A stretch of 64,000 nt of DNA from a virus, in IMG/VR virus record IMGVR_UViG_3300042923_000502, positions 1 through 64,000 of that record. One strand, given 5' to 3'. The notes under the pieces are model-generated. The model was not told where the DNA came from. It saw only the letters and a program-made list of their open reading frames with translations, and did not search any database. Positions 1 through 64,000 of the stretch are shown here, in pieces; position 1 is the stretch's first letter, and each line of letters opens with the position of its first letter. Both the position numbers and the translations under genes were made by a program.

Positions 1-148
1 CTGTACGAAGGTCACGATTACCATCTTTAAGTCCACCCACTTGTGCTACCCATCCATTTTGAAGTTCAGCATTGTGAACTATGGATTCGATGTGACCATT
101 ATAAATTGATTTTACTCTGTCTAAACGAACAATTGATTTTCCTGCCAT
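1..148 (-). CDS. 5' part of a head-module structural protein (runs off the window)
   Basis: AAGGAGG RBS, ATG at 148, open to the window edge (MAGKSIVRLDRVKSIYNGHIESIV...); directly follows the protease/scaffold gene. Confidence 0.7.
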   Translation of the reverse strand, partial: MAGKSIVRLDRVKSIYNGHIESIVHNAELQNGWVAQVGGLKDGNRDLRT

Positions 149-168
149 TTCTTTTTTCCTCCTTGAAA

Positions 169-1485
169 TTAATTGATTTGTTTCTTAGCAAAGCTGCTAA
201 GAATATTGCCGTAACCGTCATCTTCTGGTTCATCTTTGTGAATAATTACTTTATTTGGCTCTTTAGTAGTAGTCTTCTTGCTAAAATTCTTCTTGCCTAC
301 TAAAGCATAAAGTTTGAATTCAATTTCCTCTAAAGTGAAATCAGATGCTTCACTTTTTACAGATTCGATATCTTCTTTAGATAATTGCTCTGAGAAGCTT
401 TCGAAAAGAGCTGCTTCCGCACTTTCTCTTTCTTCTGTAAGCTTTGACTCTTTGAATGTGCGAAGCTCAGTAACTTCATCATTTAATGATTGGAACTTTT
501 CATCAACCTCATTCTTTTCACCTTCAAGTGTATTGAATTTGGTTTGAAGTTCTTCAAACTCACCTTTAACCTTCTCTAAATCAGATTCAAGTGAAGTAAT
601 TTTATCAGTAAATTGGCTAGTTACTTCTGATTCTTTTTCTGTCTTAGCAACTTCTAAAGCAATTGAAAATACTTTTGCTTCCAAATCTTCAATAGATGTG
701 AAATCACTAACAATAATTTGAGCTTCAACGCCTTTGTCTGCTAAACCATATTTAGACAAAAACTCAAGAAGTTCTTTTTCCATATTTGCATCCTCCTTAT
801 CTTTATTTGCATCGTCCTCTTGGGACTTTTGATACCTAGAAAAAGCGACTTTTAATTCTTCCATTTTATCTTGCATTTGTACTTGGAAAGATTCTTGTGA
901 GAATGAAAATTCCTTTTCAATAGAAGCTGAATTCATGCCAGGCATTACATTTGAACCTAATATACAAGCTCCAAAGAATTTAAAGTCTGTGAAATGAAAC
1001 AATTGTGTTTCTTCATTCCAATAGCCTTGAAAGTCTTTGTGTAATTCCATACTTTGACTCTTAATAGAATCACGATCCATTATTTCAGTTGGAATGTCCC
1101 ATTTTTGCCAAAGCAAACCTTCACATGTAAGATATTCTCTTTCTATCCCATCGTCACCAACACGGAATTCAAATTTAGCATTATTATCTTCTGGAATTAC
1201 TCCATACGCTTGACCTATGTACTTTTCTTCGAACTTGCCATTCTTACGAGTAAGAATAATTCTATGATCAGAATAATCTAATTCTTCTCCATTGTTCTCA
1301 ATGAATCCAAGTATAGGCGTATTAGCCAAAGACGGAATTGCCTTTTCAACATTCTCTTTCTCAAAAGAACTTCCGTTGTAATTTTGTCCTAAATGCATTA
1401 ACCATATCTTAACACGCATAAACCTATCATCTACTTCTTGTATCTTTTGAAATATAACAGGAATATTTGTATTAACTACCTTCAT
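169..1485 (-). CDS. Prohead protease/scaffold protein (SPbeta YonD-like)
   Basis: N-terminal protease-like region (HLGQNYNGS, SQSMEL, FFGACILG..PGM) and acidic coiled-coil C-terminus; follows the portal; start chosen from the AAAGGTGGTG RBS. Confidence 0.8.
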   Translation of the reverse strand: MKVVNTNIPVIFQKIQEVDDRFMRVKIWLMHLGQNYNGSSFEKENVEKAIPSLANTPILGFIENNGEELDYSDHRIILTRKNGKFEEKYIGQAYGVIPEDNNAKFEFRVGDDGIEREYLTCEGLLWQKWDIPTEIMDRDSIKSQSMELHKDFQGYWNEETQLFHFTDFKFFGACILGSNVMPGMNSASIEKEFSFSQESFQVQMQDKMEELKVAFSRYQKSQEDDANKDKEDANMEKELLEFLSKYGLADKGVEAQIIVSDFTSIEDLEAKVFSIALEVAKTEKESEVTSQFTDKITSLESDLEKVKGEFEELQTKFNTLEGEKNEVDEKFQSLNDEVTELRTFKESKLTEERESAEAALFESFSEQLSKEDIESVKSEASDFTLEEIEFKLYALVGKKNFSKKTTTKEPNKVIIHKDEPEDDGYGNILSSFAKKQIN

Positions 1486-1513
1486 TTTCTCACCACCTTT
1501 CAAAGCCTAATAT

Positions 1514-2971
1514 TTATTTATCTCTACTCTTTGAGCCTTCATCTGTAAGCTTAGAAGCTTTCTTTGTAGGCGCTCCACCTTCATCTTCGCTTGGAAGCGT
1601 ATGAGCGGATTGTAGAGGAATAAACTTATCAACCAAACCAAGCATTTCATTCTCAAGGAATGTCATAGTAATAACCGATGTAGGAGACATGCCCAACGCA
1701 GCTAATGCTAACATCTTTGTTGGCATTCCAAACTCTGCTGCACTTTTTGCTGAATCGTGTACTTCTAAATGATTGTTCTCTGTAAGATTCGGCATAGAGA
1801 TTCTGAAATTAGCATTTTTCATGAAGAATTTAATTCTACGGTTAATCCACCTTTCAATTTGTCTCAATACCGCAAACACTATTGTTTCATCATTCTTAAT
1901 AGAAGCTTCAAGTCCTGCACTACCATTTATTCCATCAAATAACGTAACACCTGTATTGCTCCAAAACTCCGATGTTGCCTTTTGAACATTATCCGAATCA
2001 ACTGAATCTTTTTCAAAGTTGATATCCGTAATATCCATTGGAGTAGTAATTAATGCAACTTGATCAGGCAATGCTTCTGCAGCCTTATTGTGGAACATCA
2101 TCATATTATCAAAGTCAATCATGAAGTCATTATTGTCTTCACTATCTTCACGAATTGGAAGCTTTTGAATCAACACTTTATAGTTTTGAATCTCTTGCTT
2201 ATCTTTTCGCAATGCCTTGAAATCTGAAATATCAAACAATCCTTCGAATACAGATGCAAACGGTGGCAAGTTGTAATCTAAGTCTTCATTTATCTTTATA
2301 CAAATGGTCTTAGTCGAATCTAACTCTTGCCATCTTAAAGCGCTATCGTTAAGATACTTATTGTACTTAGATTTAAACTCTTTTGGGAATGTTTCAAGCT
2401 TCTCTAAGTTATTTGCAAAATATGAAAAATCATATGCAAAATTGAAACATCCATCTTCAATACTTGAAATCATACAATAATCTGGATTTAACTTCTGAAT
2501 GAAATATGTATCATTAGCATAATGTTCATATCCAAAGAAAACGTCTTCACGAAAAGCTATATTTAATATCTTAGAAAATTCATGCTTTATATTCATAGTA
2601 TCTAAGAAATTCAATATCTTAAAGTATTGCGATAACAATGTTTTCTTATTTACCTTTGATGGATCAATGTTGTATGGTTCAACAACATAATCCAATCTCA
2701 ACATTCCAGAGAAGTATTGAACAAGTCTTTTATACAAAGTGCTCTTACCATAAAGTGTGATACTAATGTCGCGCAATTGCTTTTCATTCTTGGATGGATT
2801 TTCCATGAATGAATTTACCTGTTCTCTAGTATAATTTCTAAGCATTTTATTGTCTGTCTTTAACTTCTTTAAATCTTTTAATTTTAATTGATTAAATGCT
2901 GCGAAGTTAAGGATCATAGCGCTTTTTCTACCTTGTGAATCAGTTATTTCTCCTACAATATTTTCGCTCAA
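1514..2971 (-). CDS. Portal protein (YonE-like)
   Basis: 485 aa between terminase and protease; C-terminal PLQSAHT...GGAP motif typical of this portal group. Confidence 0.8.
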   Translation of the reverse strand: MSENIVGEITDSQGRKSAMILNFAAFNQLKLKDLKKLKTDNKMLRNYTREQVNSFMENPSKNEKQLRDISITLYGKSTLYKRLVQYFSGMLRLDYVVEPYNIDPSKVNKKTLLSQYFKILNFLDTMNIKHEFSKILNIAFREDVFFGYEHYANDTYFIQKLNPDYCMISSIEDGCFNFAYDFSYFANNLEKLETFPKEFKSKYNKYLNDSALRWQELDSTKTICIKINEDLDYNLPPFASVFEGLFDISDFKALRKDKQEIQNYKVLIQKLPIREDSEDNNDFMIDFDNMMMFHNKAAEALPDQVALITTPMDITDINFEKDSVDSDNVQKATSEFWSNTGVTLFDGINGSAGLEASIKNDETIVFAVLRQIERWINRRIKFFMKNANFRISMPNLTENNHLEVHDSAKSAAEFGMPTKMLALAALGMSPTSVITMTFLENEMLGLVDKFIPLQSAHTLPSEDEGGAPTKKASKLTDEGSKSRDK

Positions 2972-2986
2972 TTTGCATCACCTCTC

Positions 2987-4747
2987 TTATCTTTGATATC
3001 TTGTCTTTGGAACTTTTACCGCAAAGAATTGCGATACGTCCACTTTCTCTTTTTTGCGTCTTTGATTTTTCATTTCAAGTGTATAAATATAATAAAGTCC
3101 GTATTGAAATGCTGAGAACTTATCCTTATTTATTGATCTTGAAATTTGTTTTATCTTAGTCTTGTTACCCTCTTGTTTGTGTTCAAGATTCATTATCTCT
3201 TCGCAAAGAAGATCACACATAACATATGGTAACAATTCGCGGCTAATCTCTTCTGTGTTAGATTCTTTACCGCTTCTCTTTCCCTTTACCTTAGCGGTTA
3301 CATCTGCTTTAGCTTCCGATTCTGATCTAAGTATCTTCACCTTTTTATTGGTAATCATATTGATAAATACGTTATGAATGTCGCTTGCGCTATTTTCTTT
3401 TGTATTTGAACTTAATGCATATACCATTGGAATACTATTTTCGGTTTTGTACTTGTCGAATCTATCATCATTAACAACTGAGTAAGATGGATTTTCATCA
3501 CATTCTGTAACAAGTATATCAACTAATCCCTTACCCGGACCATTACTGTCAACAATTAACATACTTGCCTTAAATTCATTAACTTTCTTCTTTAAGAAAA
3601 TAGCTTGACTCAAGAAGTGTGTTCCTTCAAAGCTATACAAGTTAACCAAATGTTTTTGATATGTTCCATCACCGCGAGGTATGATCTTGATGACTACCAA
3701 TGCACAGTTAGCGTTTTGCGACCCTTCTGAACGAGCTACGTCATACGCTAAGATATACTCTACATTCTTTTCTCCACTATGCTTGTGTTCCGCTTTAGAA
3801 ATTGTACGACACTCTTGCAAGTCTTCCAATTGAACCAACGAGTTATCACTTGTTCCAGTCCAAATTGATTCATACTCTCTTGCGAATGACAATGGATTGA
3901 ATGTTGGGCGATTTTTCAAATCATTGATGAACGTTTCACTCAATTGTCCATGCATACATGCTAATTCAAAACCAGCACCTAAATTGAAAGCGCTTTTACC
4001 TTGTGCCATCTCTCCTAAGACTTCTTTCATTTTTTCAAATGCAAAGCTTTGTCTTGTTCCAGATGTTGTAATATACCACTCAAATTTATGTATTTCATTT
4101 TCATCACGCTTACCTTGGAATGAACTTAATCTGTCGTTAGCCATACGAGGAATAATAGCTTCATTCAAGATATCTTTTTTCATCTTGTCATCTACAATCT
4201 CTTCTATAGCTCCACCATTATTACGTCCACCACGCGCACGTTCTGAAACAGGTACAACTTCAAGTGTTGATCCATTGTGAAACCTAAGTTCCGTATAATC
4301 ACTTTGAAACCACTTTTCCTTAATTTCATCTTTAAGAATAGGGAAGAAGCTCCAAATTTTTTCAATATTTGCTTGACTAATATCAGCGGCTTGTGCTTTA
4401 CCAGGTGCGCAGATGAACAATTCTGTACCAGGATACATAATACATTTAAGATACAATGCTAATATTTGTGTAAATGACTTTGCTGTACCACGCGTAAATG
4501 TGAAGAACACTTTTTGATATCTAAATAATACTCTAAGCATTATTCTTTGATAAAAATATAAGTCAATCTTACAATCCGCTGGTCTTATAAAATCAATAAA
4601 TCTATCTGGATAAAGTCTCCAATACTCGCAATATTTTCTCCAATCAACTTTAGTTTCTTTGAAGGATTTTACATTTGCTATTTTCTTGGTGACATCTCTA
4701 TCAAGACCATCATCTGGACGTTTATAATTTAATCCCTTTACCGTCAT
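2987..4747 (-). CDS. terL: Terminase large subunit
   Basis: Walker A-like RGTAKS, Walker B-like AIEE, TTSG coupling motif, nuclease acidic residues AYDVAR / IVDSNG / KDKFSA. Confidence 0.92.
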   Translation of the reverse strand: MTVKGLNYKRPDDGLDRDVTKKIANVKSFKETKVDWRKYCEYWRLYPDRFIDFIRPADCKIDLYFYQRIMLRVLFRYQKVFFTFTRGTAKSFTQILALYLKCIMYPGTELFICAPGKAQAADISQANIEKIWSFFPILKDEIKEKWFQSDYTELRFHNGSTLEVVPVSERARGGRNNGGAIEEIVDDKMKKDILNEAIIPRMANDRLSSFQGKRDENEIHKFEWYITTSGTRQSFAFEKMKEVLGEMAQGKSAFNLGAGFELACMHGQLSETFINDLKNRPTFNPLSFAREYESIWTGTSDNSLVQLEDLQECRTISKAEHKHSGEKNVEYILAYDVARSEGSQNANCALVVIKIIPRGDGTYQKHLVNLYSFEGTHFLSQAIFLKKKVNEFKASMLIVDSNGPGKGLVDILVTECDENPSYSVVNDDRFDKYKTENSIPMVYALSSNTKENSASDIHNVFINMITNKKVKILRSESEAKADVTAKVKGKRSGKESNTEEISRELLPYVMCDLLCEEIMNLEHKQEGNKTKIKQISRSINKDKFSAFQYGLYYIYTLEMKNQRRKKEKVDVSQFFAVKVPKTRYQR

Positions 4748-5610
4748 TCTTCTTCCTCTCCTTCATAACCCTCATAAGGAGCGTCATCTGGAGGCTCTAT
4801 TAACGATTCCATATGTAGCAATTTACGCTGATAATTCAACATATAAACAATTGTCTTATCTACTATGTCTTGCGGAAATTGCAATGGATCAGGAGTTATA
4901 AATCCGTCTCTCTCAACTTCTTCAAATATAACAGAAAAGCTTCTTATTCCAGCAGATTCACTACCTGACTTTCTGTCAATTGGTCTAAATCCTGAATTCT
5001 TCTGGATTTCTGTGAATTGCTTATTAAGTGCTTCAAACGTCTTAATGTCATTTTCCTCTAATGCTCTATCAATTAAAACTGATAGTTTGCAATAGTTTTT
5101 CAATTGCTGCTTATGCTGTGGTGTTGAAATGTCATTTGCTCTATCCATTTCTTCCCAAAGCTTCTCTAATTCATAATACTCCTTGTTAGAGAAGTTTGTT
5201 CCCCATTTACGCAACACATCAATTGTAGGCTTTTCGAAAATGTCATCTTCTGTAAGTTGATCATTATCATATTTGTATTGTCTACTGTCTATCTTTTCAT
5301 CTGTGTCTCTACTATCATTAAAACCTAATTTATTGTGTTGAGTAAGACCAGATATCTTTCTTAGATACCACCCAAAAGGCTCTCTACCAGAATTTAAACA
5401 TGATTGCCATTCTTTGGCTATGTATGGTCTATCAATTCTACTAAGCATCCTCTTAACTGAATCAACATCTGTTACATCAACACTAGCTTTGATACAAGAC
5501 TTGCAAATTGTCACTCTTCCGTCCGCAAACATTGGACTATTTGAAGCGTAAAAATTTGAAGAAGTAGCTTTCACTTTCTTGCATTCGACGCATTTCTTTC
5601 TATCCGACAT
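4744..5610 (-). CDS. Putative terminase small subunit with N-terminal Zn finger (YonG-like)
   Basis: CxxC...CxxC; overlaps the terL start by 4 nt; position. Confidence 0.6.
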   Translation of the reverse strand: MSDRKKCVECKKVKATSSNFYASNSPMFADGRVTICKSCIKASVDVTDVDSVKRMLSRIDRPYIAKEWQSCLNSGREPFGWYLRKISGLTQHNKLGFNDSRDTDEKIDSRQYKYDNDQLTEDDIFEKPTIDVLRKWGTNFSNKEYYELEKLWEEMDRANDISTPQHKQQLKNYCKLSVLIDRALEENDIKTFEALNKQFTEIQKNSGFRPIDRKSGSESAGIRSFSVIFEEVERDGFITPDPLQFPQDIVDKTIVYMLNYQRKLLHMESLIEPPDDAPYEGYEGEEEE

Positions 5611-5631
5611 AAAATTCTCTCCTTATTATCT

Positions 5632-5689
5632 ATGAAAAGAACTTTATAAAGAGCCTAAATATTTTAGACTCTATGAAAAGCTCTTTTCA
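5632..5689. other. Intergenic imperfect hairpin
   Basis: ATGAAAAGA..AGAG.CTAAA / TTTAG.CTCT..CTTTTCAT inverted repeat. Confidence 0.45.
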
Positions 5690-5692
5690 TTT

Positions 5693-5917
5693 CTATAATA
5701 GATTTCTCATATAATTTATTGTTAAAATATCATTCTCAATTCTTTCTTCCAAGGCTGATGAAAAACCGTGAATGTAACCTTCATTAAATAAGAATAATAA
5801 AATTTCTTCAACATCTTCGTCAGTTTGAGCGTTATAAATTTCATCTAAATAACGACTGACTTTTTCTTGAATAGTTTCTTCCACATTTATCATCTCCTTA
5901 TACAACCTGTAAATCAA
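5693..5917 (-). CDS. Hypothetical acidic protein
   Basis: ORF in operon context; true start may be slightly downstream. Confidence 0.6.
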   Translation of the reverse strand: MIYRLYKEMINVEETIQEKVSRYLDEIYNAQTDEDVEEILLFLFNEGYIHGFSSALEERIENDILTINYMRNLL

Positions 5918-7160
5918 TTCTTAATGGAATCATTTCTCCATCTTCTCTCACAATTAACATCATTTGAGAAGCATTTGTAGCCGCTGAAAAGTGTTTTCCG
6001 TAATCGTTTCTACCTGACATACATCCAACACCAATTGCCAATCTACCATGATCAGAGTCTTCAACATGATAGTGATGCAAGTGACCATATACAAGACAAT
6101 CAAAGAAGTCATTTTGCATTGAAATGTAACCCTTCATCTTGTCTTTCTTATTACCATTATCTAAATGACCATGAACCAATTTGATTTTTCTTCCATTTGT
6201 TTCAATGTTCATTTCGGTTGCTCCGTCTTCAATGTCAATAAACTTCAATTTGTTGGGTTTGTCGATGAATTGAATAGCGGTTTTAATATTGTAATTGATA
6301 ATAACATTTGCATTGTCTTCATCAAAGTTAACATCTTTGTCTCCTTGTAATCTATCATGATTACCAGCAATACCACAATACTCAACTTGAACCTTATCAG
6401 ATAATGTGATTAAGAATTCAATAATTAATTCGCTTGCTTTGAGAATTTGTTGAGCTAAACCAAATTCGGCATGTCTACTTTGCTTTGCTCTCATGTAAAG
6501 ATGCTCTACAAAGTCTCCTAAACCTGCAACAAATACTTTGCTAATATTAAATGCTTTGCAATGAGAAATAATTTTTTGTGCATACGCTCTCATTCTTTTT
6601 TGAGCGATTTCGTAATTATAACTATTGCCATACACATTATTAATAACTTCTCCAATATGAAGATCAGTAAGAGTAACAATAGCACTATTCTTGTAGCTAG
6701 TGTAGTAAGTATTGCTATTTTGAGGAAGTTCAATTTTGAAATTCTTGAACTCTTTAACAATTTCTTCTGCTACTACCTTACTAAGATGAAAATCTCTTTT
6801 AAACTTATTAATTTCCGCTAAGACAAGTTGATTATCTCTTTTCTCGGAATACAATTCACCAAGCAGATTGTTTAATGATTCTAACTTGTTAGTTTTAACC
6901 ATATCCACGTGCTTAGATAAAGGTGTAAGTAAACCAATTTGTTTTTGATAATCTTTAACCAAGATGCGATATCCTTCATTAGTATCAGAGTTTTCAAATC
7001 CTTCTTCCTCCATCATTTTCTTGTGTCTTTTCCAGTCACACCGTAAGGAAGGAGACATTTTTTGAAGTTCAATCTTCAATGTTACCGCTTTTTCAAGATG
7101 ATCTTGAGTAACTTCAACGATAAGTCCCTCTCTGTTGGTGTAGAATCTATTTTTACTCAT
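5898..7160 (-). CDS. Calcineurin-like metallophosphoesterase (YonJ-like)
   Basis: Motifs TDLHIG, GLGDFVE, GNHD, HGH, GHLHH. Confidence 0.88.
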   Translation of the reverse strand: MSKNRFYTNREGLIVEVTQDHLEKAVTLKIELQKMSPSLRCDWKRHKKMMEEEGFENSDTNEGYRILVKDYQKQIGLLTPLSKHVDMVKTNKLESLNNLLGELYSEKRDNQLVLAEINKFKRDFHLSKVVAEEIVKEFKNFKIELPQNSNTYYTSYKNSAIVTLTDLHIGEVINNVYGNSYNYEIAQKRMRAYAQKIISHCKAFNISKVFVAGLGDFVEHLYMRAKQSRHAEFGLAQQILKASELIIEFLITLSDKVQVEYCGIAGNHDRLQGDKDVNFDEDNANVIINYNIKTAIQFIDKPNKLKFIDIEDGATEMNIETNGRKIKLVHGHLDNGNKKDKMKGYISMQNDFFDCLVYGHLHHYHVEDSDHGRLAIGVGCMSGRNDYGKHFSAATNASQMMLIVREDGEMIPLRIDLQVV

Positions 7161-7171
7161 TACACCAACTC

Positions 7172-7390
7172 CTATTCTTCGTCATCAACTTCAATGTTTT
7201 CTTCTGCTTGTTGAACGATATCTTCCTCTTTTATTGAAAATGTAACACTCTTTCCAATAAACTCTTCCATCAAATCAATCAAATTGTAAAACTCGCTAGG
7301 TTCATCTTTCTTACCAAGGACTTCTAAAATAAAATCTTCATGAAGTATACCTTTACCAGCGATTGAATGCATTCTCTTCATCTTATTCAC
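7172..7390 (-). CDS. YonK-like small protein
   Basis: 72 aa; KG.L...YNL.DL..EF.GK.V.FSIKEE pattern; upstream of the phosphoesterase as in SPbeta. Confidence 0.6.
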   Translation of the reverse strand: MNKMKRMHSIAGKGILHEDFILEVLGKKDEPSEFYNLIDLMEEFIGKSVTFSIKEEDIVQQAEENIEVDDEE

Positions 7391-7449
7391 CTTTTCCTCA
7401 TTATAAATTTTTACTCTATGTATTCCTCAGAGTGCCTGAATGCACTTAA

Positions 7450-7508
7450 AGACTAAGAAATAAACCTTCCACTTAGGGAGTAGTGGTGAAAGGCTTATTT
7501 CTTAGTCT
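7450..7508 (-). other. Long 5' leader hairpin of the morphogenesis operon
   Basis: AGACTAAGAAATA / TATTTCTTAGTCT 13-bp stem with inner CCACT/AGTGG helix, just downstream of the promoter at 7533-7561. Confidence 0.55.
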
Positions 7509-7532
7509 GTCTTCTTCCCTCATTACAATCAT

Positions 7533-7561
7533 ATTATACCATTTTATCTTACACTTGTCAA
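7533..7561 (-). promoter_or_regulatory. sigma-A-type promoter with AGATAAAA spacer motif
   Basis: TTGACA-agtgtaagataaaatgg-TATAAT, 17-bp spacer. Confidence 0.85.
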
Positions 7562-7616
7562 GTGTTTTGTAATCCCTTACAATAGTTGGTATTTGAATGT
7601 GTGATAAAAATTAATA

Positions 7617-7688
7617 CGGTTCTAGGGAGAATCGAACTCCCGTTTTTGCGCTGACAACGCATCGTAATAACCACTATACGATAGAACC
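7617..7688 (-). tRNA. tRNA-Asp(GTC)
   Basis: Cloverleaf, loop TTGTCAG, T-loop TTCGATT. Confidence 0.9.
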
Positions 7689-7693
7689 ATATA

Positions 7694-7765
7694 CGCGCCT
7701 ACCAAGAATCGAACTTGGAACGAGAGGTTAGAAATCTCTTATGATATCCTTTTCACCATAGACGC
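7694..7765 (-). tRNA. tRNA-Arg(TCT)
   Basis: Cloverleaf, loop TTTCTAA. Confidence 0.85.
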
Positions 7766-7770
7766 ATGTA

Positions 7771-7845
7771 TACGTAGTGTGAGAATCGAACTCAACCAAT
7801 AGTGGCATATAAGACCACCTCCACCCACCAGATGGAATACTACGC
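7771..7845 (-). tRNA. tRNA-Ile(TAT)
   Basis: GTGGT-CTTATAT-GCCAC anticodon arm; acceptor GCGTAGT/ACTACGT. Confidence 0.8.
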
Positions 7846-7855
7846 ATATTTAAAA

Positions 7856-7927
7856 TGGACTCTAGTGGTAACGCACCACTCTCTATACCGTTTCAAGGTA
7901 TCGCTAATCTATCTCAGCTAAGAGTCC
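7856..7927 (-). tRNA. tRNA-Phe(GAA), atypical T-loop
   Basis: ATACC-TTGAAAC-GGTAT; T-loop TGCGTTA. Confidence 0.75.
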
Positions 7928-7933
7928 ATAGGA

Positions 7934-8015
7934 TGGGTAAGGTGGGATTCGAACCCACTCAGCCGAAGCACTAGATTTACAGTCTAGCATAACTCTCCAA
8001 CGTTACCGCTCACCC
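7934..8015 (-). tRNA. tRNA-Tyr(GTA)
   Basis: CTAGA-CTGTAAA-TCTAG, long variable arm. Confidence 0.9.
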
Positions 8016-8041
8016 ATAATAGCTGAACAAGTCAGCTAAAA

Positions 8042-8326
8042 TTATTTCCAATAATATGTTTTGTACCAATACCGCATTGCATCGTGAAAAGACTTGTCTT
8101 TTATCCAAAACCAACGATGTGCATCATATCTATGTTCCCATCGTCTAATGAAAGCTCTTTTACTCCATCCAGAACTCCAATCACATATATCCCATTGTGG
8201 ATAAAACTTTTTGTATGACCCACCATTTGGAACATCTTTACTTCTTCTTACTTTGTGATTAGCATTCTTCTTTTCACCTTTATTATGATCTTTGATAATA
8301 GGTGTCTTCTTGAAACTTCTACTCAT
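8042..8326 (-). CDS. Small basic, aromatic-rich hypothetical protein
   Basis: AAAGGAG RBS, 94 aa MSRSFKKTP... Confidence 0.8.
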   Translation of the reverse strand: MSRSFKKTPIIKDHNKGEKKNANHKVRRSKDVPNGGSYKKFYPQWDICDWSSGWSKRAFIRRWEHRYDAHRWFWIKDKSFHDAMRYWYKTYYWK

Positions 8327-8401
8327 ATTCTACAACTCCTTTCGGTAATTATAGAACGTTAAATGAAACTTTCATTTCCTCACCTCTTTGACTATACAAG
8401 T

Positions 8402-8430
8402 ATTATATCATTTTATATCTCATTTGTCAA
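8402..8430 (-). promoter_or_regulatory. sigma-A-type promoter (family member)
   Basis: TTGACA-17-TATAAT with ATAAAATG spacer end. Confidence 0.8.
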
Positions 8431-8449
8431 GAATTTTCTTTAATAAAAA

Positions 8450-8520
8450 TAGGGCTACTTGGATTTGAACCAAGGATGATGGATTAAAAATCCACTGTGT
8501 TACCTCTACACCATAACCCC
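8450..8520 (-). tRNA. tRNA-Lys(TTT)
   Basis: GTGGA-TTTTTAA-TCCAT; T arm CTTGG-TTCAAAT-CCAAG. Confidence 0.8.
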
Positions 8521-8586
8521 AAACTTTCAGCTACTCAACGGAGAGCCACTCCGATCCTTTTTTGAGGTTAAGTATTAACTCAATAT

Positions 8587-8693
8587 AGAGTCTTTCAGGA
8601 CTTAAACCTGAACTACGTCCCTTCAACCTGTTGCAAGCATATGCAGAGCAGTTACTTTTGGGGTACATGTGCTACACTTAACACTAAAGACTC
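8587..8693 (-). ncRNA. tRNA-like RNA with a greatly enlarged anticodon arm
   Basis: Acceptor GAGTCTT/AAGACTC, D arm GTGT/GCAC, T arm TCAGG-TTTAAGT-CCTGA; about 55 nt structured insert in place of the anticodon arm. Confidence 0.65.
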
Positions 8694-8694
8694 A

Positions 8695-8769
8695 TGGCAG
8701 AGGAATACGGACTTGAACCGTAACAATCTCCTTCAAAGGGAGATATGCTAACCATTACATCATTCCCCG
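8695..8769 (-). tRNA. tRNA-Gln(TTG), encoded CCA
   Basis: TCTCC-CTTTGAA-GGAGA; ends GCCA. Confidence 0.88.
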
Positions 8770-8770
8770 A

Positions 8771-8849
8771 TGGCTCAGACTATTGGACTTGCACCAATGA
8801 CACCTCTCGAAAAAGAGAGATAAGCTTTAGCTAGTTAAGCTAAGTCTGA
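8771..8849 (-). ncRNA. tRNA-like RNA with 8-bp anticodon stem and 6-nt loop, encoded CCA
   Basis: TCAGACT/AGTCTGA-G-CCA; TATCTCTC-TTTTTC-GAGAGGTG; T-loop TGCAAGT. Confidence 0.65.
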
Positions 8850-8853
8850 AAAG

Positions 8854-8925
8854 CTTACTCGACGGTAATCGAAACCGCGACCACCAATTTAACAGATTGG
8901 CGCTCTGCCACTGAGCTACGAGCAA
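8854..8925 (-). tRNA. tRNA-Asn(GTT)
   Basis: CCAAT-CTGTTAA-ATTGG, canonical class I. Confidence 0.9.
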
Positions 8926-8936
8926 GATAATAAAAA

Positions 8937-9019
8937 CAGGCTAAAGAGGGTTCGAACCTCTACGGAATTTCACCACATGGGTAACAACCATGCGCGTCTA
9001 CCAGTTTCGCCACTAGCCT
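8937..9019 (-). tRNA. tRNA with GTT (Asn) anticodon on a Leu-like class II body
   Basis: D arm GCG-AAACTGGTAGA-CGC, CATGG-TTGTTAC-CCATG, 14-nt variable region, G73. Confidence 0.75.
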
Positions 9020-9027
9020 AAAATATA

Positions 9028-9114
9028 AGGAGAATGTGGGATTCGAACCCACGGTTCCCCTAAAGGAACTACGGTTTTCAAGACCGTTGCAATCGTCCAC
9101 TCTGCCAACTCTCC
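9028..9114 (-). tRNA. tRNA-Ser(TGA)
   Basis: ACGGT-CTTGAAA-ACCGT, long variable arm. Confidence 0.92.
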
Positions 9115-9119
9115 ATATT

Positions 9120-9254
9120 TTATTCAAGACAATCTTTTACAATCTCATGTTTCTCTTCGCATCTTGTGCAAAAATAGTAATAATAAGCATCTGTATCAAT
9201 ATAAGTTGGAACTCCTAAAGAAGACATTTCAGATTTGCAATTTGGACACTCCAT
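9120..9254 (-). CDS. 44-aa Zn-ribbon microprotein (below the ORF track cutoff)
   Basis: GGAGG RBS; MECPNCKSEM...YFCTRCEEK. Confidence 0.7.
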   Translation of the reverse strand: MECPNCKSEMSSLGVPTYIDTDAYYYYFCTRCEEKHEIVKDCLE

Positions 9255-9278
9255 TAAAGTCCTCCATTGTAAAAGATA

Positions 9279-9349
9279 AGCGGTCTACGGGAATCGAACC
9301 CGTTTCTGTGGATTGGAAATCCACGACACAACCAATATACCAAGACCGC
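9279..9349 (-). tRNA. tRNA-Gly(TCC)
   Basis: GTGGA-TTTCCAA-TCCAC, U73. Confidence 0.88.
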
Positions 9350-9357
9350 AAAACTAC

Positions 9358-9585
9358 TTATTTAATTCCATCAAACTCATTCCATTTGTCATATAAATCT
9401 TGTCTAATAAGATACTCTTTACCACCATAAAAATAAACATATGCAATACAATTTAACGTACCAAGCTCATAGTAATTATATCTATCGGCAACGGTTACAC
9501 TATGACTATCATAGTCGCCTACATGGTCAATGTACCATTGAAGAAATGTGTAAAATATATTCTCATGAACAACTTGTTTAAACAT
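9358..9585 (-). CDS. Hypothetical protein
   Basis: AAGGGAGA RBS before ATG at 9585; the longer ORF-track start overlaps a tRNA. Confidence 0.65.
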   Translation of the reverse strand: MFKQVVHENIFYTFLQWYIDHVGDYDSHSVTVADRYNYYELGTLNCIAYVYFYGGKEYLIRQDLYDKWNEFDGIK

Positions 9586-9609
9586 ATCACATTCTCCCTT
9601 AAAAGAATA

Positions 9610-9695
9610 AGGAGCGTAAGAGATTCGAACTCTTGCCACTGTTACGTGCTACTTGTTTAGCAAACAAGTCCCTTTGACCGCTTGGGTAACGCTCC
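9610..9695 (-). tRNA. tRNA-Ser(GCT)
   Basis: CTTGT-TTGCTAA-ACAAG, long variable arm. Confidence 0.9.
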
Positions 9696-9928
9696 ATTTA
9701 AATCTATTAAATATCTAACAAATTCTCAATCTTATCTGAAACTCTTTTTAATCTTTCCTTAGTATCAGTTATTATTCAACTCACTATCACTAATAATCAT
9801 TTTCAAAAGATTGCTTTGATAATCCAAGAGTTGCATTACTAACTTGTGCTTCTCTACGAAATCCACTTTTTCACCACCCCATAGATAAAACCTTTATTTT
9901 ATCTTACTCTTGTGTTCTTATAGTCCTT

Positions 9929-9957
9929 ATTATACCACTTTATCTTGCACTTGTCAA
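9929..9957 (-). promoter_or_regulatory. sigma-A-type promoter (family member) driving tRNA cluster 1
   Basis: TTGACA-agtgcaagataaagtgg-TATAAT. Confidence 0.8.
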
Positions 9958-9967
9958 CAGTTATTTT

Positions 9968-10165
9968 TTAGTAAGCCAATCTGTACCTTTTTTCTACCTC
10001 TGAGTAACATACGTTATACATCAAGCTCCATCTTGTCATCTCATTTAAGATTTGAGTTTCGGTAGGATAGGTCTTAAATTCCTCTTTGCTAAACACATCA
10101 GCAAATTCATTCCTACCATCTCTTACTCTTGTCTTAATTACGAATAGTGTTTGTAAGTCTTTCAC
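9968..10165 (-). CDS. Hypothetical protein
   Basis: AAGGGAG RBS, GTG start, own promoter at 10196-10224. Confidence 0.7.
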   Translation of the reverse strand: MKDLQTLFVIKTRVRDGRNEFADVFSKEEFKTYPTETQILNEMTRWSLMYNVCYSEVEKRYRLAY

Positions 10166-10195
10166 TTTTTTATCATCTCCCTTTGATATGTCCTT

Positions 10196-10224
10196 ATTAT
10201 ATCATTTTATCTTTCATTTGTCAA
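10196..10224 (-). promoter_or_regulatory. sigma-A-type promoter (family member)
   Basis: TTGACA-aatgaaagataaaatga-TATAAT. Confidence 0.8.
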
Positions 10225-10327
10225 TAGGAAATGCGGAAAGACTTGAAGAAAGTCTCCGCACTTCCGTAGCAGATAAAACGGTTCACTAATGTCAAATCCT
10301 TACGAGTTATATAATACCACAATATAA

Positions 10328-10828
10328 CTACATTGTCAATAGTGTTGCACAATTATTTTTTAAACTAGCCGGAATATCAATAATTCTTTGGTTTTTACTT
10401 CCTCTAAACAGAAGTGTTGTATCTTTTTCTTCTATTATAAATCGACCATCAATGAGTACGTCACACATCTCAAGGAGCTGCTTTAGCAATTTACTTCTTA
10501 TAATTTCTTCATACGTAAAGCCACTATATGTCCACACATTGATATTAGGAATATGTTGTTTGCATAGTGTCAAAAATTCGATTACTTCTTTTGCTGAAAA
10601 GAATGGATCACCACCACATAAAGTTATTCCATCAATTAAAGGGTTGTTTTTTATGTCATTGATTACTTCCAATTGTTTGTCAATCGTAAATTCTTCACCA
10701 TGTTTGAAATTCCAAGCGGCTTCATTAAAACATCCTTTACATGCATGAAAACAACCGCTAATAAATATCACTGACCTTAATCCATATCCCTCATTTATAC
10801 TTTCCTTATAGTAACCTGAAATATACAT
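10328..10828 (-). CDS. nrdG: Anaerobic ribonucleotide reductase activase (radical SAM)
   Basis: SGCFHACKGCFN CxxxCxxC, GGDP, VLIDGRF, FRGSKNQR. Confidence 0.95.
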   Translation of the reverse strand: MYISGYYKESINEGYGLRSVIFISGCFHACKGCFNEAAWNFKHGEEFTIDKQLEVINDIKNNPLIDGITLCGGDPFFSAKEVIEFLTLCKQHIPNINVWTYSGFTYEEIIRSKLLKQLLEMCDVLIDGRFIIEEKDTTLLFRGSKNQRIIDIPASLKNNCATLLTM

Positions 10829-10842
10829 TTTAACATGCTCCC

Positions 10843-12702
10843 TTACTTAGTATGCTTCACTCTATCTCTTTCTTCCGCACGTTTTCCTGAGTTGAACCTA
10901 GTCATCAGATTGCCCACTAGGTAGCCTGTGATACGTCTAATTTTGACGATACGACCGCTCTCTTCTAGTTCTCCACACTGAGGACAAGACGCCCCTATCG
11001 TGCCGTCATAGCCGCAGGAATTGCACTTGTCAATTGGGTGGTTAATGCTAAAGTATCCAACATTTTGTGATAATGCATATTGTACAATCTTTTTGAATGC
11101 TTCTGGATTATTTTTCATGTTTCCATCAACTTCAACGTAGCAAATATGACCTGCATTTGTTAATTCATGGAATGGAGCTTCACGTGCAATTTTTTCATGT
11201 GCTGGAATATCATAGTACACAGGAATGTGATTGGAGTTTGTAATATATTCTCTATCCGTAACTCCTTCAATAACTCCAAATTGTTTCTGATTAATCTTTG
11301 CGAACTTTCCAGCAAGTGATTCAGCAGGAGTTGCAAAAAGAGTGAGATTCATGTCCAAATCATCAGACCATCTATCACAAAATTCTCTCATGAAGGAAAT
11401 GATATTATATCCCAAATCCCAAGCTTCTTTACTTTCTCCATGATGTTTTCCTACAAGCGCTTTAAGACACTCTGCAAGACCAACAAAACCAATAGAAATA
11501 CTACCATGTTTTAAAATTTCTCCAACTTTCTCTTCTGGATCAAGCTTTTCTCCATCCATCCATGTTCCATTAGCCATCATAAAATCACTTGCTTTAGCTG
11601 GTTGATTGTATTGAATTTTATATCTGTGAATCAAACCTTCTAAACAGATTGTCATTACTTCTTCAAGTCTGTCATAAAATGCTTTAATGTCACCTTTAGA
11701 CTCAATGCCAATCTTAGGAAGATTGATACTATTGAAGCTCAAATTACCTCTACCTGATTGGTGATTATCTCCATGACGATTTGAAATAATTCTTGTACGA
11801 CATCCCATTGTACCAATAATAGTATCTGGATCATTTTCTTTATAATATTGAAGATTGTAAGTTGCATCAACATTAACAAAGTTAGGGAATAAGCGTTTAC
11901 TTGAACATTCGATTGCTTTCAAGAATAAATCGTAATTTGCTTCACCTTCATTTTGATTGATCCCTTGTTTACATTGGAAAATCAATTGTGGGAAGATTGC
12001 CGTTTCTCCATGACCAAGACCATTAATTGAAGCTTGAAGAATACATTCGCTTACAAGTCTTCCTTCCCATGATGTATCCAATCCAAAGCAAATACTTGAG
12101 AATGGAACTTGACCACCAGCGCGAGAAGCCATTGTATTCAAGTTGTGGATCATACTTTCTGCTGCTTGAAGTGTCTCAGCTTTTGTTTCTCTTTCTGCGA
12201 ATAATTTTGCACTTGCATGAGTGCCTAAAAAATACTCTAAACCCTTTTTATAATGCTTATTATAAGACTTCTTTACGTATGGTGCTAAATCCCAATCAAT
12301 CTTACTTGCACCGCATCCACCATATTGTGAGTTTTGTTGAGCTTGGAATATGATAGCAACTTGTGCCATAGCCGTAGAAATACTATTTGGCGTTCTTACA
12401 CTACCCTTATCTCCTACGTAAAATCCACTCGCTAGGATTTTTCCAAATGGAATGAAAAGACAATTGTGTGTTCCAAGAGCATAAAAATCTAAATCATGAA
12501 TATGCATATATCCTTCATCCATATATTTCATTATTTCCTCTGGAATAACATATCTCTTTGCATACTCTTTACATGCTTCGCTTCCCATCTTTCCCATTTT
12601 GCCGCTAAACGACTCTCCGTTGACATTTGCGTTTTCTCTAATAATGTCCAAATTCCTAGTGTCGATAATATCTTTGCCAAGCTTTAAAAATGTGTCTGTC
12701 AT
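10843..12702 (-). CDS. nrdD: Class III anaerobic ribonucleotide reductase, no ATP cone
   Basis: HIHDLD, MGCRT, GRGNLSF, ATPAES, CxxC/CxxC and glycyl-radical RRITGYL; start from AAGGAGAG RBS. Confidence 0.95.
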   Translation of the reverse strand: MTDTFLKLGKDIIDTRNLDIIRENANVNGESFSGKMGKMGSEACKEYAKRYVIPEEIMKYMDEGYMHIHDLDFYALGTHNCLFIPFGKILASGFYVGDKGSVRTPNSISTAMAQVAIIFQAQQNSQYGGCGASKIDWDLAPYVKKSYNKHYKKGLEYFLGTHASAKLFAERETKAETLQAAESMIHNLNTMASRAGGQVPFSSICFGLDTSWEGRLVSECILQASINGLGHGETAIFPQLIFQCKQGINQNEGEANYDLFLKAIECSSKRLFPNFVNVDATYNLQYYKENDPDTIIGTMGCRTRIISNRHGDNHQSGRGNLSFNSINLPKIGIESKGDIKAFYDRLEEVMTICLEGLIHRYKIQYNQPAKASDFMMANGTWMDGEKLDPEEKVGEILKHGSISIGFVGLAECLKALVGKHHGESKEAWDLGYNIISFMREFCDRWSDDLDMNLTLFATPAESLAGKFAKINQKQFGVIEGVTDREYITNSNHIPVYYDIPAHEKIAREAPFHELTNAGHICYVEVDGNMKNNPEAFKKIVQYALSQNVGYFSINHPIDKCNSCGYDGTIGASCPQCGELEESGRIVKIRRITGYLVGNLMTRFNSGKRAEERDRVKHTK

Positions 12703-12780
12703 GTGAACTCTCCTTTTAAATAAGTAATCCCCCACCATTCGTAAATAGTGAGGGAATTTCTGAAAATGATGTTTTATTAA

Positions 12781-12809
12781 ATTATATCATTTTATCTTAC
12801 ACTTGTCAA
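12781..12809 (-). promoter_or_regulatory. sigma-A-type promoter (family member) for nrdDG
   Basis: TTGACA-agtgtaagataaaatga-TATAAT. Confidence 0.85.
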
Positions 12810-12819
12810 CAGTATTATT

Positions 12820-15800
12820 TTACCATGTAGCAATTGGAACTCTACTCCATGTGTTGGTAGCGTAACAACTATAAAAGTAATTGGCATCACTTGCGTAATC
12901 TCCAACTTTACCCGGAGAAGTTGCTGTGGCTGGAACGGCAACTACTTGTGTGTCAACCGGAACATAAGTTGCACCCCAATCTGTCGATCTTTCCAATCTT
13001 CCACTTGCTTCTCTATAGATTGTACCACCTACCAAGAACTTGCTAACCCAAGAATCTCTCCAATGGGCATGACCCAAGTTGCATTTTGATTGAACAAGTA
13101 ACGGTTGAGAAGTCCATGCAACATTGTTAAATTTAACATTTGATTCGTACAAAGTACCTCTCTCATGAATTTCAATTAAGCTGCCGTGTCCTTCAACGTT
13201 GATTGCTTTAGCGTTTTTCCAATATCCCTTGATTCCATTGTTTTCAAAAATAACTTTAGATTGTTGAGCGCCAGTAGCTTTCCATACGGAAAGAGTAGCC
13301 GCTAATAATCCATTTTGAGAAGAATCCGTTTGAAGGAAACTAGAGTTACGAATAGTCATACTTACTTGACCAAATGAACGAATGGTATGCATATAACGAA
13401 TACCTTCAAAGTCAATTCCATCAAAGATAATGTTAGCCGAAGTTCCTGTTGCTCCTGTAATATAGTCTTTACCAATTATAATCGCACCAGCATTGTCATC
13501 ATCTACCGTTCTCGCATTACCTCCACCAAGTTGACCTCCGAAGAAGTGCCAACCTCCACCATCAGGTGAAATGTGAACTGCAGCAATATTTCCGGCAAAC
13601 CAACAATTGTAGAAGTTCATATCACTTCCAGAAACTGCTCCAGCACGTAAATTAATACCTACAGAAACGCGTTCTGTTCTACAATTGTAATATACTGTTC
13701 CGTAACAATTGTCAATCATATCAAAGCCAATTGGCATTCTCTTTACGGTGACATTCTTAACTTCAAATTGTCTCATACCTCTTAAAAGAAGACCTTTTGC
13801 ATTGTTTGTTGTTGCGTTATTAGTAGTTCCTTCGATATAAATATCTCTAATGAATCCAGATGGCGCTACTCCAGAACCAGCTCCAGAACTTCCGTTCTGA
13901 ATTGTAATTGCGTCGAAAGCGTAACTTGTAGGAAGCAACTTAGTTGAAGTTCCACCTGCACCATAAATCATTACATTTGTATCTCCACCACCAGTGTACT
14001 TCGAGCTATCCGCAACTAATCCGAATGTAAGCTTGTAGCTACCAGCAGGAATAAACAATGGCAATCTTAATTCTGTTGCTTTGTTCAATGCGTTTTGAAG
14101 TTTGGTATCGTCTCCATCACTTCCATCTCCAATTGTACCATAGTCAATTGCAGCATGTACGTAGCCACGACTTTGAGGTGTCAATGCTGCTGAACCTACG
14201 CCGTTTGCAATAAGTTCTGCTAAAGCGCTAATACTAACTTCGTTACTTTTACTAGCAACAGAACCTATTTGTTGGAATCCAGTAGAAGTAATTCCGACTA
14301 CACCAGCCCAACTTCCGATAATTGTATTGTATCCGTCTCCTACCTCTAAATCTTTGAATTGGTAGTTTTTACGGCATCCATCAAAGCTTGAAAGAGTAAT
14401 AAAGAATGTAGAACCAGGATTTTCAGCTTTTAATCCAATATCAAAGTTAAAGAATTTGGCGTTTTGCAATTCAAATCCAATTACACGATTTAATTTAATT
14501 GCGCATTCTGGCTTTGTAGGCTGCCAATTCTTAAAGCTACAATTTCTAAAGCTAATATTAGAAGGTGCTATTCCTTCAACGGTTCCAACTTCAACTTGAT
14601 ATCCACCATTTTCTTCGATGTTAATACCTTCAAATACAAGTGAACGTGTTGCTCCACCATATATTATTATTCCACCTTTTGTATTACGTTCTACTGCTCC
14701 ACCAAACCAAGCGAATACGTCAGGTGAGTTCTCAATAAACATACCATATCCACTATTGTCAGCAATGACAATATTGAATCTTGAACTTGGAGAATTAGAA
14801 GGATGAAACTCAGGATAATACCATCCATCAACACATCTATTAATATAGATGTTTTCAAATTGTGTATACCATACGCATTTTTCATATACACCTATACCAT
14901 GTCGAATTACTTGAAGATTTCTAATCGTTACAGAGTGACAGAATAATAAGTCTACACCTATTTGAGTCTTACTAAGAACACCATAAGGCGCATTAGTTGT
15001 CAATGTAAAGTCTCTAATTTCCCATTTGTCCAAGAATCCAGCTTCATTGGCAACGTCTCCACCAATACCTTGAACATATAAAGATGACCATAGTTTAGAG
15101 TGGTTTACAAGAATAGTTCTAGACATAGAATTACCAATAAAGCTAACTTTATCTTTCATGTATAATCCTGTATGTCTATATGTTCCATCTGGAACAACTA
15201 CCTTTCCTCCACCTAAAGCCCACATATCATCCAATGCTTTTTGAATAGCTCTAGTGTCATCGTGTCGAATCTCAACATTTGTTACTGTGTAGTATGCATT
15301 TTTATCAATAGTAATTCTCTTGTTCGCAGAATCAATACTTACTATTGTACCAATGATTTCTCCTACTCCATTCACTTGCTCTTGAATGTTAAGCTCTACG
15401 CCAGTACCATTTGCATTGTATGTAACCGCAGGAGCCAATCCAACGGCTTCTCTTGTCAATCTAATGACTTTACTTGGGGCTACAACCTTTTGGCGATATC
15501 CTGTGATTTTAAGTACATCAGCAATTTGATTGATAACGTAATTAATATCACCTGTTCCTACTTGCTTAGTTGTCATTACACCACTAAATCCAGTGTAATC
15601 AAATACTTGCGAATTCCATTGTCTAGCTCCAGCATATCTAGATGTGAAACTGACAACGTTAGTATCTGCAACTCCACCAATAGTCCACGTTGACCACATA
15701 TCAGTAAAGTATCCATCTGTTCTCAATCTATTTGCAAATGCAACTGCTGTCTCTCCTTGATAAACGGTTATATAATGAGTTACACCATCTAACACGATAC

Positions 15801-16209
15801 CAAATTGTCTTTCGCTTGGAGAAGTTCCAGAGAACGTTACTTCAAAGATTTGAGGAAGAGGATTTAAAGGCAATGAATATGTATTCCCACCAATTATAAA
15901 GTCTAAATTTCCTGCCGTTGTAGGAGCTTTTGTTACTTCTATGTAGTTAATCCCACTTACCGCAGCAGCGTTAGATATTGCAATGTCTTGACCAACTTCG
16001 AATGAACTTACGGATGCAACGGTTAAAACTTTAGAGCCAGAGTTTATACTTCCTGTGGTTGTAGTTGCTGATCCACTTGCTCCATACTTCTTAACATTAA
16101 TCCCAAGATCATCAATTTTCTTTCTAAGCACACTATCGTCAAATGGATTTTGAATTATAGTAGTGCCACCGCCACCACCAGGTGGTTTCCATGGATTAAA
16201 GCGCGACAT
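12820..16209 (-). CDS. Large protein with two pectate-lyase-type parallel beta-helix domains (tailspike/depolymerase-like)
   Basis: NVKKYGA..DDTRAIQKALD..VVVPDGTY and DYGTIGDG.DDTKLQNAL..LFIPAGSY beta-helix caps; C-terminal PATATSPG..G..ASD.NYFY.C fibre-type motif; GGAGAAGG RBS before 16209. Confidence 0.8.
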   Translation of the reverse strand: MSRFNPWKPPGGGGGTTIIQNPFDDSVLRKKIDDLGINVKKYGASGSATTTTGSINSGSKVLTVASVSSFEVGQDIAISNAAAVSGINYIEVTKAPTTAGNLDFIIGGNTYSLPLNPLPQIFEVTFSGTSPSERQFGIVLDGVTHYITVYQGETAVAFANRLRTDGYFTDMWSTWTIGGVADTNVVSFTSRYAGARQWNSQVFDYTGFSGVMTTKQVGTGDINYVINQIADVLKITGYRQKVVAPSKVIRLTREAVGLAPAVTYNANGTGVELNIQEQVNGVGEIIGTIVSIDSANKRITIDKNAYYTVTNVEIRHDDTRAIQKALDDMWALGGGKVVVPDGTYRHTGLYMKDKVSFIGNSMSRTILVNHSKLWSSLYVQGIGGDVANEAGFLDKWEIRDFTLTTNAPYGVLSKTQIGVDLLFCHSVTIRNLQVIRHGIGVYEKCVWYTQFENIYINRCVDGWYYPEFHPSNSPSSRFNIVIADNSGYGMFIENSPDVFAWFGGAVERNTKGGIIIYGGATRSLVFEGINIEENGGYQVEVGTVEGIAPSNISFRNCSFKNWQPTKPECAIKLNRVIGFELQNAKFFNFDIGLKAENPGSTFFITLSSFDGCRKNYQFKDLEVGDGYNTIIGSWAGVVGITSTGFQQIGSVASKSNEVSISALAELIANGVGSAALTPQSRGYVHAAIDYGTIGDGSDGDDTKLQNALNKATELRLPLFIPAGSYKLTFGLVADSSKYTGGGDTNVMIYGAGGTSTKLLPTSYAFDAITIQNGSSGAGSGVAPSGFIRDIYIEGTTNNATTNNAKGLLLRGMRQFEVKNVTVKRMPIGFDMIDNCYGTVYYNCRTERVSVGINLRAGAVSGSDMNFYNCWFAGNIAAVHISPDGGGWHFFGGQLGGGNARTVDDDNAGAIIIGKDYITGATGTSANIIFDGIDFEGIRYMHTIRSFGQVSMTIRNSSFLQTDSSQNGLLAATLSVWKATGAQQSKVIFENNGIKGYWKNAKAINVEGHGSLIEIHERGTLYESNVKFNNVAWTSQPLLVQSKCNLGHAHWRDSWVSKFLVGGTIYREASGRLERSTDWGATYVPVDTQVVAVPATATSPGKVGDYASDANYFYSCYATNTWSRVPIATW

Positions 16210-16534
16210 ATGAAACACCTTCTCCAGAAACACTTGCGTCGATGTATAACATGTTTGCATTGCTCACAGCGAAAGTGTAACTATCACGTTCAGATAAGTC
16301 AATTCCGTAACTCAATGAGCTTGTATTTGCATCACCTACATAAATAACTCCAGTAGTACCTGTTTTTGCAATCAAGGTAATCTCACGACATGGAATATCT
16401 GGAAGTTGCACTCTAGTACCAGAGGTTGTTACATTTACAATTCCGGTAACTAACATTGAACTTCCCAATGATGTAATAGGAAGCGGATTACTTCTACTTA
16501 CATATCCATCATCTTGTGTACGAATTAAAGTCAT
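16196..16534 (-). CDS. Small beta-rich protein overlapping the start of the beta-helix gene
   Basis: AAGGAG RBS; stop overlaps the next start region. Confidence 0.8.
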   Translation of the reverse strand: MTLIRTQDDGYVSRSNPLPITSLGSSMLVTGIVNVTTSGTRVQLPDIPCREITLIAKTGTTGVIYVGDANTSSLSYGIDLSERDSYTFAVSNANMLYIDASVSGEGVSYVAL

Positions 16535-16628
16535 TTTACCATCTCCTTATTTTGATATTTAAAAATTGAAATACTATATATAAAAAAAGATGTCATAATA
16601 GACATCTCCCTTATATTACTTTATTAAA

Positions 16629-16701
16629 TTGCTTCGCCTTAGAATTGAACTAAGTTTCAAAGGGATATGAACCCTTCCGTGATCCAACCACGCCGCCAGC
16701 T
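16629..16701 (-). tRNA. Degenerate initiator-like tRNA-Met(CAT)
   Basis: AAGGG-TTCATAT-CCCTT (three G-C pairs typical of initiators); acceptor stem poorly paired. Confidence 0.55.
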
Positions 16702-16707
16702 ATAGAA

Positions 16708-16779
16708 TAGGGATAAGGAGAATCGAACTCCTGTCTAGTCCTTATCAGAGACTAATAATAACCACTATAAGATATCCCA
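16708..16779 (-). tRNA. tRNA-Ile(GAT)
   Basis: AGTCT-CTGATAA-GGACT; T arm AGGAG-TTCGATT-CTCCT. Confidence 0.8.
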
Positions 16780-16783
16780 TCAT

Positions 16784-16877
16784 TGGTGGCAAGGGATAGA
16801 ATTGAACTACCAAATGTGTCTGTATTACACAACCCCCATTACGCGGGAGCGCGACTCAGCATCTTCGCCGCCTTGCC
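16784..16877 (-). tRNA. Atypical tRNA-Tyr(GTA) with G32/C33, long variable arm, encoded CCA
   Basis: GGCAAGG/CCTTGCC-A-CCA; CTCCC-GCGTAAT-GGGGG. Confidence 0.65.
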
Positions 16878-16885
16878 ATATTAAA

Positions 16886-17140
16886 TTACTTATTCACACA
16901 TCTTTCATCAACAATTACCCAATCTTTAGGATTAATGTCTTCATCAATGAAAAAGAACATTGGTGTTTCGTCATTCATAAACTCTACAATTAGCAATCTT
17001 CCTTTTTCATGCTCAGGACAATCTTCTGAACGAACATATGTTGTCTCTGCAAGATGTACATGATACTTTCCACCAAAAGCTATTGAATCACCAATATACT
17101 CAATTTTCATTCCTTCTTTTACATCGGAAACGTTTAACAT
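16886..17140 (-). CDS. Hypothetical protein
   Basis: GGGAGG RBS, 84 aa. Confidence 0.75.
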   Translation of the reverse strand: MLNVSDVKEGMKIEYIGDSIAFGGKYHVHLAETTYVRSEDCPEHEKGRLLIVEFMNDETPMFFFIDEDINPKDWVIVDERCVNK

Positions 17141-17159
17141 GTTAAGACCTCCCTAAAGT

Positions 17160-17432
17160 TTAAATTGAAACAATTCCATCATCAAAAGGAAAAATATAAT
17201 AATCTCTGTCATTTGCTACGAAGTCGAAACGATAATGACCTTTGACATATTCAAATTCAACACTTTCAAATATTTCAATAATAAATTCTTCTGTATTTAT
17301 CCCTTCTGATTCAATTTCATCCACTCTCAAAATGGTGAAGTGATTCTTTAAATCAGTTAACATGTAGTATTGTGACGGATTACTAGCAAAAAATCCTTCT
17401 AATGCTTGTAACAATGTAATGTCTTGATCCAT
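17160..17432 (-). CDS. Hypothetical acidic protein
   Basis: GAGGTG RBS, 90 aa. Confidence 0.75.
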   Translation of the reverse strand: MDQDITLLQALEGFFASNPSQYYMLTDLKNHFTILRVDEIESEGINTEEFIIEIFESVEFEYVKGHYRFDFVANDRDYYIFPFDDGIVSI

Positions 17433-17442
17433 ATTTCACCTC

Positions 17443-17649
17443 TTAAAGTTTTTGTCTTCTTGGATTTTCTGCGGTTGAAGTTTTTTCAGCTAAATCATCT
17501 TCATTTTCAACGCTTACAACAAAGCTAATGTCTACATATCCATTTTCATAGGTTGCATTTGTGATGTGAATATTATTTTCATCAATATCAAAGTCAAGTT
17601 TCTCCATGATAAACTGTTTGTCAATATAAACTTTTCCATGCTTTAACAT
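17443..17649 (-). CDS. Hypothetical protein
   Basis: AAGGAGG RBS, 68 aa. Confidence 0.75.
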   Translation of the reverse strand: MLKHGKVYIDKQFIMEKLDFDIDENNIHITNATYENGYVDISFVVSVENEDDLAEKTSTAENPRRQKL

Positions 17650-17675
17650 GATTTACCTCCTTGAATAAAGGATTA

Positions 17676-17748
17676 TGCCCAAGAGAGGATTTGAACCTCC
17701 ACTGTATGGCTTCTTAGACCACTTTCTCTGCCGTTGGAATACTTGGGC
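17676..17748 (-). tRNA. tRNA-Leu(AAG) with short variable loop
   Basis: GTGGT-CTAAGAA-GCCAT; variable loop ACAGT; A73. Confidence 0.82.
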
Positions 17749-17755
17749 TTGCATA

Positions 17756-17829
17756 TACCCACTATCAGACTCGAACTGATAACTATGAAATTTTAAGTTT
17801 CATTCCTCTGCCAATTGGGACAAGCGGGC
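17756..17829 (-). tRNA. tRNA-Leu(TAA) with short variable loop
   Basis: TGAAA-CTTAAAA-TTTCA; A73. Confidence 0.85.
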
Positions 17830-17835
17830 AAGATA

Positions 17836-17911
17836 TCTGAACGGTTGGATTTGAACCAACATGCTCCTACTTCCAAGGTAGGCGAGATAAACCAAGTTCC
17901 TCTACGTCCAG
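17836..17911 (-). tRNA. tRNA-Pro(TGG)
   Basis: CCTAC-CTTGGAA-GTAGG; C1-G72, A73. Confidence 0.88.
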
Positions 17912-18013
17912 TTATAAGCATCGTTTTAATGCATCATCCCTTCGATATGGACTCTTGGGGATATAACACGGATAACGATAAACCGGAATCATTTACGTGA
18001 AATGATTGGGAGA

Positions 18014-18085
18014 TGACGCGTAGGAGAGTCGAACTCCTGTCTTCGCAGTGAAAGTGCGATGTCTTTGCCACTTGACTAACGCGCC
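18014..18085 (-). tRNA. tRNA-Glu(TTC)
   Basis: TCGCA-CTTTCAC-TGCGA. Confidence 0.92.
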
Positions 18086-18088
18086 ATA

Positions 18089-18338
18089 TTGACTAGGTTT
18101 TTTATTCGAAAGGGAAAACCGCTACCAAACCCTTGCACAGCGCTATGCGTTTTTTGGTAAACTCGATACCTCTACATCTTATGGCTCAACCGCCACCCAT
18201 GTTAAGCGGTTAATGTAGTAAACCTCTACTAATCTCGCTAATAGTATGCGTCCAAAAACTTTTCACACTTGTTGGAGGAAGCGCCTATCATTTTTTGGAT
18301 CAGATAGAATCACCACCACTTTTTCGGGATGTGGTCAA
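18089..18338 (-). ncRNA. Candidate ~250-nt multi-helix structured RNA between tRNAs
   Basis: No ORF; closing TTGACCA/TAGTCAA, several hairpins and a possible UCCAAAAA/UUUUUGGA pseudoknot. Confidence 0.55.
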
Positions 18339-18343
18339 CCTCA

Positions 18344-18419
18344 AGCCCTTCGACAGAATTGAACTGCCACCTGCGGAATACGATTTTTGTCCGCTATTCT
18401 ACCATTAAACTAAAAGGGC
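18344..18419 (-). tRNA. Thr-like tRNA with a 12-nt anticodon loop
   Basis: GCCCTTT/GAAGGGC-T acceptor; GCGGA-CAAAAATCGTAT-TCCGC. Confidence 0.65.
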
Positions 18420-18426
18420 ATATAAG

Positions 18427-18511
18427 GGTGCGCGACGAGACTCGAACTCGCAAGGGAATTACTCCCACCAGATTCACAATCTGACGTGTTTACCTTTCCA
18501 CCACGCGCAAC
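18427..18511 (-). tRNA. tRNA-His(GTG) with a long variable arm
   Basis: G-1:C73, TCAGA-TTGTGAA-TCTGG, variable hairpin GGGA-GTAAT-TCCC. Confidence 0.82.
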
Positions 18512-18521
18512 ATATTAAATC

Positions 18522-18731
18522 TTAAAATCTTTCGCATTCAACTAACGTTTCATGGTCAGCAATGTCAAAAATAAATTTTCCCATTTCATAAAATGTTTTT
18601 ATTACATAGCTTTGAAATCCATTTGAATCAACTTCTGGAATTACAGCTACCACTTCACAAACAATATTATATGGCGATCTGAATCTACTTCCTACTTCAA
18701 AAATTTCCGTCACTAAAACATCTCCATTCAC
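18522..18731 (-). CDS. Hypothetical protein
   Basis: 69-aa ORF; start uncertain. Confidence 0.5.
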   Translation of the reverse strand: MNGDVLVTEIFEVGSRFRSPYNIVCEVVAVIPEVDSNGFQSYVIKTFYEMGKFIFDIADHETLVECERF

Positions 18732-18745
18732 GTTAATAAAAACAA

Positions 18746-19111
18746 TATTTCTGACATAGCAGCCATGTACAAACCATCAAGCGCAATTCACAACCCGCTA
18801 TGAAACTAAACCATGGATTTTATCGAATGGGCTAGTTAGGACTTACATGCCTAACTTCTTAGCCCTGAATTTTGCACCTTCATCTTTGACTCTGCACTCT
18901 TGGCAGACAATAAGAGTCTTGAGTCTTCACAGTTGATCACTTGAGCTTTAAGCTTTGATCTTTATATCCCAATTTTCTAATTAGATAGAAGTAATTTGAT
19001 ATATCCATCAAATATCTTTTATTTGCTCGTAATAAGCACTGTATTAACAATGTTAACCTACATTGTAAGAAAAGGTGTGAAAGTTCGACGGTTTTCGCTA
19101 TGCCAGAAATA
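18746..19111 (-). ncRNA. Candidate ~366-nt structured RNA with 7-nt periodic repeats
   Basis: 15-bp closing helix UAUUUCUGGCAUAGC/GCUAUGUCAGAAAUA (one G-U), internal hairpins, about 12 AAAGNUC-like heptamers. Confidence 0.7.
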
Positions 19112-19163
19112 GGTAGTTTTATTTATTTAACGTGCATGATCTACCAAACAAACACATCATACA

Positions 19164-19808
19164 TTATTCCGAAACTTCGATGTCTGTGCGCGTATTGCTC
19201 TCACTCAGCAAAAAGTCTGCTTCGTTTTCAAACTCTTCAATCTTTTCTTGAAGTTCATCAATTACGACTTTAAGTCCGATTGGATCAACAAGGGTTGTGA
19301 GATTATCTTTGTTGAATAGTGCCGTGATGTTTTCAATCTCACTCTTCTTGCTTTCATCCTTCTTGGCATCTTTGCCCAAGATATTCTCAATACGCTTTTC
19401 AAGAGTAGCTTCCGCTTCTCGATTAGCACGTTCAAGTGAAGTTACCGCTTGATTGTACTGGTATTTCAACGTTTGAAGAAGTGTCTTTTCATAGACAATT
19501 GAACTTTTACGTTCGATCACTTCTGCAACCGTATATTCAACGCCACTAGGAAATTTAACTACCGTAATAGCATTAGAAGCAACAATTGCCGATTTGATTT
19601 TATTTCTACGTTCAACAAGAGCATTTACCTTGTCGATAGAAGCTTTTGCCAAAACTTCAAAATCTTTCAATGTAATGTGACCATTGATAAGTTTTTGACC
19701 AAGTTGAGTAGTAATGAACTTACCCTCACTAATTGCACGATTGATCCGACCATCCAGAAGTTTCAATTCGCTCAAAGCTCTTGTAATAGAAATATTTGCC
19801 ATTTGCAC
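19164..19808 (-). CDS. Helical/coiled-coil protein, tentatively DIP1984-like
   Basis: N-terminal ITRALSELKLLDGRINRAI and C-terminal FENEADFLLSESN motifs; AAGGAG RBS. Confidence 0.7.
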   Translation of the reverse strand: MQMANISITRALSELKLLDGRINRAISEGKFITTQLGQKLINGHITLKDFEVLAKASIDKVNALVERRNKIKSAIVASNAITVVKFPSGVEYTVAEVIERKSSIVYEKTLLQTLKYQYNQAVTSLERANREAEATLEKRIENILGKDAKKDESKKSEIENITALFNKDNLTTLVDPIGLKVVIDELQEKIEEFENEADFLLSESNTRTDIEVSE

Positions 19809-19934
19809 ATTTCTCCTTTTTATCTTTGAATTTTATTATTTTATCAAAAAGCTTGACGAGACTAACGAGGATGATGTGGGATCAACATCGTCAAGCTTTT
19901 TCATAAAATATCTTGTTCTCAACTTTACTTCTAT

Positions 19935-19963
19935 ATTATATCATTTTATCTTTCATTTGTCAA
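19935..19963 (-). promoter_or_regulatory. sigma-A-type promoter (family member) followed by leader hairpin 19846-19901
   Basis: TTGACA-aatgaaagataaaatga-TATAAT; AAAAAGCTTGACGA/TCGTCAAGCTTTTT 14-bp stem. Confidence 0.8.
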
Positions 19964-19985
19964 GCTGTTTTTTAATTTATTTTTT

Positions 19986-20059
19986 TGGCAGGAGCAACAG
20001 GAATTTAACCCATACCCTTGAGGTTGGAACTCAAGATGCTAACATTACACCATACTCCC
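19986..20059 (-). tRNA. tRNA-Trp(CCA), encoded CCA
   Basis: TTGAG-TTCCAAC-CTCAA; ends GCCA; own promoter 20074-20102. Confidence 0.8.
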
Positions 20060-20073
20060 AAAGTGATAATCAT

Positions 20074-20102
20074 ATTATATCATTTTATCTTGTACTTGTC
20101 AA
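20074..20102 (-). promoter_or_regulatory. sigma-A-type promoter (family member)
   Basis: TTGACA-agtacaagataaaatga-TATAAT. Confidence 0.8.
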
Positions 20103-20109
20103 GCATTAT

Positions 20110-20284
20110 TTTTGTCATAGCAACCACCTTCCACAACTATGACACGTTAGGTTGATCAATTCTAACGTTCCTCACTTCAATTCCTCACCCTCTTCTTAGG
20201 GGATTGTATTGTACTATGAAGCTATTACTTTCGCCTACTTACCGTAGATGCTAACAAATAATGAATCTAACGAATCACCTTACA
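20110..20284 (-). ncRNA. Candidate small structured RNA
   Basis: Own promoter TTGACA-17-TATAAT (20291-20319), no ORF, several hairpins. Confidence 0.45.
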
Positions 20285-20338
20285 TAAAGAATTATATCAC
20301 ACTTACAGTACAATGTCAAGCACAATATAAAATTAATT

Positions 20339-20533
20339 TTATTCTTTTGTTGAACGAAGGGGATTCAATGGAGTTAATTCATATTTTACGGTAGCGCCTT
20401 GAAAGCTAACTGTTTGACCACGATAATGAATAGAATCAGTAATTGCCTTAACACCGTACTTGCGTTCTACATATTGTTGAATAGCGTCATGCACTTCATC
20501 CATACTAATTTTAACCGTTCCAACATTAGACAT
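20339..20533 (-). CDS. Hypothetical protein
   Basis: AAAGGAG RBS before MSNVGTVK. Confidence 0.7.
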   Translation of the reverse strand: MSNVGTVKISMDEVHDAIQQYVERKYGVKAITDSIHYRGQTVSFQGATVKYELTPLNPLRSTKE

Positions 20534-20546
20534 TGTTACATCTCCT

Positions 20547-21752
20547 TTAAATAAGTTCAGCAAGTTCCGCTGTTCTACTACGTTCGGTTTTATCAAGTGT
20601 AACTTGAGCATAAAGCTCATGACCTTTAAGCTTAGAAATAGCTTGAATACCAGAATTGTGTCTAAATGAATCTTTATCAATTTGTTTTAAGTCTCCATTC
20701 AACCACAATTCTGAGCCTTCGCCAATACGACCAAGAAGTAATTTAACATGTTCTTCGGTATTGTTTTGAGCTTCCGTAACATATACAATACTATTGCGCA
20801 AATCCCGTCCTCTAATGCGTGACAAGTCTTGCAATTCAACCATTCCGGCTTCAACCATTTTACGCAACATTTCCACTCCACCAACATGATCCGCTAAAGG
20901 CATTGCAAATTCGATCATCTTGTCGAATAAGTCGCCTTTTCTAAATCCACTTTCAGGTGCATCTTTCAATGGAATTTGGTTTCTAATAAAAACAATTTTT
21001 TGGAACTTTTGATTTTCTATTAGGTGAACTGCATGAGATATCATACAGAAGTCTTTACCTGTGCCAAATTTGCCGAAACAAGATTTAACGGTTGTCTTTC
21101 TGTCTTGGAGCATATTGAACAAAAGTTCTTGTTTCATATTTCTAGGTCTAATTTCACCTAAATACTTGCTACTAATTCTATTGTATTTAACAGCAATATA
21201 ACCATGTTCATCTGACCATCTATACTTGTCTACATACTTTCCAGATTTATCTATAATGACAACATACTCATTGTCAAACAATTCGAACATGTTAGTATCC
21301 AAGTTCTCATAAAACTCAGCAAGTTCTTCGTCGCTTAAAACGACTTCATATACGCCAGTATAATCATCTTCATCACTTTCATATGATTCCGCTTCAATAA
21401 ACTCGATTCCAAATCCTAATGCTTTAAACTTCAAAAGCTTGTCATTTGTAATTAAACCATATCCTCTTTCTAAGCAAGCTTTGACAATAAGATTGTCAAC
21501 GTAATCATTTTCATATGGATCACTAGAATTCCAAGTATAATCATGTAGATCAAAATGAACAAGATCATCTTCCATGTGATCATCAATCCATCTTACCGCT
21601 TTTCTTGCTCCATAAGCCAAATCTTTCTTATCTCTATTGCTCTTATGCTTTTCCAATTCACGCAAAACGTGACTTAAAATTACAATCTCCTTTCCTTCAA
21701 GAACTGACAAATCATTAACAAGAACGTTAGTATCTACCACGTATTTTGTCAT
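20547..21752 (-). CDS. phoH: PIN-domain PhoH-family ATPase
   Basis: PIN VVDTNVL / VLRELE / DNLI / ITNDK; PhoH GKFGTGK, IRGRD, EAQN, RIGEGS, GDLKQID. Confidence 0.92.
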   Translation of the reverse strand: MTKYVVDTNVLVNDLSVLEGKEIVILSHVLRELEKHKSNRDKKDLAYGARKAVRWIDDHMEDDLVHFDLHDYTWNSSDPYENDYVDNLIVKACLERGYGLITNDKLLKFKALGFGIEFIEAESYESDEDDYTGVYEVVLSDEELAEFYENLDTNMFELFDNEYVVIIDKSGKYVDKYRWSDEHGYIAVKYNRISSKYLGEIRPRNMKQELLFNMLQDRKTTVKSCFGKFGTGKDFCMISHAVHLIENQKFQKIVFIRNQIPLKDAPESGFRKGDLFDKMIEFAMPLADHVGGVEMLRKMVEAGMVELQDLSRIRGRDLRNSIVYVTEAQNNTEEHVKLLLGRIGEGSELWLNGDLKQIDKDSFRHNSGIQAISKLKGHELYAQVTLDKTERSRTAELAELI

Positions 21753-21792
21753 AGCCTACACCCTTTCAGTAGCGTCTATTTTTTGTATAAGA

Positions 21793-21825
21793 AAAAGGGC
21801 AGGGATTTCAAGACTCCCTGCCCTT
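21793..21825 (-). terminator. Intrinsic terminator after HU
   Basis: AAGGGCAGGGA/TCCCTGCCCTT stem followed by a T-run on the minus strand. Confidence 0.75.
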
Positions 21826-21851
21826 AGACTTTATATATTTTGTTGATTTGA

Positions 21852-22151
21852 TTACTGTACTGCGGATTTCAGACCAGTTACACGAAGACCAACTGTTTTA
21901 GTTTCTGGAACTTCAATTGCTTCGCCTGTCTGTGGGTTGCGACCAGTGTGAGCCTTACGTGTACGAACTTCATATACACCATGACCTTGCAGTGCTACAT
22001 CATCACCATTAGCAAGTGCTGTGTGAATTGCGGTAAGAACTGCATCAAGTGCGCGAGCTGCTTCTTTCTTATTAGGTTTCTTAGAACCTTCTTCTACTTC
22101 AAACGATGCCTGTACAACCTCAATAAATTCTTTTTTGTTCAATACTGCCAT
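21852..22151 (-). CDS. hup: HU-family DNA-binding protein
   Basis: LNKKEFI..., GRNPQTGEAIEVP signature. Confidence 0.93.
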   Translation of the reverse strand: MAVLNKKEFIEVVQASFEVEEGSKKPNKKEAARALDAVLTAIHTALANGDDVALQGHGVYEVRTRKAHTGRNPQTGEAIEVPETKTVGLRVTGLKSAVQ

Positions 22152-22233
22152 TTTAACATTCTCCTTTTTCTCTTCTTTAGATTTTTTTATTATTAGTCAA
22201 GCGATTTTATATATCACTTGTATACTACTTAAA

Positions 22234-22554
22234 TCATTTTGTCTTAATCTTAACTTTATCTGTAATATCTACGAAGTTTTCATCAAAAAATTTGACTTCA
22301 CTTACAACATCAACATACAAAATCCTAGTCATTAGAGCGGCATTTGTCCAATCATTTAGTACACCATTTTTAACTTTCGGTTTATTAAAAACCATGTATT
22401 GCTTAACTGATTCGTCAATTACATATGTCCAATCTGGAACACCATAATTAAACTCATTTTCTGTATTAACAGTACACCACTTGTAAAAAATAGCTTTACT
22501 TAGAATTTCATCAAGAACTGATGTCTTAGACTTTTTCTTTGTCATCCTTATCAC
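22234..22554 (-). CDS. Hypothetical protein
   Basis: 106-aa ORF in operon. Confidence 0.65.
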   Translation of the reverse strand: MIRMTKKKSKTSVLDEILSKAIFYKWCTVNTENEFNYGVPDWTYVIDESVKQYMVFNKPKVKNGVLNDWTNAALMTRILYVDVVSEVKFFDENFVDITDKVKIKTK

Positions 22555-22744
22555 CTACTTCTTTGCTTTCATGACAAAGATAGCTTGAAAGAACTTCTAA
22601 ACAAACTTTAGTTTTATTGGTTCTAAACCTAGTAAAGTAGTCATTCCATTCGTCCAGTATCTTATCAACAACAACTCTCTTGTCTTCTAAAGGAAGTGTA
22701 TTGTCTAATTCAACCTTCTCTCCATTCGGTAGTATTAGCTTCAT
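22526..22744 (-). CDS. Hypothetical protein
   Basis: GGAAGG RBS; promoters at 22772-22800, 22854-22882 and 23012-23040. Confidence 0.7.
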   Translation of the reverse strand: MKLILPNGEKVELDNTLPLEDKRVVVDKILDEWNDYFTRFRTNKTKVCLEVLSSYLCHESKEVGDKDDKEKV

Positions 22745-22771
22745 GATGTGTTTTCCTTCCTTACATTGATT

Positions 22772-23040
22772 ATTATACCATTTTATCTTACATTTGTCAA
22801 GAACTTTTTTCTGATTTAAAAGTTTCTGACTTATTTCCCCTTAACATGTTACTATTATACCATTTTATAGTCAACTTGTCAAGTACTTTTTTGTATTTAA
22901 TTTTCAAAGAGCGATAATACTATAGTTATTATAGAGAAAGTCTGTGAACCGCTTGGTTTTGTGTAGCTCCTTTTGAATAAGGACTTGCTTTCCTCTCTCT
23001 TAACTAACTATAGTATACCACTTTATCTGTCATTTGTCAA
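22772..23040 (-). promoter_or_regulatory. Three tandem sigma-A-type promoters (family members)
   Basis: TTGACA-17-TATAAT at 22772-22800 and 22854-22882; TTGACA-17-TATACT at 23012-23040; all with ATAAA in the spacer. Confidence 0.75.
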
Positions 23041-23074
23041 TACTTATTTTTATAACACCCTTAAATCATCCCGA

Positions 23075-25396
23075 TCAAGCCACAGAGTCATTATGCACCC
23101 CATTGTACTCGAAAAGCAAATCGTCAATAATATCCCTAAGCCCAGCGTCACTATTATACATCTCCTCTATTATATATTTTTGATACATTTCAAATGGAAT
23201 TGTTCCGTCTAATATGTCACACAAGAACGTATTGCGTCTCAAGTTCTCAAATTTCTTCAACGCAGCGTTAATAGTTCTTGCTTGACCTATAATAACCAAA
23301 AATTCCTCAGCTCTCGTCCATGCTACATATAATAGATTGGCATTAAGTTGGTGTGTATGAGCCTTATCACTAATAGATATTACTCCTTTAGCAGCAGAGC
23401 CTTGACTCTTATGCATCGTCATACATGCCGACAACAACAACTTGGCAAGCTCCGAACTCTTAAATTGTACAACATCTCTTTCAAATTGAATGGTTAGAAT
23501 TCTACTCTCAACATTGATATCAATAATGGTTCCTGTGTCTCCATTCATAATATCAACCTCTTGTTCGTATTGATTTATTACTCTATACGTATTAACATTG
23601 TTTAGAACTCTATCTCCAACTCTAAAGAATATTTCATTTCCCTCTTTAATTATTTTAATCTCACTTGTTAATTCATCCATCTTAGGATTAAGAATCTCTT
23701 GCAATATATTGTTAATATGGAATGTTCCCAAATCTCCCTTTTTAGTAGGAGAAAGAACCATTAACTCTTCTGCTGTGTAGGTCTTAATCATTCTATTGAA
23801 GTAATGCAAGTAAGCTTCTTCTACTTGATGTTGTGGACAAGAAACAAAAATACAATTCTTACCAAACTTCTTAACACCAACAAAATTGTCTTCAATGAAC
23901 TTTTCACCTAAGCGTGTCTTTGTTGCAATATCAAGTATTCCACCCTCTTTTTGACGGAACACAATATCAAGTAACGTAATAGGGAATACTCCACTTTGTT
24001 GACAATCAAATAAGAAGTTTCCTGCGGATACACTTGGTATTTGAAAGCTATCACCAATGAATAAGATTCTAACATTTGGATTGACAAGTTTGTAAAGTAG
24101 AATCTTAGCTAATTTAACGTCACACATAGAGCTTTCATCTACAATTACAAAGTCTTCATCAACTACCATTGCACCAAATCCTTCTTCATCCATACCTACA
24201 CCTACTTTTTTGTGAATCGTAAAAGCATCTCTCTTAGTGTACTTCTTCAATACTTTAGACGCTTTACCTGTAGGAGCAAGTAGTGCGAAACTTAACATAA
24301 GTTCTTCTGCAAGTTCAATTACCAACTTTTGCAAGAAGCTTTTACCAGTTCCCGCATAACCAATTAGGAATCCGACAGAGTTTTTCTTAATATTGTAGAA
24401 TAAATCTTTTTGTTGAGAAGTCAATGTTACATCGTATTTCTTTTCCATTCTTTCAATAAAGTCTTCAACATCAAAATTCAATTCTTTCGAATTTTCTTGA
24501 AGTTGTTTCAATTTATGTGACACTTGTACTTCCAATTTGAAATTGCTCTCAAGTGCATATTTGCCATCAATCTCTATGATGTCTTCAACTTTAGGCAACT
24601 CATTAGATATAAGATTCTTTTTAAGCTTTAATAGCTTATAAGATTCTGAGATCAATTTGTCTTTGAGGATGTAGGTGTCTCCATTGTTCTCCACTTCTCT
24701 TATGACAAACCTTATTGCTGCATGAATTCTAAATTGACTATCCTCTTCTATACCCATTAGAAGTGCAATTTCATCTGCCGTTTTAAACCCTATTCCTGCG
24801 AAGTCTGTCATGATGTAAGGATTTTCTCTTAGCTTTTCCGCTAATGTTTTAGCATTAGCATATCTACCAAGCAATTTACGAAGCATACTATAGTCCAACA
24901 TTGGAAACTCATTGTGAAGCTCAAGCAGCTCAAGGTTCTTTAGAATTTTTTCTCTAAATATAGGATATGTGATTTCTCCAAACCCATACACCTTCTTGTA
25001 TTCAAACGTATCATCTTTCAACATTTGAATGATGTCCTGACCTTCGTATACATCCATTATGGAACGATATTGCAAGTCAGTTACAAGCATTTTAATAAAT
25101 GCCGCTTGTTGTTCAGGAGTAGATGGAGTGTCTTGGTGCATTCTATTAATTTTGTAGCTCCATCCCCACTTGGGATCATTTTTATCAAGAGTAGCTGTCA
25201 TAAGGTAAATTGCACCAATATTAAGCCTATGAATAACTCCATTTACAGACAAGTTCCCATACTTGTTTACATGAATATTATCCAATGCATAGTCTTCATC
25301 GTTTACAAGACTTACACCGTAACTTCCCCACCCGCTCTCTTCTCTATAAGCTATTTCGCGGTCTATTCTTACTTCAACTTGGATTTTCTCGCTCAT
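23075..25396 (-). CDS. recD2: RecD2-like SF1B helicase
   Basis: HhH ENPY..GIGFKTADEIA, GYAGTGKS, VDESSM, FRQ, TMHKSQGS, LYVAWTRA. Confidence 0.92.
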   Translation of the reverse strand: MSEKIQVEVRIDREIAYREESGWGSYGVSLVNDEDYALDNIHVNKYGNLSVNGVIHRLNIGAIYLMTATLDKNDPKWGWSYKINRMHQDTPSTPEQQAAFIKMLVTDLQYRSIMDVYEGQDIIQMLKDDTFEYKKVYGFGEITYPIFREKILKNLELLELHNEFPMLDYSMLRKLLGRYANAKTLAEKLRENPYIMTDFAGIGFKTADEIALLMGIEEDSQFRIHAAIRFVIREVENNGDTYILKDKLISESYKLLKLKKNLISNELPKVEDIIEIDGKYALESNFKLEVQVSHKLKQLQENSKELNFDVEDFIERMEKKYDVTLTSQQKDLFYNIKKNSVGFLIGYAGTGKSFLQKLVIELAEELMLSFALLAPTGKASKVLKKYTKRDAFTIHKKVGVGMDEEGFGAMVVDEDFVIVDESSMCDVKLAKILLYKLVNPNVRILFIGDSFQIPSVSAGNFLFDCQQSGVFPITLLDIVFRQKEGGILDIATKTRLGEKFIEDNFVGVKKFGKNCIFVSCPQHQVEEAYLHYFNRMIKTYTAEELMVLSPTKKGDLGTFHINNILQEILNPKMDELTSEIKIIKEGNEIFFRVGDRVLNNVNTYRVINQYEQEVDIMNGDTGTIIDINVESRILTIQFERDVVQFKSSELAKLLLSACMTMHKSQGSAAKGVISISDKAHTHQLNANLLYVAWTRAEEFLVIIGQARTINAALKKFENLRRNTFLCDILDGTIPFEMYQKYIIEEMYNSDAGLRDIIDDLLFEYNGVHNDSVA

Positions 25397-25444
25397 TGAT
25401 TCCTCCCTTCCTTCTTGTCTACTCACGCTCAAGAATATAATCAT

Positions 25445-25473
25445 ATTATATCATTTTATCTTGCACTTGTCAA
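25445..25473 (-). promoter_or_regulatory. sigma-A-type promoter (family member) for recD2
   Basis: TTGACA-agtgcaagataaaatga-TATAAT. Confidence 0.85.
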
Positions 25474-25692
25474 CCTGTTTATGTAAAAGCGGCGACATTT
25501 ATTTTTCATAGGGAAAGGGGTTTGGTCGGTAGCTATTAGAGGTCGCCGCTCTTACTTTCCCATTGTTCTCTTTGATTGGTTTTTTAATACATATAATGAA
25601 GAAAAAATATTTTCGTCTACAAAGGAATATACCCGTCCATACTCTAATATTATGGAGTATAAACAAAAATCCTCAAGAATGGAGGACGCAAG

Positions 25693-25977
25693 GTGGATCA
25701 ATACTTTAATGAAGTTGTCAAAAGCCTTACTATCGAAGATACAATGATTTTAGGCATCCTCAAGGACAATGACGCAATATCTAAACAACGCTCCATCAAG
25801 GTTAATATGGTTCAAAAAATGAGTGAATCAACCGAAGCAAAATTCAGGAAGTCTATTGATAGGCTTACCGCTTTGCAATTTGTTGTTCCTAACAAAGACT
25901 ACAAGGAACATGGTCTATTCATTTCTCACTACGGCTTACATGCATTACAAAATATATTAACTAATATGGGAGAGTGA
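25693..25977 (+). CDS. Small winged-helix protein, putative TubR-like adaptor
   Basis: 94 aa wHTH-like, immediately upstream of the tubulin-like gene; GGAGG RBS. Confidence 0.6.
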   Translation: MDQYFNEVVKSLTIEDTMILGILKDNDAISKQRSIKVNMVQKMSESTEAKFRKSIDRLTALQFVVPNKDYKEHGLFISHYGLHALQNILTNMGE

Positions 25978-25981
25978 AATA

Positions 25982-27106
25982 ATGTCCATTGCTGTTATTG
26001 GGTTAGGTGGTGCTGGTGGTAATATTGCTAACGAATCATCGTTACTTGGTATTCCGTCTGGTGCAATTAATTTTTCAAGCAAAGATTTGGACTCTATTGA
26101 CGTTAAACACAAACTTAAAGTTATGGGTTCGGAAGGTGTTGGTCACGATAGAAACTTGGCGATTTCACTTATGCACGAACACTACCCTATGGTTATCAAA
26201 TTTGTTAAAGATAACTTCTCTAATCCAGCAATTGAAATTATATTCCTTCCCTTCGCTTCCGGCGGTGGCAGCGGATCAGGTATCGCGCCAATGTTAGCGG
26301 AAATACTTATGTATGAAATGACAGATAAAGTAATAGTGCCTATGCCGATAATCCCAGACGAATCAGAAGTGCTAACATTCCAAGAAAACTCATATAATGC
26401 ACTTAGCGAATTGTCAAAGTTAAACCTTTGCATATTGCCTATTGATAATAATGAGGTCAAGAAACACAATAAGGCATTTAAAAGTCAAGTCTTTGACATT
26501 ACGAACAAGACATCTGTATCATTGTTGCACAAGCTTGTTTCTTATACCGAAAAGGCTTCTAAGAATGGTAACTTTGATAATCGTGACTTACTTTCAGTAT
26601 TCTCTCAAAAAGGCATGTCAATAATATCGGAAGTTGACATTACATCTCTTCCTAAAGCAAATATAACATCTACTGGAATAGCGGAATCAATTTTTGAATC
26701 ATGGGAAACATCTATATTCGCTCCTATTGAATATGATCAAGTTGCTAAGTGCGCATTCATATTCGATGGTCAGGAATCCATTATCGAACATATTAACTAC
26801 GAAAAGATTTTCTCAAAGTTTGATCATGGTGTACCAATTGATATATTGGAAGGATATTATGAAGAACACAATGGTAAAATTATTACCGCTCTTACAGGAC
26901 TTCCGTGGTGCGTTTCTCGTATGAATACCATGGATTCCCTTATTGAAAGTAGCAAAGTCAAAGCGGAAGCTATTATCAAAACAATGGAAAATGAGCATCA
27001 ATTCGTACCAAAAACACATGATTTTAGCCAAAAATTGCGACAAAATTCTTCAAAAAGTGATAAAAATGTCGCAGTTTTAGATATTTTAAGCAAATATAAA
27101 AGATAA
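25982..27106 (+). CDS. tubZ: Tubulin/FtsZ-family GTPase (TubZ-like)
   Basis: VIGLGGAGGNIA, EGVGHD, SGGGSGSG signature, IDN, T7-loop NFDNRD. Confidence 0.88.
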   Translation: MSIAVIGLGGAGGNIANESSLLGIPSGAINFSSKDLDSIDVKHKLKVMGSEGVGHDRNLAISLMHEHYPMVIKFVKDNFSNPAIEIIFLPFASGGGSGSGIAPMLAEILMYEMTDKVIVPMPIIPDESEVLTFQENSYNALSELSKLNLCILPIDNNEVKKHNKAFKSQVFDITNKTSVSLLHKLVSYTEKASKNGNFDNRDLLSVFSQKGMSIISEVDITSLPKANITSTGIAESIFESWETSIFAPIEYDQVAKCAFIFDGQESIIEHINYEKIFSKFDHGVPIDILEGYYEEHNGKIITALTGLPWCVSRMNTMDSLIESSKVKAEAIIKTMENEHQFVPKTHDFSQKLRQNSSKSDKNVAVLDILSKYKR

Positions 27107-27121
27107 AGGAGAGATTTTCTT

Positions 27122-27268
27122 ATGAAAACAACCGAAATGATTCCAAATGTTAGTGAAAAAACGATGAAATCATTGGCTGAAGCGGTAATTAGCAAGAAAT
27201 TGTTCTTGACGAAAGATGGAAGCAATTTGTTATTATCAATGAATATTCTCCAATATAATCAAGGATAA
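27122..27268 (+). CDS. 48-aa hypothetical protein downstream of tubZ
   Basis: AAGGAG RBS; MKTTEMIPNVSEKTMKSLAEAVIS... Confidence 0.55.
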   Translation: MKTTEMIPNVSEKTMKSLAEAVISKKLFLTKDGSNLLLSMNILQYNQG

Positions 27269-27350
27269 ACCTTTATAATGTTTGGAGAGACGGACACTCA
27301 CCTCTCTCCAAACCTCCCCTCCCCTACCGAAAATGACCTCCCTCAAGTGA

Positions 27351-27370
27351 ATGTCATGATGTCATGACAT
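27351..27370. promoter_or_regulatory. Palindromic/tandem TGTCATGA operator-like site
   Basis: ATGTCATGATGTCATGACAT upstream of the RHH-like gene. Confidence 0.45.
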
Positions 27371-27395
27371 CGAACATACAATTGTTTTAAAGGCG

Positions 27396-27695
27396 GTGAA
27401 AGATAATATGGGGAAGAGTGGGAACACAAAACAACTAAGAATTGATGCCAAACATAGATTCCCGTTAAGGGTTAGTGAAGTGACTCACCAAGAGGTTGAA
27501 GCAATTTCTTTTCGACAAAATGTGTCATTGAATCTTTTGTATTGTGAAGCTATTGAATTCGCTATTACCAATCAATTATTTTTAAACCATCTTCAGGAAA
27601 AATATAAAAGAGACGAACGTAGAGGTCACTTTGTTTATCACCAAGATACTTCTACTCTTCGTAGAGGAAGGATGATTGATACATGGGATTCTTAG
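27396..27695 (+). CDS. Ribbon-helix-helix-like DNA-binding protein
   Basis: R.DAKHRFPLRVSEVTHQEVEAIS..NVSLN pattern. Confidence 0.6.
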   Translation: MKDNMGKSGNTKQLRIDAKHRFPLRVSEVTHQEVEAISFRQNVSLNLLYCEAIEFAITNQLFLNHLQEKYKRDERRGHFVYHQDTSTLRRGRMIDTWDS

Positions 27696-28003
27696 GTCAA
27701 TTCTTTTTTGGAAAGAAAGAAAAAGAAGCTTTGCTTGTTCACATCCCTTTTCGTCTTGTTAGTAGTATGGATGCCATGATCTACTTGCACAACTCCAACT
27801 CTCTTGAGATGGATCACATCAACTATGATGACATTGTAGAAGCTGGAGTGGAATTCATCGTTCGTCAATCATTGACGGTTCATCCACCAGAGCCACCTAC
27901 TACTCCAGAGCCTACTAGAAAACCGAAGAAACAAAATTCTACTCCTGTCTATTACGTCGAGGATCATATCGCCACTTCCAGAGGACGTAGCCAAATGAGA
28001 TGA
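27683..28003 (+). CDS. Hypothetical protein, Pro-rich C-terminus
   Basis: GGATGA RBS, 106 aa. Confidence 0.7.
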   Translation: MGFLGQFFFGKKEKEALLVHIPFRLVSSMDAMIYLHNSNSLEMDHINYDDIVEAGVEFIVRQSLTVHPPEPPTTPEPTRKPKKQNSTPVYYVEDHIATSRGRSQMR

Positions 28004-28091
28004 TCCTCACCTCTCAATTTCAAATGAGACGAACGCTAGTATTGTCAGAATCAATTTGACTGGCATATGTGGAACGTTCGTACCCCCTGAA

Positions 28092-28139
28092 TCTCCACAC
28101 GCTTACAACCTCTCCTAGAGCGTGTGGAGATTATTTTTC
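28092..28139 (+). terminator. Intrinsic terminator
   Basis: ATCTCCACACGCT/AGCGTGTGGAGAT plus T-rich tail. Confidence 0.7.
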
Positions 28140-28186
28140 TATTCTCCTATGAAAATATATAAATAAAAAATAAAACAATAAACATA

Positions 28187-28233
28187 TTGACATTTCTATC
28201 ATCATGTCGTATAATTAAGAAAAAATACGACAT
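28187..28233 (+). promoter_or_regulatory. Promoter of the recombinase gene with an overlapping inverted-repeat operator
   Basis: TTGACA-17-TATAAT; ATGTCGTAT-N12-ATACGACAT spanning the -10. Confidence 0.75.
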
Positions 28234-28254
28234 CGGCTAAAGGAGAGATTAAAT

Positions 28255-29334
28255 ATGGGTAGACCATTAATCAATGATAATGTAGTGATTTTGAATGAGC
28301 GGAATAAAGGCAAAAAAGAATTTAGAAATGTAGGCAAAGACATCTATCACTTCCTCTATCGCATCAATATTGGTCATGGCGAAGAACTTCAAAGTACCGC
28401 AGAAGCTTATGAGAGAGACATTAAGAGATTCTTTAAATTGATGTGGGGTAAAAATTTGGATCAACTAGAGATTGAAGACTTATACATCCTTCCATCCGAT
28501 ATTGAGAAGTATCAAACATATCTTGTTAACATGGGATTGAAGAGTAATACCGTAGACCGCAATATTAATGCGGTCAGATCATTGTACAACTACTTTGAAG
28601 AGAACGAATATCGTTACAAGTATGAAGATGAATGGGTATACATCACATCAAAGATTTTCAAGGGAATAAAAAGAGTTGATATTGATGACAAATCATCTTA
28701 CGGAACATTTGCACATGACGAAATGATGGAAATGATCGAATTAGCAAAAACTCTTGACAATGGTGAAACTAAGTCATTAGCTATTGAATTGGCAAGTGTA
28801 ACCTCTTTCCGACTTGAAGCTATTGCAAACATAAATAAGTCAGATTTTTTCTTTAAAAACAATACATGGGTTGCACGTGTATTTGATAAGAAAGTTGAAA
28901 ATGTTAAGGCTATACGCACAGACTTATATGATAGACTTATGGCTAATGCCGAAGGTAGAGAGAACTTGTTTGATTGTACAGCAAGAACATTGCAACGTAC
29001 CGTTGATCAATTGATTGATATGATGGGACTCGACAAAAAGGAAAGAAATCTTACCTTCCACTCTATCAAGAAGTATGGTATCAATGAAGTTGCCATGATG
29101 ACAAAAGGCGATATGAAAGCTATTTCCCTTCAAGGTAATCACTCGTCATTTGAAACTACCATGAAGTACTACCTTGCATATACAGAAGATTATTCAAAGA
29201 TGCCTTGTCTACAGATCGGTCAACCAATTGACACTACACCTCTCAATTCCTTGACAAAGGAACAATTGATTGAACTAATCAATTCAAGTAGTAGATCAAC
29301 ACAATACGAACTACTCAATAGTATCGGTCAATAG
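28255..29334 (+). CDS. Tyrosine recombinase family protein (SPbeta YopP-like)
   Basis: SAM-like N-domain; TSFRLEAI (R), FHSIKK (H-x-x-K variant), GNHSSFETTMKYY (H, Y). Confidence 0.85.
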   Translation: MGRPLINDNVVILNERNKGKKEFRNVGKDIYHFLYRINIGHGEELQSTAEAYERDIKRFFKLMWGKNLDQLEIEDLYILPSDIEKYQTYLVNMGLKSNTVDRNINAVRSLYNYFEENEYRYKYEDEWVYITSKIFKGIKRVDIDDKSSYGTFAHDEMMEMIELAKTLDNGETKSLAIELASVTSFRLEAIANINKSDFFFKNNTWVARVFDKKVENVKAIRTDLYDRLMANAEGRENLFDCTARTLQRTVDQLIDMMGLDKKERNLTFHSIKKYGINEVAMMTKGDMKAISLQGNHSSFETTMKYYLAYTEDYSKMPCLQIGQPIDTTPLNSLTKEQLIELINSSSRSTQYELLNSIGQ

Positions 29335-29342
29335 CACACAAA

Positions 29343-29373
29343 AAATAAGCCCTTCGAATGAAGGGTTTATTTT
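29343..29373. terminator. Bidirectional terminator
   Basis: AAATAAGCCCTTC-gaat-GAAGGGTTTATTT between convergent genes. Confidence 0.7.
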
Positions 29374-29381
29374 ACGTTTTC

Positions 29382-29511
29382 CGACAGGTTACATTTTTTG
29401 CGCTAATTAAAATAGTATTACTGAACTCTGTTAAATTTATTATATTCAGACTAAATTATATTCAGATAACAGTAATACTATTTTAATTAGCTAAACTTTT
29501 GTAACCTGTCG
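29382..29511. repeat. Long inverted repeat (12 bp + 22 bp perfect arms) with a central direct repeat; candidate origin or recombination site
   Basis: CGACAGGTTACA/TGTAACCTGTCG; GCTAATTAAAATAGTATTACTG/CAGTAATACTATTTTAATTAGC; ATTATATTCAGA x2. Confidence 0.85.
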
Positions 29512-29524
29512 TGAAAATAATTTT

Positions 29525-30274
29525 TTACTCGATAATCGAATACCCATTGGCTTCGCCGTTTTTACCTGAAAACTTAACCCGGTATATTTTTATTAGTCCG
29601 TGTTGCTCTAGTGCATCCGTATACCTTCTAAAAGTTGGATCAGACATTATCAATTCCTCTTTTACATTTCTTGATGCCATTCGATACGTGTTGAGCGTTC
29701 CCTGTTTATGCTTAATGTATCCGTAAATGTAAAATGCATTTGTTCCTAAGTCCTTCTCGCTCATGCATTTATCAAATACGTCATAGTAAATCTTGTGCGT
29801 GTTTGCTACTTCGTAAAACGTTCCATCTAGCAATCCCTCTATCTCTGAGTCGGGATTCCTAAAAAAACTTTTCACAGGGTACTTGACTTTATAGTTCAAA
29901 TCCTGTATAATAGTCTTATATCCAAGTTCACTTTTTCTATCACTTATTGTCTCGAATTCAAGAAATCCACTATCTATTGTCCATGATAACGGATAGTCCG
30001 ATGTTGTACGTGTATATCCCATTGTATCAAGTACTCCATTGTTTTTGATAATATAATCTACGTTCTTGTCAATCGGTGACTTCTGCAACTTCTCTTTCAT
30101 CATTGCTTGCGTGATCTTCTCGTTTCTATAGTATTCACAATATCTATACAAATAGGTTGCGTAATAGTAATATGAATACGTAAATGCGTTATGTTTAGAT
30201 GATTTAAGATTATCACGTAAATCTTTGAAAATCTCGTTTGGTACGTAAATGTGATTTTTAATACGTGACTTCAT
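29525..30274 (-). CDS. Putative replication initiator-like tandem winged-helix protein
   Basis: YVPNEIF.DL N-terminus; C-terminal wHTH MSDPTFRRYTDALEQHGLI...ANGY; next to the inverted repeat. Confidence 0.55.
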   Translation of the reverse strand: MKSRIKNHIYVPNEIFKDLRDNLKSSKHNAFTYSYYYYATYLYRYCEYYRNEKITQAMMKEKLQKSPIDKNVDYIIKNNGVLDTMGYTRTTSDYPLSWTIDSGFLEFETISDRKSELGYKTIIQDLNYKVKYPVKSFFRNPDSEIEGLLDGTFYEVANTHKIYYDVFDKCMSEKDLGTNAFYIYGYIKHKQGTLNTYRMASRNVKEELIMSDPTFRRYTDALEQHGLIKIYRVKFSGKNGEANGYSIIE

Positions 30275-30380
30275 ACATTACCTCTCTCCCTGTGGTTACA
30301 TTTTTTTGATATCATTAGTGTAATACAAAATTGATCGGTTGTCAAGTGTAAGATAAAATAAATTTAAGGAGCGTGTACTT

Positions 30381-30710
30381 ATGTCAACAGAATTAACAAG
30401 AATTATTGAATTCGTTCACAAGAACATTGAAAACTTTTACGGTGTCGAATTGACTGACCGCGAAAAACAGTTTATGCATGTTTACTACGTTATGCTTGAA
30501 CTAGCACTAGAAACAGAAAAGGAAGACGATGAAAGTGATTCGCAAATTATTGTCGATGAACTAGAGGAATCTTGGAATGAATTGATGGGTAGTGAAGATG
30601 GCTACACACTTGAAGATGTTTGTGGATGGGCTGAAAACAATGTTGATACTCTATTCGCTTTGTATCGTCAAGAAAAAGAAGTTGCAGATATGTATAGGGG
30701 GTTAGAGTGA
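30381..30710 (+). CDS. Hypothetical acidic protein
   Basis: AAGGAG RBS. Confidence 0.75.
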   Translation: MSTELTRIIEFVHKNIENFYGVELTDREKQFMHVYYVMLELALETEKEDDESDSQIIVDELEESWNELMGSEDGYTLEDVCGWAENNVDTLFALYRQEKEVADMYRGLE

Positions 30711-30925
30711 TGTTCATTGTTATACAATATGACTTTAACAACATGGAAGATGATCTTGGTTTCGCTAAATGTTCCAATATTCTTGGCTACAAAAAGAGTT
30801 ACAATGAAGCATATCAATACATCTGTGAATTAGACAGCAATTACTATAAAGGATGGGACGGAATGACTTATCCTCATTATGACATTAAAGAAATTAAGGA
30901 GATACAAAATGAAAGTATACAATAA
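30707..30925 (+). CDS. Hypothetical protein
   Basis: Overlapping stop/start. Confidence 0.65.
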   Translation: MMFIVIQYDFNNMEDDLGFAKCSNILGYKKSYNEAYQYICELDSNYYKGWDGMTYPHYDIKEIKEIQNESIQ

Positions 30926-31235
30926 ACTTGTACGTGATAAGATTCCTTTTATTGTTGAGGAAGATGGAAATAAATGTGGTATTGTCGTTCTTGAAAATGA
31001 TTTGGAGTATCTTCATGAGTTAAAAGTTAAGATGCAAGAAGAATTAGATGAATTCTTTTACACTGACGAAGAAGGTCAATTAGAAGAATTGGCTGATCTA
31101 ATTGAAGTCATCTATTCTTTCGTTGAAGCTAAAGGAGCTACGATTCACGAATTAGAGAAGATTAGACAGGAAAAAAGGATTGAACGTGGTAGTTTCAAGG
31201 ATAGAATTTTTCTGTTGTATGTAGATAAATTATAA
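30909..31235 (+). CDS. MazG-like/PRA-PH nucleotide pyrophosphohydrolase
   Basis: YNKLVRDKIP, KMQEELDEF, LEELADLIEV, KRIERGSF. Confidence 0.88.
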   Translation: MKVYNKLVRDKIPFIVEEDGNKCGIVVLENDLEYLHELKVKMQEELDEFFYTDEEGQLEELADLIEVIYSFVEAKGATIHELEKIRQEKRIERGSFKDRIFLLYVDKL

Positions 31236-31249
31236 AGGAGGAAAATAAA

Positions 31250-31795
31250 ATGAAGCTATTCTTTGATATGGAATTTACTGGATTGCATCAAAACACTACA
31301 CCTATCTCTATTGGCTTGATTGATGAACAAGGTAAAATGTTCTATGCAGAATTTAATGACTACAAACAGAATCAAGTCGATGAATGGATTGAAGAAAATG
31401 TTATAAAATATCTACTCTACAACCACACTCTATTCCACTTGCATAAGTCACAATACAATGATATTTCCATGAAAGGAACCGTTGATACAGTTGCATCAGA
31501 ACTACGTGCTTGGTTATCTCAATATGATTCCGTTGAAATGTGGAGCGATTGTCTAGCATATGATTGGGTATTATTTAATCAATTGTTTGGTCATGCATTT
31601 AAGATTCCATCGAATGTTTACTACATTCCATTTGATTTATCAACTTTACTTTGGACTAAAGGAATTAATCCAGATATTAATCGTGAAGAGTTCGCTGGGT
31701 ATGTGTGGAGTTCAGATAATCATTATCCAAAACATTCTGCTCTATGGGATGCCAAAATCATTCGTGAATGTTATTGTAAGCTTGTAGAAATGTGA
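31250..31795 (+). CDS. DEDDh 3'-5' exonuclease/exoribonuclease
   Basis: FFDMEFTG, ISIG, AYDW, KHSALWDA. Confidence 0.88.
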   Translation: MKLFFDMEFTGLHQNTTPISIGLIDEQGKMFYAEFNDYKQNQVDEWIEENVIKYLLYNHTLFHLHKSQYNDISMKGTVDTVASELRAWLSQYDSVEMWSDCLAYDWVLFNQLFGHAFKIPSNVYYIPFDLSTLLWTKGINPDINREEFAGYVWSSDNHYPKHSALWDAKIIRECYCKLVEM

Positions 31796-31799
31796 TTTA

Positions 31800-31949
31800 A
31801 TGAAGTATGACAAAACTAAAAAATATTATGTATATTGTTATAAGGAAGTTATTGTAAAAGGTGTAACATATTCATCCATAACAGAAGCATCTATCAAGTT
31901 AGGTGTATCAAGAACAACTATTGGAAGATGGTTGGGAATATATAAATAA
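31800..31949 (+). CDS. 49-aa NUMOD1-type HTH microprotein (possible homing endonuclease remnant)
   Basis: YYVYCY then GVTYSSITEASIKLGVSRTTIGRWL. Confidence 0.55.
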   Translation: MKYDKTKKYYVYCYKEVIVKGVTYSSITEASIKLGVSRTTIGRWLGIYK

Positions 31950-31972
31950 TACCTAAAGAGAAAGCGCTGGAA

Positions 31973-32509
31973 TTATCCAGCGCTTCTTTTTGTATCTACT
32001 ACATTGCCAGTATTGTCTACTTTGTGTACGACTTCCTTCATTTCATCTTCCGCAAACATTTTACGCGCTTTCTCCATTACCCTTAATATATAGACGTAGC
32101 TTTCTTTCAAATCTTTACTTTCCTCTGCCATATCCCTCATGATCCGTTGTTGCTCAACTAACCGCTTATCTTGCTCAATTACTTTTTGCTCCAACATTTT
32201 ATTTTTCTTTTGTAAGGCTACCATTGTTTCAATAAAGTCATCCATTAACCCTTTTACTTGTGAACTCATGTTAGGAGTATCGGACATATTGTAAATTGGA
32301 TCATGTTCCAATGGTTCGTTGCTCTCAAGCTTAGGCAATAGGTGCTTATGCCATCTATTCCGACACATATAGAAGGTTACATTTAAAAGGGTTGCCGCTT
32401 CTTCCAATCTCTTTCTAACACTACCTTTGCTAGTAGTCATATGTTCCATCAGAATTGAATCTTCCGCATCTGTCCATTCGTGATTCGCACTCTTCTTTTT
32501 AATCTCCAA
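31973..32509 (-). CDS. RsfA-like Myb/HTH transcriptional regulator
   Basis: WTDAEDSIL...LEEAA.LL..T..MC.NRW plus coiled coil. Confidence 0.75.
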   Translation of the reverse strand: MEIKKKSANHEWTDAEDSILMEHMTTSKGSVRKRLEEAATLLNVTFYMCRNRWHKHLLPKLESNEPLEHDPIYNMSDTPNMSSQVKGLMDDFIETMVALQKKNKMLEQKVIEQDKRLVEQQRIMRDMAEESKDLKESYVYILRVMEKARKMFAEDEMKEVVHKVDNTGNVVDTKRSAG

Positions 32510-33786
32510 GATAGATCACCTCATAGTGTTTTGTTATTTTATTTGGTGCTTGATCCTATTTTTATCATACCGACTATTAGATCATAAGTCAACATTATTG
32601 GTAAACTTTTTGGTATTTTCTATAGTAGTGTACCAATATTTTCGCAGGGGTTCAGAAATGGGGTATAGGTCTATATATGAAAACACAGGAATTAGTTGAA
32701 ACATAGCCCCCCTTCTAGGTGTGATGAAATAGATGGGATTGTGTGATTTTATCTTTGAGACGTAGACATATGATTAAATGTGGAATTTGTGTGAGAGGTG
32801 TGTTTTACGACAACGCTGAAAATTGAGATATAGATAAGCGATACTGTATATAATCGGCTGACATTTGCGTTAACGAGTTTTTCCTTCTGCGTTAACAAAT
32901 TAGACGTCAGAGTGTGATGATGGTGATTAGGTTGGGTGTAGAAATAGGGTTGATAATGTGTTGAAAATATTGCGACTGCGCGGAGTTGCAGTGCCCTGGG
33001 GGTATTGGAAATTAAAACCATCTTTTCCGGTTTTTACTAACCCCGCCTATGTCGCGGAATTAGCGTTCTACGACACGGAACCGGATTCACCTCATAAATG
33101 GTAAAAAGTGGGTAAAAATATGAATTTAGTGATATTATGAATAATTGGTAAATATTTACTTTTTTAAAAAATTTTTGATTTTTAAAAATTTCCCTTTTTT
33201 TGGCATCGTAGAAACGCGCGACCATAACACTAACCGCACGATGTAAGACACACCTATCACCTTAGCGACCATCTAGCGACCTCTATCCATCCAATCATCC
33301 ATCCAATCATCCACATAATCGCATACAACTATATTCAATCCTATCTTATGACCTCACATATTATCACCTCACATACAATCATATAAAACTATATTGCGCA
33401 CAATATAATAGCTTAACACTATATTGCACTATATTCTCTAGTTCTAAATATATCCAATATTCACCTATTAACCTACAATCTAATATCATCCTATCTAGTA
33501 TCATACTATTCAATTGCAAACAATATAATTTAACCCTATATAATGCAATCCTATCTAATAGCACACATTTAAATAGTTAACCTTTATATTAATCACTATT
33601 CTATCATGTAAAACTATATAGCTTCTCACTATATCATACAAAACTATATTGTACGCAATTTAATTCTATAATATATAATTGCATATCATTAATATAAATG
33701 TTAACTAATTGTATCCCAATAAATAGCCTACAATACTAACATACTAACATACTATACTAACATTATGCTAACATATGAATAAAAAG

Positions 33787-33803
33787 TTATCCACATATCC
33801 ACA
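33787..33803 (+). promoter_or_regulatory. DnaA box plus an adjacent near-box
   Basis: TTATCCACA followed by (A)TATCCACA. Confidence 0.5.
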
Positions 33804-34205
33804 CACGTAAAAACGTGCATACATTGCATACAATCTAATTTTATCCTATTCAATATCATGAAATATAATTGTAATCAATAATATAGTAATCAATATGTTA
33901 GTGATCATGATATATTCTCCTTTCAAATAAATGTAAATATATACTAAATAATGCAATAGTATACTATATCCATAATATACCAATATGCCATTATATACCA
34001 TATGATATTGTCATTATGATATGATTTAAATGTTATTATCTATATGTTAATATCTACACGATATTATTAATATGTATATATCAATATCCAATTATATCCA
34101 ATATATAAAAGTCAATAGGGAACACATGTTGCCCATTCTAAGCCCTTAAATCAATTGGAATGACCTAGTGTATGTAAGTAAGTTTATACATCGCTTAGAA
34201 ACGAT

Positions 34206-35230
34206 AGAAAGCGCTTTCTTGGGAAATAAGTTGATTTGACGCCATTTGCAAACGCTTACATTTTAAAAAAGAGCGATTATTTCCCAAAACGCATGAATAA
34301 ATATGCATAAAAGTAGCATATGTAATCGCTTACATGCATACTTATTCATCCATACACACAAATGAGTGATAAAATGAGGATAAATCGCACATATCTAATA
34401 AATAGATGAATTATCATTTTCCAATCTAAATATGATATAGATTCAAAATCACTGATTGAAAACGCTTTCATTATACATATATATCCATATTAGTAATATA
34501 AAGTGTTATCTGACAAATAATGTTTAAATGGATATATATGTAAGCAAAACATACCCATAATGACTTACATTGTCTAGGGAATAGAGAATCATAAAAACGT
34601 TGTCACAAGGATTGTAAGCCGCTTTAATCACGTTCAATAGTGCATCTAATACCCATGTTAGGGTACACATATTGAACGTCTTAGAAGGGCAAATAAAGCG
34701 CTTACATTTCAATCGTATGTAAGCCATAAAAAATGTAAATATTTTCAAAATGAATATTTATGCATAAAAATGTTTCGGATGCATACCCGAAAATTTTTCC
34801 GAACATTAAAAAAGTCTTATGTATCAAGGCTTTGTGGCACTTACTTTCTGATAGTGACATTCATAAGCAAAAGTTATCACTATGATAAAAAAATCAAAAG
34901 TCCTTATGTAGCAAGGGATTGCGTTATTTTTACCAATATATGTATATACATTAAAAAATCTAATTGTGTCAATATTGTGAACGAATTTTAAAATTTATTG
35001 AAATACGATATTGACATTTTAGAATCATTTGATCCATCATTTTTAAAACACGAACATTATGACCGATTATGGCACAATATATAGTCAAAATCCGAACATT
35101 AAGCCATTTTAGCCTTTTTAGCTTAAAAAATGAACTATAATGCGAACATAAATTCTCATATTGACACCTAAAATATGGATATTGTAAGCGCTTACTTTCT
35201 ACTAAAAATTGTCAATTGTAAACGCTTACA
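34206..35230. promoter_or_regulatory. Six cre (CcpA/LacI-type) operator-like sites
   Basis: 34206 AGAAAGCGCTTTCT, 34247 TGCAAACGCTTACA, 34321 TGTAATCGCTTACA, 34457 TGAAAACGCTTTCA, 35183 TGTAAGCGCTTACT, 35217 TGTAAACGCTTACA (weaker site at 34693). Confidence 0.65.
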
Positions 35231-35304
35231 TGCAAAATAATACGAACATATGGGAACATAATGTGTACATTTTGTGAAAACGGGCTTTTCAATGCTTTAT
35301 ACAT

Positions 35305-35333
35305 TTGCATACATTCCTATTACTTTGTAATAT
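35305..35333 (+). promoter_or_regulatory. Putative promoter of the long rightward operon
   Basis: TTGCAT-17-TAATAT; base composition turns purine-rich immediately after. Confidence 0.5.
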
Positions 35334-35668
35334 GGACATATCAACACGGCAACACGGCAACGAGAGCAACGAACGAACAACCCAACATTAAAAGAGGTTG
35401 AGCGTAGCAAGTGCGGACGACGGAAGCTACCCACACGCGAATAAGTGAGCAAAAGTAAGTCGCTAACTTATGGTAAGTGTGAGATAAAACGAATCAAAAA
35501 TGCTCACAAGGCTTGTACTTAGCGCAATGCCTAATACATGCTAAGGTGAAGTAATCACGGTTTAATGGGACTAGAAAGGGGAATGCAACCCAATAAGGGA
35601 TGTATGAGGAAAACAAGGTTTTGCTAAGTCTCACCTATCCTCACTAATACATGTGATGCAAAAAGATG

Positions 35669-35682
35669 GTTCTTTGAAAACT
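35669..35682 (+). promoter_or_regulatory. rrn-type boxA antitermination element
   Basis: GTTCTTTGAAAACT, matching the Bacillus rRNA leader boxA, within a ~800-nt untranslated leader. Confidence 0.7.
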
Positions 35683-36132
35683 TAAAAGGTTTATGCCATA
35701 CCCAAAAAGGCATACATTGTATGAATTTAATCTCTAGTCTAATCGAATGGTTAAGACAATGAGGTAAGAAAATTTCTAGTAATAGTGAAGCGAATTGTCC
35801 AATGGAGACAATGAGCGCACATGAGCGGAAAAGCGTAACGCATTGCATACGTGAAGTGTTCATAAACTAGGAAAAGATTATTGCCTTATATGTATGAGAA
35901 TCTTAGACGAATTGGTTAACATTTATGTTAGCCAAGTGCGATTAAATAGCGTGTCAACGTTGGTCATACAATGTAAAAATCATCCTTTAATCATCCTAAA
36001 GGCGTTGCCTAAGATGCTATGGAGTACATATGTATTGTGTAGCATCTTGGACAACGTTGTAAGCAACTTACAAATAGTAGGTTACTTACAACGTTGTACA
36101 TACAACGAATAAAAAAATGGAGTGATTAAATT

Positions 36133-36792
36133 ATGCACCTTCCACAAATTAAAGTACCCGATATGAAAACGGTTATCAATGTTCCGATTCTTTTGTCCAC
36201 TAAAGAATTTCCGATTTTGTCGGAATATAACTCTTTCAAGGCTACCGGAGAAGTATTCAAGAATGCCGGAGACAATAGCGCCTATAATCTAGCACCTATT
36301 CACGCATGGGTTAACATTGATCAATTACAAGGTGAAATGGGAGCGGCATCACGGTTAGGTTTTGGTATGTATGATTCCGACTTGGACAAAAAGAACGGGT
36401 TGTATTACACAATGAAGCTAGATGAAAAGGGAGAAGGTCGGCACGTAAACGGCACAATAACATATACTATTGTGGCGGTTATGGTTAAAGGCAAAAAATA
36501 TTCCGTGAAGAAAGATCACAAGTTACCGAACGGAACAACAATTCAAACCAAATTCGAGTTCTCTTACAATGGTAAGAGCGCGAAAAATTCCACACTTTTT
36601 AAGCTTTTGCGCAAGCTCATTGCAAACGGGTTGTTACAATTTGACAAAACAACTCACTTGGAATTGCTTGGAAAAGTTGACAAAGAAAAGAAAGACGAAA
36701 AGCCCGCAAGTGTGGACATTCCGCAAGCCCCAAAAGGTAAGAGACGTAACAAAAGCGCAAGCGCGGAAGAATCAAAAGCCGCAAATGCTTAA
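36133..36792 (+). CDS. First gene of the array; hypothetical, basic C-terminal tail
   Basis: GGAGTG RBS, 219 aa. Confidence 0.85.
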   Translation: MHLPQIKVPDMKTVINVPILLSTKEFPILSEYNSFKATGEVFKNAGDNSAYNLAPIHAWVNIDQLQGEMGAASRLGFGMYDSDLDKKNGLYYTMKLDEKGEGRHVNGTITYTIVAVMVKGKKYSVKKDHKLPNGTTIQTKFEFSYNGKSAKNSTLFKLLRKLIANGLLQFDKTTHLELLGKVDKEKKDEKPASVDIPQAPKGKRRNKSASAEESKAANA

Positions 36793-36887
36793 TTTAAAAT
36801 TTAAAAATGATAGTAGTTAACAATTAGTAACTATGCTAATTGTTAACTATTCTTGATTTTTAAATTAAATGTAAAGGATGGTAAAAA

Positions 36888-36971
36888 ATGGAAATTAAAA
36901 AATGGAAATTAAAAAATGACAAGCCATGCCGCAAATGTGGCAAGCCGGGTTGCCGTTGTTCTTTACTCTAA
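36888..36971 (+). CDS. 27-aa Cys-rich basic micropeptide
   Basis: AAAGGATG RBS; MEIKKWKLKNDKPCRKCGKPGCRCSLL; fills the space between hairpins 1 and 2. Confidence 0.55.
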   Translation: MEIKKWKLKNDKPCRKCGKPGCRCSLL

Positions 36972-37052
36972 TTTTTGTAAGATATGGTATATAACACAAC
37001 TATTGTTATATACCAAATTGTTACAAAAATTTACAAAAAAGGATGATAAAAA

Positions 37053-37328
37053 ATGGAAAAAATTATCAAAATTGGAAATATTGTTATTTATGAGAAACTT
37101 TGTATGATAGATTTTTGGGTTGAATCTTCTATCGGTCGAAAAGATATGACACATAGCGAACTATACAACTTGCTAGTTGATTGCGACCAATGGAAAGTAA
37201 GAGATACAAGCGGCTTCATAACCTTTTGGCATGGAAAAATAGAAGTAACCGCATTTGTTAAGGAACGCGCAACAAGGGCATATTTTAACCCGGAATTAGT
37301 AGAAACAAATGCCGATTTTGCGGTATAA
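37053..37328 (+). CDS. Array hypothetical protein
   Basis: Hairpin + RBS. Confidence 0.8.
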   Translation: MEKIIKIGNIVIYEKLCMIDFWVESSIGRKDMTHSELYNLLVDCDQWKVRDTSGFITFWHGKIEVTAFVKERATRAYFNPELVETNADFAV

Positions 37329-37412
37329 CAATTTTTGGAAGAACTAGCATATAACATTAATTAAGTTATATGCTAACTTGTTTCAAAAATTTAACAAAAG
37401 GATGATAAAAAA

Positions 37413-37796
37413 ATGGAAATAAATCTAAGTTTTAGCGAGTTTCAACAAAAAGCGAGCATTTCCCAATTAATGGAAATTTTCAAAAAATTGGAAGAAAAAC
37501 AAAGTTTTTTAAACTTTCCATTTGAAACAATGAGAATTGAAATAACACTTTCCTTTAATTATTACAATTACATAAAAAAAGGAAAAAAAGTTATATCTAG
37601 TAACATTTCTTTGTTAGTCGATTTGCATCATAGAATAAATAACAATTCTTGGCACATGGATTGGATAAGATTGGATAATATTACATTAACTAGTTCACAA
37701 GTAGAATATTTTAACAATCTTGGCTTTACATTTGAGAATGAAGTTAAACAAGTCGCTAACAATGAAAATAGTCTATCAATAATTGTAAAAGATTGA
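37413..37796 (+). CDS. Array hypothetical protein
   Basis: Hairpin + RBS. Confidence 0.8.
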   Translation: MEINLSFSEFQQKASISQLMEIFKKLEEKQSFLNFPFETMRIEITLSFNYYNYIKKGKKVISSNISLLVDLHHRINNNSWHMDWIRLDNITLTSSQVEYFNNLGFTFENEVKQVANNENSLSIIVKD

Positions 37797-37858
37797 AAAC
37801 ACGAATATTAGTTCGTGTTTTTTCTTGTTTTACAATTAAACTAAAAAGGATGATAAAA

Positions 37859-38350
37859 ATGGAAATTATGAAACAATATGCTAATTTAAAAATTGCTTAT
37901 GAAAGAGCGAAAGAAGAAGATAAAAATAGTATTAAGGATGAATTAAGGACGTTTCTTTATAACAATCCAAGCATATTATTTCCAATGATTGGTAATAAAT
38001 TATGGGAATATATAGGTGACTATGATCACATAAAAGAGGTTTTACAAGGTGAAGAGGAAAGGGACAAAGAAGAGGGAATAAACGAAGGCATGGTCTATTA
38101 TGATGCTACTATCGACTATACCGCAAAAGCTTTAGAAGCGGTTTTACGAATGGTTTTAGAATGGCACATCGAAAGCAATTTTAAATATGTTTCTTTTGGG
38201 CAAACTTACGTGAGCTTTTGGATTTATGCCGAAAAAGAAAATAAAACAAGATTTAACATTGAAACGGATATTTTACACATCATGGAAAATGAAATAAATG
38301 GTAAAAATGATTATGAAATGGTAATTGATGAAAGTGAATATATAGTATAA
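37859..38350 (+). CDS. Array hypothetical acidic protein
   Basis: Start reassigned after hairpin + RBS. Confidence 0.8.
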   Translation: MEIMKQYANLKIAYERAKEEDKNSIKDELRTFLYNNPSILFPMIGNKLWEYIGDYDHIKEVLQGEEERDKEEGINEGMVYYDATIDYTAKALEAVLRMVLEWHIESNFKYVSFGQTYVSFWIYAEKENKTRFNIETDILHIMENEINGKNDYEMVIDESEYIV

Positions 38351-38430
38351 TTTTTGTAAGATAGGCAATATAAGTAAAATTTACTTATATTGCTAATTGT
38401 TACAAAAATTTAAAAAAAGGATGATTGCAC

Positions 38431-39021
38431 ATGAGAGAAGTTAAACCATTTGAAAAAGTCGGAGAAATTAGGAATTCTTATGTAACATACAAATATTACG
38501 ATTATACCCAATATTCTAATCATAAAGATGAAATGTTAAAAAATGGGTATAGAGAAATAAACCAAATGTCATTAGAAGAAAATGACATTTGGTGCAAATT
38601 TGTAGAATACAAGGAAATTCCATTCCATGAAAGAAATTTTTCTAATTTAGATTGGGATAATAACGAAAGTGAATTGCAAGAAATTATGGATACTATGGCA
38701 AGCAATCCGCTTCAATGGGTAATCCCAAGATTTGGAGCAAAAGCGCGGCAAACAATGGGCGAATTATTTAAATACAATTACAAAGTATTTTATGAAGTAT
38801 GCGACTTATTAATAACACCAATTATGGAATCACATGGAGACTATGAAATATTTGGTGAAAATTTATTTAATGTCATTTTGTCAAATGTTAACAAATACGG
38901 TATTTTAGAAAATGACAATTATAAAATGCATCTTTCTAATGAATACGGTGTAACCGTCGAAACCGATTATTATAGAGGTGGTACTTGGGGAAGCTTTACA
39001 ATTGACGAAAGCGGATACTAA
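38431..39021 (+). CDS. Array hypothetical acidic protein
   Basis: Hairpin + RBS. Confidence 0.8.
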   Translation: MREVKPFEKVGEIRNSYVTYKYYDYTQYSNHKDEMLKNGYREINQMSLEENDIWCKFVEYKEIPFHERNFSNLDWDNNESELQEIMDTMASNPLQWVIPRFGAKARQTMGELFKYNYKVFYEVCDLLITPIMESHGDYEIFGENLFNVILSNVNKYGILENDNYKMHLSNEYGVTVETDYYRGGTWGSFTIDESGY

Positions 39022-39108
39022 CAATTTTTGAAAGAAAGAGCATATAACACAAACGGTTATATGCTCCATTGTTTCAAAAATTTAATAAGTAAAAGGAATG
39101 ATTGTAAA

Positions 39109-39372
39109 ATGATGGTAGTAATAGAGAGACAGGAAAGAGTAGAAGTCAAGTCAGTGATTGGTGCAAGATTACGTAAGATGATTAAAAAGTTGCCGCAATA
39201 CATCAAAACTGATATTTTTAAAATGATACATAATACATCAGGTGATTATGCTTGTTACGGTGAGACATATGTTGAACTACATTTCAGCAAGCAATGCCTG
39301 TCAGCAATTACATTGGATGCTATAAATATTGATGATAATACATCAAAACGTTTTACGCTTATCATCGAATAA
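39109..39372 (+). CDS. Array hypothetical protein
   Basis: Start reassigned after hairpin + RBS. Confidence 0.75.
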   Translation: MMVVIERQERVEVKSVIGARLRKMIKKLPQYIKTDIFKMIHNTSGDYACYGETYVELHFSKQCLSAITLDAINIDDNTSKRFTLIIE

Positions 39373-39462
39373 GACATAAAATTTGAAAAGATAGAAAGAT
39401 ACGAATATAAATTCGTATCTTTTAATTGTTTTCAAATTTAACAAAAAAAGGATGATAACACA

Positions 39463-39699
39463 ATGGGAAATAGAGAAGTTATTGCTTGCTGGGGAATTTC
39501 AAATGTTGCGTCATTAAACGTATGGGAAATGAGATCAGATGAAGCAATGTTGGTGGGAATTAATGACGATGAACCTGAGTGGTGCGAAATTGAATTTATA
39601 CCAAATGAAGAATCTTTAAGTGATGATTACGAAACAGTTAATGTAATTAATTTCCATGGAAATATATACCGACTTGACGAATGTATGAGAGTTAGATAA
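39463..39699 (+). CDS. Array hypothetical acidic protein
   Basis: Hairpin + RBS. Confidence 0.8.
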   Translation: MGNREVIACWGISNVASLNVWEMRSDEAMLVGINDDEPEWCEIEFIPNEESLSDDYETVNVINFHGNIYRLDECMRVR

Positions 39700-39801
39700 T
39701 TCAGTGACTCATAGTGCCATCTATACAACTATATATAGATGGTATTATTGATTTACCGAATAACACAAAATCATATAACGCTTGAAAGGATGTATACCAA
39801 C

Positions 39802-40113
39802 ATGAAAACTTATGCAATACATGTAAGAATGAAGCCTATTCAAATTGTAGAAGCTTCTAACCGCGCTGACGCTATTGAAATTATCCGTAAAAAGTTTGTC
39901 AATGCTTTTATTACAAAGGTAGAAAAGACACAGAAAAAAGCGCTTTGGTGTGATCGTATTGTCCTTGTAACGCCTAATAACACAAAGTACAAGCCTTTCA
40001 CAGTTACATATTTTGAATATTGTGACGAGAATGCTTTACAAGTTGCCAGAGACAATGGATATGACAAAATCGGCACAATAGAAATTTTTAATTCGGTTAC
40101 AAATGTCATATAA
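39802..40113 (+). CDS. Array hypothetical protein
   Basis: Start reassigned after hairpin + RBS. Confidence 0.75.
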   Translation: MKTYAIHVRMKPIQIVEASNRADAIEIIRKKFVNAFITKVEKTQKKALWCDRIVLVTPNNTKYKPFTVTYFEYCDENALQVARDNGYDKIGTIEIFNSVTNVI

Positions 40114-40139
40114 AATAACATCATGAAGGAGAATTTCAC

Positions 40140-40346
40140 ATGAAAAAAATCCAAATCAGAAATTTGTTTGATGTTGCCGTTGAAATGAAATTGTCAGCGA
40201 AATATTATGCGGTTATCTTATTTCAACTTAACAAAGAAATGGCAATAAAACTTAGACGGCAATGGATAACCGGACGTATAACACAAATTGAATATAGTGA
40301 CAGATTGGTTGATTCCATTTTAAGAGAAGTACAGTCTATCAGTTAG
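40140..40346 (+). CDS. Array hypothetical protein
   Basis: AAGGAG RBS. Confidence 0.7.
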   Translation: MKKIQIRNLFDVAVEMKLSAKYYAVILFQLNKEMAIKLRRQWITGRITQIEYSDRLVDSILREVQSIS

Positions 40347-40452
40347 TGAATGACAATGACATTAAGCCATAACACGGCTATATATGTAAGGCTTAATGTT
40401 ATTAGTGAGTTACTAACTACAAATTATCAATATATAAAAAGGATGGTTAAAT

Positions 40453-40746
40453 ATGGAAATGAAGAAGAATTCTGATGTGATTAAGGCGTTTCTCATGGGA
40501 TACAAGGAAGGACAGGCAAACAATCTTAGAATTGAAGAAAGAGCAGGAAGAACAGCTTTATTAAACTTTGATACAGTTTTGGCAGAAATTATGGATCACG
40601 GCAAAGATATTCATATTAACAAGAGTAATTACGGCAGAAGCACTACACGAATTCAGAACGAATTGATCCGCAAGGTTGAAGAAGACAAGAGTATCAGAGT
40701 ATTTTACTACTTTGGTATTGACAAGCACAGCAAAATATTGGTTTAA
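40453..40746 (+). CDS. Array hypothetical protein
   Basis: Hairpin + RBS. Confidence 0.8.
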   Translation: MEMKKNSDVIKAFLMGYKEGQANNLRIEERAGRTALLNFDTVLAEIMDHGKDIHINKSNYGRSTTRIQNELIRKVEEDKSIRVFYYFGIDKHSKILV

Positions 40747-41163
40747 GGAGAGAAGACAATGACAAAACGAACTCAGAAAGAATTATTGGAATGGGACTTG
40801 GAAAATGCGCGTGAATCATGGACAAAATCAGAAACTCAAGAACAATCAGCAATGTGGTATTCAGAGATGAAGAAAATTGAATCTCAGATTGATGAAATGG
40901 AGACACAGAAATGACAGAAAAATATTATCAAATACAAGCTGATCTAAGGGAAGCAAATAAAAGCGGAGACTTAAAAAAGATTAAGCGACTCAGAAACAAG
41001 TTAACAAAGTGGCAGATTGCTTATGGAGCGTATGCACCTATAACACAAGAAAATTGCCACAAGTATGATTGATTCAGTGAATGATAGTCCTCTATAACAT
41101 ACAAGTATAGAGGACAATTGATTTATTGAATTACAAATAATATAAAAAAGGATGATAACACGA

Positions 41164-41361
41164 ATGTCAATGACCAAACGAGAGATCAAAAAAGCATCAG
41201 AATTAGTTCCAAACTTCATTAAAGTATTTGAGAACGATGTGCAAGAAGACATTCATACAGACGCAAAAGAAATGACATATGAAGAATTTGAACTGATTTG
41301 CCGATTGCATGAAAAGCTAACACATGCTATAAACTATGTTGACCAGAGTATTTTCAAATAA
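41164..41361 (+). CDS. Array hypothetical protein
   Basis: Hairpin + RBS. Confidence 0.7.
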   Translation: MSMTKREIKKASELVPNFIKVFENDVQEDIHTDAKEMTYEEFELICRLHEKLTHAINYVDQSIFK

Positions 41362-41451
41362 TTCAGTGATTCAAAGTGCGTTCTATAATACATATTATAG
41401 AGCGTATTATTGTTTTACCGAATTACACTAAATTAAAAAGGATGATAACAC

Positions 41452-41739
41452 ATGAGCAAACTTTATAAAGGAAATGTAAAAACATCGGACGTACATTATC
41501 AAGAGGTTATTCTTACAGCACAAAGAAATGGTAATGACATAAACGGAAATAGCAAGTACAAGGTTCAGGTTTGGATGATTGTAAAAGATGATCACAATAT
41601 GGAATCAGGTACTCTATGGAGTCCTGTGGTAAAAGGATATAGAAAAAATAAGTATGACGAATACACATTAGTATCATCTGACCTTGATCATGATGTTACA
41701 CGCTTTATTGAAGCTTTTGAAAAAACGGTTAGAGCTTAA
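41452..41739 (+). CDS. Array hypothetical protein
   Basis: Hairpin + RBS. Confidence 0.8.
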   Translation: MSKLYKGNVKTSDVHYQEVILTAQRNGNDINGNSKYKVQVWMIVKDDHNMESGTLWSPVVKGYRKNKYDEYTLVSSDLDHDVTRFIEAFEKTVRA

Positions 41740-41828
41740 TCAGTGATAAAAAGTGTCTTACATGATCATATTATGTAAGGCATTATTGTATTACTGATTT
41801 TAAATTACAATGAAAAGGATGATATAAC

Positions 41829-42257
41829 ATGACAACAAAACCATTTACAACCAGAGGGCAAATTGTAGCGGTAACACTTGACAACAATGGTAAAGAGCTT
41901 GCAGTAAGTGTATGCATGAATCCAGACAATATCAGCGAAGCCATTTTGGAAGCTTCAAACGGTGATACGCTTATAGTCAAGTGGGAACGTATTACATTTT
42001 GCAGAGACTATAAACCTTTTGAATTGAATCGCCTTAACAAAGGAGATAATGTTCAAGGCAGAGAAGTTTTGAAAGTAAAAAACTTTCCGCATGATCATCA
42101 CTTACAACTTGTTCTGTGCAAGTGGAAAGAGTTCAGATTCGTTGTATGGCAATACAACATAGAATCAGAAGGTTTTAACTTCGGATACTATTACACATCA
42201 ATAGAAGATGCTGAGGAAAAATTTAAAGAACGTATGGAATACTATGACATCAAGTAA
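41829..42257 (+). CDS. Array hypothetical protein
   Basis: Hairpin + RBS. Confidence 0.8.
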   Translation: MTTKPFTTRGQIVAVTLDNNGKELAVSVCMNPDNISEAILEASNGDTLIVKWERITFCRDYKPFELNRLNKGDNVQGREVLKVKNFPHDHHLQLVLCKWKEFRFVVWQYNIESEGFNFGYYYTSIEDAEEKFKERMEYYDIK

Positions 42258-42349
42258 ATTCAGTGATTCAAAATGCCTTATATAAACCATATTATATAAG
42301 GCATCATTGCTTTACTGAATAACATTACATTACAAAAGGATGATAAGTT

Positions 42350-42553
42350 ATGTACAAATATGAAAAAGAACTGATCAAGATTGTGGAGAGTGTAGGTGAT
42401 GGCAGAACTATTGCTGATCTTTCGGAAAAAAGCTTTAGAAACCGCGAATTTGAAAGCTTTGAAGCTCATGAAATTTATGATATTGCAAGAGGTTCCAGTC
42501 ATTTCAGATACGATGAACGGACTCAGAAGGTTTACTTAGTTAAAAATTCATAA
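42350..42553 (+). CDS. Array hypothetical protein
   Basis: Hairpin + RBS. Confidence 0.75.
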   Translation: MYKYEKELIKIVESVGDGRTIADLSEKSFRNREFESFEAHEIYDIARGSSHFRYDERTQKVYLVKNS

Positions 42554-42626
42554 TTCATATGTTGCCTTTTACATATAGTAAAGGGCAAAAATGTATTATG
42601 AATTATATAAGAAAGGATGATATTAA

Positions 42627-43016
42627 ATGTCAGATAGAAAAAAATATAGCTTCAATTATAGCTATGATGAAGTTGTATCGTTTAATCATAAATTGTTGAA
42701 CGACATTTCAGATCCAGAGTATGACTACAAATTGACAACTGACTTCAAAGATGCAATTTATCTTTTGCATGATGCCAAAATGATTTCAGGCGGCAAAGCA
42801 GAAGCAGGTTTTCGGCATATTGATCATCGTATGATTGAATGCACAATGGAGATTGACAGATACAATGACAATTTTTGGGATGAAGTCCATGCCAGATTTA
42901 AAATTGTACGCCTTGTACCAGAAAGTGAATATGCATTGATCAAAAAAGGTCAGGTTTTAACACGCATTCAGGAATATTTAATTAAAGAAAATGGGTATAT
43001 AATAGAAGAATATTAA
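42627..43016 (+). CDS. Array hypothetical protein
   Basis: Hairpin + RBS. Confidence 0.8.
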   Translation: MSDRKKYSFNYSYDEVVSFNHKLLNDISDPEYDYKLTTDFKDAIYLLHDAKMISGGKAEAGFRHIDHRMIECTMEIDRYNDNFWDEVHARFKIVRLVPESEYALIKKGQVLTRIQEYLIKENGYIIEEY

Positions 43017-43034
43017 AAGAGAGGAAGATATAAA

Positions 43035-43241
43035 ATGGCAATGATTCAGTCACACTATGAGATCAACGTTTCACTTAATGGTAGGCACTTATTTGCGACA
43101 GCGGAGAGAAGTTGCGTAACACAGGACGATTTAAATAAGGTATTAGACATATTTGTTGCCAAGTTTCCAAAATCAGAAGGATATAAAATATCTTACTCTC
43201 ACATTAAATGTGAAGGAAGATCAAAGGAAGTCAGAAACTAA
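43035..43241 (+). CDS. Array hypothetical protein
   Basis: GAGG RBS. Confidence 0.75.
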   Translation: MAMIQSHYEINVSLNGRHLFATAERSCVTQDDLNKVLDIFVAKFPKSEGYKISYSHIKCEGRSKEVRN

Positions 43242-43333
43242 TTCGGTCAATGATAGCACCTTGTATAAACATATTATATAAGGTGTAATTGATTCACTGA
43301 ATTAACAAATAAATTAAAAAAGGATGATTAAAT

Positions 43334-43993
43334 ATGTTTATGACAAAACAATATCCGACAGTTTACGAGAAGTTTGGTGATGTCAATCCTATTGAACATG
43401 GCGGAGGTCTTTACACAGAAATTTCCGATGGCGTATTCGATATTATTCATATCGAACCAGATCAAAACAGATGTGATCTTGGTTGGTTTAATGTGGTTCA
43501 AGTTGACACAAACGATTCTTGGATTCAGGAGAAGAAAGAAGGCTTGTTTTCGACTTATGATATGAACGAATCACAGAATAATAGCATCGACTTTGCTCTT
43601 GCCTGCATCGGATATTTTGGAATCGAAAATTTTGGTGGAGATCAAAGTTACGAAATGCTGATTGACAAAAGGGATATTGAAGAGTCATTGAATGAAGTTA
43701 TTACAGAAAACTTTATCCAAGATGATAACACTATCAGATGCAAGGTTATCAATTATTTCGATGTATGGGGCAATCAGAAAGATGGTTATCAAGTTAATAA
43801 CATGTGCAATGAAGGTGAAATCACAGTTCCTAAAGATGCATCCAACAGAGATGTTGTCGATGCATTAAAGAAAATGGGATTCTTCAAAAAACATGTTCGT
43901 ATGAATATGTGTCAGTTTGAAAGTGCATATATCGACGTATGGGTAATTAACGATTCAAAAGGAAAACCTGTTTGTTGCGTTGAGCCACTATAA
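43334..43993 (+). CDS. Array hypothetical protein, probably two domains
   Basis: GDVNPIEHGG N-domain and DVWGNQKDGYQVNN C-domain. Confidence 0.8.
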   Translation: MFMTKQYPTVYEKFGDVNPIEHGGGLYTEISDGVFDIIHIEPDQNRCDLGWFNVVQVDTNDSWIQEKKEGLFSTYDMNESQNNSIDFALACIGYFGIENFGGDQSYEMLIDKRDIEESLNEVITENFIQDDNTIRCKVINYFDVWGNQKDGYQVNNMCNEGEITVPKDASNRDVVDALKKMGFFKKHVRMNMCQFESAYIDVWVINDSKGKPVCCVEPL

Positions 43994-44087
43994 CATTCAG
44001 AACTAAATACTATGTCTTTCTACTCATATAGTAGGAAGACATAAATTGTTTTCTGAATAAAAATAATATTGCAAAGGATGATAAACA

Positions 44088-44303
44088 ATGCGTATAACAC
44101 CCGAATACAGAAACCACTTGAAAGTTGAAGGACATAAAGGCACATGGTATGTTGTCGATGAAACTAATCACAATGACCAACAGGTTTATCTGTTGGAGCA
44201 TGAGAAATACGGTGAAGATGTTGCCTGTCTTATTGTTGACAAGGATTTGAATGTTCTGGTTGACGATGTTTGGAATGGATTCGATGATTTAGAGTATTTG
44301 TAA
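44088..44303 (+). CDS. Array small acidic protein
   Basis: GHKGTWYVVD...LLEHEKYGED...WNGFDDL; hairpin + RBS. Confidence 0.8.
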   Translation: MRITPEYRNHLKVEGHKGTWYVVDETNHNDQQVYLLEHEKYGEDVACLIVDKDLNVLVDDVWNGFDDLEYL

Positions 44304-44579
44304 AATCAAACATCAAAGGAGAATAACAGATGAAATCACTAAAAAGAAGATATTATTGTTCAGCTAAGGACAACAAAGGTCAATTGACACAATTTGAGTT
44401 AGTTGCTGAGAGCAAGAAAGAAGCAGTGCAGAGATGCAAAGATGAATGCAAAAGACTTGATTATGTATTCATGGAAGTAAGCTTATAGCAGGTAGTTTCA
44501 GAATTGATTGTGCCTTACATTACAACATTATATGTAAGGCATTAATGAGTTATTGAAACTCAAGAAAGGATGATAAACA

Positions 44580-44798
44580 GTGATTGTTGGATATTATTGT
44601 CACAAAGAAGACAAGGAATTAACAGGATTAAATGTAATGGTAGTATTGAAACATGATAATGGACAATTAGAAGCGTATTGTCCATCAGAACAACACTTTC
44701 CATTGACAGAAGAATATTTTAATGAATGTGTTAGAATAACAAAAGAGCAATATGTCAATGCCAGCTCGTTGTGGACTCCGGCTGAATACTTAAACTAA
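44580..44798 (+). CDS. Array hypothetical protein
   Basis: Hairpin + RBS. Confidence 0.75.
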   Translation: MIVGYYCHKEDKELTGLNVMVVLKHDNGQLEAYCPSEQHFPLTEEYFNECVRITKEQYVNASSLWTPAEYLN

Positions 44799-44821
44799 AT
44801 TAGAAAAGAGGATGATAACAT

Positions 44822-45238
44822 ATGACAAGTCAAAGAAGTGTTGCTGTAGAAAGATTTGAAAAGTTGGAAGAAATGGGATATTCTCACACGGATATTCTTA
44901 ATTACATTCTTTTCAATTGGATGAACGCTGATGATGCATGTGAAAGCCTTGAAGGATTCGCAGGAGACATGGACTTCTCCTTTGAAGAAGATGAAGCAGA
45001 AGAAGGCACAGAAAATGAAATTGAACCTACCTATGAAGTAGGCGACACCGTAACAATAGCAAGTGACAATGAAAATTATTTTGAATACTTAGGAAAAGAC
45101 CTTACAGTAGCCAAAGTTTCAACAAGTATTGAAGATCATCCTGGTTTTGATGACTCAGTAGGAGAAGCCTTGTATGACCTTGAGACGGAAGATGGCGAAC
45201 CTGTACCATTTTCGGTGTATGAATATGAATTGAATTGA
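44822..45238 (+). CDS. Array highly acidic protein
   Basis: GAGGATG RBS; very D/E-rich. Confidence 0.8.
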   Translation: MTSQRSVAVERFEKLEEMGYSHTDILNYILFNWMNADDACESLEGFAGDMDFSFEEDEAEEGTENEIEPTYEVGDTVTIASDNENYFEYLGKDLTVAKVSTSIEDHPGFDDSVGEALYDLETEDGEPVPFSVYEYELN

Positions 45239-45334
45239 TTCAGAATAATATACTATGCTCTTTACTCTATATATAGTAGAGAGCATAAATACTTTTCTGA
45301 ATAGAAAAGAATAACATTAAAAGGATGATAACAC

Positions 45335-45715
45335 ATGAGAACAACGAAAAAAGAATTTGTAGCTCAGATTCAAGAACATATTGCAAATAGATTGTCGGAA
45401 GATGAAACAACGGTATTGAGCGAACAGCTGCAAAATGTTATGGATGACTTTAAAGATTGGTATAATCCATATGAGAAGAAATTGACACCAAACAGGCATG
45501 ATGCTCTTAAACATTGGCTGTGGGGTCTTCCATCGTCATTATCTCTTGAGTATCAACACTACAATATCAGTAAGATTCTTAAAAAATGGTTTAATGAGTG
45601 TGGGGAAGAATATAAGGAAATTGGAGATGGCAGAAAAGAAGCTGATTTTTATATGAATTTGGTAATACGCGAATTTAACAAAATGTATAACAAGCATTGC
45701 AAGCAAACGAATTAA
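45335..45715 (+). CDS. Array hypothetical protein
   Basis: Hairpin + RBS. Confidence 0.8.
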   Translation: MRTTKKEFVAQIQEHIANRLSEDETTVLSEQLQNVMDDFKDWYNPYEKKLTPNRHDALKHWLWGLPSSLSLEYQHYNISKILKKWFNECGEEYKEIGDGRKEADFYMNLVIREFNKMYNKHCKQTN

Positions 45716-45801
45716 TTCAGAATTTTATTATACCTTTTATATTGCAATATATAAAAGGTATAAATACTTTTCTGAATGGAAAGTAAATTTAACGGATAAG
45801 G

Positions 45802-46155
45802 ATGATCATAATGGCATATACTATGCTTACACCAGAAGTTGTTGAATTTCTCTCAAAAGAGGAATTAAAAGGTAAATTAATGACGTTGCGCATGTCTTCC
45901 GTTGCAGACAAGAGAAATACTATTCAATTGTCGGAAGGATTCATTGAATCTGTAAGAGTAAACGAAGAAACAGAAGTTGAAAGAGAAGGATTCAGCATTC
46001 AATTAATGAACAAAAAAGGAGAATTGTATTATAGACCAGAGTGCTTCTTTGGCACATTTGACAATTTTGAAATTAATTCTTATGAAACATCAACAGTACT
46101 TAGAATTAATTACAAAGATCAAAGCTACTTTATTATTAAGATTTACGGCATATAA
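45802..46155 (+). CDS. Array hypothetical protein (paralog of the next gene)
   Basis: TPEVVEFLS..KGKL..IKIYGI. Confidence 0.8.
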   Translation: MIIMAYTMLTPEVVEFLSKEELKGKLMTLRMSSVADKRNTIQLSEGFIESVRVNEETEVEREGFSIQLMNKKGELYYRPECFFGTFDNFEINSYETSTVLRINYKDQSYFIIKIYGI

Positions 46156-46173
46156 CACATTAAAAAAAGGGGA

Positions 46174-46494
46174 ATGAAAATGACAGAAAACATAATAACA
46201 CCAGAGATAATTGACTTACTCTCTAGTAAAGATGTAAATGACAAATTAATTACAGTGAGTACATCAACGAATAGATCAAATAGTGTAATTTCAGGATTTG
46301 TTGATAGTATCAAGGTAATTGATGGTAAGGAAATAGTAATTCAGATTGGTGATAAAAATGAAAATCTGATGGGTGAACCGCTTATCTTTAAAGATTTTGA
46401 CAAGATATTTATAGGTACTGATAGCATATGTACCAAACTAAGACTTCAACATTTAAATGGTGATTATTCATTTATTCAAATTTACGGAGTATAA
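46174..46494 (+). CDS. Array hypothetical protein (paralog of the previous gene)
   Basis: TPEIIDLLS..NDKL..IQIYGV. Confidence 0.8.
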   Translation: MKMTENIITPEIIDLLSSKDVNDKLITVSTSTNRSNSVISGFVDSIKVIDGKEIVIQIGDKNENLMGEPLIFKDFDKIFIGTDSICTKLRLQHLNGDYSFIQIYGV

Positions 46495-46582
46495 TTCAGA
46501 ATAACATATGATGCCTTTTACTTGTAATAAGTAGAAGGCATAAATGCTCTTCTGAGCAACAAATAACACCAAGAAAAGGGGA

Positions 46583-46771
46583 ATGATAACCATGACAAAA
46601 GTAGCGACATCAGGAAAAATTAAGACACGAAAAGAGCATACTGTGTCGGGACGTTCCAACGTCACAAACGAAGTATACAAAAGAATATTTACAAGCTATT
46701 CAGAAATGAACAAGTGGGCTGAAAAGAATGATCTTGTAATATTCAACGTTGTTACAAAGGTTATCAAATAA
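46583..46771 (+). CDS. Array hypothetical protein
   Basis: Hairpin + RBS. Confidence 0.65.
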   Translation: MITMTKVATSGKIKTRKEHTVSGRSNVTNEVYKRIFTSYSEMNKWAEKNDLVIFNVVTKVIK

Positions 46772-46792
46772 CAGATAAAAGGAGATTGAGCA

Positions 46793-47188
46793 ATGACAAA
46801 ACACATTAAATTGAACATTAAGGTAATGCTTAATACGAATTTCGGAAAAGTTCAGATTGGTGAAATTTCATTAAATCCAAGTGTAATGGGAAGCATATCA
46901 GAAGAGTATATTGTAGAGCAATGGTTCAAAAATGTTAATGTAAATGTTCAGCAAATTGCTAGAGTATGGACACAGGCGGAAAACCGCTCTTATCTGTATG
47001 GAGTTCATTATCACAATAACGGAAAAGAACTATATGAATTCTATTATGTTTCAAGAGGTATGCTGTATGATGACCATGGATATTTAGAAGAAATTGAAGT
47101 AGGCGAATTTTTAGGAGACTTGACAACACTCGATCAGGCAACGGCTTTGGATGCGTTTATGGTGAAGATCAAAGAAGAATTGAGTTAA
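46793..47188 (+). CDS. Array hypothetical protein
   Basis: AAGGAG RBS. Confidence 0.8.
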   Translation: MTKHIKLNIKVMLNTNFGKVQIGEISLNPSVMGSISEEYIVEQWFKNVNVNVQQIARVWTQAENRSYLYGVHYHNNGKELYEFYYVSRGMLYDDHGYLEEIEVGEFLGDLTTLDQATALDAFMVKIKEELS

Positions 47189-47265
47189 TTCAGAATAATA
47201 TACTATGTCTTTTACTTCTAATAGTAGAAGACATAAATACTCTTCTGAGTAATCATAACAAAGGA

Positions 47266-47691
47266 GTGGTAACAATGAAATACAAAACGATTGGAACAGT
47301 TAGACTTGCAAAGCGTCTTAAAAACCTTAGCAAAGGTGATGTAATCCTTGACACAGCATTTAACAAATACGCTAACGGTGTAACAAGCTACAGCTTATGC
47401 ATTTGGGAAGTAATCAAGAAACATGTTGATATTAGCCTTATACACAAAGCAGAGATGACTTTCACGCAAAAAGATTGGTATACGTTGACTCTATCTCATA
47501 AAGACGGATACACTTTTAAATTACGCGGTATGTCATCTGGTTATTATGGCGAAGGATCAAGAGCAACAGAAAAAGTTTTGCTTGATTGTGGATTCAGTCA
47601 AAGTGCTATTGATATTATCTTTATCAAAAATAACGAAAATTGGATCATTCGCAAGTTTGCAACAAAGGGAACTAGAGTTCACATCAGATAA
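47266..47691 (+). CDS. Array hypothetical protein
   Basis: GMSSGYYGEGSR motif; hairpin + RBS. Confidence 0.8.
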   Translation: MVTMKYKTIGTVRLAKRLKNLSKGDVILDTAFNKYANGVTSYSLCIWEVIKKHVDISLIHKAEMTFTQKDWYTLTLSHKDGYTFKLRGMSSGYYGEGSRATEKVLLDCGFSQSAIDIIFIKNNENWIIRKFATKGTRVHIR

Positions 47692-47888
47692 AGGAGTGAA
47701 GATACATGATAAAACAATACGTTTACCATAACACAACAACAGATGAAGTCGTAGGGTTCAATGCTAATAGCCTACACCAATCAAAGATCAGAATGAGAAG
47801 GCTATCCAGAGTTCATTTCATCGGTAGCAAGGCAAGTGATTGGAAGTTTGTTAAAACAGATAAAAAAATGAGACACTGAAAATTATAC

Positions 47889-47916
47889 TTGCATAGTCGG
47901 TAAAATGTGGTATAAT
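47889..47916 (+). promoter_or_regulatory. sigma-A-type promoter
   Basis: TTGCAT...TGTGG-TATAAT extended -10. Confidence 0.65.
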
Positions 47917-48032
47917 AGTAGTTGGCACAAATAAAAGATAAAACATCAGATTGGAGCTTATGCCTTTCACGCAACATATAGTGAAGGGTATAAATGATTC
48001 ACTGATTTAACACAAAGAGAGGATGACAACAA

Positions 48033-48356
48033 ATGGAAGTTTTAGTTATGCCAAACGGTCAAACTGAAATTATCTCCGATGAAAGAGATTTGATTGAATT
48101 TATTGGCAGAGTAATGGGTTATGAAGTAAAGATAATGGTTGAAGAAATTTCCAAGAGAGCAGATAAAGCCGCTATTTTGGCTGATTCGGATTTTAAATCA
48201 TATGAAATGCAAGTTGAAGAAAATCATGATGCCTTTCAGGAATTAGCTGGATTGGTCAATAGGGTTTATGAAGAATTGGATAAGGAAAGAATGAATAAAA
48301 AGAAAATAACATCTATCATTGACAGGATGGATCATGTAGTAAGCAATCAAATCTAA
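48033..48356 (+). CDS. Hypothetical helical protein
   Basis: Hairpin + RBS. Confidence 0.8.
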   Translation: MEVLVMPNGQTEIISDERDLIEFIGRVMGYEVKIMVEEISKRADKAAILADSDFKSYEMQVEENHDAFQELAGLVNRVYEELDKERMNKKKITSIIDRMDHVVSNQI

Positions 48357-48368
48357 GGAGTGAATTAG

Positions 48369-48662
48369 GTGGAAGCAATAAACAAATACGAAATAAGCGC
48401 ACACAATTTCACGGAATTCATCTACATGTATACAGTGGACGATCATTTGTATGACTGTGGCGAAGAAATGTATAGTATGTATGAGCTATCTACAGAAATT
48501 AAAGTGCTGGAGTATATAGAGGTACACGGATATAATGGATACGCATGTACTTTCAGCAAAGAAGTTGATGCTATCTTTAGTGATTACATTGCATTCTTAG
48601 AAGGGAAAAACAATAATTATTTTAGCATAGAATTTCCAGAAAATTTAAAAAATAAGGAGTGA
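48369..48662 (+). CDS. Hypothetical acidic protein
   Basis: AAGGAG RBS. Confidence 0.75.
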   Translation: MEAINKYEISAHNFTEFIYMYTVDDHLYDCGEEMYSMYELSTEIKVLEYIEVHGYNGYACTFSKEVDAIFSDYIAFLEGKNNNYFSIEFPENLKNKE

Positions 48663-48668
48663 TTATTC

Positions 48669-50921
48669 ATGACAATTCAGTTGCCATTAGACTTTCACAA
48701 ACCACTTTGGGATAAGTTCAATACACAGCAACGTAAGGCGGTTAAACAGATTGATGGAGCGGTGCAAATTTGTGCCGTTGCCGGAAGTGGTAAGACAACG
48801 GTTATTGTACATCGTACAGAACACATGATCAATGATTTGAAGATTGATCCATCTTCTATTGCTTTAATGACATTTACATCTAAGGCAGCGCAAGAAATGG
48901 GTGAGCGACTTCAAAAGCTTATTAGTAAGAAGGATTATGATAACATGTTTTGTGGAACCTCACACAGCTTTGGTTATCGTGTACTTGCAAAGGAGTACAA
49001 GGATATTAATCATCCTCTTGCATCTTTCACACGTAAGGATTTTAAAGACCCAGGATTGCTTACAGGTACTTCATTGAAGTACTTTAGCACATCGGTTAAG
49101 GAAAAGATTCTTCAATTGCCGCTACAAAATGATATTATTAATGAAATTGAAGGAATTGCTGAAAATCAATTCTTGAAAGTTGTTAGTTTATGCAAAAACG
49201 CTGACCTTGATCCTCAACAATATGAGGACATGTGCGTAATGGAAGACCCAAGCGCAAACAGATGGGCTTATATCCATTATTACAAGATGTATGAAAAGAT
49301 GAAAGATGAACGCAGATGCATTGACTTTGATGATATGCTGTTTAAAGCGGTAAGGTTATTCAGATCACATCCAGCTATTTTGAAGAAATATCAAAAGCAA
49401 TACAAGTATGTTGTTATTGACGAAACACAAGACAATAACCCTACACAATATGCACTTGCAGAAATGATTGCCAAGCCAGAAAATAATGTGTATGTTGTTG
49501 GTGACGATGATCAAAGCTTGTATACGTTCCGTGGGGCAGAACCAAATCTTTTCATTGACTTCTGTGAAAAATATGAGAATGCAATTCAAATACCGCTTGA
49601 AGACAATTATCGTAGCAAGCCTGAAATACTAAAAGTTGCAAATTTGCTGATTAACCATAACACCAAACGAATTAAGAAGCATCTTGTGGCTCACAGCAAA
49701 TCAGTTGACAAGTCAGTTTTTTATTCTCATTTCTTGGATGAAATTAAGGAAGCGGAATTTGTTGCAAATGAAATTGACAATATTTGCAATGATCCCGATG
49801 CTGATTTTATGGATAGTATACCTTACAATCGTGTGTTTATCATCTATCGTACAAACGCACAGAATAAGGAAATGGAAGATGCCTTGATTACAAAGGGCAT
49901 ACCATATGTCATTCATGGCGGCATGAGCTTTTATGAGCGCAGAGAAGTGAAGGATATACTAGCATACTTGAGACTTGTGAATGACACTGACGATAACGAT
50001 GCATTCAAGCGGGTATACAATGTTCCTAGTCGCTATCTTGGTAAAGCTTTTCTTAATAAGATTGATGATAATGGAAAAAGTTCATTGTGGGACAGATGTT
50101 CGTCAGTTGTATTGACAAAGAAAGAGCAAGATTCCGTCAATTCATTTAAAGCCATTGTTAATACAATGACTGAACTTAAAAACAAAGGCGGCAAGATTGA
50201 TGAATTGATTGATTGCCTAATGAAAAGCGGATATGAAGAACATCTTAAAAAGGATAACAAAGACGAATCAGAAGATGAAGACAATGAGATTGTTGAAAAG
50301 CTCAAATTCTTTGTTAGAAGATTTGATAACATCGAAAACCTTATCAAGTATGTTGAAGTGATGTCAGGTAAGCGTAAGGAAGATGTGAACGGCGTTCAAC
50401 TTATGACGGTTCATAGAAGCAAAGGACTTGAAGCTCATGCTGTGTTTGGTATTGGTATCAATGAAGGATTGATGCCACATATTAGAAGCAAAGAAGCTTT
50501 TGACTCAGGTGAAAATCCATTTGCCATTGAAGAAGAAAGAAGACTTGCATATGTATTGGTAACACGTGCAGAGACATTTGCATATTTATCCTCAACATCT
50601 TCATTCAATGGTAAGTCATCAGAAAGATCACGCTTCATCGAAGAAATGGAGTTAGTGAAGGTTGATAAAGACGAAGAAGATGTTCAGGAAATTGAAGAAG
50701 AAAAGTATACACCGCCAGTTCGTGAGGTTTACGGATATGCTACAAAGGAAGAATACAAAGGAATAGGTCAACTTCCAGATATTCCTTATGTAACATATGT
50801 AGAAATTAAACCGGAACCAAAGCAAGAACAGAAAACTGAATCTTCTCCACCAGATGGATTCATCTATATTGATGATCCACTTATTGGAAGGATACTTAAA
50901 CCTATTGCAAAAGGCAAATAG
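48669..50921 (+). CDS. pcrA: UvrD/PcrA-family SF1A helicase
   Basis: AVAGSGKT, TFTSKAAQEM, IDETQD, VGDDDQSLYTFRGA, NYRS, YRTNAQ, TVHRSKGLE, EERRLAYVLVTRA. Confidence 0.93.
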   Translation: MTIQLPLDFHKPLWDKFNTQQRKAVKQIDGAVQICAVAGSGKTTVIVHRTEHMINDLKIDPSSIALMTFTSKAAQEMGERLQKLISKKDYDNMFCGTSHSFGYRVLAKEYKDINHPLASFTRKDFKDPGLLTGTSLKYFSTSVKEKILQLPLQNDIINEIEGIAENQFLKVVSLCKNADLDPQQYEDMCVMEDPSANRWAYIHYYKMYEKMKDERRCIDFDDMLFKAVRLFRSHPAILKKYQKQYKYVVIDETQDNNPTQYALAEMIAKPENNVYVVGDDDQSLYTFRGAEPNLFIDFCEKYENAIQIPLEDNYRSKPEILKVANLLINHNTKRIKKHLVAHSKSVDKSVFYSHFLDEIKEAEFVANEIDNICNDPDADFMDSIPYNRVFIIYRTNAQNKEMEDALITKGIPYVIHGGMSFYERREVKDILAYLRLVNDTDDNDAFKRVYNVPSRYLGKAFLNKIDDNGKSSLWDRCSSVVLTKKEQDSVNSFKAIVNTMTELKNKGGKIDELIDCLMKSGYEEHLKKDNKDESEDEDNEIVEKLKFFVRRFDNIENLIKYVEVMSGKRKEDVNGVQLMTVHRSKGLEAHAVFGIGINEGLMPHIRSKEAFDSGENPFAIEEERRLAYVLVTRAETFAYLSSTSSFNGKSSERSRFIEEMELVKVDKDEEDVQEIEEEKYTPPVREVYGYATKEEYKGIGQLPDIPYVTYVEIKPEPKQEQKTESSPPDGFIYIDDPLIGRILKPIAKGK

Positions 50922-50998
50922 TTAAATTTTTTAAGGAGACTTAACCCGCTTGAGTCTCCTATAAAGGATTTAACATCCTTTAACACATTGAAAGGAGA

Positions 50999-51412
50999 AT
51001 GACCATGGCTGAAAATTACATGAGCTATAACCGCAAGGAATTTGAAGATGGTTTATTGGAAATTGCTGGAAACTTTGGTCTTCAAGTTGGCGATTACACG
51101 GAGAAGATGGGCAAAGCAGGAATGGAGGAACGTGTATATGAAGTTACAACATATGATCCAAGAGTTCGTATTCTGATCTATTCCTCAATTGATCCTAGAA
51201 CCAATGTTTCAAGAGAAGTTGGAGGGGATGCAATCAGAATAAACTTCTACTGCAAAGGAAAAGATGGAAAGCTTTATTATAAAAAATTTAAAAAGCATCA
51301 ACGAATTAATACTATGTTCAATAACATCATGAAGTCAGTATCACTTGTAATGTGTGACATGTTGGTGCAAAAGGATATTGAAAAATGGCTTTACGCAGTA
51401 TCTAAAAACTAA
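50999..51412 (+). CDS. Hypothetical protein
   Basis: IYSSID.R..SR.VG.DAIR motif. Confidence 0.8.
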   Translation: MTMAENYMSYNRKEFEDGLLEIAGNFGLQVGDYTEKMGKAGMEERVYEVTTYDPRVRILIYSSIDPRTNVSREVGGDAIRINFYCKGKDGKLYYKKFKKHQRINTMFNNIMKSVSLVMCDMLVQKDIEKWLYAVSKN

Positions 51413-51417
51413 AAGGA

Positions 51418-51843
51418 GTGAAATTCATGATTAGAAAGTCTATTCATATGGTAGATGAAATATTAGATCAGTCTATTATTCCACTATCTCGTAGAAAGGC
51501 AGATAATAGAAGGGTTATTGATGGTGACTCTATTCGGATGGATTCTCATAGATACTGGACTTTCAAGATGAAAGGTACTCATTGTGTTTGTTGTGGAATT
51601 GAAGGTGTATTCTTTGCAAAGGAAAAACACCTTGAATCAGACAACAGATTCCACTTCAATCTGTATGGATTGGACGAATTCGGCAATGAGGTATTAATGA
51701 CAAAAGATCATATTATGCCCAAGTCTAAAGGCGGCAAAGATCACATCGACAATTATCAGACTATGTGTGTAAGATGTAACGTAGCAAAAGGAGATAAATT
51801 GCCACACGAGTATAACGGAGGTCAGAAAGTAAATTGCAGCTAA
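51418..51843 (+). CDS. HNH endonuclease
   Basis: CVCCG; TKDHIMPKSKGGKDHIDNYQTMCVRCN. Confidence 0.88.
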   Translation: MKFMIRKSIHMVDEILDQSIIPLSRRKADNRRVIDGDSIRMDSHRYWTFKMKGTHCVCCGIEGVFFAKEKHLESDNRFHFNLYGLDEFGNEVLMTKDHIMPKSKGGKDHIDNYQTMCVRCNVAKGDKLPHEYNGGQKVNCS

Positions 51844-51986
51844 GTGTAACTTATCAATGGAAAGATACATCTAAGATTGTAGAAAGAGAATTTAGCTCAG
51901 ATTATTGGGTTAAATTCTACATAACACATTGGAATGAGATAAACATTTTGAAGATTCACAATAACACATTGTAGGAGGAAAATAAC

Positions 51987-52271
51987 ATGTCAGATAACAT
52001 TAATCAAGATACATTGGACGATGTAACATCATGTGTAACATGCGGAGTAGCGGTATTTGGAGAAGGTCATATAGTGTGTGCATCGTGCAGTGAAGAATTT
52101 AAAAGTGATGATCCGATAACTGCACTTCAAAATAAGTGTGACATGCTAGAAGAAATAGTTGAATCATGTGAAGATCAGATATTTTCTTTGAATAAAACGT
52201 TGGAAATGAGAGATTCTAAGATAGAAAGATTGGAGTCAAAGCTGAAAGAGATTCGTGCATTGACAAAATAA
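51987..52271 (+). CDS. Zn-finger + coiled-coil hypothetical protein
   Basis: CVTCG..VCASC; AGGAGG RBS. Confidence 0.75.
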   Translation: MSDNINQDTLDDVTSCVTCGVAVFGEGHIVCASCSEEFKSDDPITALQNKCDMLEEIVESCEDQIFSLNKTLEMRDSKIERLESKLKEIRALTK

Positions 52272-52283
52272 TAAGTCAAGGGA

Positions 52284-52691
52284 GTGAATTATATGTCAAA
52301 ATTTGACAAAGGTGATATTTGCGTCTCTGTTTATGTAAATAAATTTATTGTGGGCAAGGTTGATTATGTAGAATTTGATGCAGAAGATGAAGAATTAAAT
52401 ACTGTTCACTATACTGATGCACAAGGAAAGTCTTGGGTTGGATTCCAAAATCACTTGTTTACATTTGATCAAGCTATGAAAGAAGTAAAAAAATGGATAA
52501 AAATCGGTGAAGAGATAGACTCAATAAGAGTAAAAAAGTCTGTGCAAAGTATTATTAAAACTTTGGAAGAAGACGGAAAAGTTATCGTAACGTCTGGTGA
52601 ATATGAAGCGATTAAAGAATATGTAAAGGATTGCATTGTTATCCCTCTGCCTAATGACAAGGTAGCAATTGAATTAGATATTAAGGAGTGA
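52284..52691 (+). CDS. Hypothetical protein
   Basis: 135-aa ORF. Confidence 0.75.
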   Translation: MNYMSKFDKGDICVSVYVNKFIVGKVDYVEFDAEDEELNTVHYTDAQGKSWVGFQNHLFTFDQAMKEVKKWIKIGEEIDSIRVKKSVQSIIKTLEEDGKVIVTSGEYEAIKEYVKDCIVIPLPNDKVAIELDIKE

Positions 52692-52825
52692 GTGAAATGA
52701 AGAAAATCACTCCTGAAATGATTTATTTGATGAACATGTTCTCTAAGCTTAACAATGGCAAGAAGCTTACAAAGAAAGAGAAAAAGAGAATCAAGAAAAT
52801 TTCAGACAAGAAAAATAATAACACA

Positions 52826-52849
52826 TAGATAAAACACATCTTTTATCTA
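52826..52849. repeat. TAGATAAAA-N6-TTTTATCTA palindrome, copy 1
   Basis: tagataaaacacatcttttatcta. Confidence 0.75.
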
Positions 52850-52866
52850 CAGAGAGGAAGAATGAA

Positions 52867-53193
52867 ATGTTAAAAGAAACATGGAAAATTGAACCAGCAA
52901 TAGACGTTTTTGATGATACTAGATGGATATTTCAACAAAAAACAAACTCAGATGTTATGATTTTGGTTGTCGCACCTACAGAATCGGAAGCTTGGGAAAA
53001 GCTAGGTGGATTATTGGGTAAGGAAGACAAGGGAAAAGTTGAGACAGAAGTTTTTGAAGGTGTCGTAAGTGTATATAATAGGCATGGTTACACCAATGCC
53101 GATATTAGTCTGTTCGTAGCTAAAGAGCCTTTGAATTCCCTTAAAAAATATGATGGTCAAACAGTTGAAGTGGAAATCAGAATTCAGCCATAG
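52867..53193 (+). CDS. Hypothetical protein (paralog of 58925-59251)
   Basis: Shared EAW.KLG, TEVFEG, QTVEV..RI.P. Confidence 0.8.
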   Translation: MLKETWKIEPAIDVFDDTRWIFQQKTNSDVMILVVAPTESEAWEKLGGLLGKEDKGKVETEVFEGVVSVYNRHGYTNADISLFVAKEPLNSLKKYDGQTVEVEIRIQP

Positions 53194-53214
53194 ATAAAAT
53201 CCGAGTTTTATCTA
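53191..53214. repeat. TAGATAAAA-N6-TTTTATCTA palindrome, copy 2
   Basis: tagataaaatccgagttttatcta; supplies the TAG stop. Confidence 0.75.
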
Positions 53215-53217
53215 CTC

Positions 53218-53715
53218 ATGGAGGTAGTAAAAATGACAAACAATACTAAATTTGATAGACTTGAAATGAAAATTGAAGATATACTCAAACTTGCCTACGA
53301 TAGCGAGGAAGAGGTGTACAGCTTTGGGGAATTGTACATGTTTAACATGATTCAAAATTTGCATGATGAATTATCTGATCAAAATTTTGAATCTCTTAAA
53401 CAATTAAAGGCAAGGAGTTATGTTAAAGATTATTGCAGAGATAGCAGATCAAGAGAGTTATACGTTATGCTCTATAAAAATAGACCGTTTGCAATGTATC
53501 AATATATTGGCAGGGGTAGTGCTGAAAACGAAGAAATCTTTGACAAGGAAGTTTACAGCGAATTTGTTAAAGATTATATTGAAGAATATCTTGAAAAATC
53601 TCAATTTGTCGAGAAATGTTCTCAAGTTGATTCTATTTATACCATTGAAAATTACAATATGGCTTACTTCGAAATAGTTGATAATCAAATTTATGCAAAA
53701 CCTTGGAAGGAGTAA
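53218..53715 (+). CDS. Hypothetical protein
   Basis: 165-aa ORF. Confidence 0.75.
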   Translation: MEVVKMTNNTKFDRLEMKIEDILKLAYDSEEEVYSFGELYMFNMIQNLHDELSDQNFESLKQLKARSYVKDYCRDSRSRELYVMLYKNRPFAMYQYIGRGSAENEEIFDKEVYSEFVKDYIEEYLEKSQFVEKCSQVDSIYTIENYNMAYFEIVDNQIYAKPWKE

Positions 53716-53923
53716 TAACATGATATTACGTGCCAAGAAAATGAAAAGTATTCACGTAGCACCTCATACAAAATACGGTCATTATTGTGATAAAGCGCGG
53801 CGAATGAGGGTAGAACCTGCAACGTTTGCAATATTCAAGAAAGAGTATGATAAAGACATATATGCTTCTATGCGTTCTATTGTATATAAACTTGAACATG
53901 ATAAACAGAAAGGAGCATGACAC

Positions 53924-54220
53924 ATGAACAAAGACAACGGTGTGACAACGATTCAAGCGGCAAGAGCGCTGTTTGATTTATTTTATAGACCAAACACATT
54001 TATCTATACCAAGCTTCAACTAAAATGTTGGATCAATCATTCGGAAAGCAGAAACAACAATGGCAATCCACCTTTCACATTTGGCAATTATTGCATTCAC
54101 ATGAGAGACATTGACATATTGGAACAAGTCAATCTTGATATGATCAACTGCGACGATATCGGCGGTAAAGAAGCGGTAATAAAGTATCTTGAGGGAAAGA
54201 TGTACGATGACAACAATTAA
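53924..54220 (+). CDS. Hypothetical protein
   Basis: AAGGAG RBS. Confidence 0.7.
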   Translation: MNKDNGVTTIQAARALFDLFYRPNTFIYTKLQLKCWINHSESRNNNGNPPFTFGNYCIHMRDIDILEQVNLDMINCDDIGGKEAVIKYLEGKMYDDNN

Positions 54221-54575
54221 CTTGTAAAGGAAGTCAGAATATGCTTTCATGTTTTATGCTTTTAGCAATTGGAATATTGGCAGATTATATCGTTGCGAAA
54301 GGGGAAACTAAATATGATTAATCGTATCAAGTATCTGTATTATAGGTATCAATATAAGAGGTTTTTGAACAAGGAAATTGTTGATAAAACTCAGCAAAAA
54401 TACTGGTACTATTGGAATAAATGTCACGAATTAGGGAAAGGTGACGAAGTTAGAAGAATGATGTTGATTGCCATTAATAAAAGATAAAGTGAAAAATAAA
54501 TTTACCAGTTTTTTGACATCCCCGATTCGTTGGTATATACTTGTGTAAGTTAGATCAATCGAAGGGGATGTTAAA

Positions 54576-54797
54576 ATGCCAACTAAATACTACAAAATTA
54601 CGACAAGCATTTTAAAAGGGAAGAAGTATTTTGGTCTGTTTGTGTCGAATGATAGTGAATTTGCATGTGACTTAGGAAGTTTTGTAAGAGGTTGGGAAGC
54701 TGATAAATTTGAAAAGCTTTCTGATGAAGAAAGAGTCGATTTTGAAAAGGGATTGCGTAGGGATGTTTCAGGTGCGGGGTACTCCGAAGTTAAATGA
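54576..54797 (+). CDS. Hypothetical protein
   Basis: Own promoter TTGACA..TATACT and AAGGGG RBS. Confidence 0.7.
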   Translation: MPTKYYKITTSILKGKKYFGLFVSNDSEFACDLGSFVRGWEADKFEKLSDEERVDFEKGLRRDVSGAGYSEVK

Positions 54798-54869
54798 TTT
54801 GTGTGAATATAGAAACAGGCTCTCATGTGGGAGCCTGTTTTTGTTATCTACACAAAAAGGAGTGATGAT

Positions 54870-55334
54870 ATGAATGCTTTTGAAGAATTAGAACATTCCA
54901 GAGTAGTTAATGAATTAATGGAAATTCAGGATAAGCTTAAAAATTCATTCTTCATAGAGCATGATGTTATTAAGTGGAATTATGAAAAGGCAAAGAACGA
55001 TGGCAGAGAAAGAGAATCAATGGTTTGGCGTGAACTCATGATTGCGTCATGTAAAGGTCATGAATATGAAGATAGCTTTGATGATCTTGGCAATTATCAG
55101 GGATGTATCTGCATTCATTGTACCGCTAACATTGACATGAGTGAGAGCGAACAAGTGGCTCTTATTGTGAAAAAGAATTGTGAAACATGTATATTCAGAG
55201 GTGGTGCTAACCTGAATGAACTTTTTTGCAATCATCCGACCATTGATACACTTGATAAGAATCAGATTGATGAATGGATGAACAAGTATTTTGAGGACAG
55301 TAAAAATTGCATACATTGGAAAGGTAAAATATAG
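54870..55334 (+). CDS. Cys-rich hypothetical protein
   Basis: AAGGAGTG RBS; CICIHC, CETCIF. Confidence 0.7.
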   Translation: MNAFEELEHSRVVNELMEIQDKLKNSFFIEHDVIKWNYEKAKNDGRERESMVWRELMIASCKGHEYEDSFDDLGNYQGCICIHCTANIDMSESEQVALIVKKNCETCIFRGGANLNELFCNHPTIDTLDKNQIDEWMNKYFEDSKNCIHWKGKI

Positions 55335-55691
55335 TGTTGCAATTCTATGTAGTGTATGATAAGATGGTGTTAGTGAAAGATAAAACAAAAATAAGGAGTG
55401 ATTAAAAGTGGTTAAAATGTTCCTGCAATTAAAAGCTTGCTCCGAAAAGTGATTGACTTGTTATTTCTTATATGGTAATATAGGTACAACTTGGCAAATT
55501 GCTAAAAGTCACCAGAGTTTAGGCAGAAGAATAAAAAAATATTTTTCAAAAACAAGGTTTAACTTTTGGAAAATGTGATTATAATTAAGGTAAGAAGAGT
55601 TGAAAAACACGTTGACTTCATTAATCGAAAGTGATATGATGGAGTCAACAAATTAAACAAGTAGAACAAAAAACTAAAATTTGAAGGGAAA

Positions 55692-57194
55692 GTGATTAGT
55701 ATGGCGGCAAGAGGAAATAGAAACCCTAAAAAAGATGTAGTTCCGGCAACTCAAGGCACAAGCGCACTCGCTGTGCTTAACAATGAAGACGAACAAGCGC
55801 TTGATCTTGATATTTTCCACAAGCTTATGACAATCCGTTCTATTCAAGAGCAAAAGCGCATGATTCGCTTTGACTTGGCGATTCAACGTAATGAAGTATG
55901 GAAAGAAAACAAAAACGGCGTGTTCCAACAATCATTGCTGATCGACTCCGTACTTCGCAAATATCCGATTGGTCAAGTGTTTGTCATCCAAATGGGAGAC
56001 GAATTCATGTGGATGGCTGACGGTAAGCAACGTTGGACAACAATCTTCAAATACCTTGACAACGGTTTTCCACTTGCTAAGGGAACTCGTCCCGTCAAAG
56101 CTAAAGACCCGGAAACAGGCGAAGTAAGAATGTACAACATTGAGGGCAAGTTTTTCAAGGACTTGGATAAAGTTCTTCAAAACAAAATCCTCAACTATGA
56201 AATGGATGTTAAGCATTTGACGAATGCTACACCAGCGGAAATCGAAGAAATCTTCTTGCGTCTTAACAATGGTACTCCATTGACCAAGATTGAATTGACT
56301 CGCGTAGAGCTTGGTGAAGAAAATATGGTCAAAGTTGCGAAGATTGCCGACAAGCCATTCTTCAAAGCATTGACCGCAATTTCTGCCGACTCCCGCAATC
56401 GTTTCATTGACCATGAAATGATCTTGCAAACACTTATGATCATTTCTGGAAGAGATACCGACATTTCCGGCAATGAGATTAGAGAATTTGCAAAAGTCGT
56501 CAAGACAAACGGACTTTCCGATGATGTTGTTGAATTGATGATCAAAGTTGCTGACTTCCTTGAAGCTGCATTTAGCCAATTCATTGCTATCAAAGACGGA
56601 AAACCGGATATGAAGATTTTGAAACAAATTCTCAAGAAGGTTCATGTGCCGATTGTGGTCAATACGGCGGTTGAAACAATTTATCGTGAAGGTCAAGAAA
56701 TTGAAGCAGAAGTGTTTGGATTGTGGGCAAAAGACTTCCTTTATGATAGATACAAAACGGGTTCAACCTATGGTCGTGCTTGCGCAGGTGGTTCCGCTAA
56801 GAAGGACAATGTTAAAACTCGTATCAAAGAAATGAGAGCGGATTTTAACAAGCACATTGAAAAAATCAAACAAACGTATGAAGAAAATGCGGATATCCGC
56901 GAACAAATCAAGAAAGAACGCGAAGAAGCGGAAGCCGCAGAAAAGCTTCGCTTGGAAGAAGAAGCGCGTAATGCTGCGGAAAATAATGGTGAGGGCAATG
57001 ACGACAAAGGCAATGATGCCGATGATGTAGTAAACGAAGAAAATAATACACCAGAAGAACCTTCCGGCGACGACTCCGATAAAGATAAAGGCGAAGAAGT
57101 CAATGACTCTGATTCGGATGACAAAGACAAGGTTGAACCGGAAGACAAGGGTTCGGAAGATGATAAGCCGGAAGATGGCAAGGAAGAAGAATAA
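55692..57194 (+). CDS. DUF262 (ParB/GmrS-like) domain protein with a long acidic tail
   Basis: IQRNEVW, SLLIDS...YPI, ADGKQRWTT, IFLRLNNGTPL. Confidence 0.85.
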   Translation: MISMAARGNRNPKKDVVPATQGTSALAVLNNEDEQALDLDIFHKLMTIRSIQEQKRMIRFDLAIQRNEVWKENKNGVFQQSLLIDSVLRKYPIGQVFVIQMGDEFMWMADGKQRWTTIFKYLDNGFPLAKGTRPVKAKDPETGEVRMYNIEGKFFKDLDKVLQNKILNYEMDVKHLTNATPAEIEEIFLRLNNGTPLTKIELTRVELGEENMVKVAKIADKPFFKALTAISADSRNRFIDHEMILQTLMIISGRDTDISGNEIREFAKVVKTNGLSDDVVELMIKVADFLEAAFSQFIAIKDGKPDMKILKQILKKVHVPIVVNTAVETIYREGQEIEAEVFGLWAKDFLYDRYKTGSTYGRACAGGSAKKDNVKTRIKEMRADFNKHIEKIKQTYEENADIREQIKKEREEAEAAEKLRLEEEARNAAENNGEGNDDKGNDADDVVNEENNTPEEPSGDDSDKDKGEEVNDSDSDDKDKVEPEDKGSEDDKPEDGKEEE

Positions 57195-57326
57195 GCTATA
57201 AGCTAAAAAGCGCCATATAGAAATATGTGGCGCTTTCTATTCTTTAGTATAGTTTCCCTTGACTTTTTGATCTAAGTGAAATTATACTAAGTAATAGATA
57301 AAATGAAAATGAAGGGATTTGACATA

Positions 57327-58022
57327 ATGAAAAAAGAGTCAATCAAAGAAAGCATCCGAAAGTTGCTTGTAAAAGCAGGAGATAGTGGAGCTACACTTGC
57401 GGAGAAAGATGAAGCATATCTGATGGCTCAACGTTTGATGTTGAAGCACAAGATTGATAAAGGTGAGCTAGATGAAAAGACAAGTGCTCAAAAGAGATTA
57501 GAGGAGATATATCACAAGCCAGTGACAGACTATATAACCCTTAATTTTTGGCATAGAGGATTGGCGAGAATTATTTCCAAAAACTTTAAATGCCTACACT
57601 ATATTGATTATTGGCAGGGTGCATGGAATTCCAAAGATGCCAATAAGAAAAGATTGATGATGTTTGGTATAGTAGAGGATGTAGAGATTGCCGCAGATGT
57701 TTATGAGAGTGCATTTAAAGCTATCGAAACACATTCCAAAGATTACATCAACTCTAGAGAAGATGTACCTAAACACTTGAGAACAGGAGTAAAAAATGAC
57801 TTCATTCAAGGATATCTTGACGGACTCGCTGCTAAATTTGAAGATCAAGTTGCCAAGTATCAATTGGTTATTGCGGTGAATGCATTGGTAAAGAAGGAAC
57901 ATGATGACATGGGATTTGGGAAAGCAAGGGCAGCAACAAGATCAAGCGCTCATGATGCTCATGCTACAACTAGCGGATACATTAAAGGAAGAAGCTTTGC
58001 AAGTGGAGAATTAATCAAGTAG
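57327..58022 (+). CDS. DUF2786-type protein
   Basis: IRKLL.KA...E..EA..MAQRLMLKHKI N-terminus; DF..GY..GL. Confidence 0.75.
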   Translation: MKKESIKESIRKLLVKAGDSGATLAEKDEAYLMAQRLMLKHKIDKGELDEKTSAQKRLEEIYHKPVTDYITLNFWHRGLARIISKNFKCLHYIDYWQGAWNSKDANKKRLMMFGIVEDVEIAADVYESAFKAIETHSKDYINSREDVPKHLRTGVKNDFIQGYLDGLAAKFEDQVAKYQLVIAVNALVKKEHDDMGFGKARAATRSSAHDAHATTSGYIKGRSFASGELIK

Positions 58023-58149
58023 TTCTCCACTCTACTTTACTAAAGGAAGTGATAACATGAAATTTGTAGGTGGAGCTATTGTAGTCATTGCATTTGTTTT
58101 GTTGGCGATTATCACAAAATAGACATAAACAAAAGGGTGTGTAAAAGCA

Positions 58150-58359
58150 ATGGTAAGGCTAAATGTGCCAAAAGATGAATCTTTAGAAGTTGTTCTTAGG
58201 AAATTTGAAAAGTCGAAAAAGGGACAGCATGATTACATGGAGTTGTTTGTAGTGTTTTTTCGTTGCATTAGACCTGACAATGGCTTGACTTGGGAGAGAA
58301 TCGAAGAGATTATTGTAAAAGTTCTGAGTGAAAGAGAGGTCAAGTCCGATGATAACTAA
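58150..58359 (+). CDS. Hypothetical protein
   Basis: 69-aa ORF. Confidence 0.6.
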   Translation: MVRLNVPKDESLEVVLRKFEKSKKGQHDYMELFVVFFRCIRPDNGLTWERIEEIIVKVLSEREVKSDDN

Positions 58360-58903
58360 GGTTGTAGCAGCATATGGCAGAATGTTGACTCTTACATGTG
58401 ACAATAATTGTGAAAAAGCTTTTGGAATACGAGAAAGACCATATATTCAGTTAGATGGCAATGTTGACAATATCGCTTGGTTATCTGATGATGAAGTTGG
58501 AATTGCTCCGATTGATCCAGGCACAGATGAAGGTGGTCATAGGAAGCCAACATGTGAAAAAGAAAAGTTGAATAAATGGTGCTTTCGTCAGTGTGAAAGA
58601 TGCAGTGAATTCAATCAAGGCGAAGAAGTTATTGTTAAAAGTTTCGACAAAAGAGTTTACAACATTGACAACAATGTAAATAAGATCATGTCCCTATTGG
58701 AAACCTACGACAAAATATTTATTGGAGAATCAGATAACAGGGACGAAGAATTGAAAAAGGAATCAGAACGTATTACTCCTGAATTCAAGTCTTTGATTGA
58801 AAACATGACTCTTGATGAATTAAAAGCACTTCTTCAAAGCGATTTAAAGACAACATATTTCAAGTTTCGCATATTTTGTCAGGCAAAGGAATTAGGTCTT
58901 TAA
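58349..58903 (+). CDS. Cys-containing hypothetical protein
   Basis: CDNNCEKAFG, APIDPGT.EGGH.KP, NKWCFRQCERC. Confidence 0.75.
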   Translation: MITKVVAAYGRMLTLTCDNNCEKAFGIRERPYIQLDGNVDNIAWLSDDEVGIAPIDPGTDEGGHRKPTCEKEKLNKWCFRQCERCSEFNQGEEVIVKSFDKRVYNIDNNVNKIMSLLETYDKIFIGESDNRDEELKKESERITPEFKSLIENMTLDELKALLQSDLKTTYFKFRIFCQAKELGL

Positions 58904-58924
58904 TAATTTAAAGGAGAGAATGAA

Positions 58925-59251
58925 ATGCTAAAAGATCAATGGACTATTGAACGTTGTGGAACATATGCCGACAAAAATACATTGTGGCATTTTACTTCAA
59001 AGGAAAATGAATCAGTTTCTCTTTTTCTTAGGGCTATTGATGAAGACGAAGCATGGATTAAACTGGGCAAGATAGTTGGTCAGGAGAATGAAGACGTTGA
59101 TACAGAGGTTTTTGAGGGCAAGATAATCCTAAGAGATATATACGATTTGGTTTTCGTAGATAACTACGAAAATGGTCAGCAAACTTTACACAAACACCTT
59201 ATTGAACAAGGGAATCAAACGGTTGAGGTTTCAGTGAGAATTAAGCCATAG
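58925..59251 (+). CDS. Hypothetical protein (paralog of 52867-53193)
   Basis: See paralog. Confidence 0.8.
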   Translation: MLKDQWTIERCGTYADKNTLWHFTSKENESVSLFLRAIDEDEAWIKLGKIVGQENEDVDTEVFEGKIILRDIYDLVFVDNYENGQQTLHKHLIEQGNQTVEVSVRIKP

Positions 59252-59272
59252 ATAAAAGCTTACTTTTATCTA
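59249..59272. repeat. TAGATAAAA-N6-TTTTATCTA palindrome, copy 3
   Basis: tagataaaagcttacttttatcta; supplies the TAG stop. Confidence 0.75.
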
Positions 59273-59289
59273 CAAGGAGATGGTGAATA

Positions 59290-59733
59290 ATGGGCAGAGT
59301 GTGGAGAGCGAAGGGTGGCAGGAAGTTAAGAAAATATTCAAAACCGGAAGAAAGAATAATAAAGCAAATTAAAAACACTAGACCTAATATTTGTTATTTT
59401 TGTGATAAGCTGATTGAAGAAGATGAAGACTTGACTATTGATCATCTTCATCCTTATGATGGCACTAACACGACAGAGGAAAACTGTGTAATCTCTTGTA
59501 AGTCATGTAATAATGAAAAAGGTGCAATGAATGAAGAAGAATATATTTTATTCAAATCTTACAAATCAAACATGTCAAGGAAAACGACTGGATTTATTTT
59601 AGCAGAGCAAGAAAGGGTAGTTAATGAACTAAAAAAACGAAACAGAAAGAACAATCTTGCATTGGATGAAGACAATATGCTATTGATGTATAAGGCAAAA
59701 GCAATTAACATACTATTAAAGGAGAGACAATAA
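59290..59733 (+). CDS. HNH endonuclease
   Basis: CYFC, TIDHLHP, NCVISCKSCNNEKG. Confidence 0.88.
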   Translation: MGRVWRAKGGRKLRKYSKPEERIIKQIKNTRPNICYFCDKLIEEDEDLTIDHLHPYDGTNTTEENCVISCKSCNNEKGAMNEEEYILFKSYKSNMSRKTTGFILAEQERVVNELKKRNRKNNLALDEDNMLLMYKAKAINILLKERQ

Positions 59734-59734
59734 T

Positions 59735-59995
59735 ATGCATTCATTTCACGGTAAAACGGCTAATTTTCACTTTGATGGAGATATGGGCGGCGATCTGATT
59801 ATTATGCCAAAGAAGGAAAATGGAAATCCTTTACTAGATAAAGATGGAGAGTTGGTAGAGGTTAGAATTGATGCAGAAGATATATTGAAGCTTGTTGCTT
59901 ATCATTATGTGTTGCCGGAAGCTATTGGCAATCTTGAAAACATGGATCATCTGAAACTCCTGAATATACTTAGAACAAATCCGATTGACAAATAA
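59735..59995 (+). CDS. Hypothetical protein
   Basis: AAGGAG RBS. Confidence 0.75.
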   Translation: MHSFHGKTANFHFDGDMGGDLIIMPKKENGNPLLDKDGELVEVRIDAEDILKLVAYHYVLPEAIGNLENMDHLKLLNILRTNPIDK

Positions 59996-60043
59996 TTCTA
60001 ACCCGATGTAATATAAAATAAAATTCAATAAGGCGGTGTACCA

Positions 60044-60343
60044 ATGGATAGAAGAGTTATCGTGTTAACTCCTAGTGAGTGGGAAGATCGCAAGCCATTG
60101 TCCAAATGCTTATCAGATGCCTATCAGGAATTGCACTATGCTAAAACCTTTGATGCCGTTATAGATGCAAAACTAATTGACTTGTGCCGCGAAGACAAGT
60201 CAAAGGAAGATTTAGAATTGATTGTAGATGAAATAAAGGAAATGAGAAAAGGCATGATGAAGCATATTCATGCATCTCAAGCAATTGTTGGTTCGGTTTC
60301 TACCGTGATTGACTATAAGGAAAGACAAGGAACAGTCTCCTAA
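60044..60343 (+). CDS. Hypothetical protein
   Basis: 99-aa ORF followed by a terminator. Confidence 0.7.
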   Translation: MDRRVIVLTPSEWEDRKPLSKCLSDAYQELHYAKTFDAVIDAKLIDLCREDKSKEDLELIVDEIKEMRKGMMKHIHASQAIVGSVSTVIDYKERQGTVS

Positions 60344-60361
60344 GACTGTTCCCTTTTTTTG
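60327..60361 (+). terminator. Intrinsic terminator
   Basis: GGAACAGTCT-ccta-AGACTGTTCC + T-run. Confidence 0.8.
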
Positions 60362-60686
60362 TTGATAGCCAATCAAAAACGGACAAGCAAAAAATAAAAT
60401 CATAAATGTTTCTAAAACGTGGATAGTCTAAACATCGTATCTGACAAGTATTCTCGGTTCAATAAAATGTCCTTTTTATCAAAAAATGCAGAATTGACCC
60501 AACTAATTCCACATTTTAGGTAAAAAATGTTGACTTGAGGATAAATGCAATATATAATGAAAACACGGAAACAAATTAGTTGTGCGCAATTTATTTATGA
60601 ATCGGCTTAATAAAATTTGATTAAAGTTGGCATGTTTTGGGTAAGATAATCATAGTAGTAAGTGTGCGGGATAAATAAAAGAATAA

Positions 60687-61502
60687 ATGGAAAGAAGGGA
60701 CAAGCAAATGAAAAGTTTAAAAGAATTGTATGCGGTATTAAATGAAAACTTAGCAATGTACAAGCACAACAAAGTCGTGCTGGAAGATGTTAAAGTGCTG
60801 ATGCAAGAATACGGTATCTTTAGAGGTGAAACACAAAAGATTTTTACTAACAAAGTAACATTAGAATCGCTAGACAGAAGAGTTTTAATATTGCTTGTTG
60901 ACTCTTTACATCGTTCCACAAGAGAATATGGCTTAAATCCTTACGGATACTTTACTGACAAGGAAGTAAAGGATGCTAAAACTCAAGAAATAATCATTAA
61001 TAATGAAGCAAATCATTTCCCCGTGAAAATACATAATGTAATCAAAAAGGAAGAGAATAAATTTGTTGCATTTATTAATGCGAAAGAGTTAGTGAGACTT
61101 TACAATTTAAACCTATTAGGCTATAATTACAATATAACCAAGCAATATAAAATGGTTTTAAAGAATGGCACTTTTGTAAAAACGGTTGACATCAACTCAA
61201 AAGATGTTAAAGACATTGCGCAGAAGATTTTAAGAAATGTATATGATATGAAACCAATTGTTCTGAATGTAGTATTAGGAAGCGGAAAAGGCAAGGAGTT
61301 AACATTTGAAAGCAACGAACTGACGATTCACAAAAGTAATATAGAAATAATTAGCGGTCTTCATGATGTTAGCGCTCTTGCTAACATATTGGAAGAGGAT
61401 AGCGACTTGGAGATTAAAGTAGAGCTTGAAATTCTCCATTACAATGAATCTGATGCATTGGATTACTATAACAAATTAAGCTTAAAGGGTGGTGTAAACT
61501 AA
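60687..61502 (+). CDS. YopQ-like (DndB/ParB-related) protein, degenerate motif
   Basis: LNPYGYFTDKEV, YNYNI, INSKDVKDIAQKI, IISGLHD (vs IxDGxHR); overlaps the start of the MrpR-like gene. Confidence 0.55.
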   Translation: MERRDKQMKSLKELYAVLNENLAMYKHNKVVLEDVKVLMQEYGIFRGETQKIFTNKVTLESLDRRVLILLVDSLHRSTREYGLNPYGYFTDKEVKDAKTQEIIINNEANHFPVKIHNVIKKEENKFVAFINAKELVRLYNLNLLGYNYNITKQYKMVLKNGTFVKTVDINSKDVKDIAQKILRNVYDMKPIVLNVVLGSGKGKELTFESNELTIHKSNIEIISGLHDVSALANILEEDSDLEIKVELEILHYNESDALDYYNKLSLKGGVN

Positions 61503-62479
61503 TGGAAAGTTCAAAACTCTACAATCCAATTGTCAAGGAAGAGTTCTTGTCTCAGGATCATTTCTCAATTGAGACAAGAGATATTTATCGTAGAATATTT
61601 GTTAATAGCAAAGACAGCGAAACAATGTTAGGCAAAGACCTCTATGACTTTACCAGAGAAGAAATTGAAGAAGTTTTGCACAGCCTAAATCCGTTGACAC
61701 CAGCCATTTCTGCTTCTAATGGAAGAATTGTTTCTTCTTATATTAATTGGTGGATTACTTCAAATAATCTCAACAAAATCAATCCGTTGAATTCCGTAGG
61801 TGCAAATTGGTTTAACAAGTTTGTGGACAAGACAAAGAAAATCTACTTCTCTTACAAGGAAATTAAGGAAATCATGGACTTGAGTGAAAATGCACAAGAT
61901 GCCGTTATAGTTGGCATGTATTTTGAGAATATCTCTGGCAAGGATGGAAGCGAAATCAGAAACTTGCAAATTGGTGATATTGACCAAGAAAAGAATCTTG
62001 TTATTTTGCGCGAAGATGGGTCAAGCCCAAGAGTGCAAGAAATCAGTGAATCTTTGAAAAAATTAATGATAAGTGCTTACAAGCAGAACACATATATAAA
62101 GAAAAACGGAGAAATGATTGAGGTTGACAATATTAGAAACTATACTGATCTTGTGCGCAATCAATATATTGTTAGAAACTCTATAACAAGAACGGACTCA
62201 GATAATTCGGCGGTTCATTCATCATTAATTTACCGTAGATTGAAGATACTTAGTGAATCTTTCGGCTATCCATATTTGACGGGCAAAAACATAACAAGAT
62301 CAGCAATGATCTATTATGCTTATCAATTGTTGCAAAAAGAACACGTGCTTGGAAAGGAACAATATGAGAAGATTGCCAACAAATTTGGTTTGAAAAATTG
62401 GTACACCTTAAAAGACTTTTGCAACCTTGAGACAATTAATAAGTTATACAATGAAACCGCCGCAACATATAGTGCGTAA
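61502..62479 (+). CDS. mrpR: SPbeta MrpR (YopR)-like repressor with a recombinase-like fold
   Basis: LYNPIVKEEFL, E..LGKDLYDF..EEI, NAQDAVI...FE.I.G...SEI.NL, KNITRSAMIY; 325 aa. Confidence 0.75.
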   Translation: MESSKLYNPIVKEEFLSQDHFSIETRDIYRRIFVNSKDSETMLGKDLYDFTREEIEEVLHSLNPLTPAISASNGRIVSSYINWWITSNNLNKINPLNSVGANWFNKFVDKTKKIYFSYKEIKEIMDLSENAQDAVIVGMYFENISGKDGSEIRNLQIGDIDQEKNLVILREDGSSPRVQEISESLKKLMISAYKQNTYIKKNGEMIEVDNIRNYTDLVRNQYIVRNSITRTDSDNSAVHSSLIYRRLKILSESFGYPYLTGKNITRSAMIYYAYQLLQKEHVLGKEQYEKIANKFGLKNWYTLKDFCNLETINKLYNETAATYSA

Positions 62480-62487
62480 AGAAACAA

Positions 62488-62552
62488 AATAGAAACAGAA
62501 GCAAAGAAGGAGTTTTAATTAACAAATTCCTTTTTTGTTTCTGTTTCTATTC
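62488..62552. terminator. Long hairpin after the MrpR-like gene
   Basis: AATAGAAACAGAAGCAAAGAAGGA / TCCTTTTTTGTTTCTGTTTCTATT. Confidence 0.65.
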
Positions 62553-62845
62553 TCACAAAAGGGGATGATATAAATAGATGAATTCAGAAAAGTATAATTA
62601 TGGTAGTATAATATCTGAATGTAAGAAAAAGGAATTTTTCACATGTGACAATCTTATACATAAACGCGCAAAAAAATACCCGAATTTACTATTTTTGTCG
62701 GGATAAGCCTTGACAAACTATGGGTATTTACCTATACTAAGATGGTAAAGATGTTTACCCATTATTAACCACATAAATTGTTTTTGAAACAAAGATATTA
62801 AAATTTTTATGATTTATATCTTGTTATATAATAGGGAGGAATAAT

Positions 62846-63262
62846 ATGTATAGAAAAAAATATCAAGTTGCTCCATCTTTGCTTGAGGAATTTGATTTGA
62901 CAAAAGCTCAAGTCCCTTTGCTTTCTTTCCTTATCGAATCCCCTCAAGACCTAAATCTATTCCGAACAAAATTTTGGAATGGTCAACGTAACTCACAAAC
63001 CTCTGCCATATCGGATTTTCGTTTGTGGAAGATACAAAATAAAATAAAAAAACGACTATCTTTCACAAGATTCGAACGTTTGTTCGGGTGTGATGCTCAG
63101 TATGCACTTGAGAAGCTAACTCAAAGACCTGTAGGAGCAATTACCACAAATGCAATACTAAACGATATAAAGGAATCAAAATACCAATTGCATACAATAT
63201 TCGACATTTGTATGGACAATCCGCAATTGAGCATTAATAGAGTGCGTGTAGACGCACAATAA
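62846..63262 (+). CDS. Hypothetical protein
   Basis: GGGAGG RBS. Confidence 0.75.
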   Translation: MYRKKYQVAPSLLEEFDLTKAQVPLLSFLIESPQDLNLFRTKFWNGQRNSQTSAISDFRLWKIQNKIKKRLSFTRFERLFGCDAQYALEKLTQRPVGAITTNAILNDIKESKYQLHTIFDICMDNPQLSINRVRVDAQ

Positions 63263-63423
63263 ATAAAATCATTAATCATCTTAGGGGGTTCGGGTTTACT
63301 TATATCGTAGAGTAGACCCGATGCGGAAATTTTTTCAAAAAATGTATTGACAACACGGATATCGGGATGATATCTTTTAATTGTAAACAAACGCAAGATA
63401 AAATGAAAAGGAGTAACACATAA

Positions 63424-63633
63424 ATGACACAATACACAGAAGTATATGTAGAATGCAAAAAAGAATTGTTGGGAAGAAACGATGTCGTTCTGTTTGCGAA
63501 AGGCGAAAAGTACTTGGCTAGAGTATGGACGAATAGCGCTGTTGTAAAAGATGCAACCGGATGCTTTCGCTCTCTGTATGAATTGAAAAGCGACAAGTTT
63601 TACAAGGAGTATTTTGAACAAATACAAATGTAA
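63424..63633 (+). CDS. Hypothetical protein
   Basis: Promoter TTGACA..TATCTT and AAGGAG RBS. Confidence 0.7.
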   Translation: MTQYTEVYVECKKELLGRNDVVLFAKGEKYLARVWTNSAVVKDATGCFRSLYELKSDKFYKEYFEQIQM

Positions 63634-63656
63634 GATAAAACAAAGGAGTGATAAAA

Positions 63657-64000
63657 ATGGGACTTACCTTAAATGAAAATGGTCTTATTATTGGTGTCGA
63701 TGTAGCAAAAAAAGTAGAAGAAAGAAAAGCTGGAGTCACTTCTTATCGTATGCACGTTGTCAATAAAATGAGTGGAGAAGGAGATTTTCAGAAATTAAAT
63801 CGTATTTTGCTTGAAGCAAATGATAGTCCGCTTAGAGTTAATGATGACTACTTTCTGGAAAATGGAATGACTATCATTGGGTGTGGTCACTTTGGAAGAG
63901 TGTTCGAATATATTGGAAGTGATGGATACGCATATGCAGTAAAAGTTGCAAGATATGATAGTCAATCATACTTAGAACATGATGGACAAATTTTGCACAA
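63657..64000 (+). CDS. Ser/Thr protein kinase-like protein, 5' part (runs off the window)
   Basis: AAGGAGTG RBS; Gly-rich loop IGCGHFGRVF followed by YAVKV and a helix-C-like Glu (LEHD). Confidence 0.75.
   Translation, partial: MGLTLNENGLIIGVDVAKKVEERKAGVTSYRMHVVNKMSGEGDFQKLNRILLEANDSPLRVNDDYFLENGMTIIGCGHFGRVFEYIGSDGYAYAVKVARYDSQSYLEHDGQILH

What the first reader, a model, noticed from the sequence alone, without database searches (positions are those of the whole stretch)
18746..19808. Coiled-coil protein gene followed by a closed ~366-nt RNA with 7-nt periodic repeats: candidate ribonucleoprotein system
Seen: about 50 nt after the stop of the 214-aa helical protein, the minus-strand transcript opens a 15-bp helix (19111-19097) that closes at 18760-18746 with a single G-U pair. 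It encloses hairpins (e.g. GUUAGG/CCUAAC within GGGCUA/UAGCCC) and a run at 18963-18867 reading AAAGAUC AAAGCUU AAAGCUC AAGUGAUC AACUGUG AAGACUC AAGACUC (hairpin) AAGAGUG CAGAGUC AAAGAUG AAGGUGC AAAAUUC. The unit has its own promoter and leader hairpin and heads a tRNA cluster. Established: periodic single-stranded repeats are how oligomeric rings such as TRAP or Hfq wrap RNA. Inference: the protein (tentatively DIP1984-like) oligomerises on its cognate RNA, one heptamer per subunit, forming an uncharacterised RNP or an RNA-antitoxin/autoregulatory pair.
Basis: partly seen in the sequence, partly recalled or inferred. Interest (0 to 1): 0.82.

Follow-up and report, generated by a model that had tools for sequence, protein, structure and literature searches.

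The report
Heptamer-repeat knotted RNA with partner protein
Right after a small helical-protein gene this phage encodes a real, doubly knotted 366-base non-coding RNA with a row of 7-base units, and the same uncatalogued gene-plus-RNA pair recurs in phage T5, hundreds of other phages, tRNA gene arrays of cyanobacteria and Bacillus chromosomes, so it is probably an undescribed protein-RNA particle whose function can now be tested.

Summary
Window 18746-19111 (minus strand) is a conserved structured RNA, not chance. Its closing helix is 99.6% paired across 23 non-redundant relatives, and all 11 scored pairs show compensatory changes. Two pseudoknots and a 5-bp 3' helix also covary. A 7-nt periodic array (consensus R-N-U-Y-A-A-N) is family-wide.

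No Rfam 15 family matches, and RAGATH-19 and RAGATH-27 specifically do not. I found no paper describing it.

The RNA is tightly linked to the upstream 212/214-aa gene (phrog_1491, mislabelled 'tail fiber'; T5.085 in phage T5):
- RNA-first searches recovered a full-length gene copy in 35 of 37 loci.
- Protein-first checks found the RNA in 22 of 23 loci. These include T5-like, rV5-like, Bacillus, Lactococcus, Vibrio, Pseudomonas and jumbo phages, cyanobacterial tRNA arrays, and stand-alone Bacillus and Paenibacillus chromosomal operons.

The protein folds as a DIP1984-like helical bundle of unknown function, and modelling supports self-association.

That the protein coats the heptamers, one unit per subunit, is plausible but not shown.

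This scan has already noted the same pair on at least eight other windows, so it is new to the literature I could search but not new to the scan.

The parts
19935..19963 (-). Consensus sigma-70-type promoter (TTGACA, 17 nt, TG-TATAAT) driving the protein gene and the RNA
   Evidence: 12 of 12 matches with extended -10. A second identical-type promoter at 20102-20074 drives tRNA-Trp.
19846..19900 (-). Leader hairpin (AAAAGCUUGACG...CGUCAAGCUUUU) followed by a U-tract, between promoter and RBS. Possible attenuator; role unknown.
   Evidence: Sequence. Not analysed further.
19813..19834 (-). Heptamer-like unit (AUUCAAAG) a few bases 5' of the Shine-Dalgarno GGAG of the protein gene
   Evidence: the same unit sits next to the SD in relatives L004, L011 and L008. 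T5-like and Klebsiella phages have 3 phased units there. The statistic is weak.
19164..19808 (-). Gene for a 212/214-aa helical protein (phrog_1491; homolog of T5.085), DIP1984-like fold
18746..19111 (-). The 366-nt structured non-coding RNA (whole)
19098..19111 (-). P1 closing helix, 5' strand
   Evidence: 11 scored pairs, 99.6% paired in 23 sequences, all 11 with double-sided changes, 0 of 500 shuffles reach this
18746..18759 (-). P1 closing helix, 3' strand (directly after the invariant GGCUG)
19087..19097 (-). Invariant C-GAAAAC junction. Its AAACCGUC (19094-19087) is the 5' strand of long-range pseudoknot PK-A.
   Evidence: 7 pairs 96.3% paired against 81.6% in shuffles (0 of 500), 3 pairs with compensatory changes
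18771..18778 (-). PK-A 3' strand (GAUGGUUU), lying inside the P3' helix, hence a pseudoknot
19047..19076 (-). PK1, an H-type pseudoknot (S1 ACCU/AGGU, S2 ACAAUG/CAUUGU, then UAA)
   Evidence: found in all non-cyanobacterial members with covarying S2. A tRNA takes its place in most cyanobacterial copies.
18916..18964 (-). Family-wide heptamer array, about 7 units here (UAUAAAG GAUCAAA GCUUAAA GCUCAAG GAUCAAC UGUGAAG ACUCAAG)
   Evidence: period 7 in 30 of 32 members, 5-15 units in most members, invariant U and A two bases apart
18829..18915 (-). Lineage-specific insertion with two hairpins (GACUC.../...GAGUC and GGGCUA...UAGCCC). Absent from most family members.
18815..18827 (-). Near-invariant UUCGAUAAAAUCC (T-loop-like UUCGA). 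Its CC starts helix P3'.
18763..18816 (-). P3' domain: 5-bp helix CCAUG/CAUGG enclosing a hairpin and the PK-A 3' strand, ending in the invariant GGCUG
   Evidence: 97.4% paired against 73% in shuffles. RNAalifold recovers it independently, with 3 pairs showing compensatory changes.
18522..18731 (-). Downstream 69-aa ORF of unknown function. Context only, not conserved with the pair.
18344..18510 (-). First tRNAs of the downstream cluster (tRNA-His and a second tRNA)

Best explanation
The locus is a two-part module transcribed as one unit from the promoter at 19963-19935. It holds a 212-aa DIP1984-like helical protein and, about 50 nt after its stop codon, a 366-nt non-coding RNA.

The RNA is a rigid scaffold. 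It has a 14-bp closing helix P1, the invariant CGAAAAC junction pseudoknotted to GGUUU near the 3' end, an H-type pseudoknot, a T-loop-like UUCGAUAAAAUCC and a 3' helix ending in GGCUG. The scaffold displays a single-stranded array of U-Y-A-A heptamers.

Shown here:
- The RNA fold is conserved and covaries.
- The array is family-wide.
- RNA and gene travel together across distant phages and bacteria, including stand-alone chromosomal operons with their own terminator.

Inferred:
- The protein self-associates and uses the conserved basic end of its bundle (R8, K14, R19, R65, R66, K70, N77, R98, K99) to bind successive heptamers, forming a ribonucleoprotein particle assembled in cis on its own transcript.
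- Heptamer-like units next to the gene's Shine-Dalgarno sequence may let the same protein limit its own translation.

The cellular role is unknown. The recurrent home in tRNA clusters and horizontally spread tRNA arrays points to tRNA or translation biology during infection or translational stress.
For: RNA is real:
- Fold z = -4.09 in the window and -5.69 in T5.
- P1 is 99.6% paired, 11 of 11 pairs with compensatory change, shuffles 58.8 +/- 2.5%.
- PK-A and P3' also exceed all 500 shuffles.
- P3' is recovered independently by RNAalifold.
- PK1 has a covarying S2.
- Period 7 appears in 30 of 32 members.

Linkage, RNA first: a pattern scan plus a P1 filter gave 37 loci.
- 35 have the full gene immediately upstream on the same strand.
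- One more keeps only the gene's C-terminal third.
- One is too short to tell.

Linkage, protein first: 22 of 23 loci have the RNA.
- 5 of 5 close relatives.
- 9 of 10 GenBank phages sampled across 729 records.
- 3 of 3 Bacillota genomes.
- 5 of 5 further cyanobacteria.
- The strict RNA pattern occurs in 0 of 295 protein-negative cyanobacterial genomes.

Operon structure:
- No promoter-like site between gene and RNA.
- The gap is only 6-15 nt in some phages.
- A terminator-like hairpin with a U-run follows the RNA in the Bacillus and Paenibacillus chromosomal copies (sequence read).

Protein:
- Model pLDDT 92.9.
- The conserved polar and basic residues fall at helix ends next to the small beta-sheet.
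- The four-copy model scores 0.50 against a best control of 0.11. The runs share at least 89% of their contacts and partner pLDDT is at least 80. That mark was reached by 20 of 30 proteins solved as pairs of one chain and by 1 of 23 solved as single chains.

Leader units.
Against: - No direct evidence of binding, of a discrete processed transcript, or of expression.
- The protein has no recognised RNA-binding domain.
- Bacillus phage KLEB27-3 has the protein followed by a terminator and no detectable RNA anywhere in its genome, so the protein can exist without an adjacent RNA.
- One metagenomic phage keeps the RNA with a truncated gene.
- The modelled interface is a closed two-fold dimer, which does not by itself explain a row of 7-15 units.
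- The leader-repeat statistic is weak: mean chain 1.15 against 0.92 in shuffles (5 of 500 reach it), and 3 of 33 leaders against 1 of 85 controls have 3 phased units.
- The window's own period-7 signal is modest (z = 2.7).
Confidence: 0.55

Rival explanations
1. The RNA works on its own as a structured RNA tied to tRNA or translation biology, for example as a decoy, sponge or scaffold for host tRNA-processing, tRNA-modifying or tRNA-cleaving enzymes, or for the ribosome. The upstream protein would only be a co-expressed helper such as a chaperone or stabiliser, not a stoichiometric coat on the heptamers.
For: - The pair sits in or beside tRNA clusters in most phages and inside cyanobacterial tRNA arrays.
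- The variable domain is replaced by a genuine tRNA in cyanobacteria and by a tRNA-like, YrlA-like module in Erwinia phage Desertfox (44.5 bits, below threshold).
- The near-invariant UUCGAU equals the tRNA T-loop sequence, and heptamers such as GUUCAAA resemble T-arm sequence.
- Such tRNA arrays are induced under translational stress in Anabaena (PMC8421152, PMC10272220).
Against: - Stand-alone Bacillus and Paenibacillus chromosomal copies have no tRNA nearby.
- The very tight gene-RNA linkage over great evolutionary distance is easier to explain by direct partnership.
- The tRNA-mimic idea rests on short sequence resemblances only.
Confidence: 0.2
2. It is a toxin-antitoxin-like or autoregulatory pair. 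The protein would be harmful or tightly dose-limited, and the RNA array would titrate it, as RNA antitoxins do in type III systems. Heptamer units in the 5' leader would give feedback on translation.
For: - The two-gene module is mobile. It occurs in phages, in horizontally spread arrays and as isolated chromosomal islands.
- A repeat RNA lies next to a protein gene.
- Heptamer-like units abut the SD in the window lineage, and three phased units do so in T5-like and Klebsiella phages.
Against: - Gene order, the 7-nt repeat size and the helical-bundle fold all differ from known type III systems.
- There is no convincing PADLOC match (best E 0.0066 and 0.00062 to unrelated long proteins).
- KLEB27-3 carries the protein without the RNA, which argues against an unpartnered toxic protein.
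- The leader statistic is weak.
Confidence: 0.12
3. The RNA is a cis-acting 3' UTR element, either a stabiliser or processing signal for the protein's mRNA or a 5' processing platform for the downstream tRNAs, with no trans function.
For: - It is co-transcribed with the gene, with no promoter between them.
- In relatives a tRNA starts about 10 nt after P1.
- In Bacillus it lies between the stop codon and the terminator.
Against: - The downstream neighbour varies (tRNA, ORF, terminator, opposite-strand gene) while the RNA core is constant.
- Two pseudoknots, a T-loop-like motif and a conserved periodic array over about 300 nt far exceed what known 3' stabilisers need.
Confidence: 0.08

Closest known systems
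HutP with the hut leader RNA, and TRAP with the trp leader RNA (Bacillus subtilis)
   Same: An oligomeric protein reads a row of short trinucleotide-type units at fixed spacing on single-stranded RNA. HutP's NAG-N4 spacing also gives a 7-nt period (my knowledge, not tested here).
   Different: - Those proteins are beta-rich rings. This one is an elongated helical bundle, modelled as a two-fold dimer.
- Their sites lie in 5' leaders that control a terminator. Here the array is held inside a closed, doubly pseudoknotted RNA downstream of the protein's own gene.
- No sequence or fold match to either protein appeared.
GOLLD (RF01998) and ROOL (RF03087) large non-coding RNAs
   Same: Large, ornate, function-unknown RNAs that are frequent in phages and prophages and often next to tRNA genes (my knowledge).
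   Different: - No Rfam match at E <= 10.
- This RNA is smaller (240-440 nt).
- It has an obligate partner gene and a heptamer array, which those RNAs lack.
Bacterial Y RNA (YrlA) with the Ro protein Rsr
   Same: A closing stem formed by the 5' and 3' ends plus, in some members, a tRNA-like module, with a dedicated partner protein gene next door. The Desertfox insert gives a sub-threshold YrlA hit.
   Different: - The partner is not a TROVE/Ro protein.
- The window RNA has no YrlA match.
- The tRNA module is optional.
- Y RNAs have no heptamer array or double pseudoknot.
Type III toxin-antitoxin systems (ToxIN, AbiQ/antiQ)
   Same: A protein gene is paired with an adjacent repeat-containing RNA, and the pair is mobile among phages and bacteria.
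   Different: - There the RNA repeats are about 36 nt, lie upstream of the toxin gene and are cut by a ToxN-fold endoribonuclease.
- Here the units are 7 nt, the RNA lies downstream and the protein is a DIP1984-like bundle.
DIP1984 protein of Corynebacterium diphtheriae (PDB 3kdq) and the DUF6847 family
   Same: Best structural match of the protein: VIA-align Z 11.2 over 151 residues against 7.8 for the next hit, and Foldseek probability 0.99.
   Different: - Only 12-13% sequence identity.
- No Pfam or NCBIfam model matches the window protein.
- The function of DIP1984 is itself unknown.
tmRNA with SmpB
   Same: Similar size, ends paired, pseudoknots flanking a single-stranded stretch, and a small partner protein.
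   Different: - No tRNA-like acceptor, T-arm or CCA end, and no tag reading frame.
- ARAGORN and Rfam find no tmRNA.

Membership tests
Any Rfam 15 family (4227 models) | Covariance-model match at or near the gathering score | tested here: not met
   No match on the RNA at gathering score or at E <= 10 on 18400-20100. None appeared in 30 related loci, T5-like, Bacillus and cyanobacterial copies included. Only embedded tRNAs and one sub-threshold YrlA hit in Desertfox were found.
RAGATH-27 (RF03100) and RAGATH-19 (RF03096), named as closest by earlier notes of this scan | Match of the family model to the RNA | tested here: not met
   no match at 18746-19111 in the whole 170-kb genome even at E <= 10. 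The best hits elsewhere are 17 and 12 bits, against cut-offs of 76 and 86.
tmRNA | tRNA-like domain (acceptor stem, T-arm, CCA) and a tag-peptide reading frame | tested here: not met
   ARAGORN reports no tmRNA and Rfam none. The 3' end is ...GGCUG plus the P1 strand, with no T-arm or CCA.
Type III toxin-antitoxin | Tandem repeats of about 34-36 nt upstream of the toxin gene | tested here: not met
   The units are 7 nt, lie inside a folded RNA and are downstream of the gene. Tandem Repeats Finder finds no array.
Type III toxin-antitoxin | ToxN/AbiQ-fold endoribonuclease toxin | tested here: inconclusive
   The model is an all-helical bundle whose best match is 3kdq, and no ToxN-like row was listed. 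PADLOC gives no meaningful hit. A family that is not listed is not excluded.
TRAP / HutP type RNA-binding attenuation proteins | Ring-forming beta-rich protein of the TRAP or HutP fold | tested here: inconclusive
   The predicted fold is five helices plus a small sheet. Neither protein appears in the fold or sequence searches, but absence from a list does not exclude it.
TRAP / HutP type RNA-binding attenuation proteins | Row of short conserved units at fixed spacing on single-stranded RNA | tested here: met
   A period-7 array with an invariant U and A two bases apart, 5-15 units in most members, in 30 of 32 members. This is a likeness in how it may work, not membership.
DIP1984-like fold (PDB 3kdq) | Structural superposition clearly above background | tested here: met
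   Z 11.2, 151 residues aligned, rmsd 8.3 A, next hit 7.8. Foldseek E 0.047, probability 0.99. The high rmsd and helical composition make this fold-level only.
DIP1984 / DUF6847 sequence family | Match to the Pfam or NCBIfam model | tested here: not met
   No such hit at E <= 0.1. DUF6847 appears only on 16% of a distant Atlas cluster (score 0.87, TM 0.54).
phrog_1491 ('tail fiber protein') | Full-length profile match | tested here: met
   E 1.5e-61 over 3-213 of 214 residues. The label is probably wrong: the gene lies among early, tRNA-region genes, and the fold is not fibre-like.
GOLLD / ROOL | Match to RF01998 or RF03087 | tested here: not met
   Absent from cmscan at E <= 10.

The most novel reading that the evidence does not exclude
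The pair is a previously unrecognised, widespread ribonucleoprotein of tRNA-rich phages (T5 included) and mobile tRNA arrays. Dimers of a DIP1984-like protein would line up on the U-Y-A heptamer array of a doubly pseudoknotted scaffold RNA. The particle would act in the contest over tRNAs and translation, for example by sequestering or mimicking substrates of host tRNA-directed nucleases or processing enzymes, while heptamer units in the mRNA leader give feedback control.
Probability: 0.2. Interest if true: 0.9.

Novelty: categorically new. Interest (0 to 1): 0.85.

Why it matters
Phage T5 is a classical model, yet 440 T5-like GenBank records carry this roughly 357-nt RNA and none of the 60 sampled annotates it as an RNA. 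The partner gene is widely mislabelled 'tail fiber'.

A conserved protein-RNA module shared by Demerecviridae, rV5-like, Herelleviridae, lactococcal 949-like and jumbo phages, by cyanobacterial tRNA arrays and by Bacillus chromosomes implies a general function that has been missed so far.

Because T5/E. coli and Bacillus are tractable, the function can be tested directly by deletion, pull-down, EMSA and cryo-EM. The result could bear on why phages and mobile arrays carry tRNA clusters.

At the least, it defines a new RNA family for Rfam and corrects an annotation error repeated across these phage records.

Tried and rejected
- Direct nucleotide search of GenBank phages with the locus found nothing, and the protein scan of IMG/VR found nothing. 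Relatives came from the protein collection and from a motif scan instead.
- MAFFT misregisters the A-rich 5' junction by one column in about a third of rows. RNAalifold therefore recovered only P3', and the count of structure pairs could not be used for P1. I counted pairs in Python on motif-anchored positions, with slid and shuffled controls.
- No covariance model was built, because a model of about 300 nt would exceed the calibration limit.
- RNA expression: no RNA holder was listed. The only full holder is a soil metagenome DNA run that may be the source of the window.
- tmRNA, RNase P-like, group I intron and Y RNA readings were considered from sequence resemblances and dropped for lack of any model match.
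- A protein-coding reading of the gap was rejected. There is no conserved ORF, and the substitutions are compensatory in helices.
- I could not establish whether the cyanobacterial protein is Anabaena All4315, a hypothetical protein linked to tRNA arrays in PMC8421152. The source names do not say.
- Literature searches for T5.085, DIP1984, heptanucleotide repeats with phage tRNA clusters, and T5 transcriptomes gave nothing relevant. A 2026 survey of cyanobacterial RNA structures does not mention tRNA arrays.
- A second copy of the RNA in KLEB27-3 was sought by motif. The one near-match is not the RNA.
Full report
**What is in the window.**
- On the minus strand a 12/12 consensus promoter (19963-19935) is followed by a leader hairpin with a U-tract (19900-19846).
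- Next comes an RBS and a 214-aa ORF (19164-19808; the collection's gene call starts at ATG 19802 and gives 212 aa).
- Then there is a 432-nt stretch with no ORF, a 69-aa ORF, and tRNA-His plus further tRNAs.
- The 5' and 3' ends pair as described, and the GGGCUA/GUUAGG hairpin is there.
- No promoter-like site separates gene and RNA.

**The RNA is conserved and its helices covary.**
- The nearest relatives of the protein (55-64% identity, including a Paenibacillus contig) all have a non-coding gap after the gene.
- Those gaps align with the window RNA. They share an invariant CGAAAAC, UUCGAUAAAAUCC and GGUUUGUAC..GGCUG, and the closing helix changes sequence while staying paired.
- I used the 3' motifs as a pattern to scan IMG/VR, one genome per species, and metagenomes.
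- I kept hits in which the bases just 5' of (C)GAAAA pair with the bases just 3' of GGCUG. This gave 37 further loci with RNAs of 239-403 nt.
- On 23 non-redundant sequences, counted on motif-anchored positions:

| Helix | Pairs scored | Paired | Shuffles | Shuffles reaching it | Compensatory pairs |
|---|---|---|---|---|---|
| P1 | 11 | 99.6% | 58.8 +/- 2.5% | 0 of 500 | 11 of 11 (3-6 pair types per position) |
| PK-A (AAACC.. of the junction with ..GGUUU) | 7 | 96.3% | 81.6% | 0 of 500 | 3 |
| P3' (UCC.. with ..GG of GGCUG) | 5 | 97.4% | 73.0% | 0 of 500 | 3 |

- Slid registers for P1 give only 29-54% paired.
- The 3' strand of PK-A lies inside P3', so the two form a pseudoknot.
- RNAalifold finds P3' independently.
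- An H-type pseudoknot (PK1) follows the junction in every non-cyanobacterial member. Its second stem differs freely in sequence but always pairs.

**The heptamers.**
- Lag-7 self-identity peaks in 30 of 32 members. It reaches z = 9.8 in cyanobacterial copies but only 2.7 in the window.
- Chains of units spaced exactly 7 nt (occasionally 6 or 8) run to 5-15 units in most members. The consensus is R-N-U-Y-A-A-N, and the U and the A two bases later are the fixed points.
- In the window about seven units (18964-18916) belong to this array.

**Linkage to the protein gene, RNA first.**
- Of the 37 loci found by RNA features alone, 35 have a full-length homolog of the protein immediately upstream on the same strand. 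The gap is usually 9-90 nt.
- One keeps only the C-terminal third of the gene.
- One is too short to tell.

**Linkage to the protein gene, protein first.**
- tblastn finds the protein in 729 GenBank phage records.
- I sampled ten across that diversity. Nine have a 320-500-nt unannotated gap holding a divergent member of the same RNA, with P1 of 12-20 bp, the junction motif, PK1, the heptamer array and the ..AAAUCC..GGCUG domain.
- The nine are Shigella SSP1 (T5-like), Klebsiella VLCpiM5b, Vibrio Gary, Pseudomonas UNO-G1W1, Bacillus BM15, Lactococcus AM1, Erwinia Desertfox, Escherichia 24-2-1 and Erwinia KEY.
- The exception is Bacillus phage KLEB27-3, where a terminator follows the gene and no RNA is found in the genome.
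- In T5 itself the gene is T5.085. The RNA lies at 43140-43496 of NC_005859.1 and folds with z = -5.69.
- 440 T5-like records carry the RNA at 89% identity or more, and none of the 60 sampled annotates it as an RNA.

**The pair in bacteria.**
- The pair stands alone, with a terminator-like hairpin, in a Bacillus chromosome (CP042252.1) and in Paenibacillus rhizovicinus (CP048286.1). It is also on a 202-kb Clostridium botulinum element.
- In a sample of 301 cyanobacterial genomes, six have the protein and all six have the RNA right behind it. The strict RNA pattern occurs in none of the 295 others.
- There the module sits inside long tRNA gene arrays, and a genuine tRNA replaces PK1 within the RNA in most copies.
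- Such arrays spread horizontally and are switched on under translational stress in Anabaena (PMC8421152, PMC10272220).

**The protein.**
- It matches phrog_1491 full-length but no Pfam, NCBIfam or PADLOC family convincingly.
- The AlphaFold model (pLDDT 92.9) is an elongated bundle of five helices with a small sheet at one end.
- The best solved match is the function-unknown DIP1984 protein 3kdq: Z 11.2 against 7.8 for the next hit, Foldseek probability 0.99.
- The invariant and near-invariant polar residues (R8, K14, R19, R65, R66, K70, S76, N77, R98, K99, S202, N203, T206) lie at helix ends next to that sheet. This reading of their placement from the secondary-structure map is my inference.
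- A four-copy model scored 0.50 against a best control of 0.11. The runs agree in at least 89% of contacts and partner pLDDT is at least 80. That mark was reached by 20 of 30 proteins solved as pairs of one chain and by 1 of 23 solved as single chains.
- The interface is reciprocal and parallel, so it is a dimer rather than a ring. This supports self-association but does not show it.

**How it most likely works.**
- Shown: a conserved, knotted scaffold RNA with a periodic single-stranded array is co-transcribed with, and evolutionarily bound to, this protein gene.
- Inferred: the protein binds the array through its conserved basic end, probably as dimers covering neighbouring units, and forms a ribonucleoprotein assembled on its own transcript.
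- A further lead: heptamer-like units lie just 5' of the gene's Shine-Dalgarno sequence. In the window this is AAAAUUCAAAGAUAAAAAGGAG, also present in three relatives.
- T5-like and Klebsiella phages have three phased units there, which would allow feedback on translation.
- The statistic for that lead is weak.
- The biological role is open. The tRNA context suggests translation or tRNA biology, but the stand-alone Bacillus copies show that tRNAs are not required in cis.

**Comparison with what is known.**
- No Rfam 15 family matches the RNA here or in 30 related loci.
- RAGATH-27 and RAGATH-19, named as closest by earlier notes of this scan, do not match this genome's RNA.
- tmRNA, Y RNA, GOLLD/ROOL, type III toxin-antitoxin and TRAP/HutP each share some features but fail their defining tests (see the membership table).
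- Full-text searches found no description.
- Earlier notes of this scan describe the same pair on at least eight other windows. The family is therefore not new to the scan, and my independent tests agree with those notes.

**Verdict.**
- The RNA family and its partnership with the protein gene look real and undescribed.
- Binding, stoichiometry and function remain to be shown.

Noticed in passing
window 20074-20102 and 19935-19963 (-): Two perfect 12/12 sigma-70-type promoters with extended -10 share nearly the same spacer (..AGATAAAATGA..). The first drives tRNA-Trp alone, the second drives the protein gene plus RNA.
   Followed up: partly
window 19846-19900 (-): A long hairpin followed by UUUUU lies between the promoter and the RBS of the protein gene. 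It looks like an intrinsic terminator or attenuator placed inside the leader.
   Followed up: no
L029 2869-2924 (-) (Capilliphycus salinus chromosome, tRNA array): A 56-nt stand-alone match to bacterial 23S rRNA positions 1093-1148 (54 bits, above threshold) sits among the tRNA genes of the array that also holds the protein-RNA pair. By my knowledge these positions are the L11 / GTPase-associated-centre stem.
   Followed up: no
L089 1941-2004 (Erwinia phage Desertfox): Inside this jumbo phage's copy of the RNA is a tRNA-like insert whose T-arm precedes its acceptor and D-arm (a permuted order). It gives a sub-threshold match to the Y RNA-like family YrlA (44.5 bits, cut-off 69).
   Followed up: partly
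L029, L032, L115-L117 (cyanobacterial copies): A complete tRNA with differing anticodons is embedded within the RNA between the junction and the heptamer array. If RNase P and RNase Z excise it, the RNA would become two pieces held together by P1 and PK-A.
   Followed up: partly
L067 (metagenomic phage), just upstream of its RNA: Only the last 86 codons of the partner gene remain (96.5% identical to a sister phage). The N-terminal two thirds have been replaced by unrelated sequence while the RNA is intact.
   Followed up: partly
window 20547-21752 (-): A PIN-PhoH fusion gene, together with an HU-like gene in the relatives, keeps its place just upstream of the pair in the relatives and in a 202-kb Clostridium botulinum element.
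   Followed up: no
window 18344-18419, 7856-7927, 8774-8849 (-): Rfam's tRNA model finds three tRNAs that ARAGORN does not list. ARAGORN in turn lists a tRNA-Ile (7770-7846) that is missing from the Rfam table.
   Followed up: no
L063 1375-1839: A sub-threshold group I intron match (35 bits, cut-off 50) lies a few kb from that phage's copy of the pair.
   Followed up: no

Follow-up and report, generated by a model that had tools for sequence, protein, structure and literature searches.

The early mRNAs of the Bacillus phages SP82 and SPO1 carry RNase III sites (Panganiban and Whiteley, 1983; Mitra and Bechhofer, 1994; Stewart, 1998) and a polypurine 5' stabiliser (Hue et al., 1995). The SP82 substrates contain internal loops and receive one cut, on the downstream side, as do the bubble-containing stems of T7, where the 3' hairpin left by this cut is protective (PMC1935012). 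RNase III cleavage sites were also reported in the host-takeover module of SPO1 (Stewart, 1998, as cited in PMC3896407), and SP82 mRNA is described as having a shorter half-life when the ribosome-binding site (RBS) is mutated (Hue, 1995, as cited in PMC7509114). Another type of intercistronic element was found in T4-type phages, the promoter-early stem-loops (PeSLs), which are repeated units of about 100 bp running from stop codon to start codon in a hyperplastic ORFan region (Arbiol et al., 2010, PMC2839356; Comeau et al., 2014, PMC4122927).

Here an uncultured SPO1-like phage with a genome of 170 kb is considered, in which the early region consists of a small-gene array with hairpins at its junctions; coordinates refer to the window, the whole analysed stretch of 64,000 nt. 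The phage belongs to the same viral lineage as SP82 and SPO1, since the UvrD-type helicase (Pfam) encoded directly 3' of the array (48669-50921) is 43–45% identical to the helicases of SPO1 and CP-51. The initial annotation had described about 30 small genes punctuated by 22 hairpins; all 22 hairpins were recovered, and the ORF list with a start/RBS check gives 33 small genes (27–219 aa; 36133..48662), all on the + strand. Hairpins occupy 22 of the 33 gene junctions, leaving 11 without one. Sixteen of the 20 largest array proteins have no PHROG match and the other four match PHROG families of unknown function. The only clear promoter internal to the array is of the sigma-A type (TTGCAT, 16-nt spacer, TGg-TATAAT; 47889..47916, + strand), is 93% conserved in the related phage G001 and is found in L010 too. 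The earlier statement that no sigma-A promoter precedes it within the array agrees with the promoter scan, in which 78 promoter-like sites were seen versus 92 expected and none recurred in the linkers.

The hairpins (58–74 nt each, within 36796-48006) are all co-oriented on the + strand and share one layout: an outer stem, an asymmetric internal loop or weak pairs, and an inner stem of 10–15 bp. The internal loop is GATA opposite AATTG, or TAATATAC opposite AAATAC, and the 3' arm has a recurrent bulge of one G. Every hairpin is followed by an A-rich single-stranded spacer and then, outside the hairpin, by a AAGGATGAT-type RBS, so that the two-tier arrangement is as first described. The placement at or just after the upstream stop codon was likewise borne out: relative to the final base of that codon, the hairpin begins at -7 to +9 nt in 20/22 cases (median 0), and its 3' end is 20–40 nt (median 27) ahead of the next start codon. 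One of the two exceptions begins 16 nt within the upstream gene (e04) and the other follows the 47889 promoter (e22).

What had been taken as a single element type divides into three sequence families. Family 1 (outer stem AATTTTTGTAA / TTACAAAAATT) comprises e02 (36970..37031; minimum free energy (MFE) -22.0 kcal/mol, fold z -5.5), e03 (37330..37391; MFE -20.7, z -6.9), e05 (38349..38410; z -8.5), e06 (39023..39084; z -8.6) and e07 (39379..39439; included in the fold test), with e01 (36796..36868; MFE -27.5, z -9.2) being family 1-like with a long inner stem. Hairpin e04 (37780..37838; z -7.1) is a variant. Family 2 (ATTCAGTGA / TTACYGAAT) includes e08 (39699..39761; 67.6 bits with model R1, z -7.0), e10 (41072..41131), e13 (42258..42320; 76.1 bits), and e11 (41361..41423), e12 (41738..41799) and e15 (43241..43302), these three being covered by both R1 and the fold test; e22 (47945..48006; 50.7 bits) is family 2-like. 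Family 3 (ATTCAGAA / TTCTGAAT) contains e18 (45238..45302), e20 (46494..46558; 55.7 bits), and e16 (43995..44058), e19 (45715..45777) and e21 (47188..47250), these last three again covered by R1 and the fold test. Two divergent copies outside the R1 training set, e09 (40343..40416; 33.5 bits, E 0.0014, z -5.6) and e14 (42546..42603; 39.4 bits, z -6.0), were also recognized, and e17 lies at 44496..44558. The outer stems of families 2 and 3 carry TTCAG/CTGAA, which those of family 1 lack. The array leader and the family 1 hairpins are spanned by a 4.28-kb zone free of CAG/CTG (34848..39130; 0 found versus about 57–73 expected), the largest such gap in the genome; that family 1 keeps the same structure with other outer-stem letters in this zone indicates that the fold matters and not the sequence.

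The hairpin structures are real and under selection. Their MFEs range from -20.7 to -27.5 kcal/mol, and 20 of the 22 were each set against 200 dinucleotide shuffles, none of which matched the stability of its hairpin (z = -5.3 to -9.2). As the initial annotation had proposed, the stems covary: a covariance-model alignment of 29 hairpin copies, drawn from four phages, has 89% of its cells paired and shows double changes at 15 of 20 pairs, and for the inner helix the corresponding figures are 98.4% and 10 of 11. The covariation score of 0.486 was reached in 0/500 shuffles (0.235) and sliding the pairing partners brings it down to 0.165 or less. Moreover, comparison of positional orthologues shows 21 compensatory changes and 21 that are G-U-mediated. 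The sense strand is the better folder in 19/22 hairpins (mean -23.3 versus -18.9 kcal/mol, Wilcoxon p = 1.6e-4), with 46 G-U pairs versus 15 in the antisense, again as noticed earlier, whereas hairpin-free stretches of the array favor the sense strand by a background of only about 1.1 kcal/mol. Selection thus works on the sense strand.

The closest likeness is to the SP82/SPO1 sites, which also lie between small early genes, start at the stop codon and combine an outer stem, an asymmetric loop, a covarying inner stem and a strong polypurine RBS. The SPO1 host-takeover module itself contains at least six hairpins with these parts in the same order (stop codon, outer stem, asymmetric loop, variable inner stem, polypurine RBS), which are candidates for the mapped cleavage sites. 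However, the array stems are AT-rich and those of SPO1 GC-rich, there is no sequence similarity between them (an R1 search of SPO1 gave no match, and no Rfam family was matched by the hairpins), and the array has 22 copies in three families over a promoter-poor 11 kb versus about six SPO1 copies among many promoters. Additionally, cleavage of the array hairpins is a prediction. The early RNase III signals of T7 (R0.3, R0.5, R1, R1.1 and R1.3) are similarly intercistronic two-tier hairpins with an internal bubble on one long early transcript. R1.1 has a 4/5-nt asymmetric loop, which resembles the GATA/AATTG of the array. T7 differs in belonging to another phage family with a host of another phylum, in having five sites versus 22, and in the absence of any sequence relation. 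On balance, we lean towards the view that the hairpins mark sites of cutting and stabilising on a long early transcript, a known phage device on an unusually large scale.

A hairpin that acts in RNA need not be an RNase III site. Uncut barriers to 3' exonucleases, folding insulators between cistrons or guides for an enzyme such as RNase Y, which could act in the A-rich spacer, would draw on the same evidence of structure, covariation and strand bias, and e22, located in a 5' leader with no upstream ORF, suits a 5' stabiliser or insulator. The hairpin anatomy would also be compatible with cutting by RNase Y or with an absence of cleavage. Nevertheless, an exonuclease barrier needs less than a two-tier helix of about 22–26 bp with an asymmetric loop and conserved GATA / AATTG letters, and the hairpins resemble known RNase III substrates, which makes these roles a tentative second choice. 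Weak factor-dependent terminators or attenuators that generate an expression gradient are distinctly unlikely. A simple scan flags nine hairpins as terminator-like because of a T-rich 3' loop and arm (ATTGTTTT, ATACTTTTC), and PeSL stem-loops do terminate transcription (PMC2839356). The initial claim that U-tracts are absent holds for 21 of the 22 and fails for e04, where TTTTTT follows the inner stem in a canonical arrangement that looks, from its letters, like a true terminator or attenuator. Elsewhere the T-runs do not exceed 4 nt, begin 4–6 nt past a stem that is AT-rich, and have predicted pairing partners in the 5' arm, while the clear terminators of this genome have GC-rich stems directly followed by T6-8. 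Furthermore, the linkers have no restart promoters, so the distal genes would fall silent behind a series of 21 terminators.

Comparison with relatives bears on the DNA-level alternatives. The elements recur in three related uncultured phages, where R1 matches the same array; within the present genome R1 matches only 39.7–48.0 kb, and the hairpins are confined to one 11-kb array. A main role as recombination scaffolds for precise ORF swaps in co-infection, as described for PeSLs in T4-type phages (PMC2839356), with any RNA structure secondary, is improbable here, if slightly less so than termination. In its favor, the linkers of e17 (93% identical) and e18 (84%) are homologous to those of G001 from the first hairpin base to the next start codon between unrelated genes on either side, the relative's array has homologues of only about 15 of the 33 genes, and G001 carries one clean insertion, an extra hairpin, RBS and 94-aa ORF placed precisely in the space from a stop codon to the following hairpin. 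The linkers of e07 (85%) and e10 (90%, with two compensatory pairs) also have counterparts in G001. Linkers thus bound some gene replacements and one insertion, as PeSLs do, but they lack a sigma-70 promoter, 21/22 lack a terminator tail, and gene flux is not concentrated at them: synteny with a relative is broken at 11/13 informative hairpin junctions and at 8/9 informative hairpin-less ones, so breaks are just as frequent in the absence of a hairpin. A two-gene indel block between G001 and L010 has a hairpin at neither edge, exact runs shared by linkers within one genome are at most 20 nt, and a role in double-stranded DNA leaves the G-U asymmetry and the compensatory changes unexplained. 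The proposed cassette of hairpin, RBS and ORF survives in the clean insertion and in several linkers conserved (84–93%) while both genes were replaced, and not at the 11/33 hairpin-less junctions. An integron-like platform, in which the tyrosine recombinase encoded at 28255-29334 would use the hairpins as attC-like single-strand sites, is the least credible option. The array does have small co-oriented promoter-less ORFans and imperfect hairpins conserved in structure and divergent in sequence, the recurrent bulged G recalls attC, and the recombinase is conserved in a relative. However, no hairpin family contains RYYYAAC / GTTRRRY cores (R''/R'), the top (sense) strand folds better and not the bottom one, breakpoints fall at both linker edges with no fixed crossover point, and a linker that stays while both neighbours change travels with neither gene. 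No integron integrase, attI or Pc is adjacent to the array; the recombinase gene lies 7.5 kb away beside a tubulin-like gene, and its product scores 38.6 bits against a 220-bit cut-off with the best Xer/integron model. Selfish or neutral palindromic repeats (REP- or MITE-like) spreading in intergenic DNA are nearly as implausible: the hairpins are a multi-copy palindromic family with copies gained or lost at given junctions between relatives, but they are strictly co-oriented in one 11-kb array in 170 kb, always registered between stop codon and RBS, and in four phages compensatory changes preserve their pairing.

Every computational test run is consistent with a processing or stabiliser role in RNA, of which cleavage is the predicted step. 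We infer a long polycistronic early transcript, starting upstream of 36133 and joined by a second promoter at 47889, that would be punctuated by the hairpins as sense-RNA structures. Each linker is made up of a two-tier hairpin of about 22–26 bp beginning at the stop codon, a spacer rich in A, and a strong RBS of polypurine type. No phage-encoded RNase III or dsRBD protein was found when looked for, so a host enzyme has to be assumed; most likely, host RNase III would make a single nick in the internal loop, on its 3' side. This would leave the upstream message with a long 3' hairpin that blocks 3' exonucleases, and the downstream message would start a few tens of nt before a strong Shine-Dalgarno, where bound ribosomes could shield the new 5' end. 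No single copy is indispensable, since hairpins are gained or lost at some junctions between relatives without gene change, and the junction of e16 has none in G001. The array would in this way be divided into units of one to three genes, each with a stability and translation independent of its neighbours. As a likely side effect, the conserved linkers would provide homologous patches for ORF exchange between related phages.

Positions 36133–48662 of the + strand are occupied by an array of 33 small genes (27–219 aa), upstream of a UvrD-type helicase gene (48669–50921), and this array is punctuated by 22 hairpins, all of which sit between a stop codon and the ribosome binding site (RBS) of the next gene. 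The source record is a single contig of 170,562 bp, of which the window is the first 64 kb; G+C is about 33%, and the helicase is 43–45% identical to those of the Bacillus phages CP-51, Shanette and SPO1, which indicates a distant SPO1-like (Herelleviridae-type) phage. PHROG searches with the 20 largest array proteins assigned no function (16 had no match and four belong to families of unknown function). Two neighbouring array genes (45811–46155 and 46180–46494) are paralogues (29% identity, E 9e-15) that no hairpin separates, suggesting a tandem duplication inside one putative processing unit. The start of another ORF (36888–36971, 27 aa) carries a 15-nt direct duplication (ATGGAAATTAAAAA twice), and its product has a Cys-rich tail (CRKCGKPGCRC) and no homologue in the related phage. 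About 20 tRNA genes lie on the − strand in two clusters (7616–9695 and 16708–20059).

The 22 single hairpins were obtained by folding each array intergenic gap of at least 40 nt. Minimum free energies range from −20.7 to −27.5 kcal/mol (z from −5.3 to −9.2) in the 20 hairpins tested, for each of which none of 200 dinucleotide shuffles folded as well. Measured from the end of the preceding stop codon, the first base is at −7 to +9 nt in 20 of the 22 (median 0), and the 3′ end is followed at 20–40 nt by the next start codon, the interval being made of an A-rich spacer plus AAGGATGAT or a near variant. Folding bears out the layout described in the initial annotation, namely an outer stem (8–11 bp), an asymmetric loop, an inner stem (10–15 bp) and an AT-rich loop, followed by the spacer and RBS; the two helices are predicted to be separated in every copy by an asymmetric loop or by weak pairs (GATA opposite AATTG, or three weak pairs with TAATATAC opposite AAATAC). 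The hairpins thereby contain the two turns or so (at least 20 bp) of stacked double-stranded RNA that characterize RNase III signals. The statement that a hairpin precedes most genes stands for 22 junctions, with 11 others lacking one; the single class of hairpin that it implied has to be abandoned, as the outer stems split into three sequence families, all on the + strand: family 1 (36.9–39.4 kb, AATTTTTGTAA-type), family 2 (39.7–43.3 kb and also 47945, ATTCAGTGA-type) and family 3 (44.0–47.25 kb, ATTCAGAA-type). A 66-nt window fold scan counted 113 strong single hairpins genome-wide, 21 of them within the 11 kb of the array; those inspected outside it mainly have GC-rich stems with T-runs, and are therefore regarded as ordinary terminators, or lie inside coding sequence.

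The family-1 hairpins lie inside a zone free of CAG/CTG. Between 34848 and 39130 there is no such site against about 57–73 expected, which is the largest gap of this kind in the genome, and the wider segment 32996–39130 (6.1 kb) holds only three, the genome mean being 13.4 per kb; the CAG/CTG-poor zone ends within the seventh array gene. Family 1 retains the fold without the TTCAG/CTGAA of the other families, which argues for selection on the fold and not on the outer-stem sequence. A possible reason for the gap itself is that the DNA that is first to enter or first to be expressed avoids a host nuclease.

Of the two strands, the sense strand gives the more stable fold in 19 of the 22 hairpins (means −23.3 versus −18.9 kcal/mol for the complement, Wilcoxon p = 1.6e-4) and carries 46 G-U pairs versus 15 on the complement, as the initial annotation had proposed. 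In hairpin-free windows of the array the sense strand gains only about 1.1 kcal/mol over its complement, so that base composition accounts for at most one quarter of the strand effect. A MAFFT alignment of 21 copies misaligned the outer stems, RNAalifold keeping the inner helix only, and was replaced by a covariance-model alignment. The model, trained on family-2 and family-3 copies from this phage and one relative, matches this genome only at 39.7–48.0 kb, including two divergent copies outside the training set. The resulting alignment holds 29 + strand copies drawn from four phages; it is model-fitted and thus favours pairing. Of its cells 89.4% are paired, rising to 98.4% in the inner helix, where 10 of 11 pairs have double changes, and the covariation score is 0.486 versus 0.235 for shuffled alignments (0 of 500 as high) and at most 0.165 for slid registers, confirming the freely covarying stems that had been claimed. 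An independent pairwise comparison of positional orthologues gave 21 compensatory and 21 G-U-mediated changes. Both signs expected of function as RNA, compensatory pairing and tolerance of G-U on the transcribed sense strand, are present.

The same hairpins are found at the same place in G001, a related IMG/VR contig (166,838 bp; helicase 73% identical), and are also present in the Logan contigs L010 (helicase 74%) and L011 (58%), which come from the sequencing runs SRR29266703 and SRR29078201. In a more distant contig, L012 (helicase 54% identical), almost all intergenic gaps of the small-gene array carry another type of hairpin together with a conserved box; the linker there (L012:1200–9900) consists of a GC-richer hairpin, a GTGTTGCGG/GTGTCGCG box, ACTAAA and AAAGGATGGATGA, and TTCCACGTGGAA palindromes are frequent. 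Upstream of the helicase in the cultured phage CP-51, genes are tightly packed with no such linkers. Megablast and blastn searches of the array against 50,697 phage records gave no match, and a scan of IMG/VR with the family-2 linker pattern recovered only one relative, already known. The family-3 pattern returned 40 single matches in metagenome contigs, which are attributed to chance because the covariance model confirmed none; these unrelated loci served as a 305-kb negative control, without any match to the model. Rfam at the gathering threshold detected only tRNAs in the window, and a permissive scan of 34800–48700 yielded only chance miRNA-like matches far below threshold and no ribozyme.

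The sole clear promoter inside the array (47889–47916) is conserved in the relatives, in agreement with the claim that no internal sigma-A promoter precedes 47889. The linkers (hairpin, spacer and RBS, from stop codon to next start) have no recurrent promoter or terminator; a conserved −35/−10 is absent from them, and promoter-like sites are not in excess. The possibility that the conserved ATTG of the 3′ loop supplies a −35 (TTGATT and similar) was rejected because no −10 recurs and the start site would fall inside the RBS. Ahead of the array, about 3 kb of largely non-coding DNA (33000–36130), which may be a genome end, origin or leader region, contains repeated GTAAGCGCTTAC-like palindromes and CGAACAT repeats, several promoter-like sites (34998–35040) and a 32-kcal hairpin just before the first array gene (36001–36066). 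The leader (35979–35998, + strand) contains ATCATCCT, the reverse complement of the array RBS core, as a tandem pair, which forms the only exact ATCATCCTT in the genome; the pair was dropped as a regulatory lead because it is not conserved in G001. A further conserved hairpin of another type is found in relatives (L001:9091–9156 and L010:3185–3250) directly upstream of the conserved TTGCAT/TGgTATAAT promoter, with no counterpart at that spot in the window.

A role of the hairpins at the RNA level, as processing or stabilizer elements, is considered likely. Because their anatomy matches phage RNase III signals, RNase III appears to be the most likely enzyme, and the following model is favoured with more reserve: host RNase III would make one cut on the 3′ side of the internal loop, the upstream message would keep the hairpin as a barrier at its 3′ end, and the new 5′ end would be shielded by the strong RBS. 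The phage genome encodes no RNase III or dsRBD protein of its own. SP82 substrates have internal loops and a single downstream-side cut, and the bubble stems of T7 behave likewise (PMC1935012); in the T7 and SP82/SPO1 signals the bubble restricts the cut to one 3′-side site, whereas the loop of the array is a predicted structure. The half-life of SP82 mRNA is reported to be shortened by RBS mutations (PMC7509114). The terminal-redundancy module of SPO1, for which RNase III cleavage sites have been reported (Stewart, 1998, cited in PMC3896407), has at least six hairpins whose parts follow the order seen in this array: stop codon, outer stem, asymmetric loop (TAG opposite CATGG), variable inner stem and polypurine RBS. 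The likeness is in layout only, the covariance model finding no sequence match in SPO1 (1–14000), nor in CP-51. The array is read as one more case, within the SPO1 lineage, of a device that T7 and SP82/SPO1 also use, with a new sequence family, an unusual copy number and linkers that are often better conserved than the genes.

Among the alternatives, weighed here in decreasing order of confidence, the hairpins could stay uncut as barriers or insulators, or guide RNase Y, which is judged unlikely. Recombination scaffolding of the kind attributed to the PeSL elements of T4-type phages is quite likely as a side effect and improbable as the main role. Homologues in the G001 array exist for only about 15 of the 33 array genes. 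The linkers of hairpins e17 (44496–44558) and e18 (45238–45302) keep nucleotide homology to G001 (93% and 84%) from the first hairpin base to the next start codon, with unrelated genes on both sides, and in G001 an additional unit of hairpin, RBS and 94-aa ORF fits exactly into the space from the g19 homologue's stop codon to the following hairpin. These clean cases fit linker-guided exchange, but the overall tally does not, since synteny breaks at 8 of 9 informative hairpin-less junctions versus 11 of 13 with a hairpin. Between the closer pair G001 and L010 (87–97% identity), one indel has a plain stop codon on one side and a hairpin edge on the other, and a second, of two genes, has hairpins at neither edge. 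A hairpin can also come or go without gene change, as between the g9 and g10 homologues, where G001 has one and this phage does not; e16 (43995–44058) is present here and missing in G001. Exact runs common to array linkers within this genome reach at most 20 nt. Moreover, T4-type PeSLs contain a strong sigma-70 promoter, whereas the array linkers have no conserved −35/−10, and their stem-loop terminates transcription, whereas a canonical T-run is seen in one array hairpin alone. It is similarly doubtful that the linkers are active recombination sites and not RNA signals only, with hairpin+RBS+ORF units or bare ORFs mobilized between co-infecting phages, perhaps as small circles, through short-homology or site-specific exchange at the stop-codon/hairpin and RBS/start edges; the array would then serve a large lytic Firmicute phage as a platform for gene capture that is promoter-less and independent of an integrase.

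Leaky terminators are a poor candidate: a GC-rich stem followed directly by a U-tract occurs only in e04 (37780–37838), which with its T6 run looks like a real terminator and is the one exception to the absence of U-tracts noted initially, correct for 21 of the 22. In the other hairpins the stems are AT-rich and the T-runs are interrupted and no longer than 4 nt; those that follow the inner stem are short, paired and start at some distance from it. Neutral palindromic repeats are very improbable. Least probable of all are attC-like single-strand recombination sites, put forward in the initial annotation, which fail on core sites, strand preference, crossover pattern and recombinase identity. 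The R″ (RYYYAAC) and R′ (GTTRRRY) cores of integron attC are absent from all three families; attC recombines as a folded bottom strand with extrahelical bases, whereas here the top (sense) strand folds better and bears the bulged G; and integrons have an adjacent integrase, attI and Pc, whereas the only tyrosine recombinase (28255–29334) lies 7.5 kb from the array and scores 38.6 bits versus a 220-bit cut-off. Anatomy alone is, as a caution, insufficient for calling such arrays integron-like. This Xer-like recombinase gene is close to a tubulin/FtsZ-family gene (25982–27106), both being conserved in G001; the two may form a plasmid-style maintenance pair, which could provide partition and dimer resolution, unexpected in a SPO1-like lytic phage.

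If the hairpins are processing sites, as preferred here, an early transcript of about 12 kb would be cut into roughly 22 separately stable messages, and the array would be, to our knowledge, the densest natural array of such sites in a Gram-positive phage. It would constitute a natural counterpart of the RNA-processing "insulators" placed between cistrons in synthetic biology, and the linkers provide 22 covarying natural substrates, in three families, for defining recognition by Firmicute RNase III (or another enzyme). Processing at the hairpins would also explain how a fast-turnover block of ORFans takes in new genes without disturbing the expression of their neighbours.
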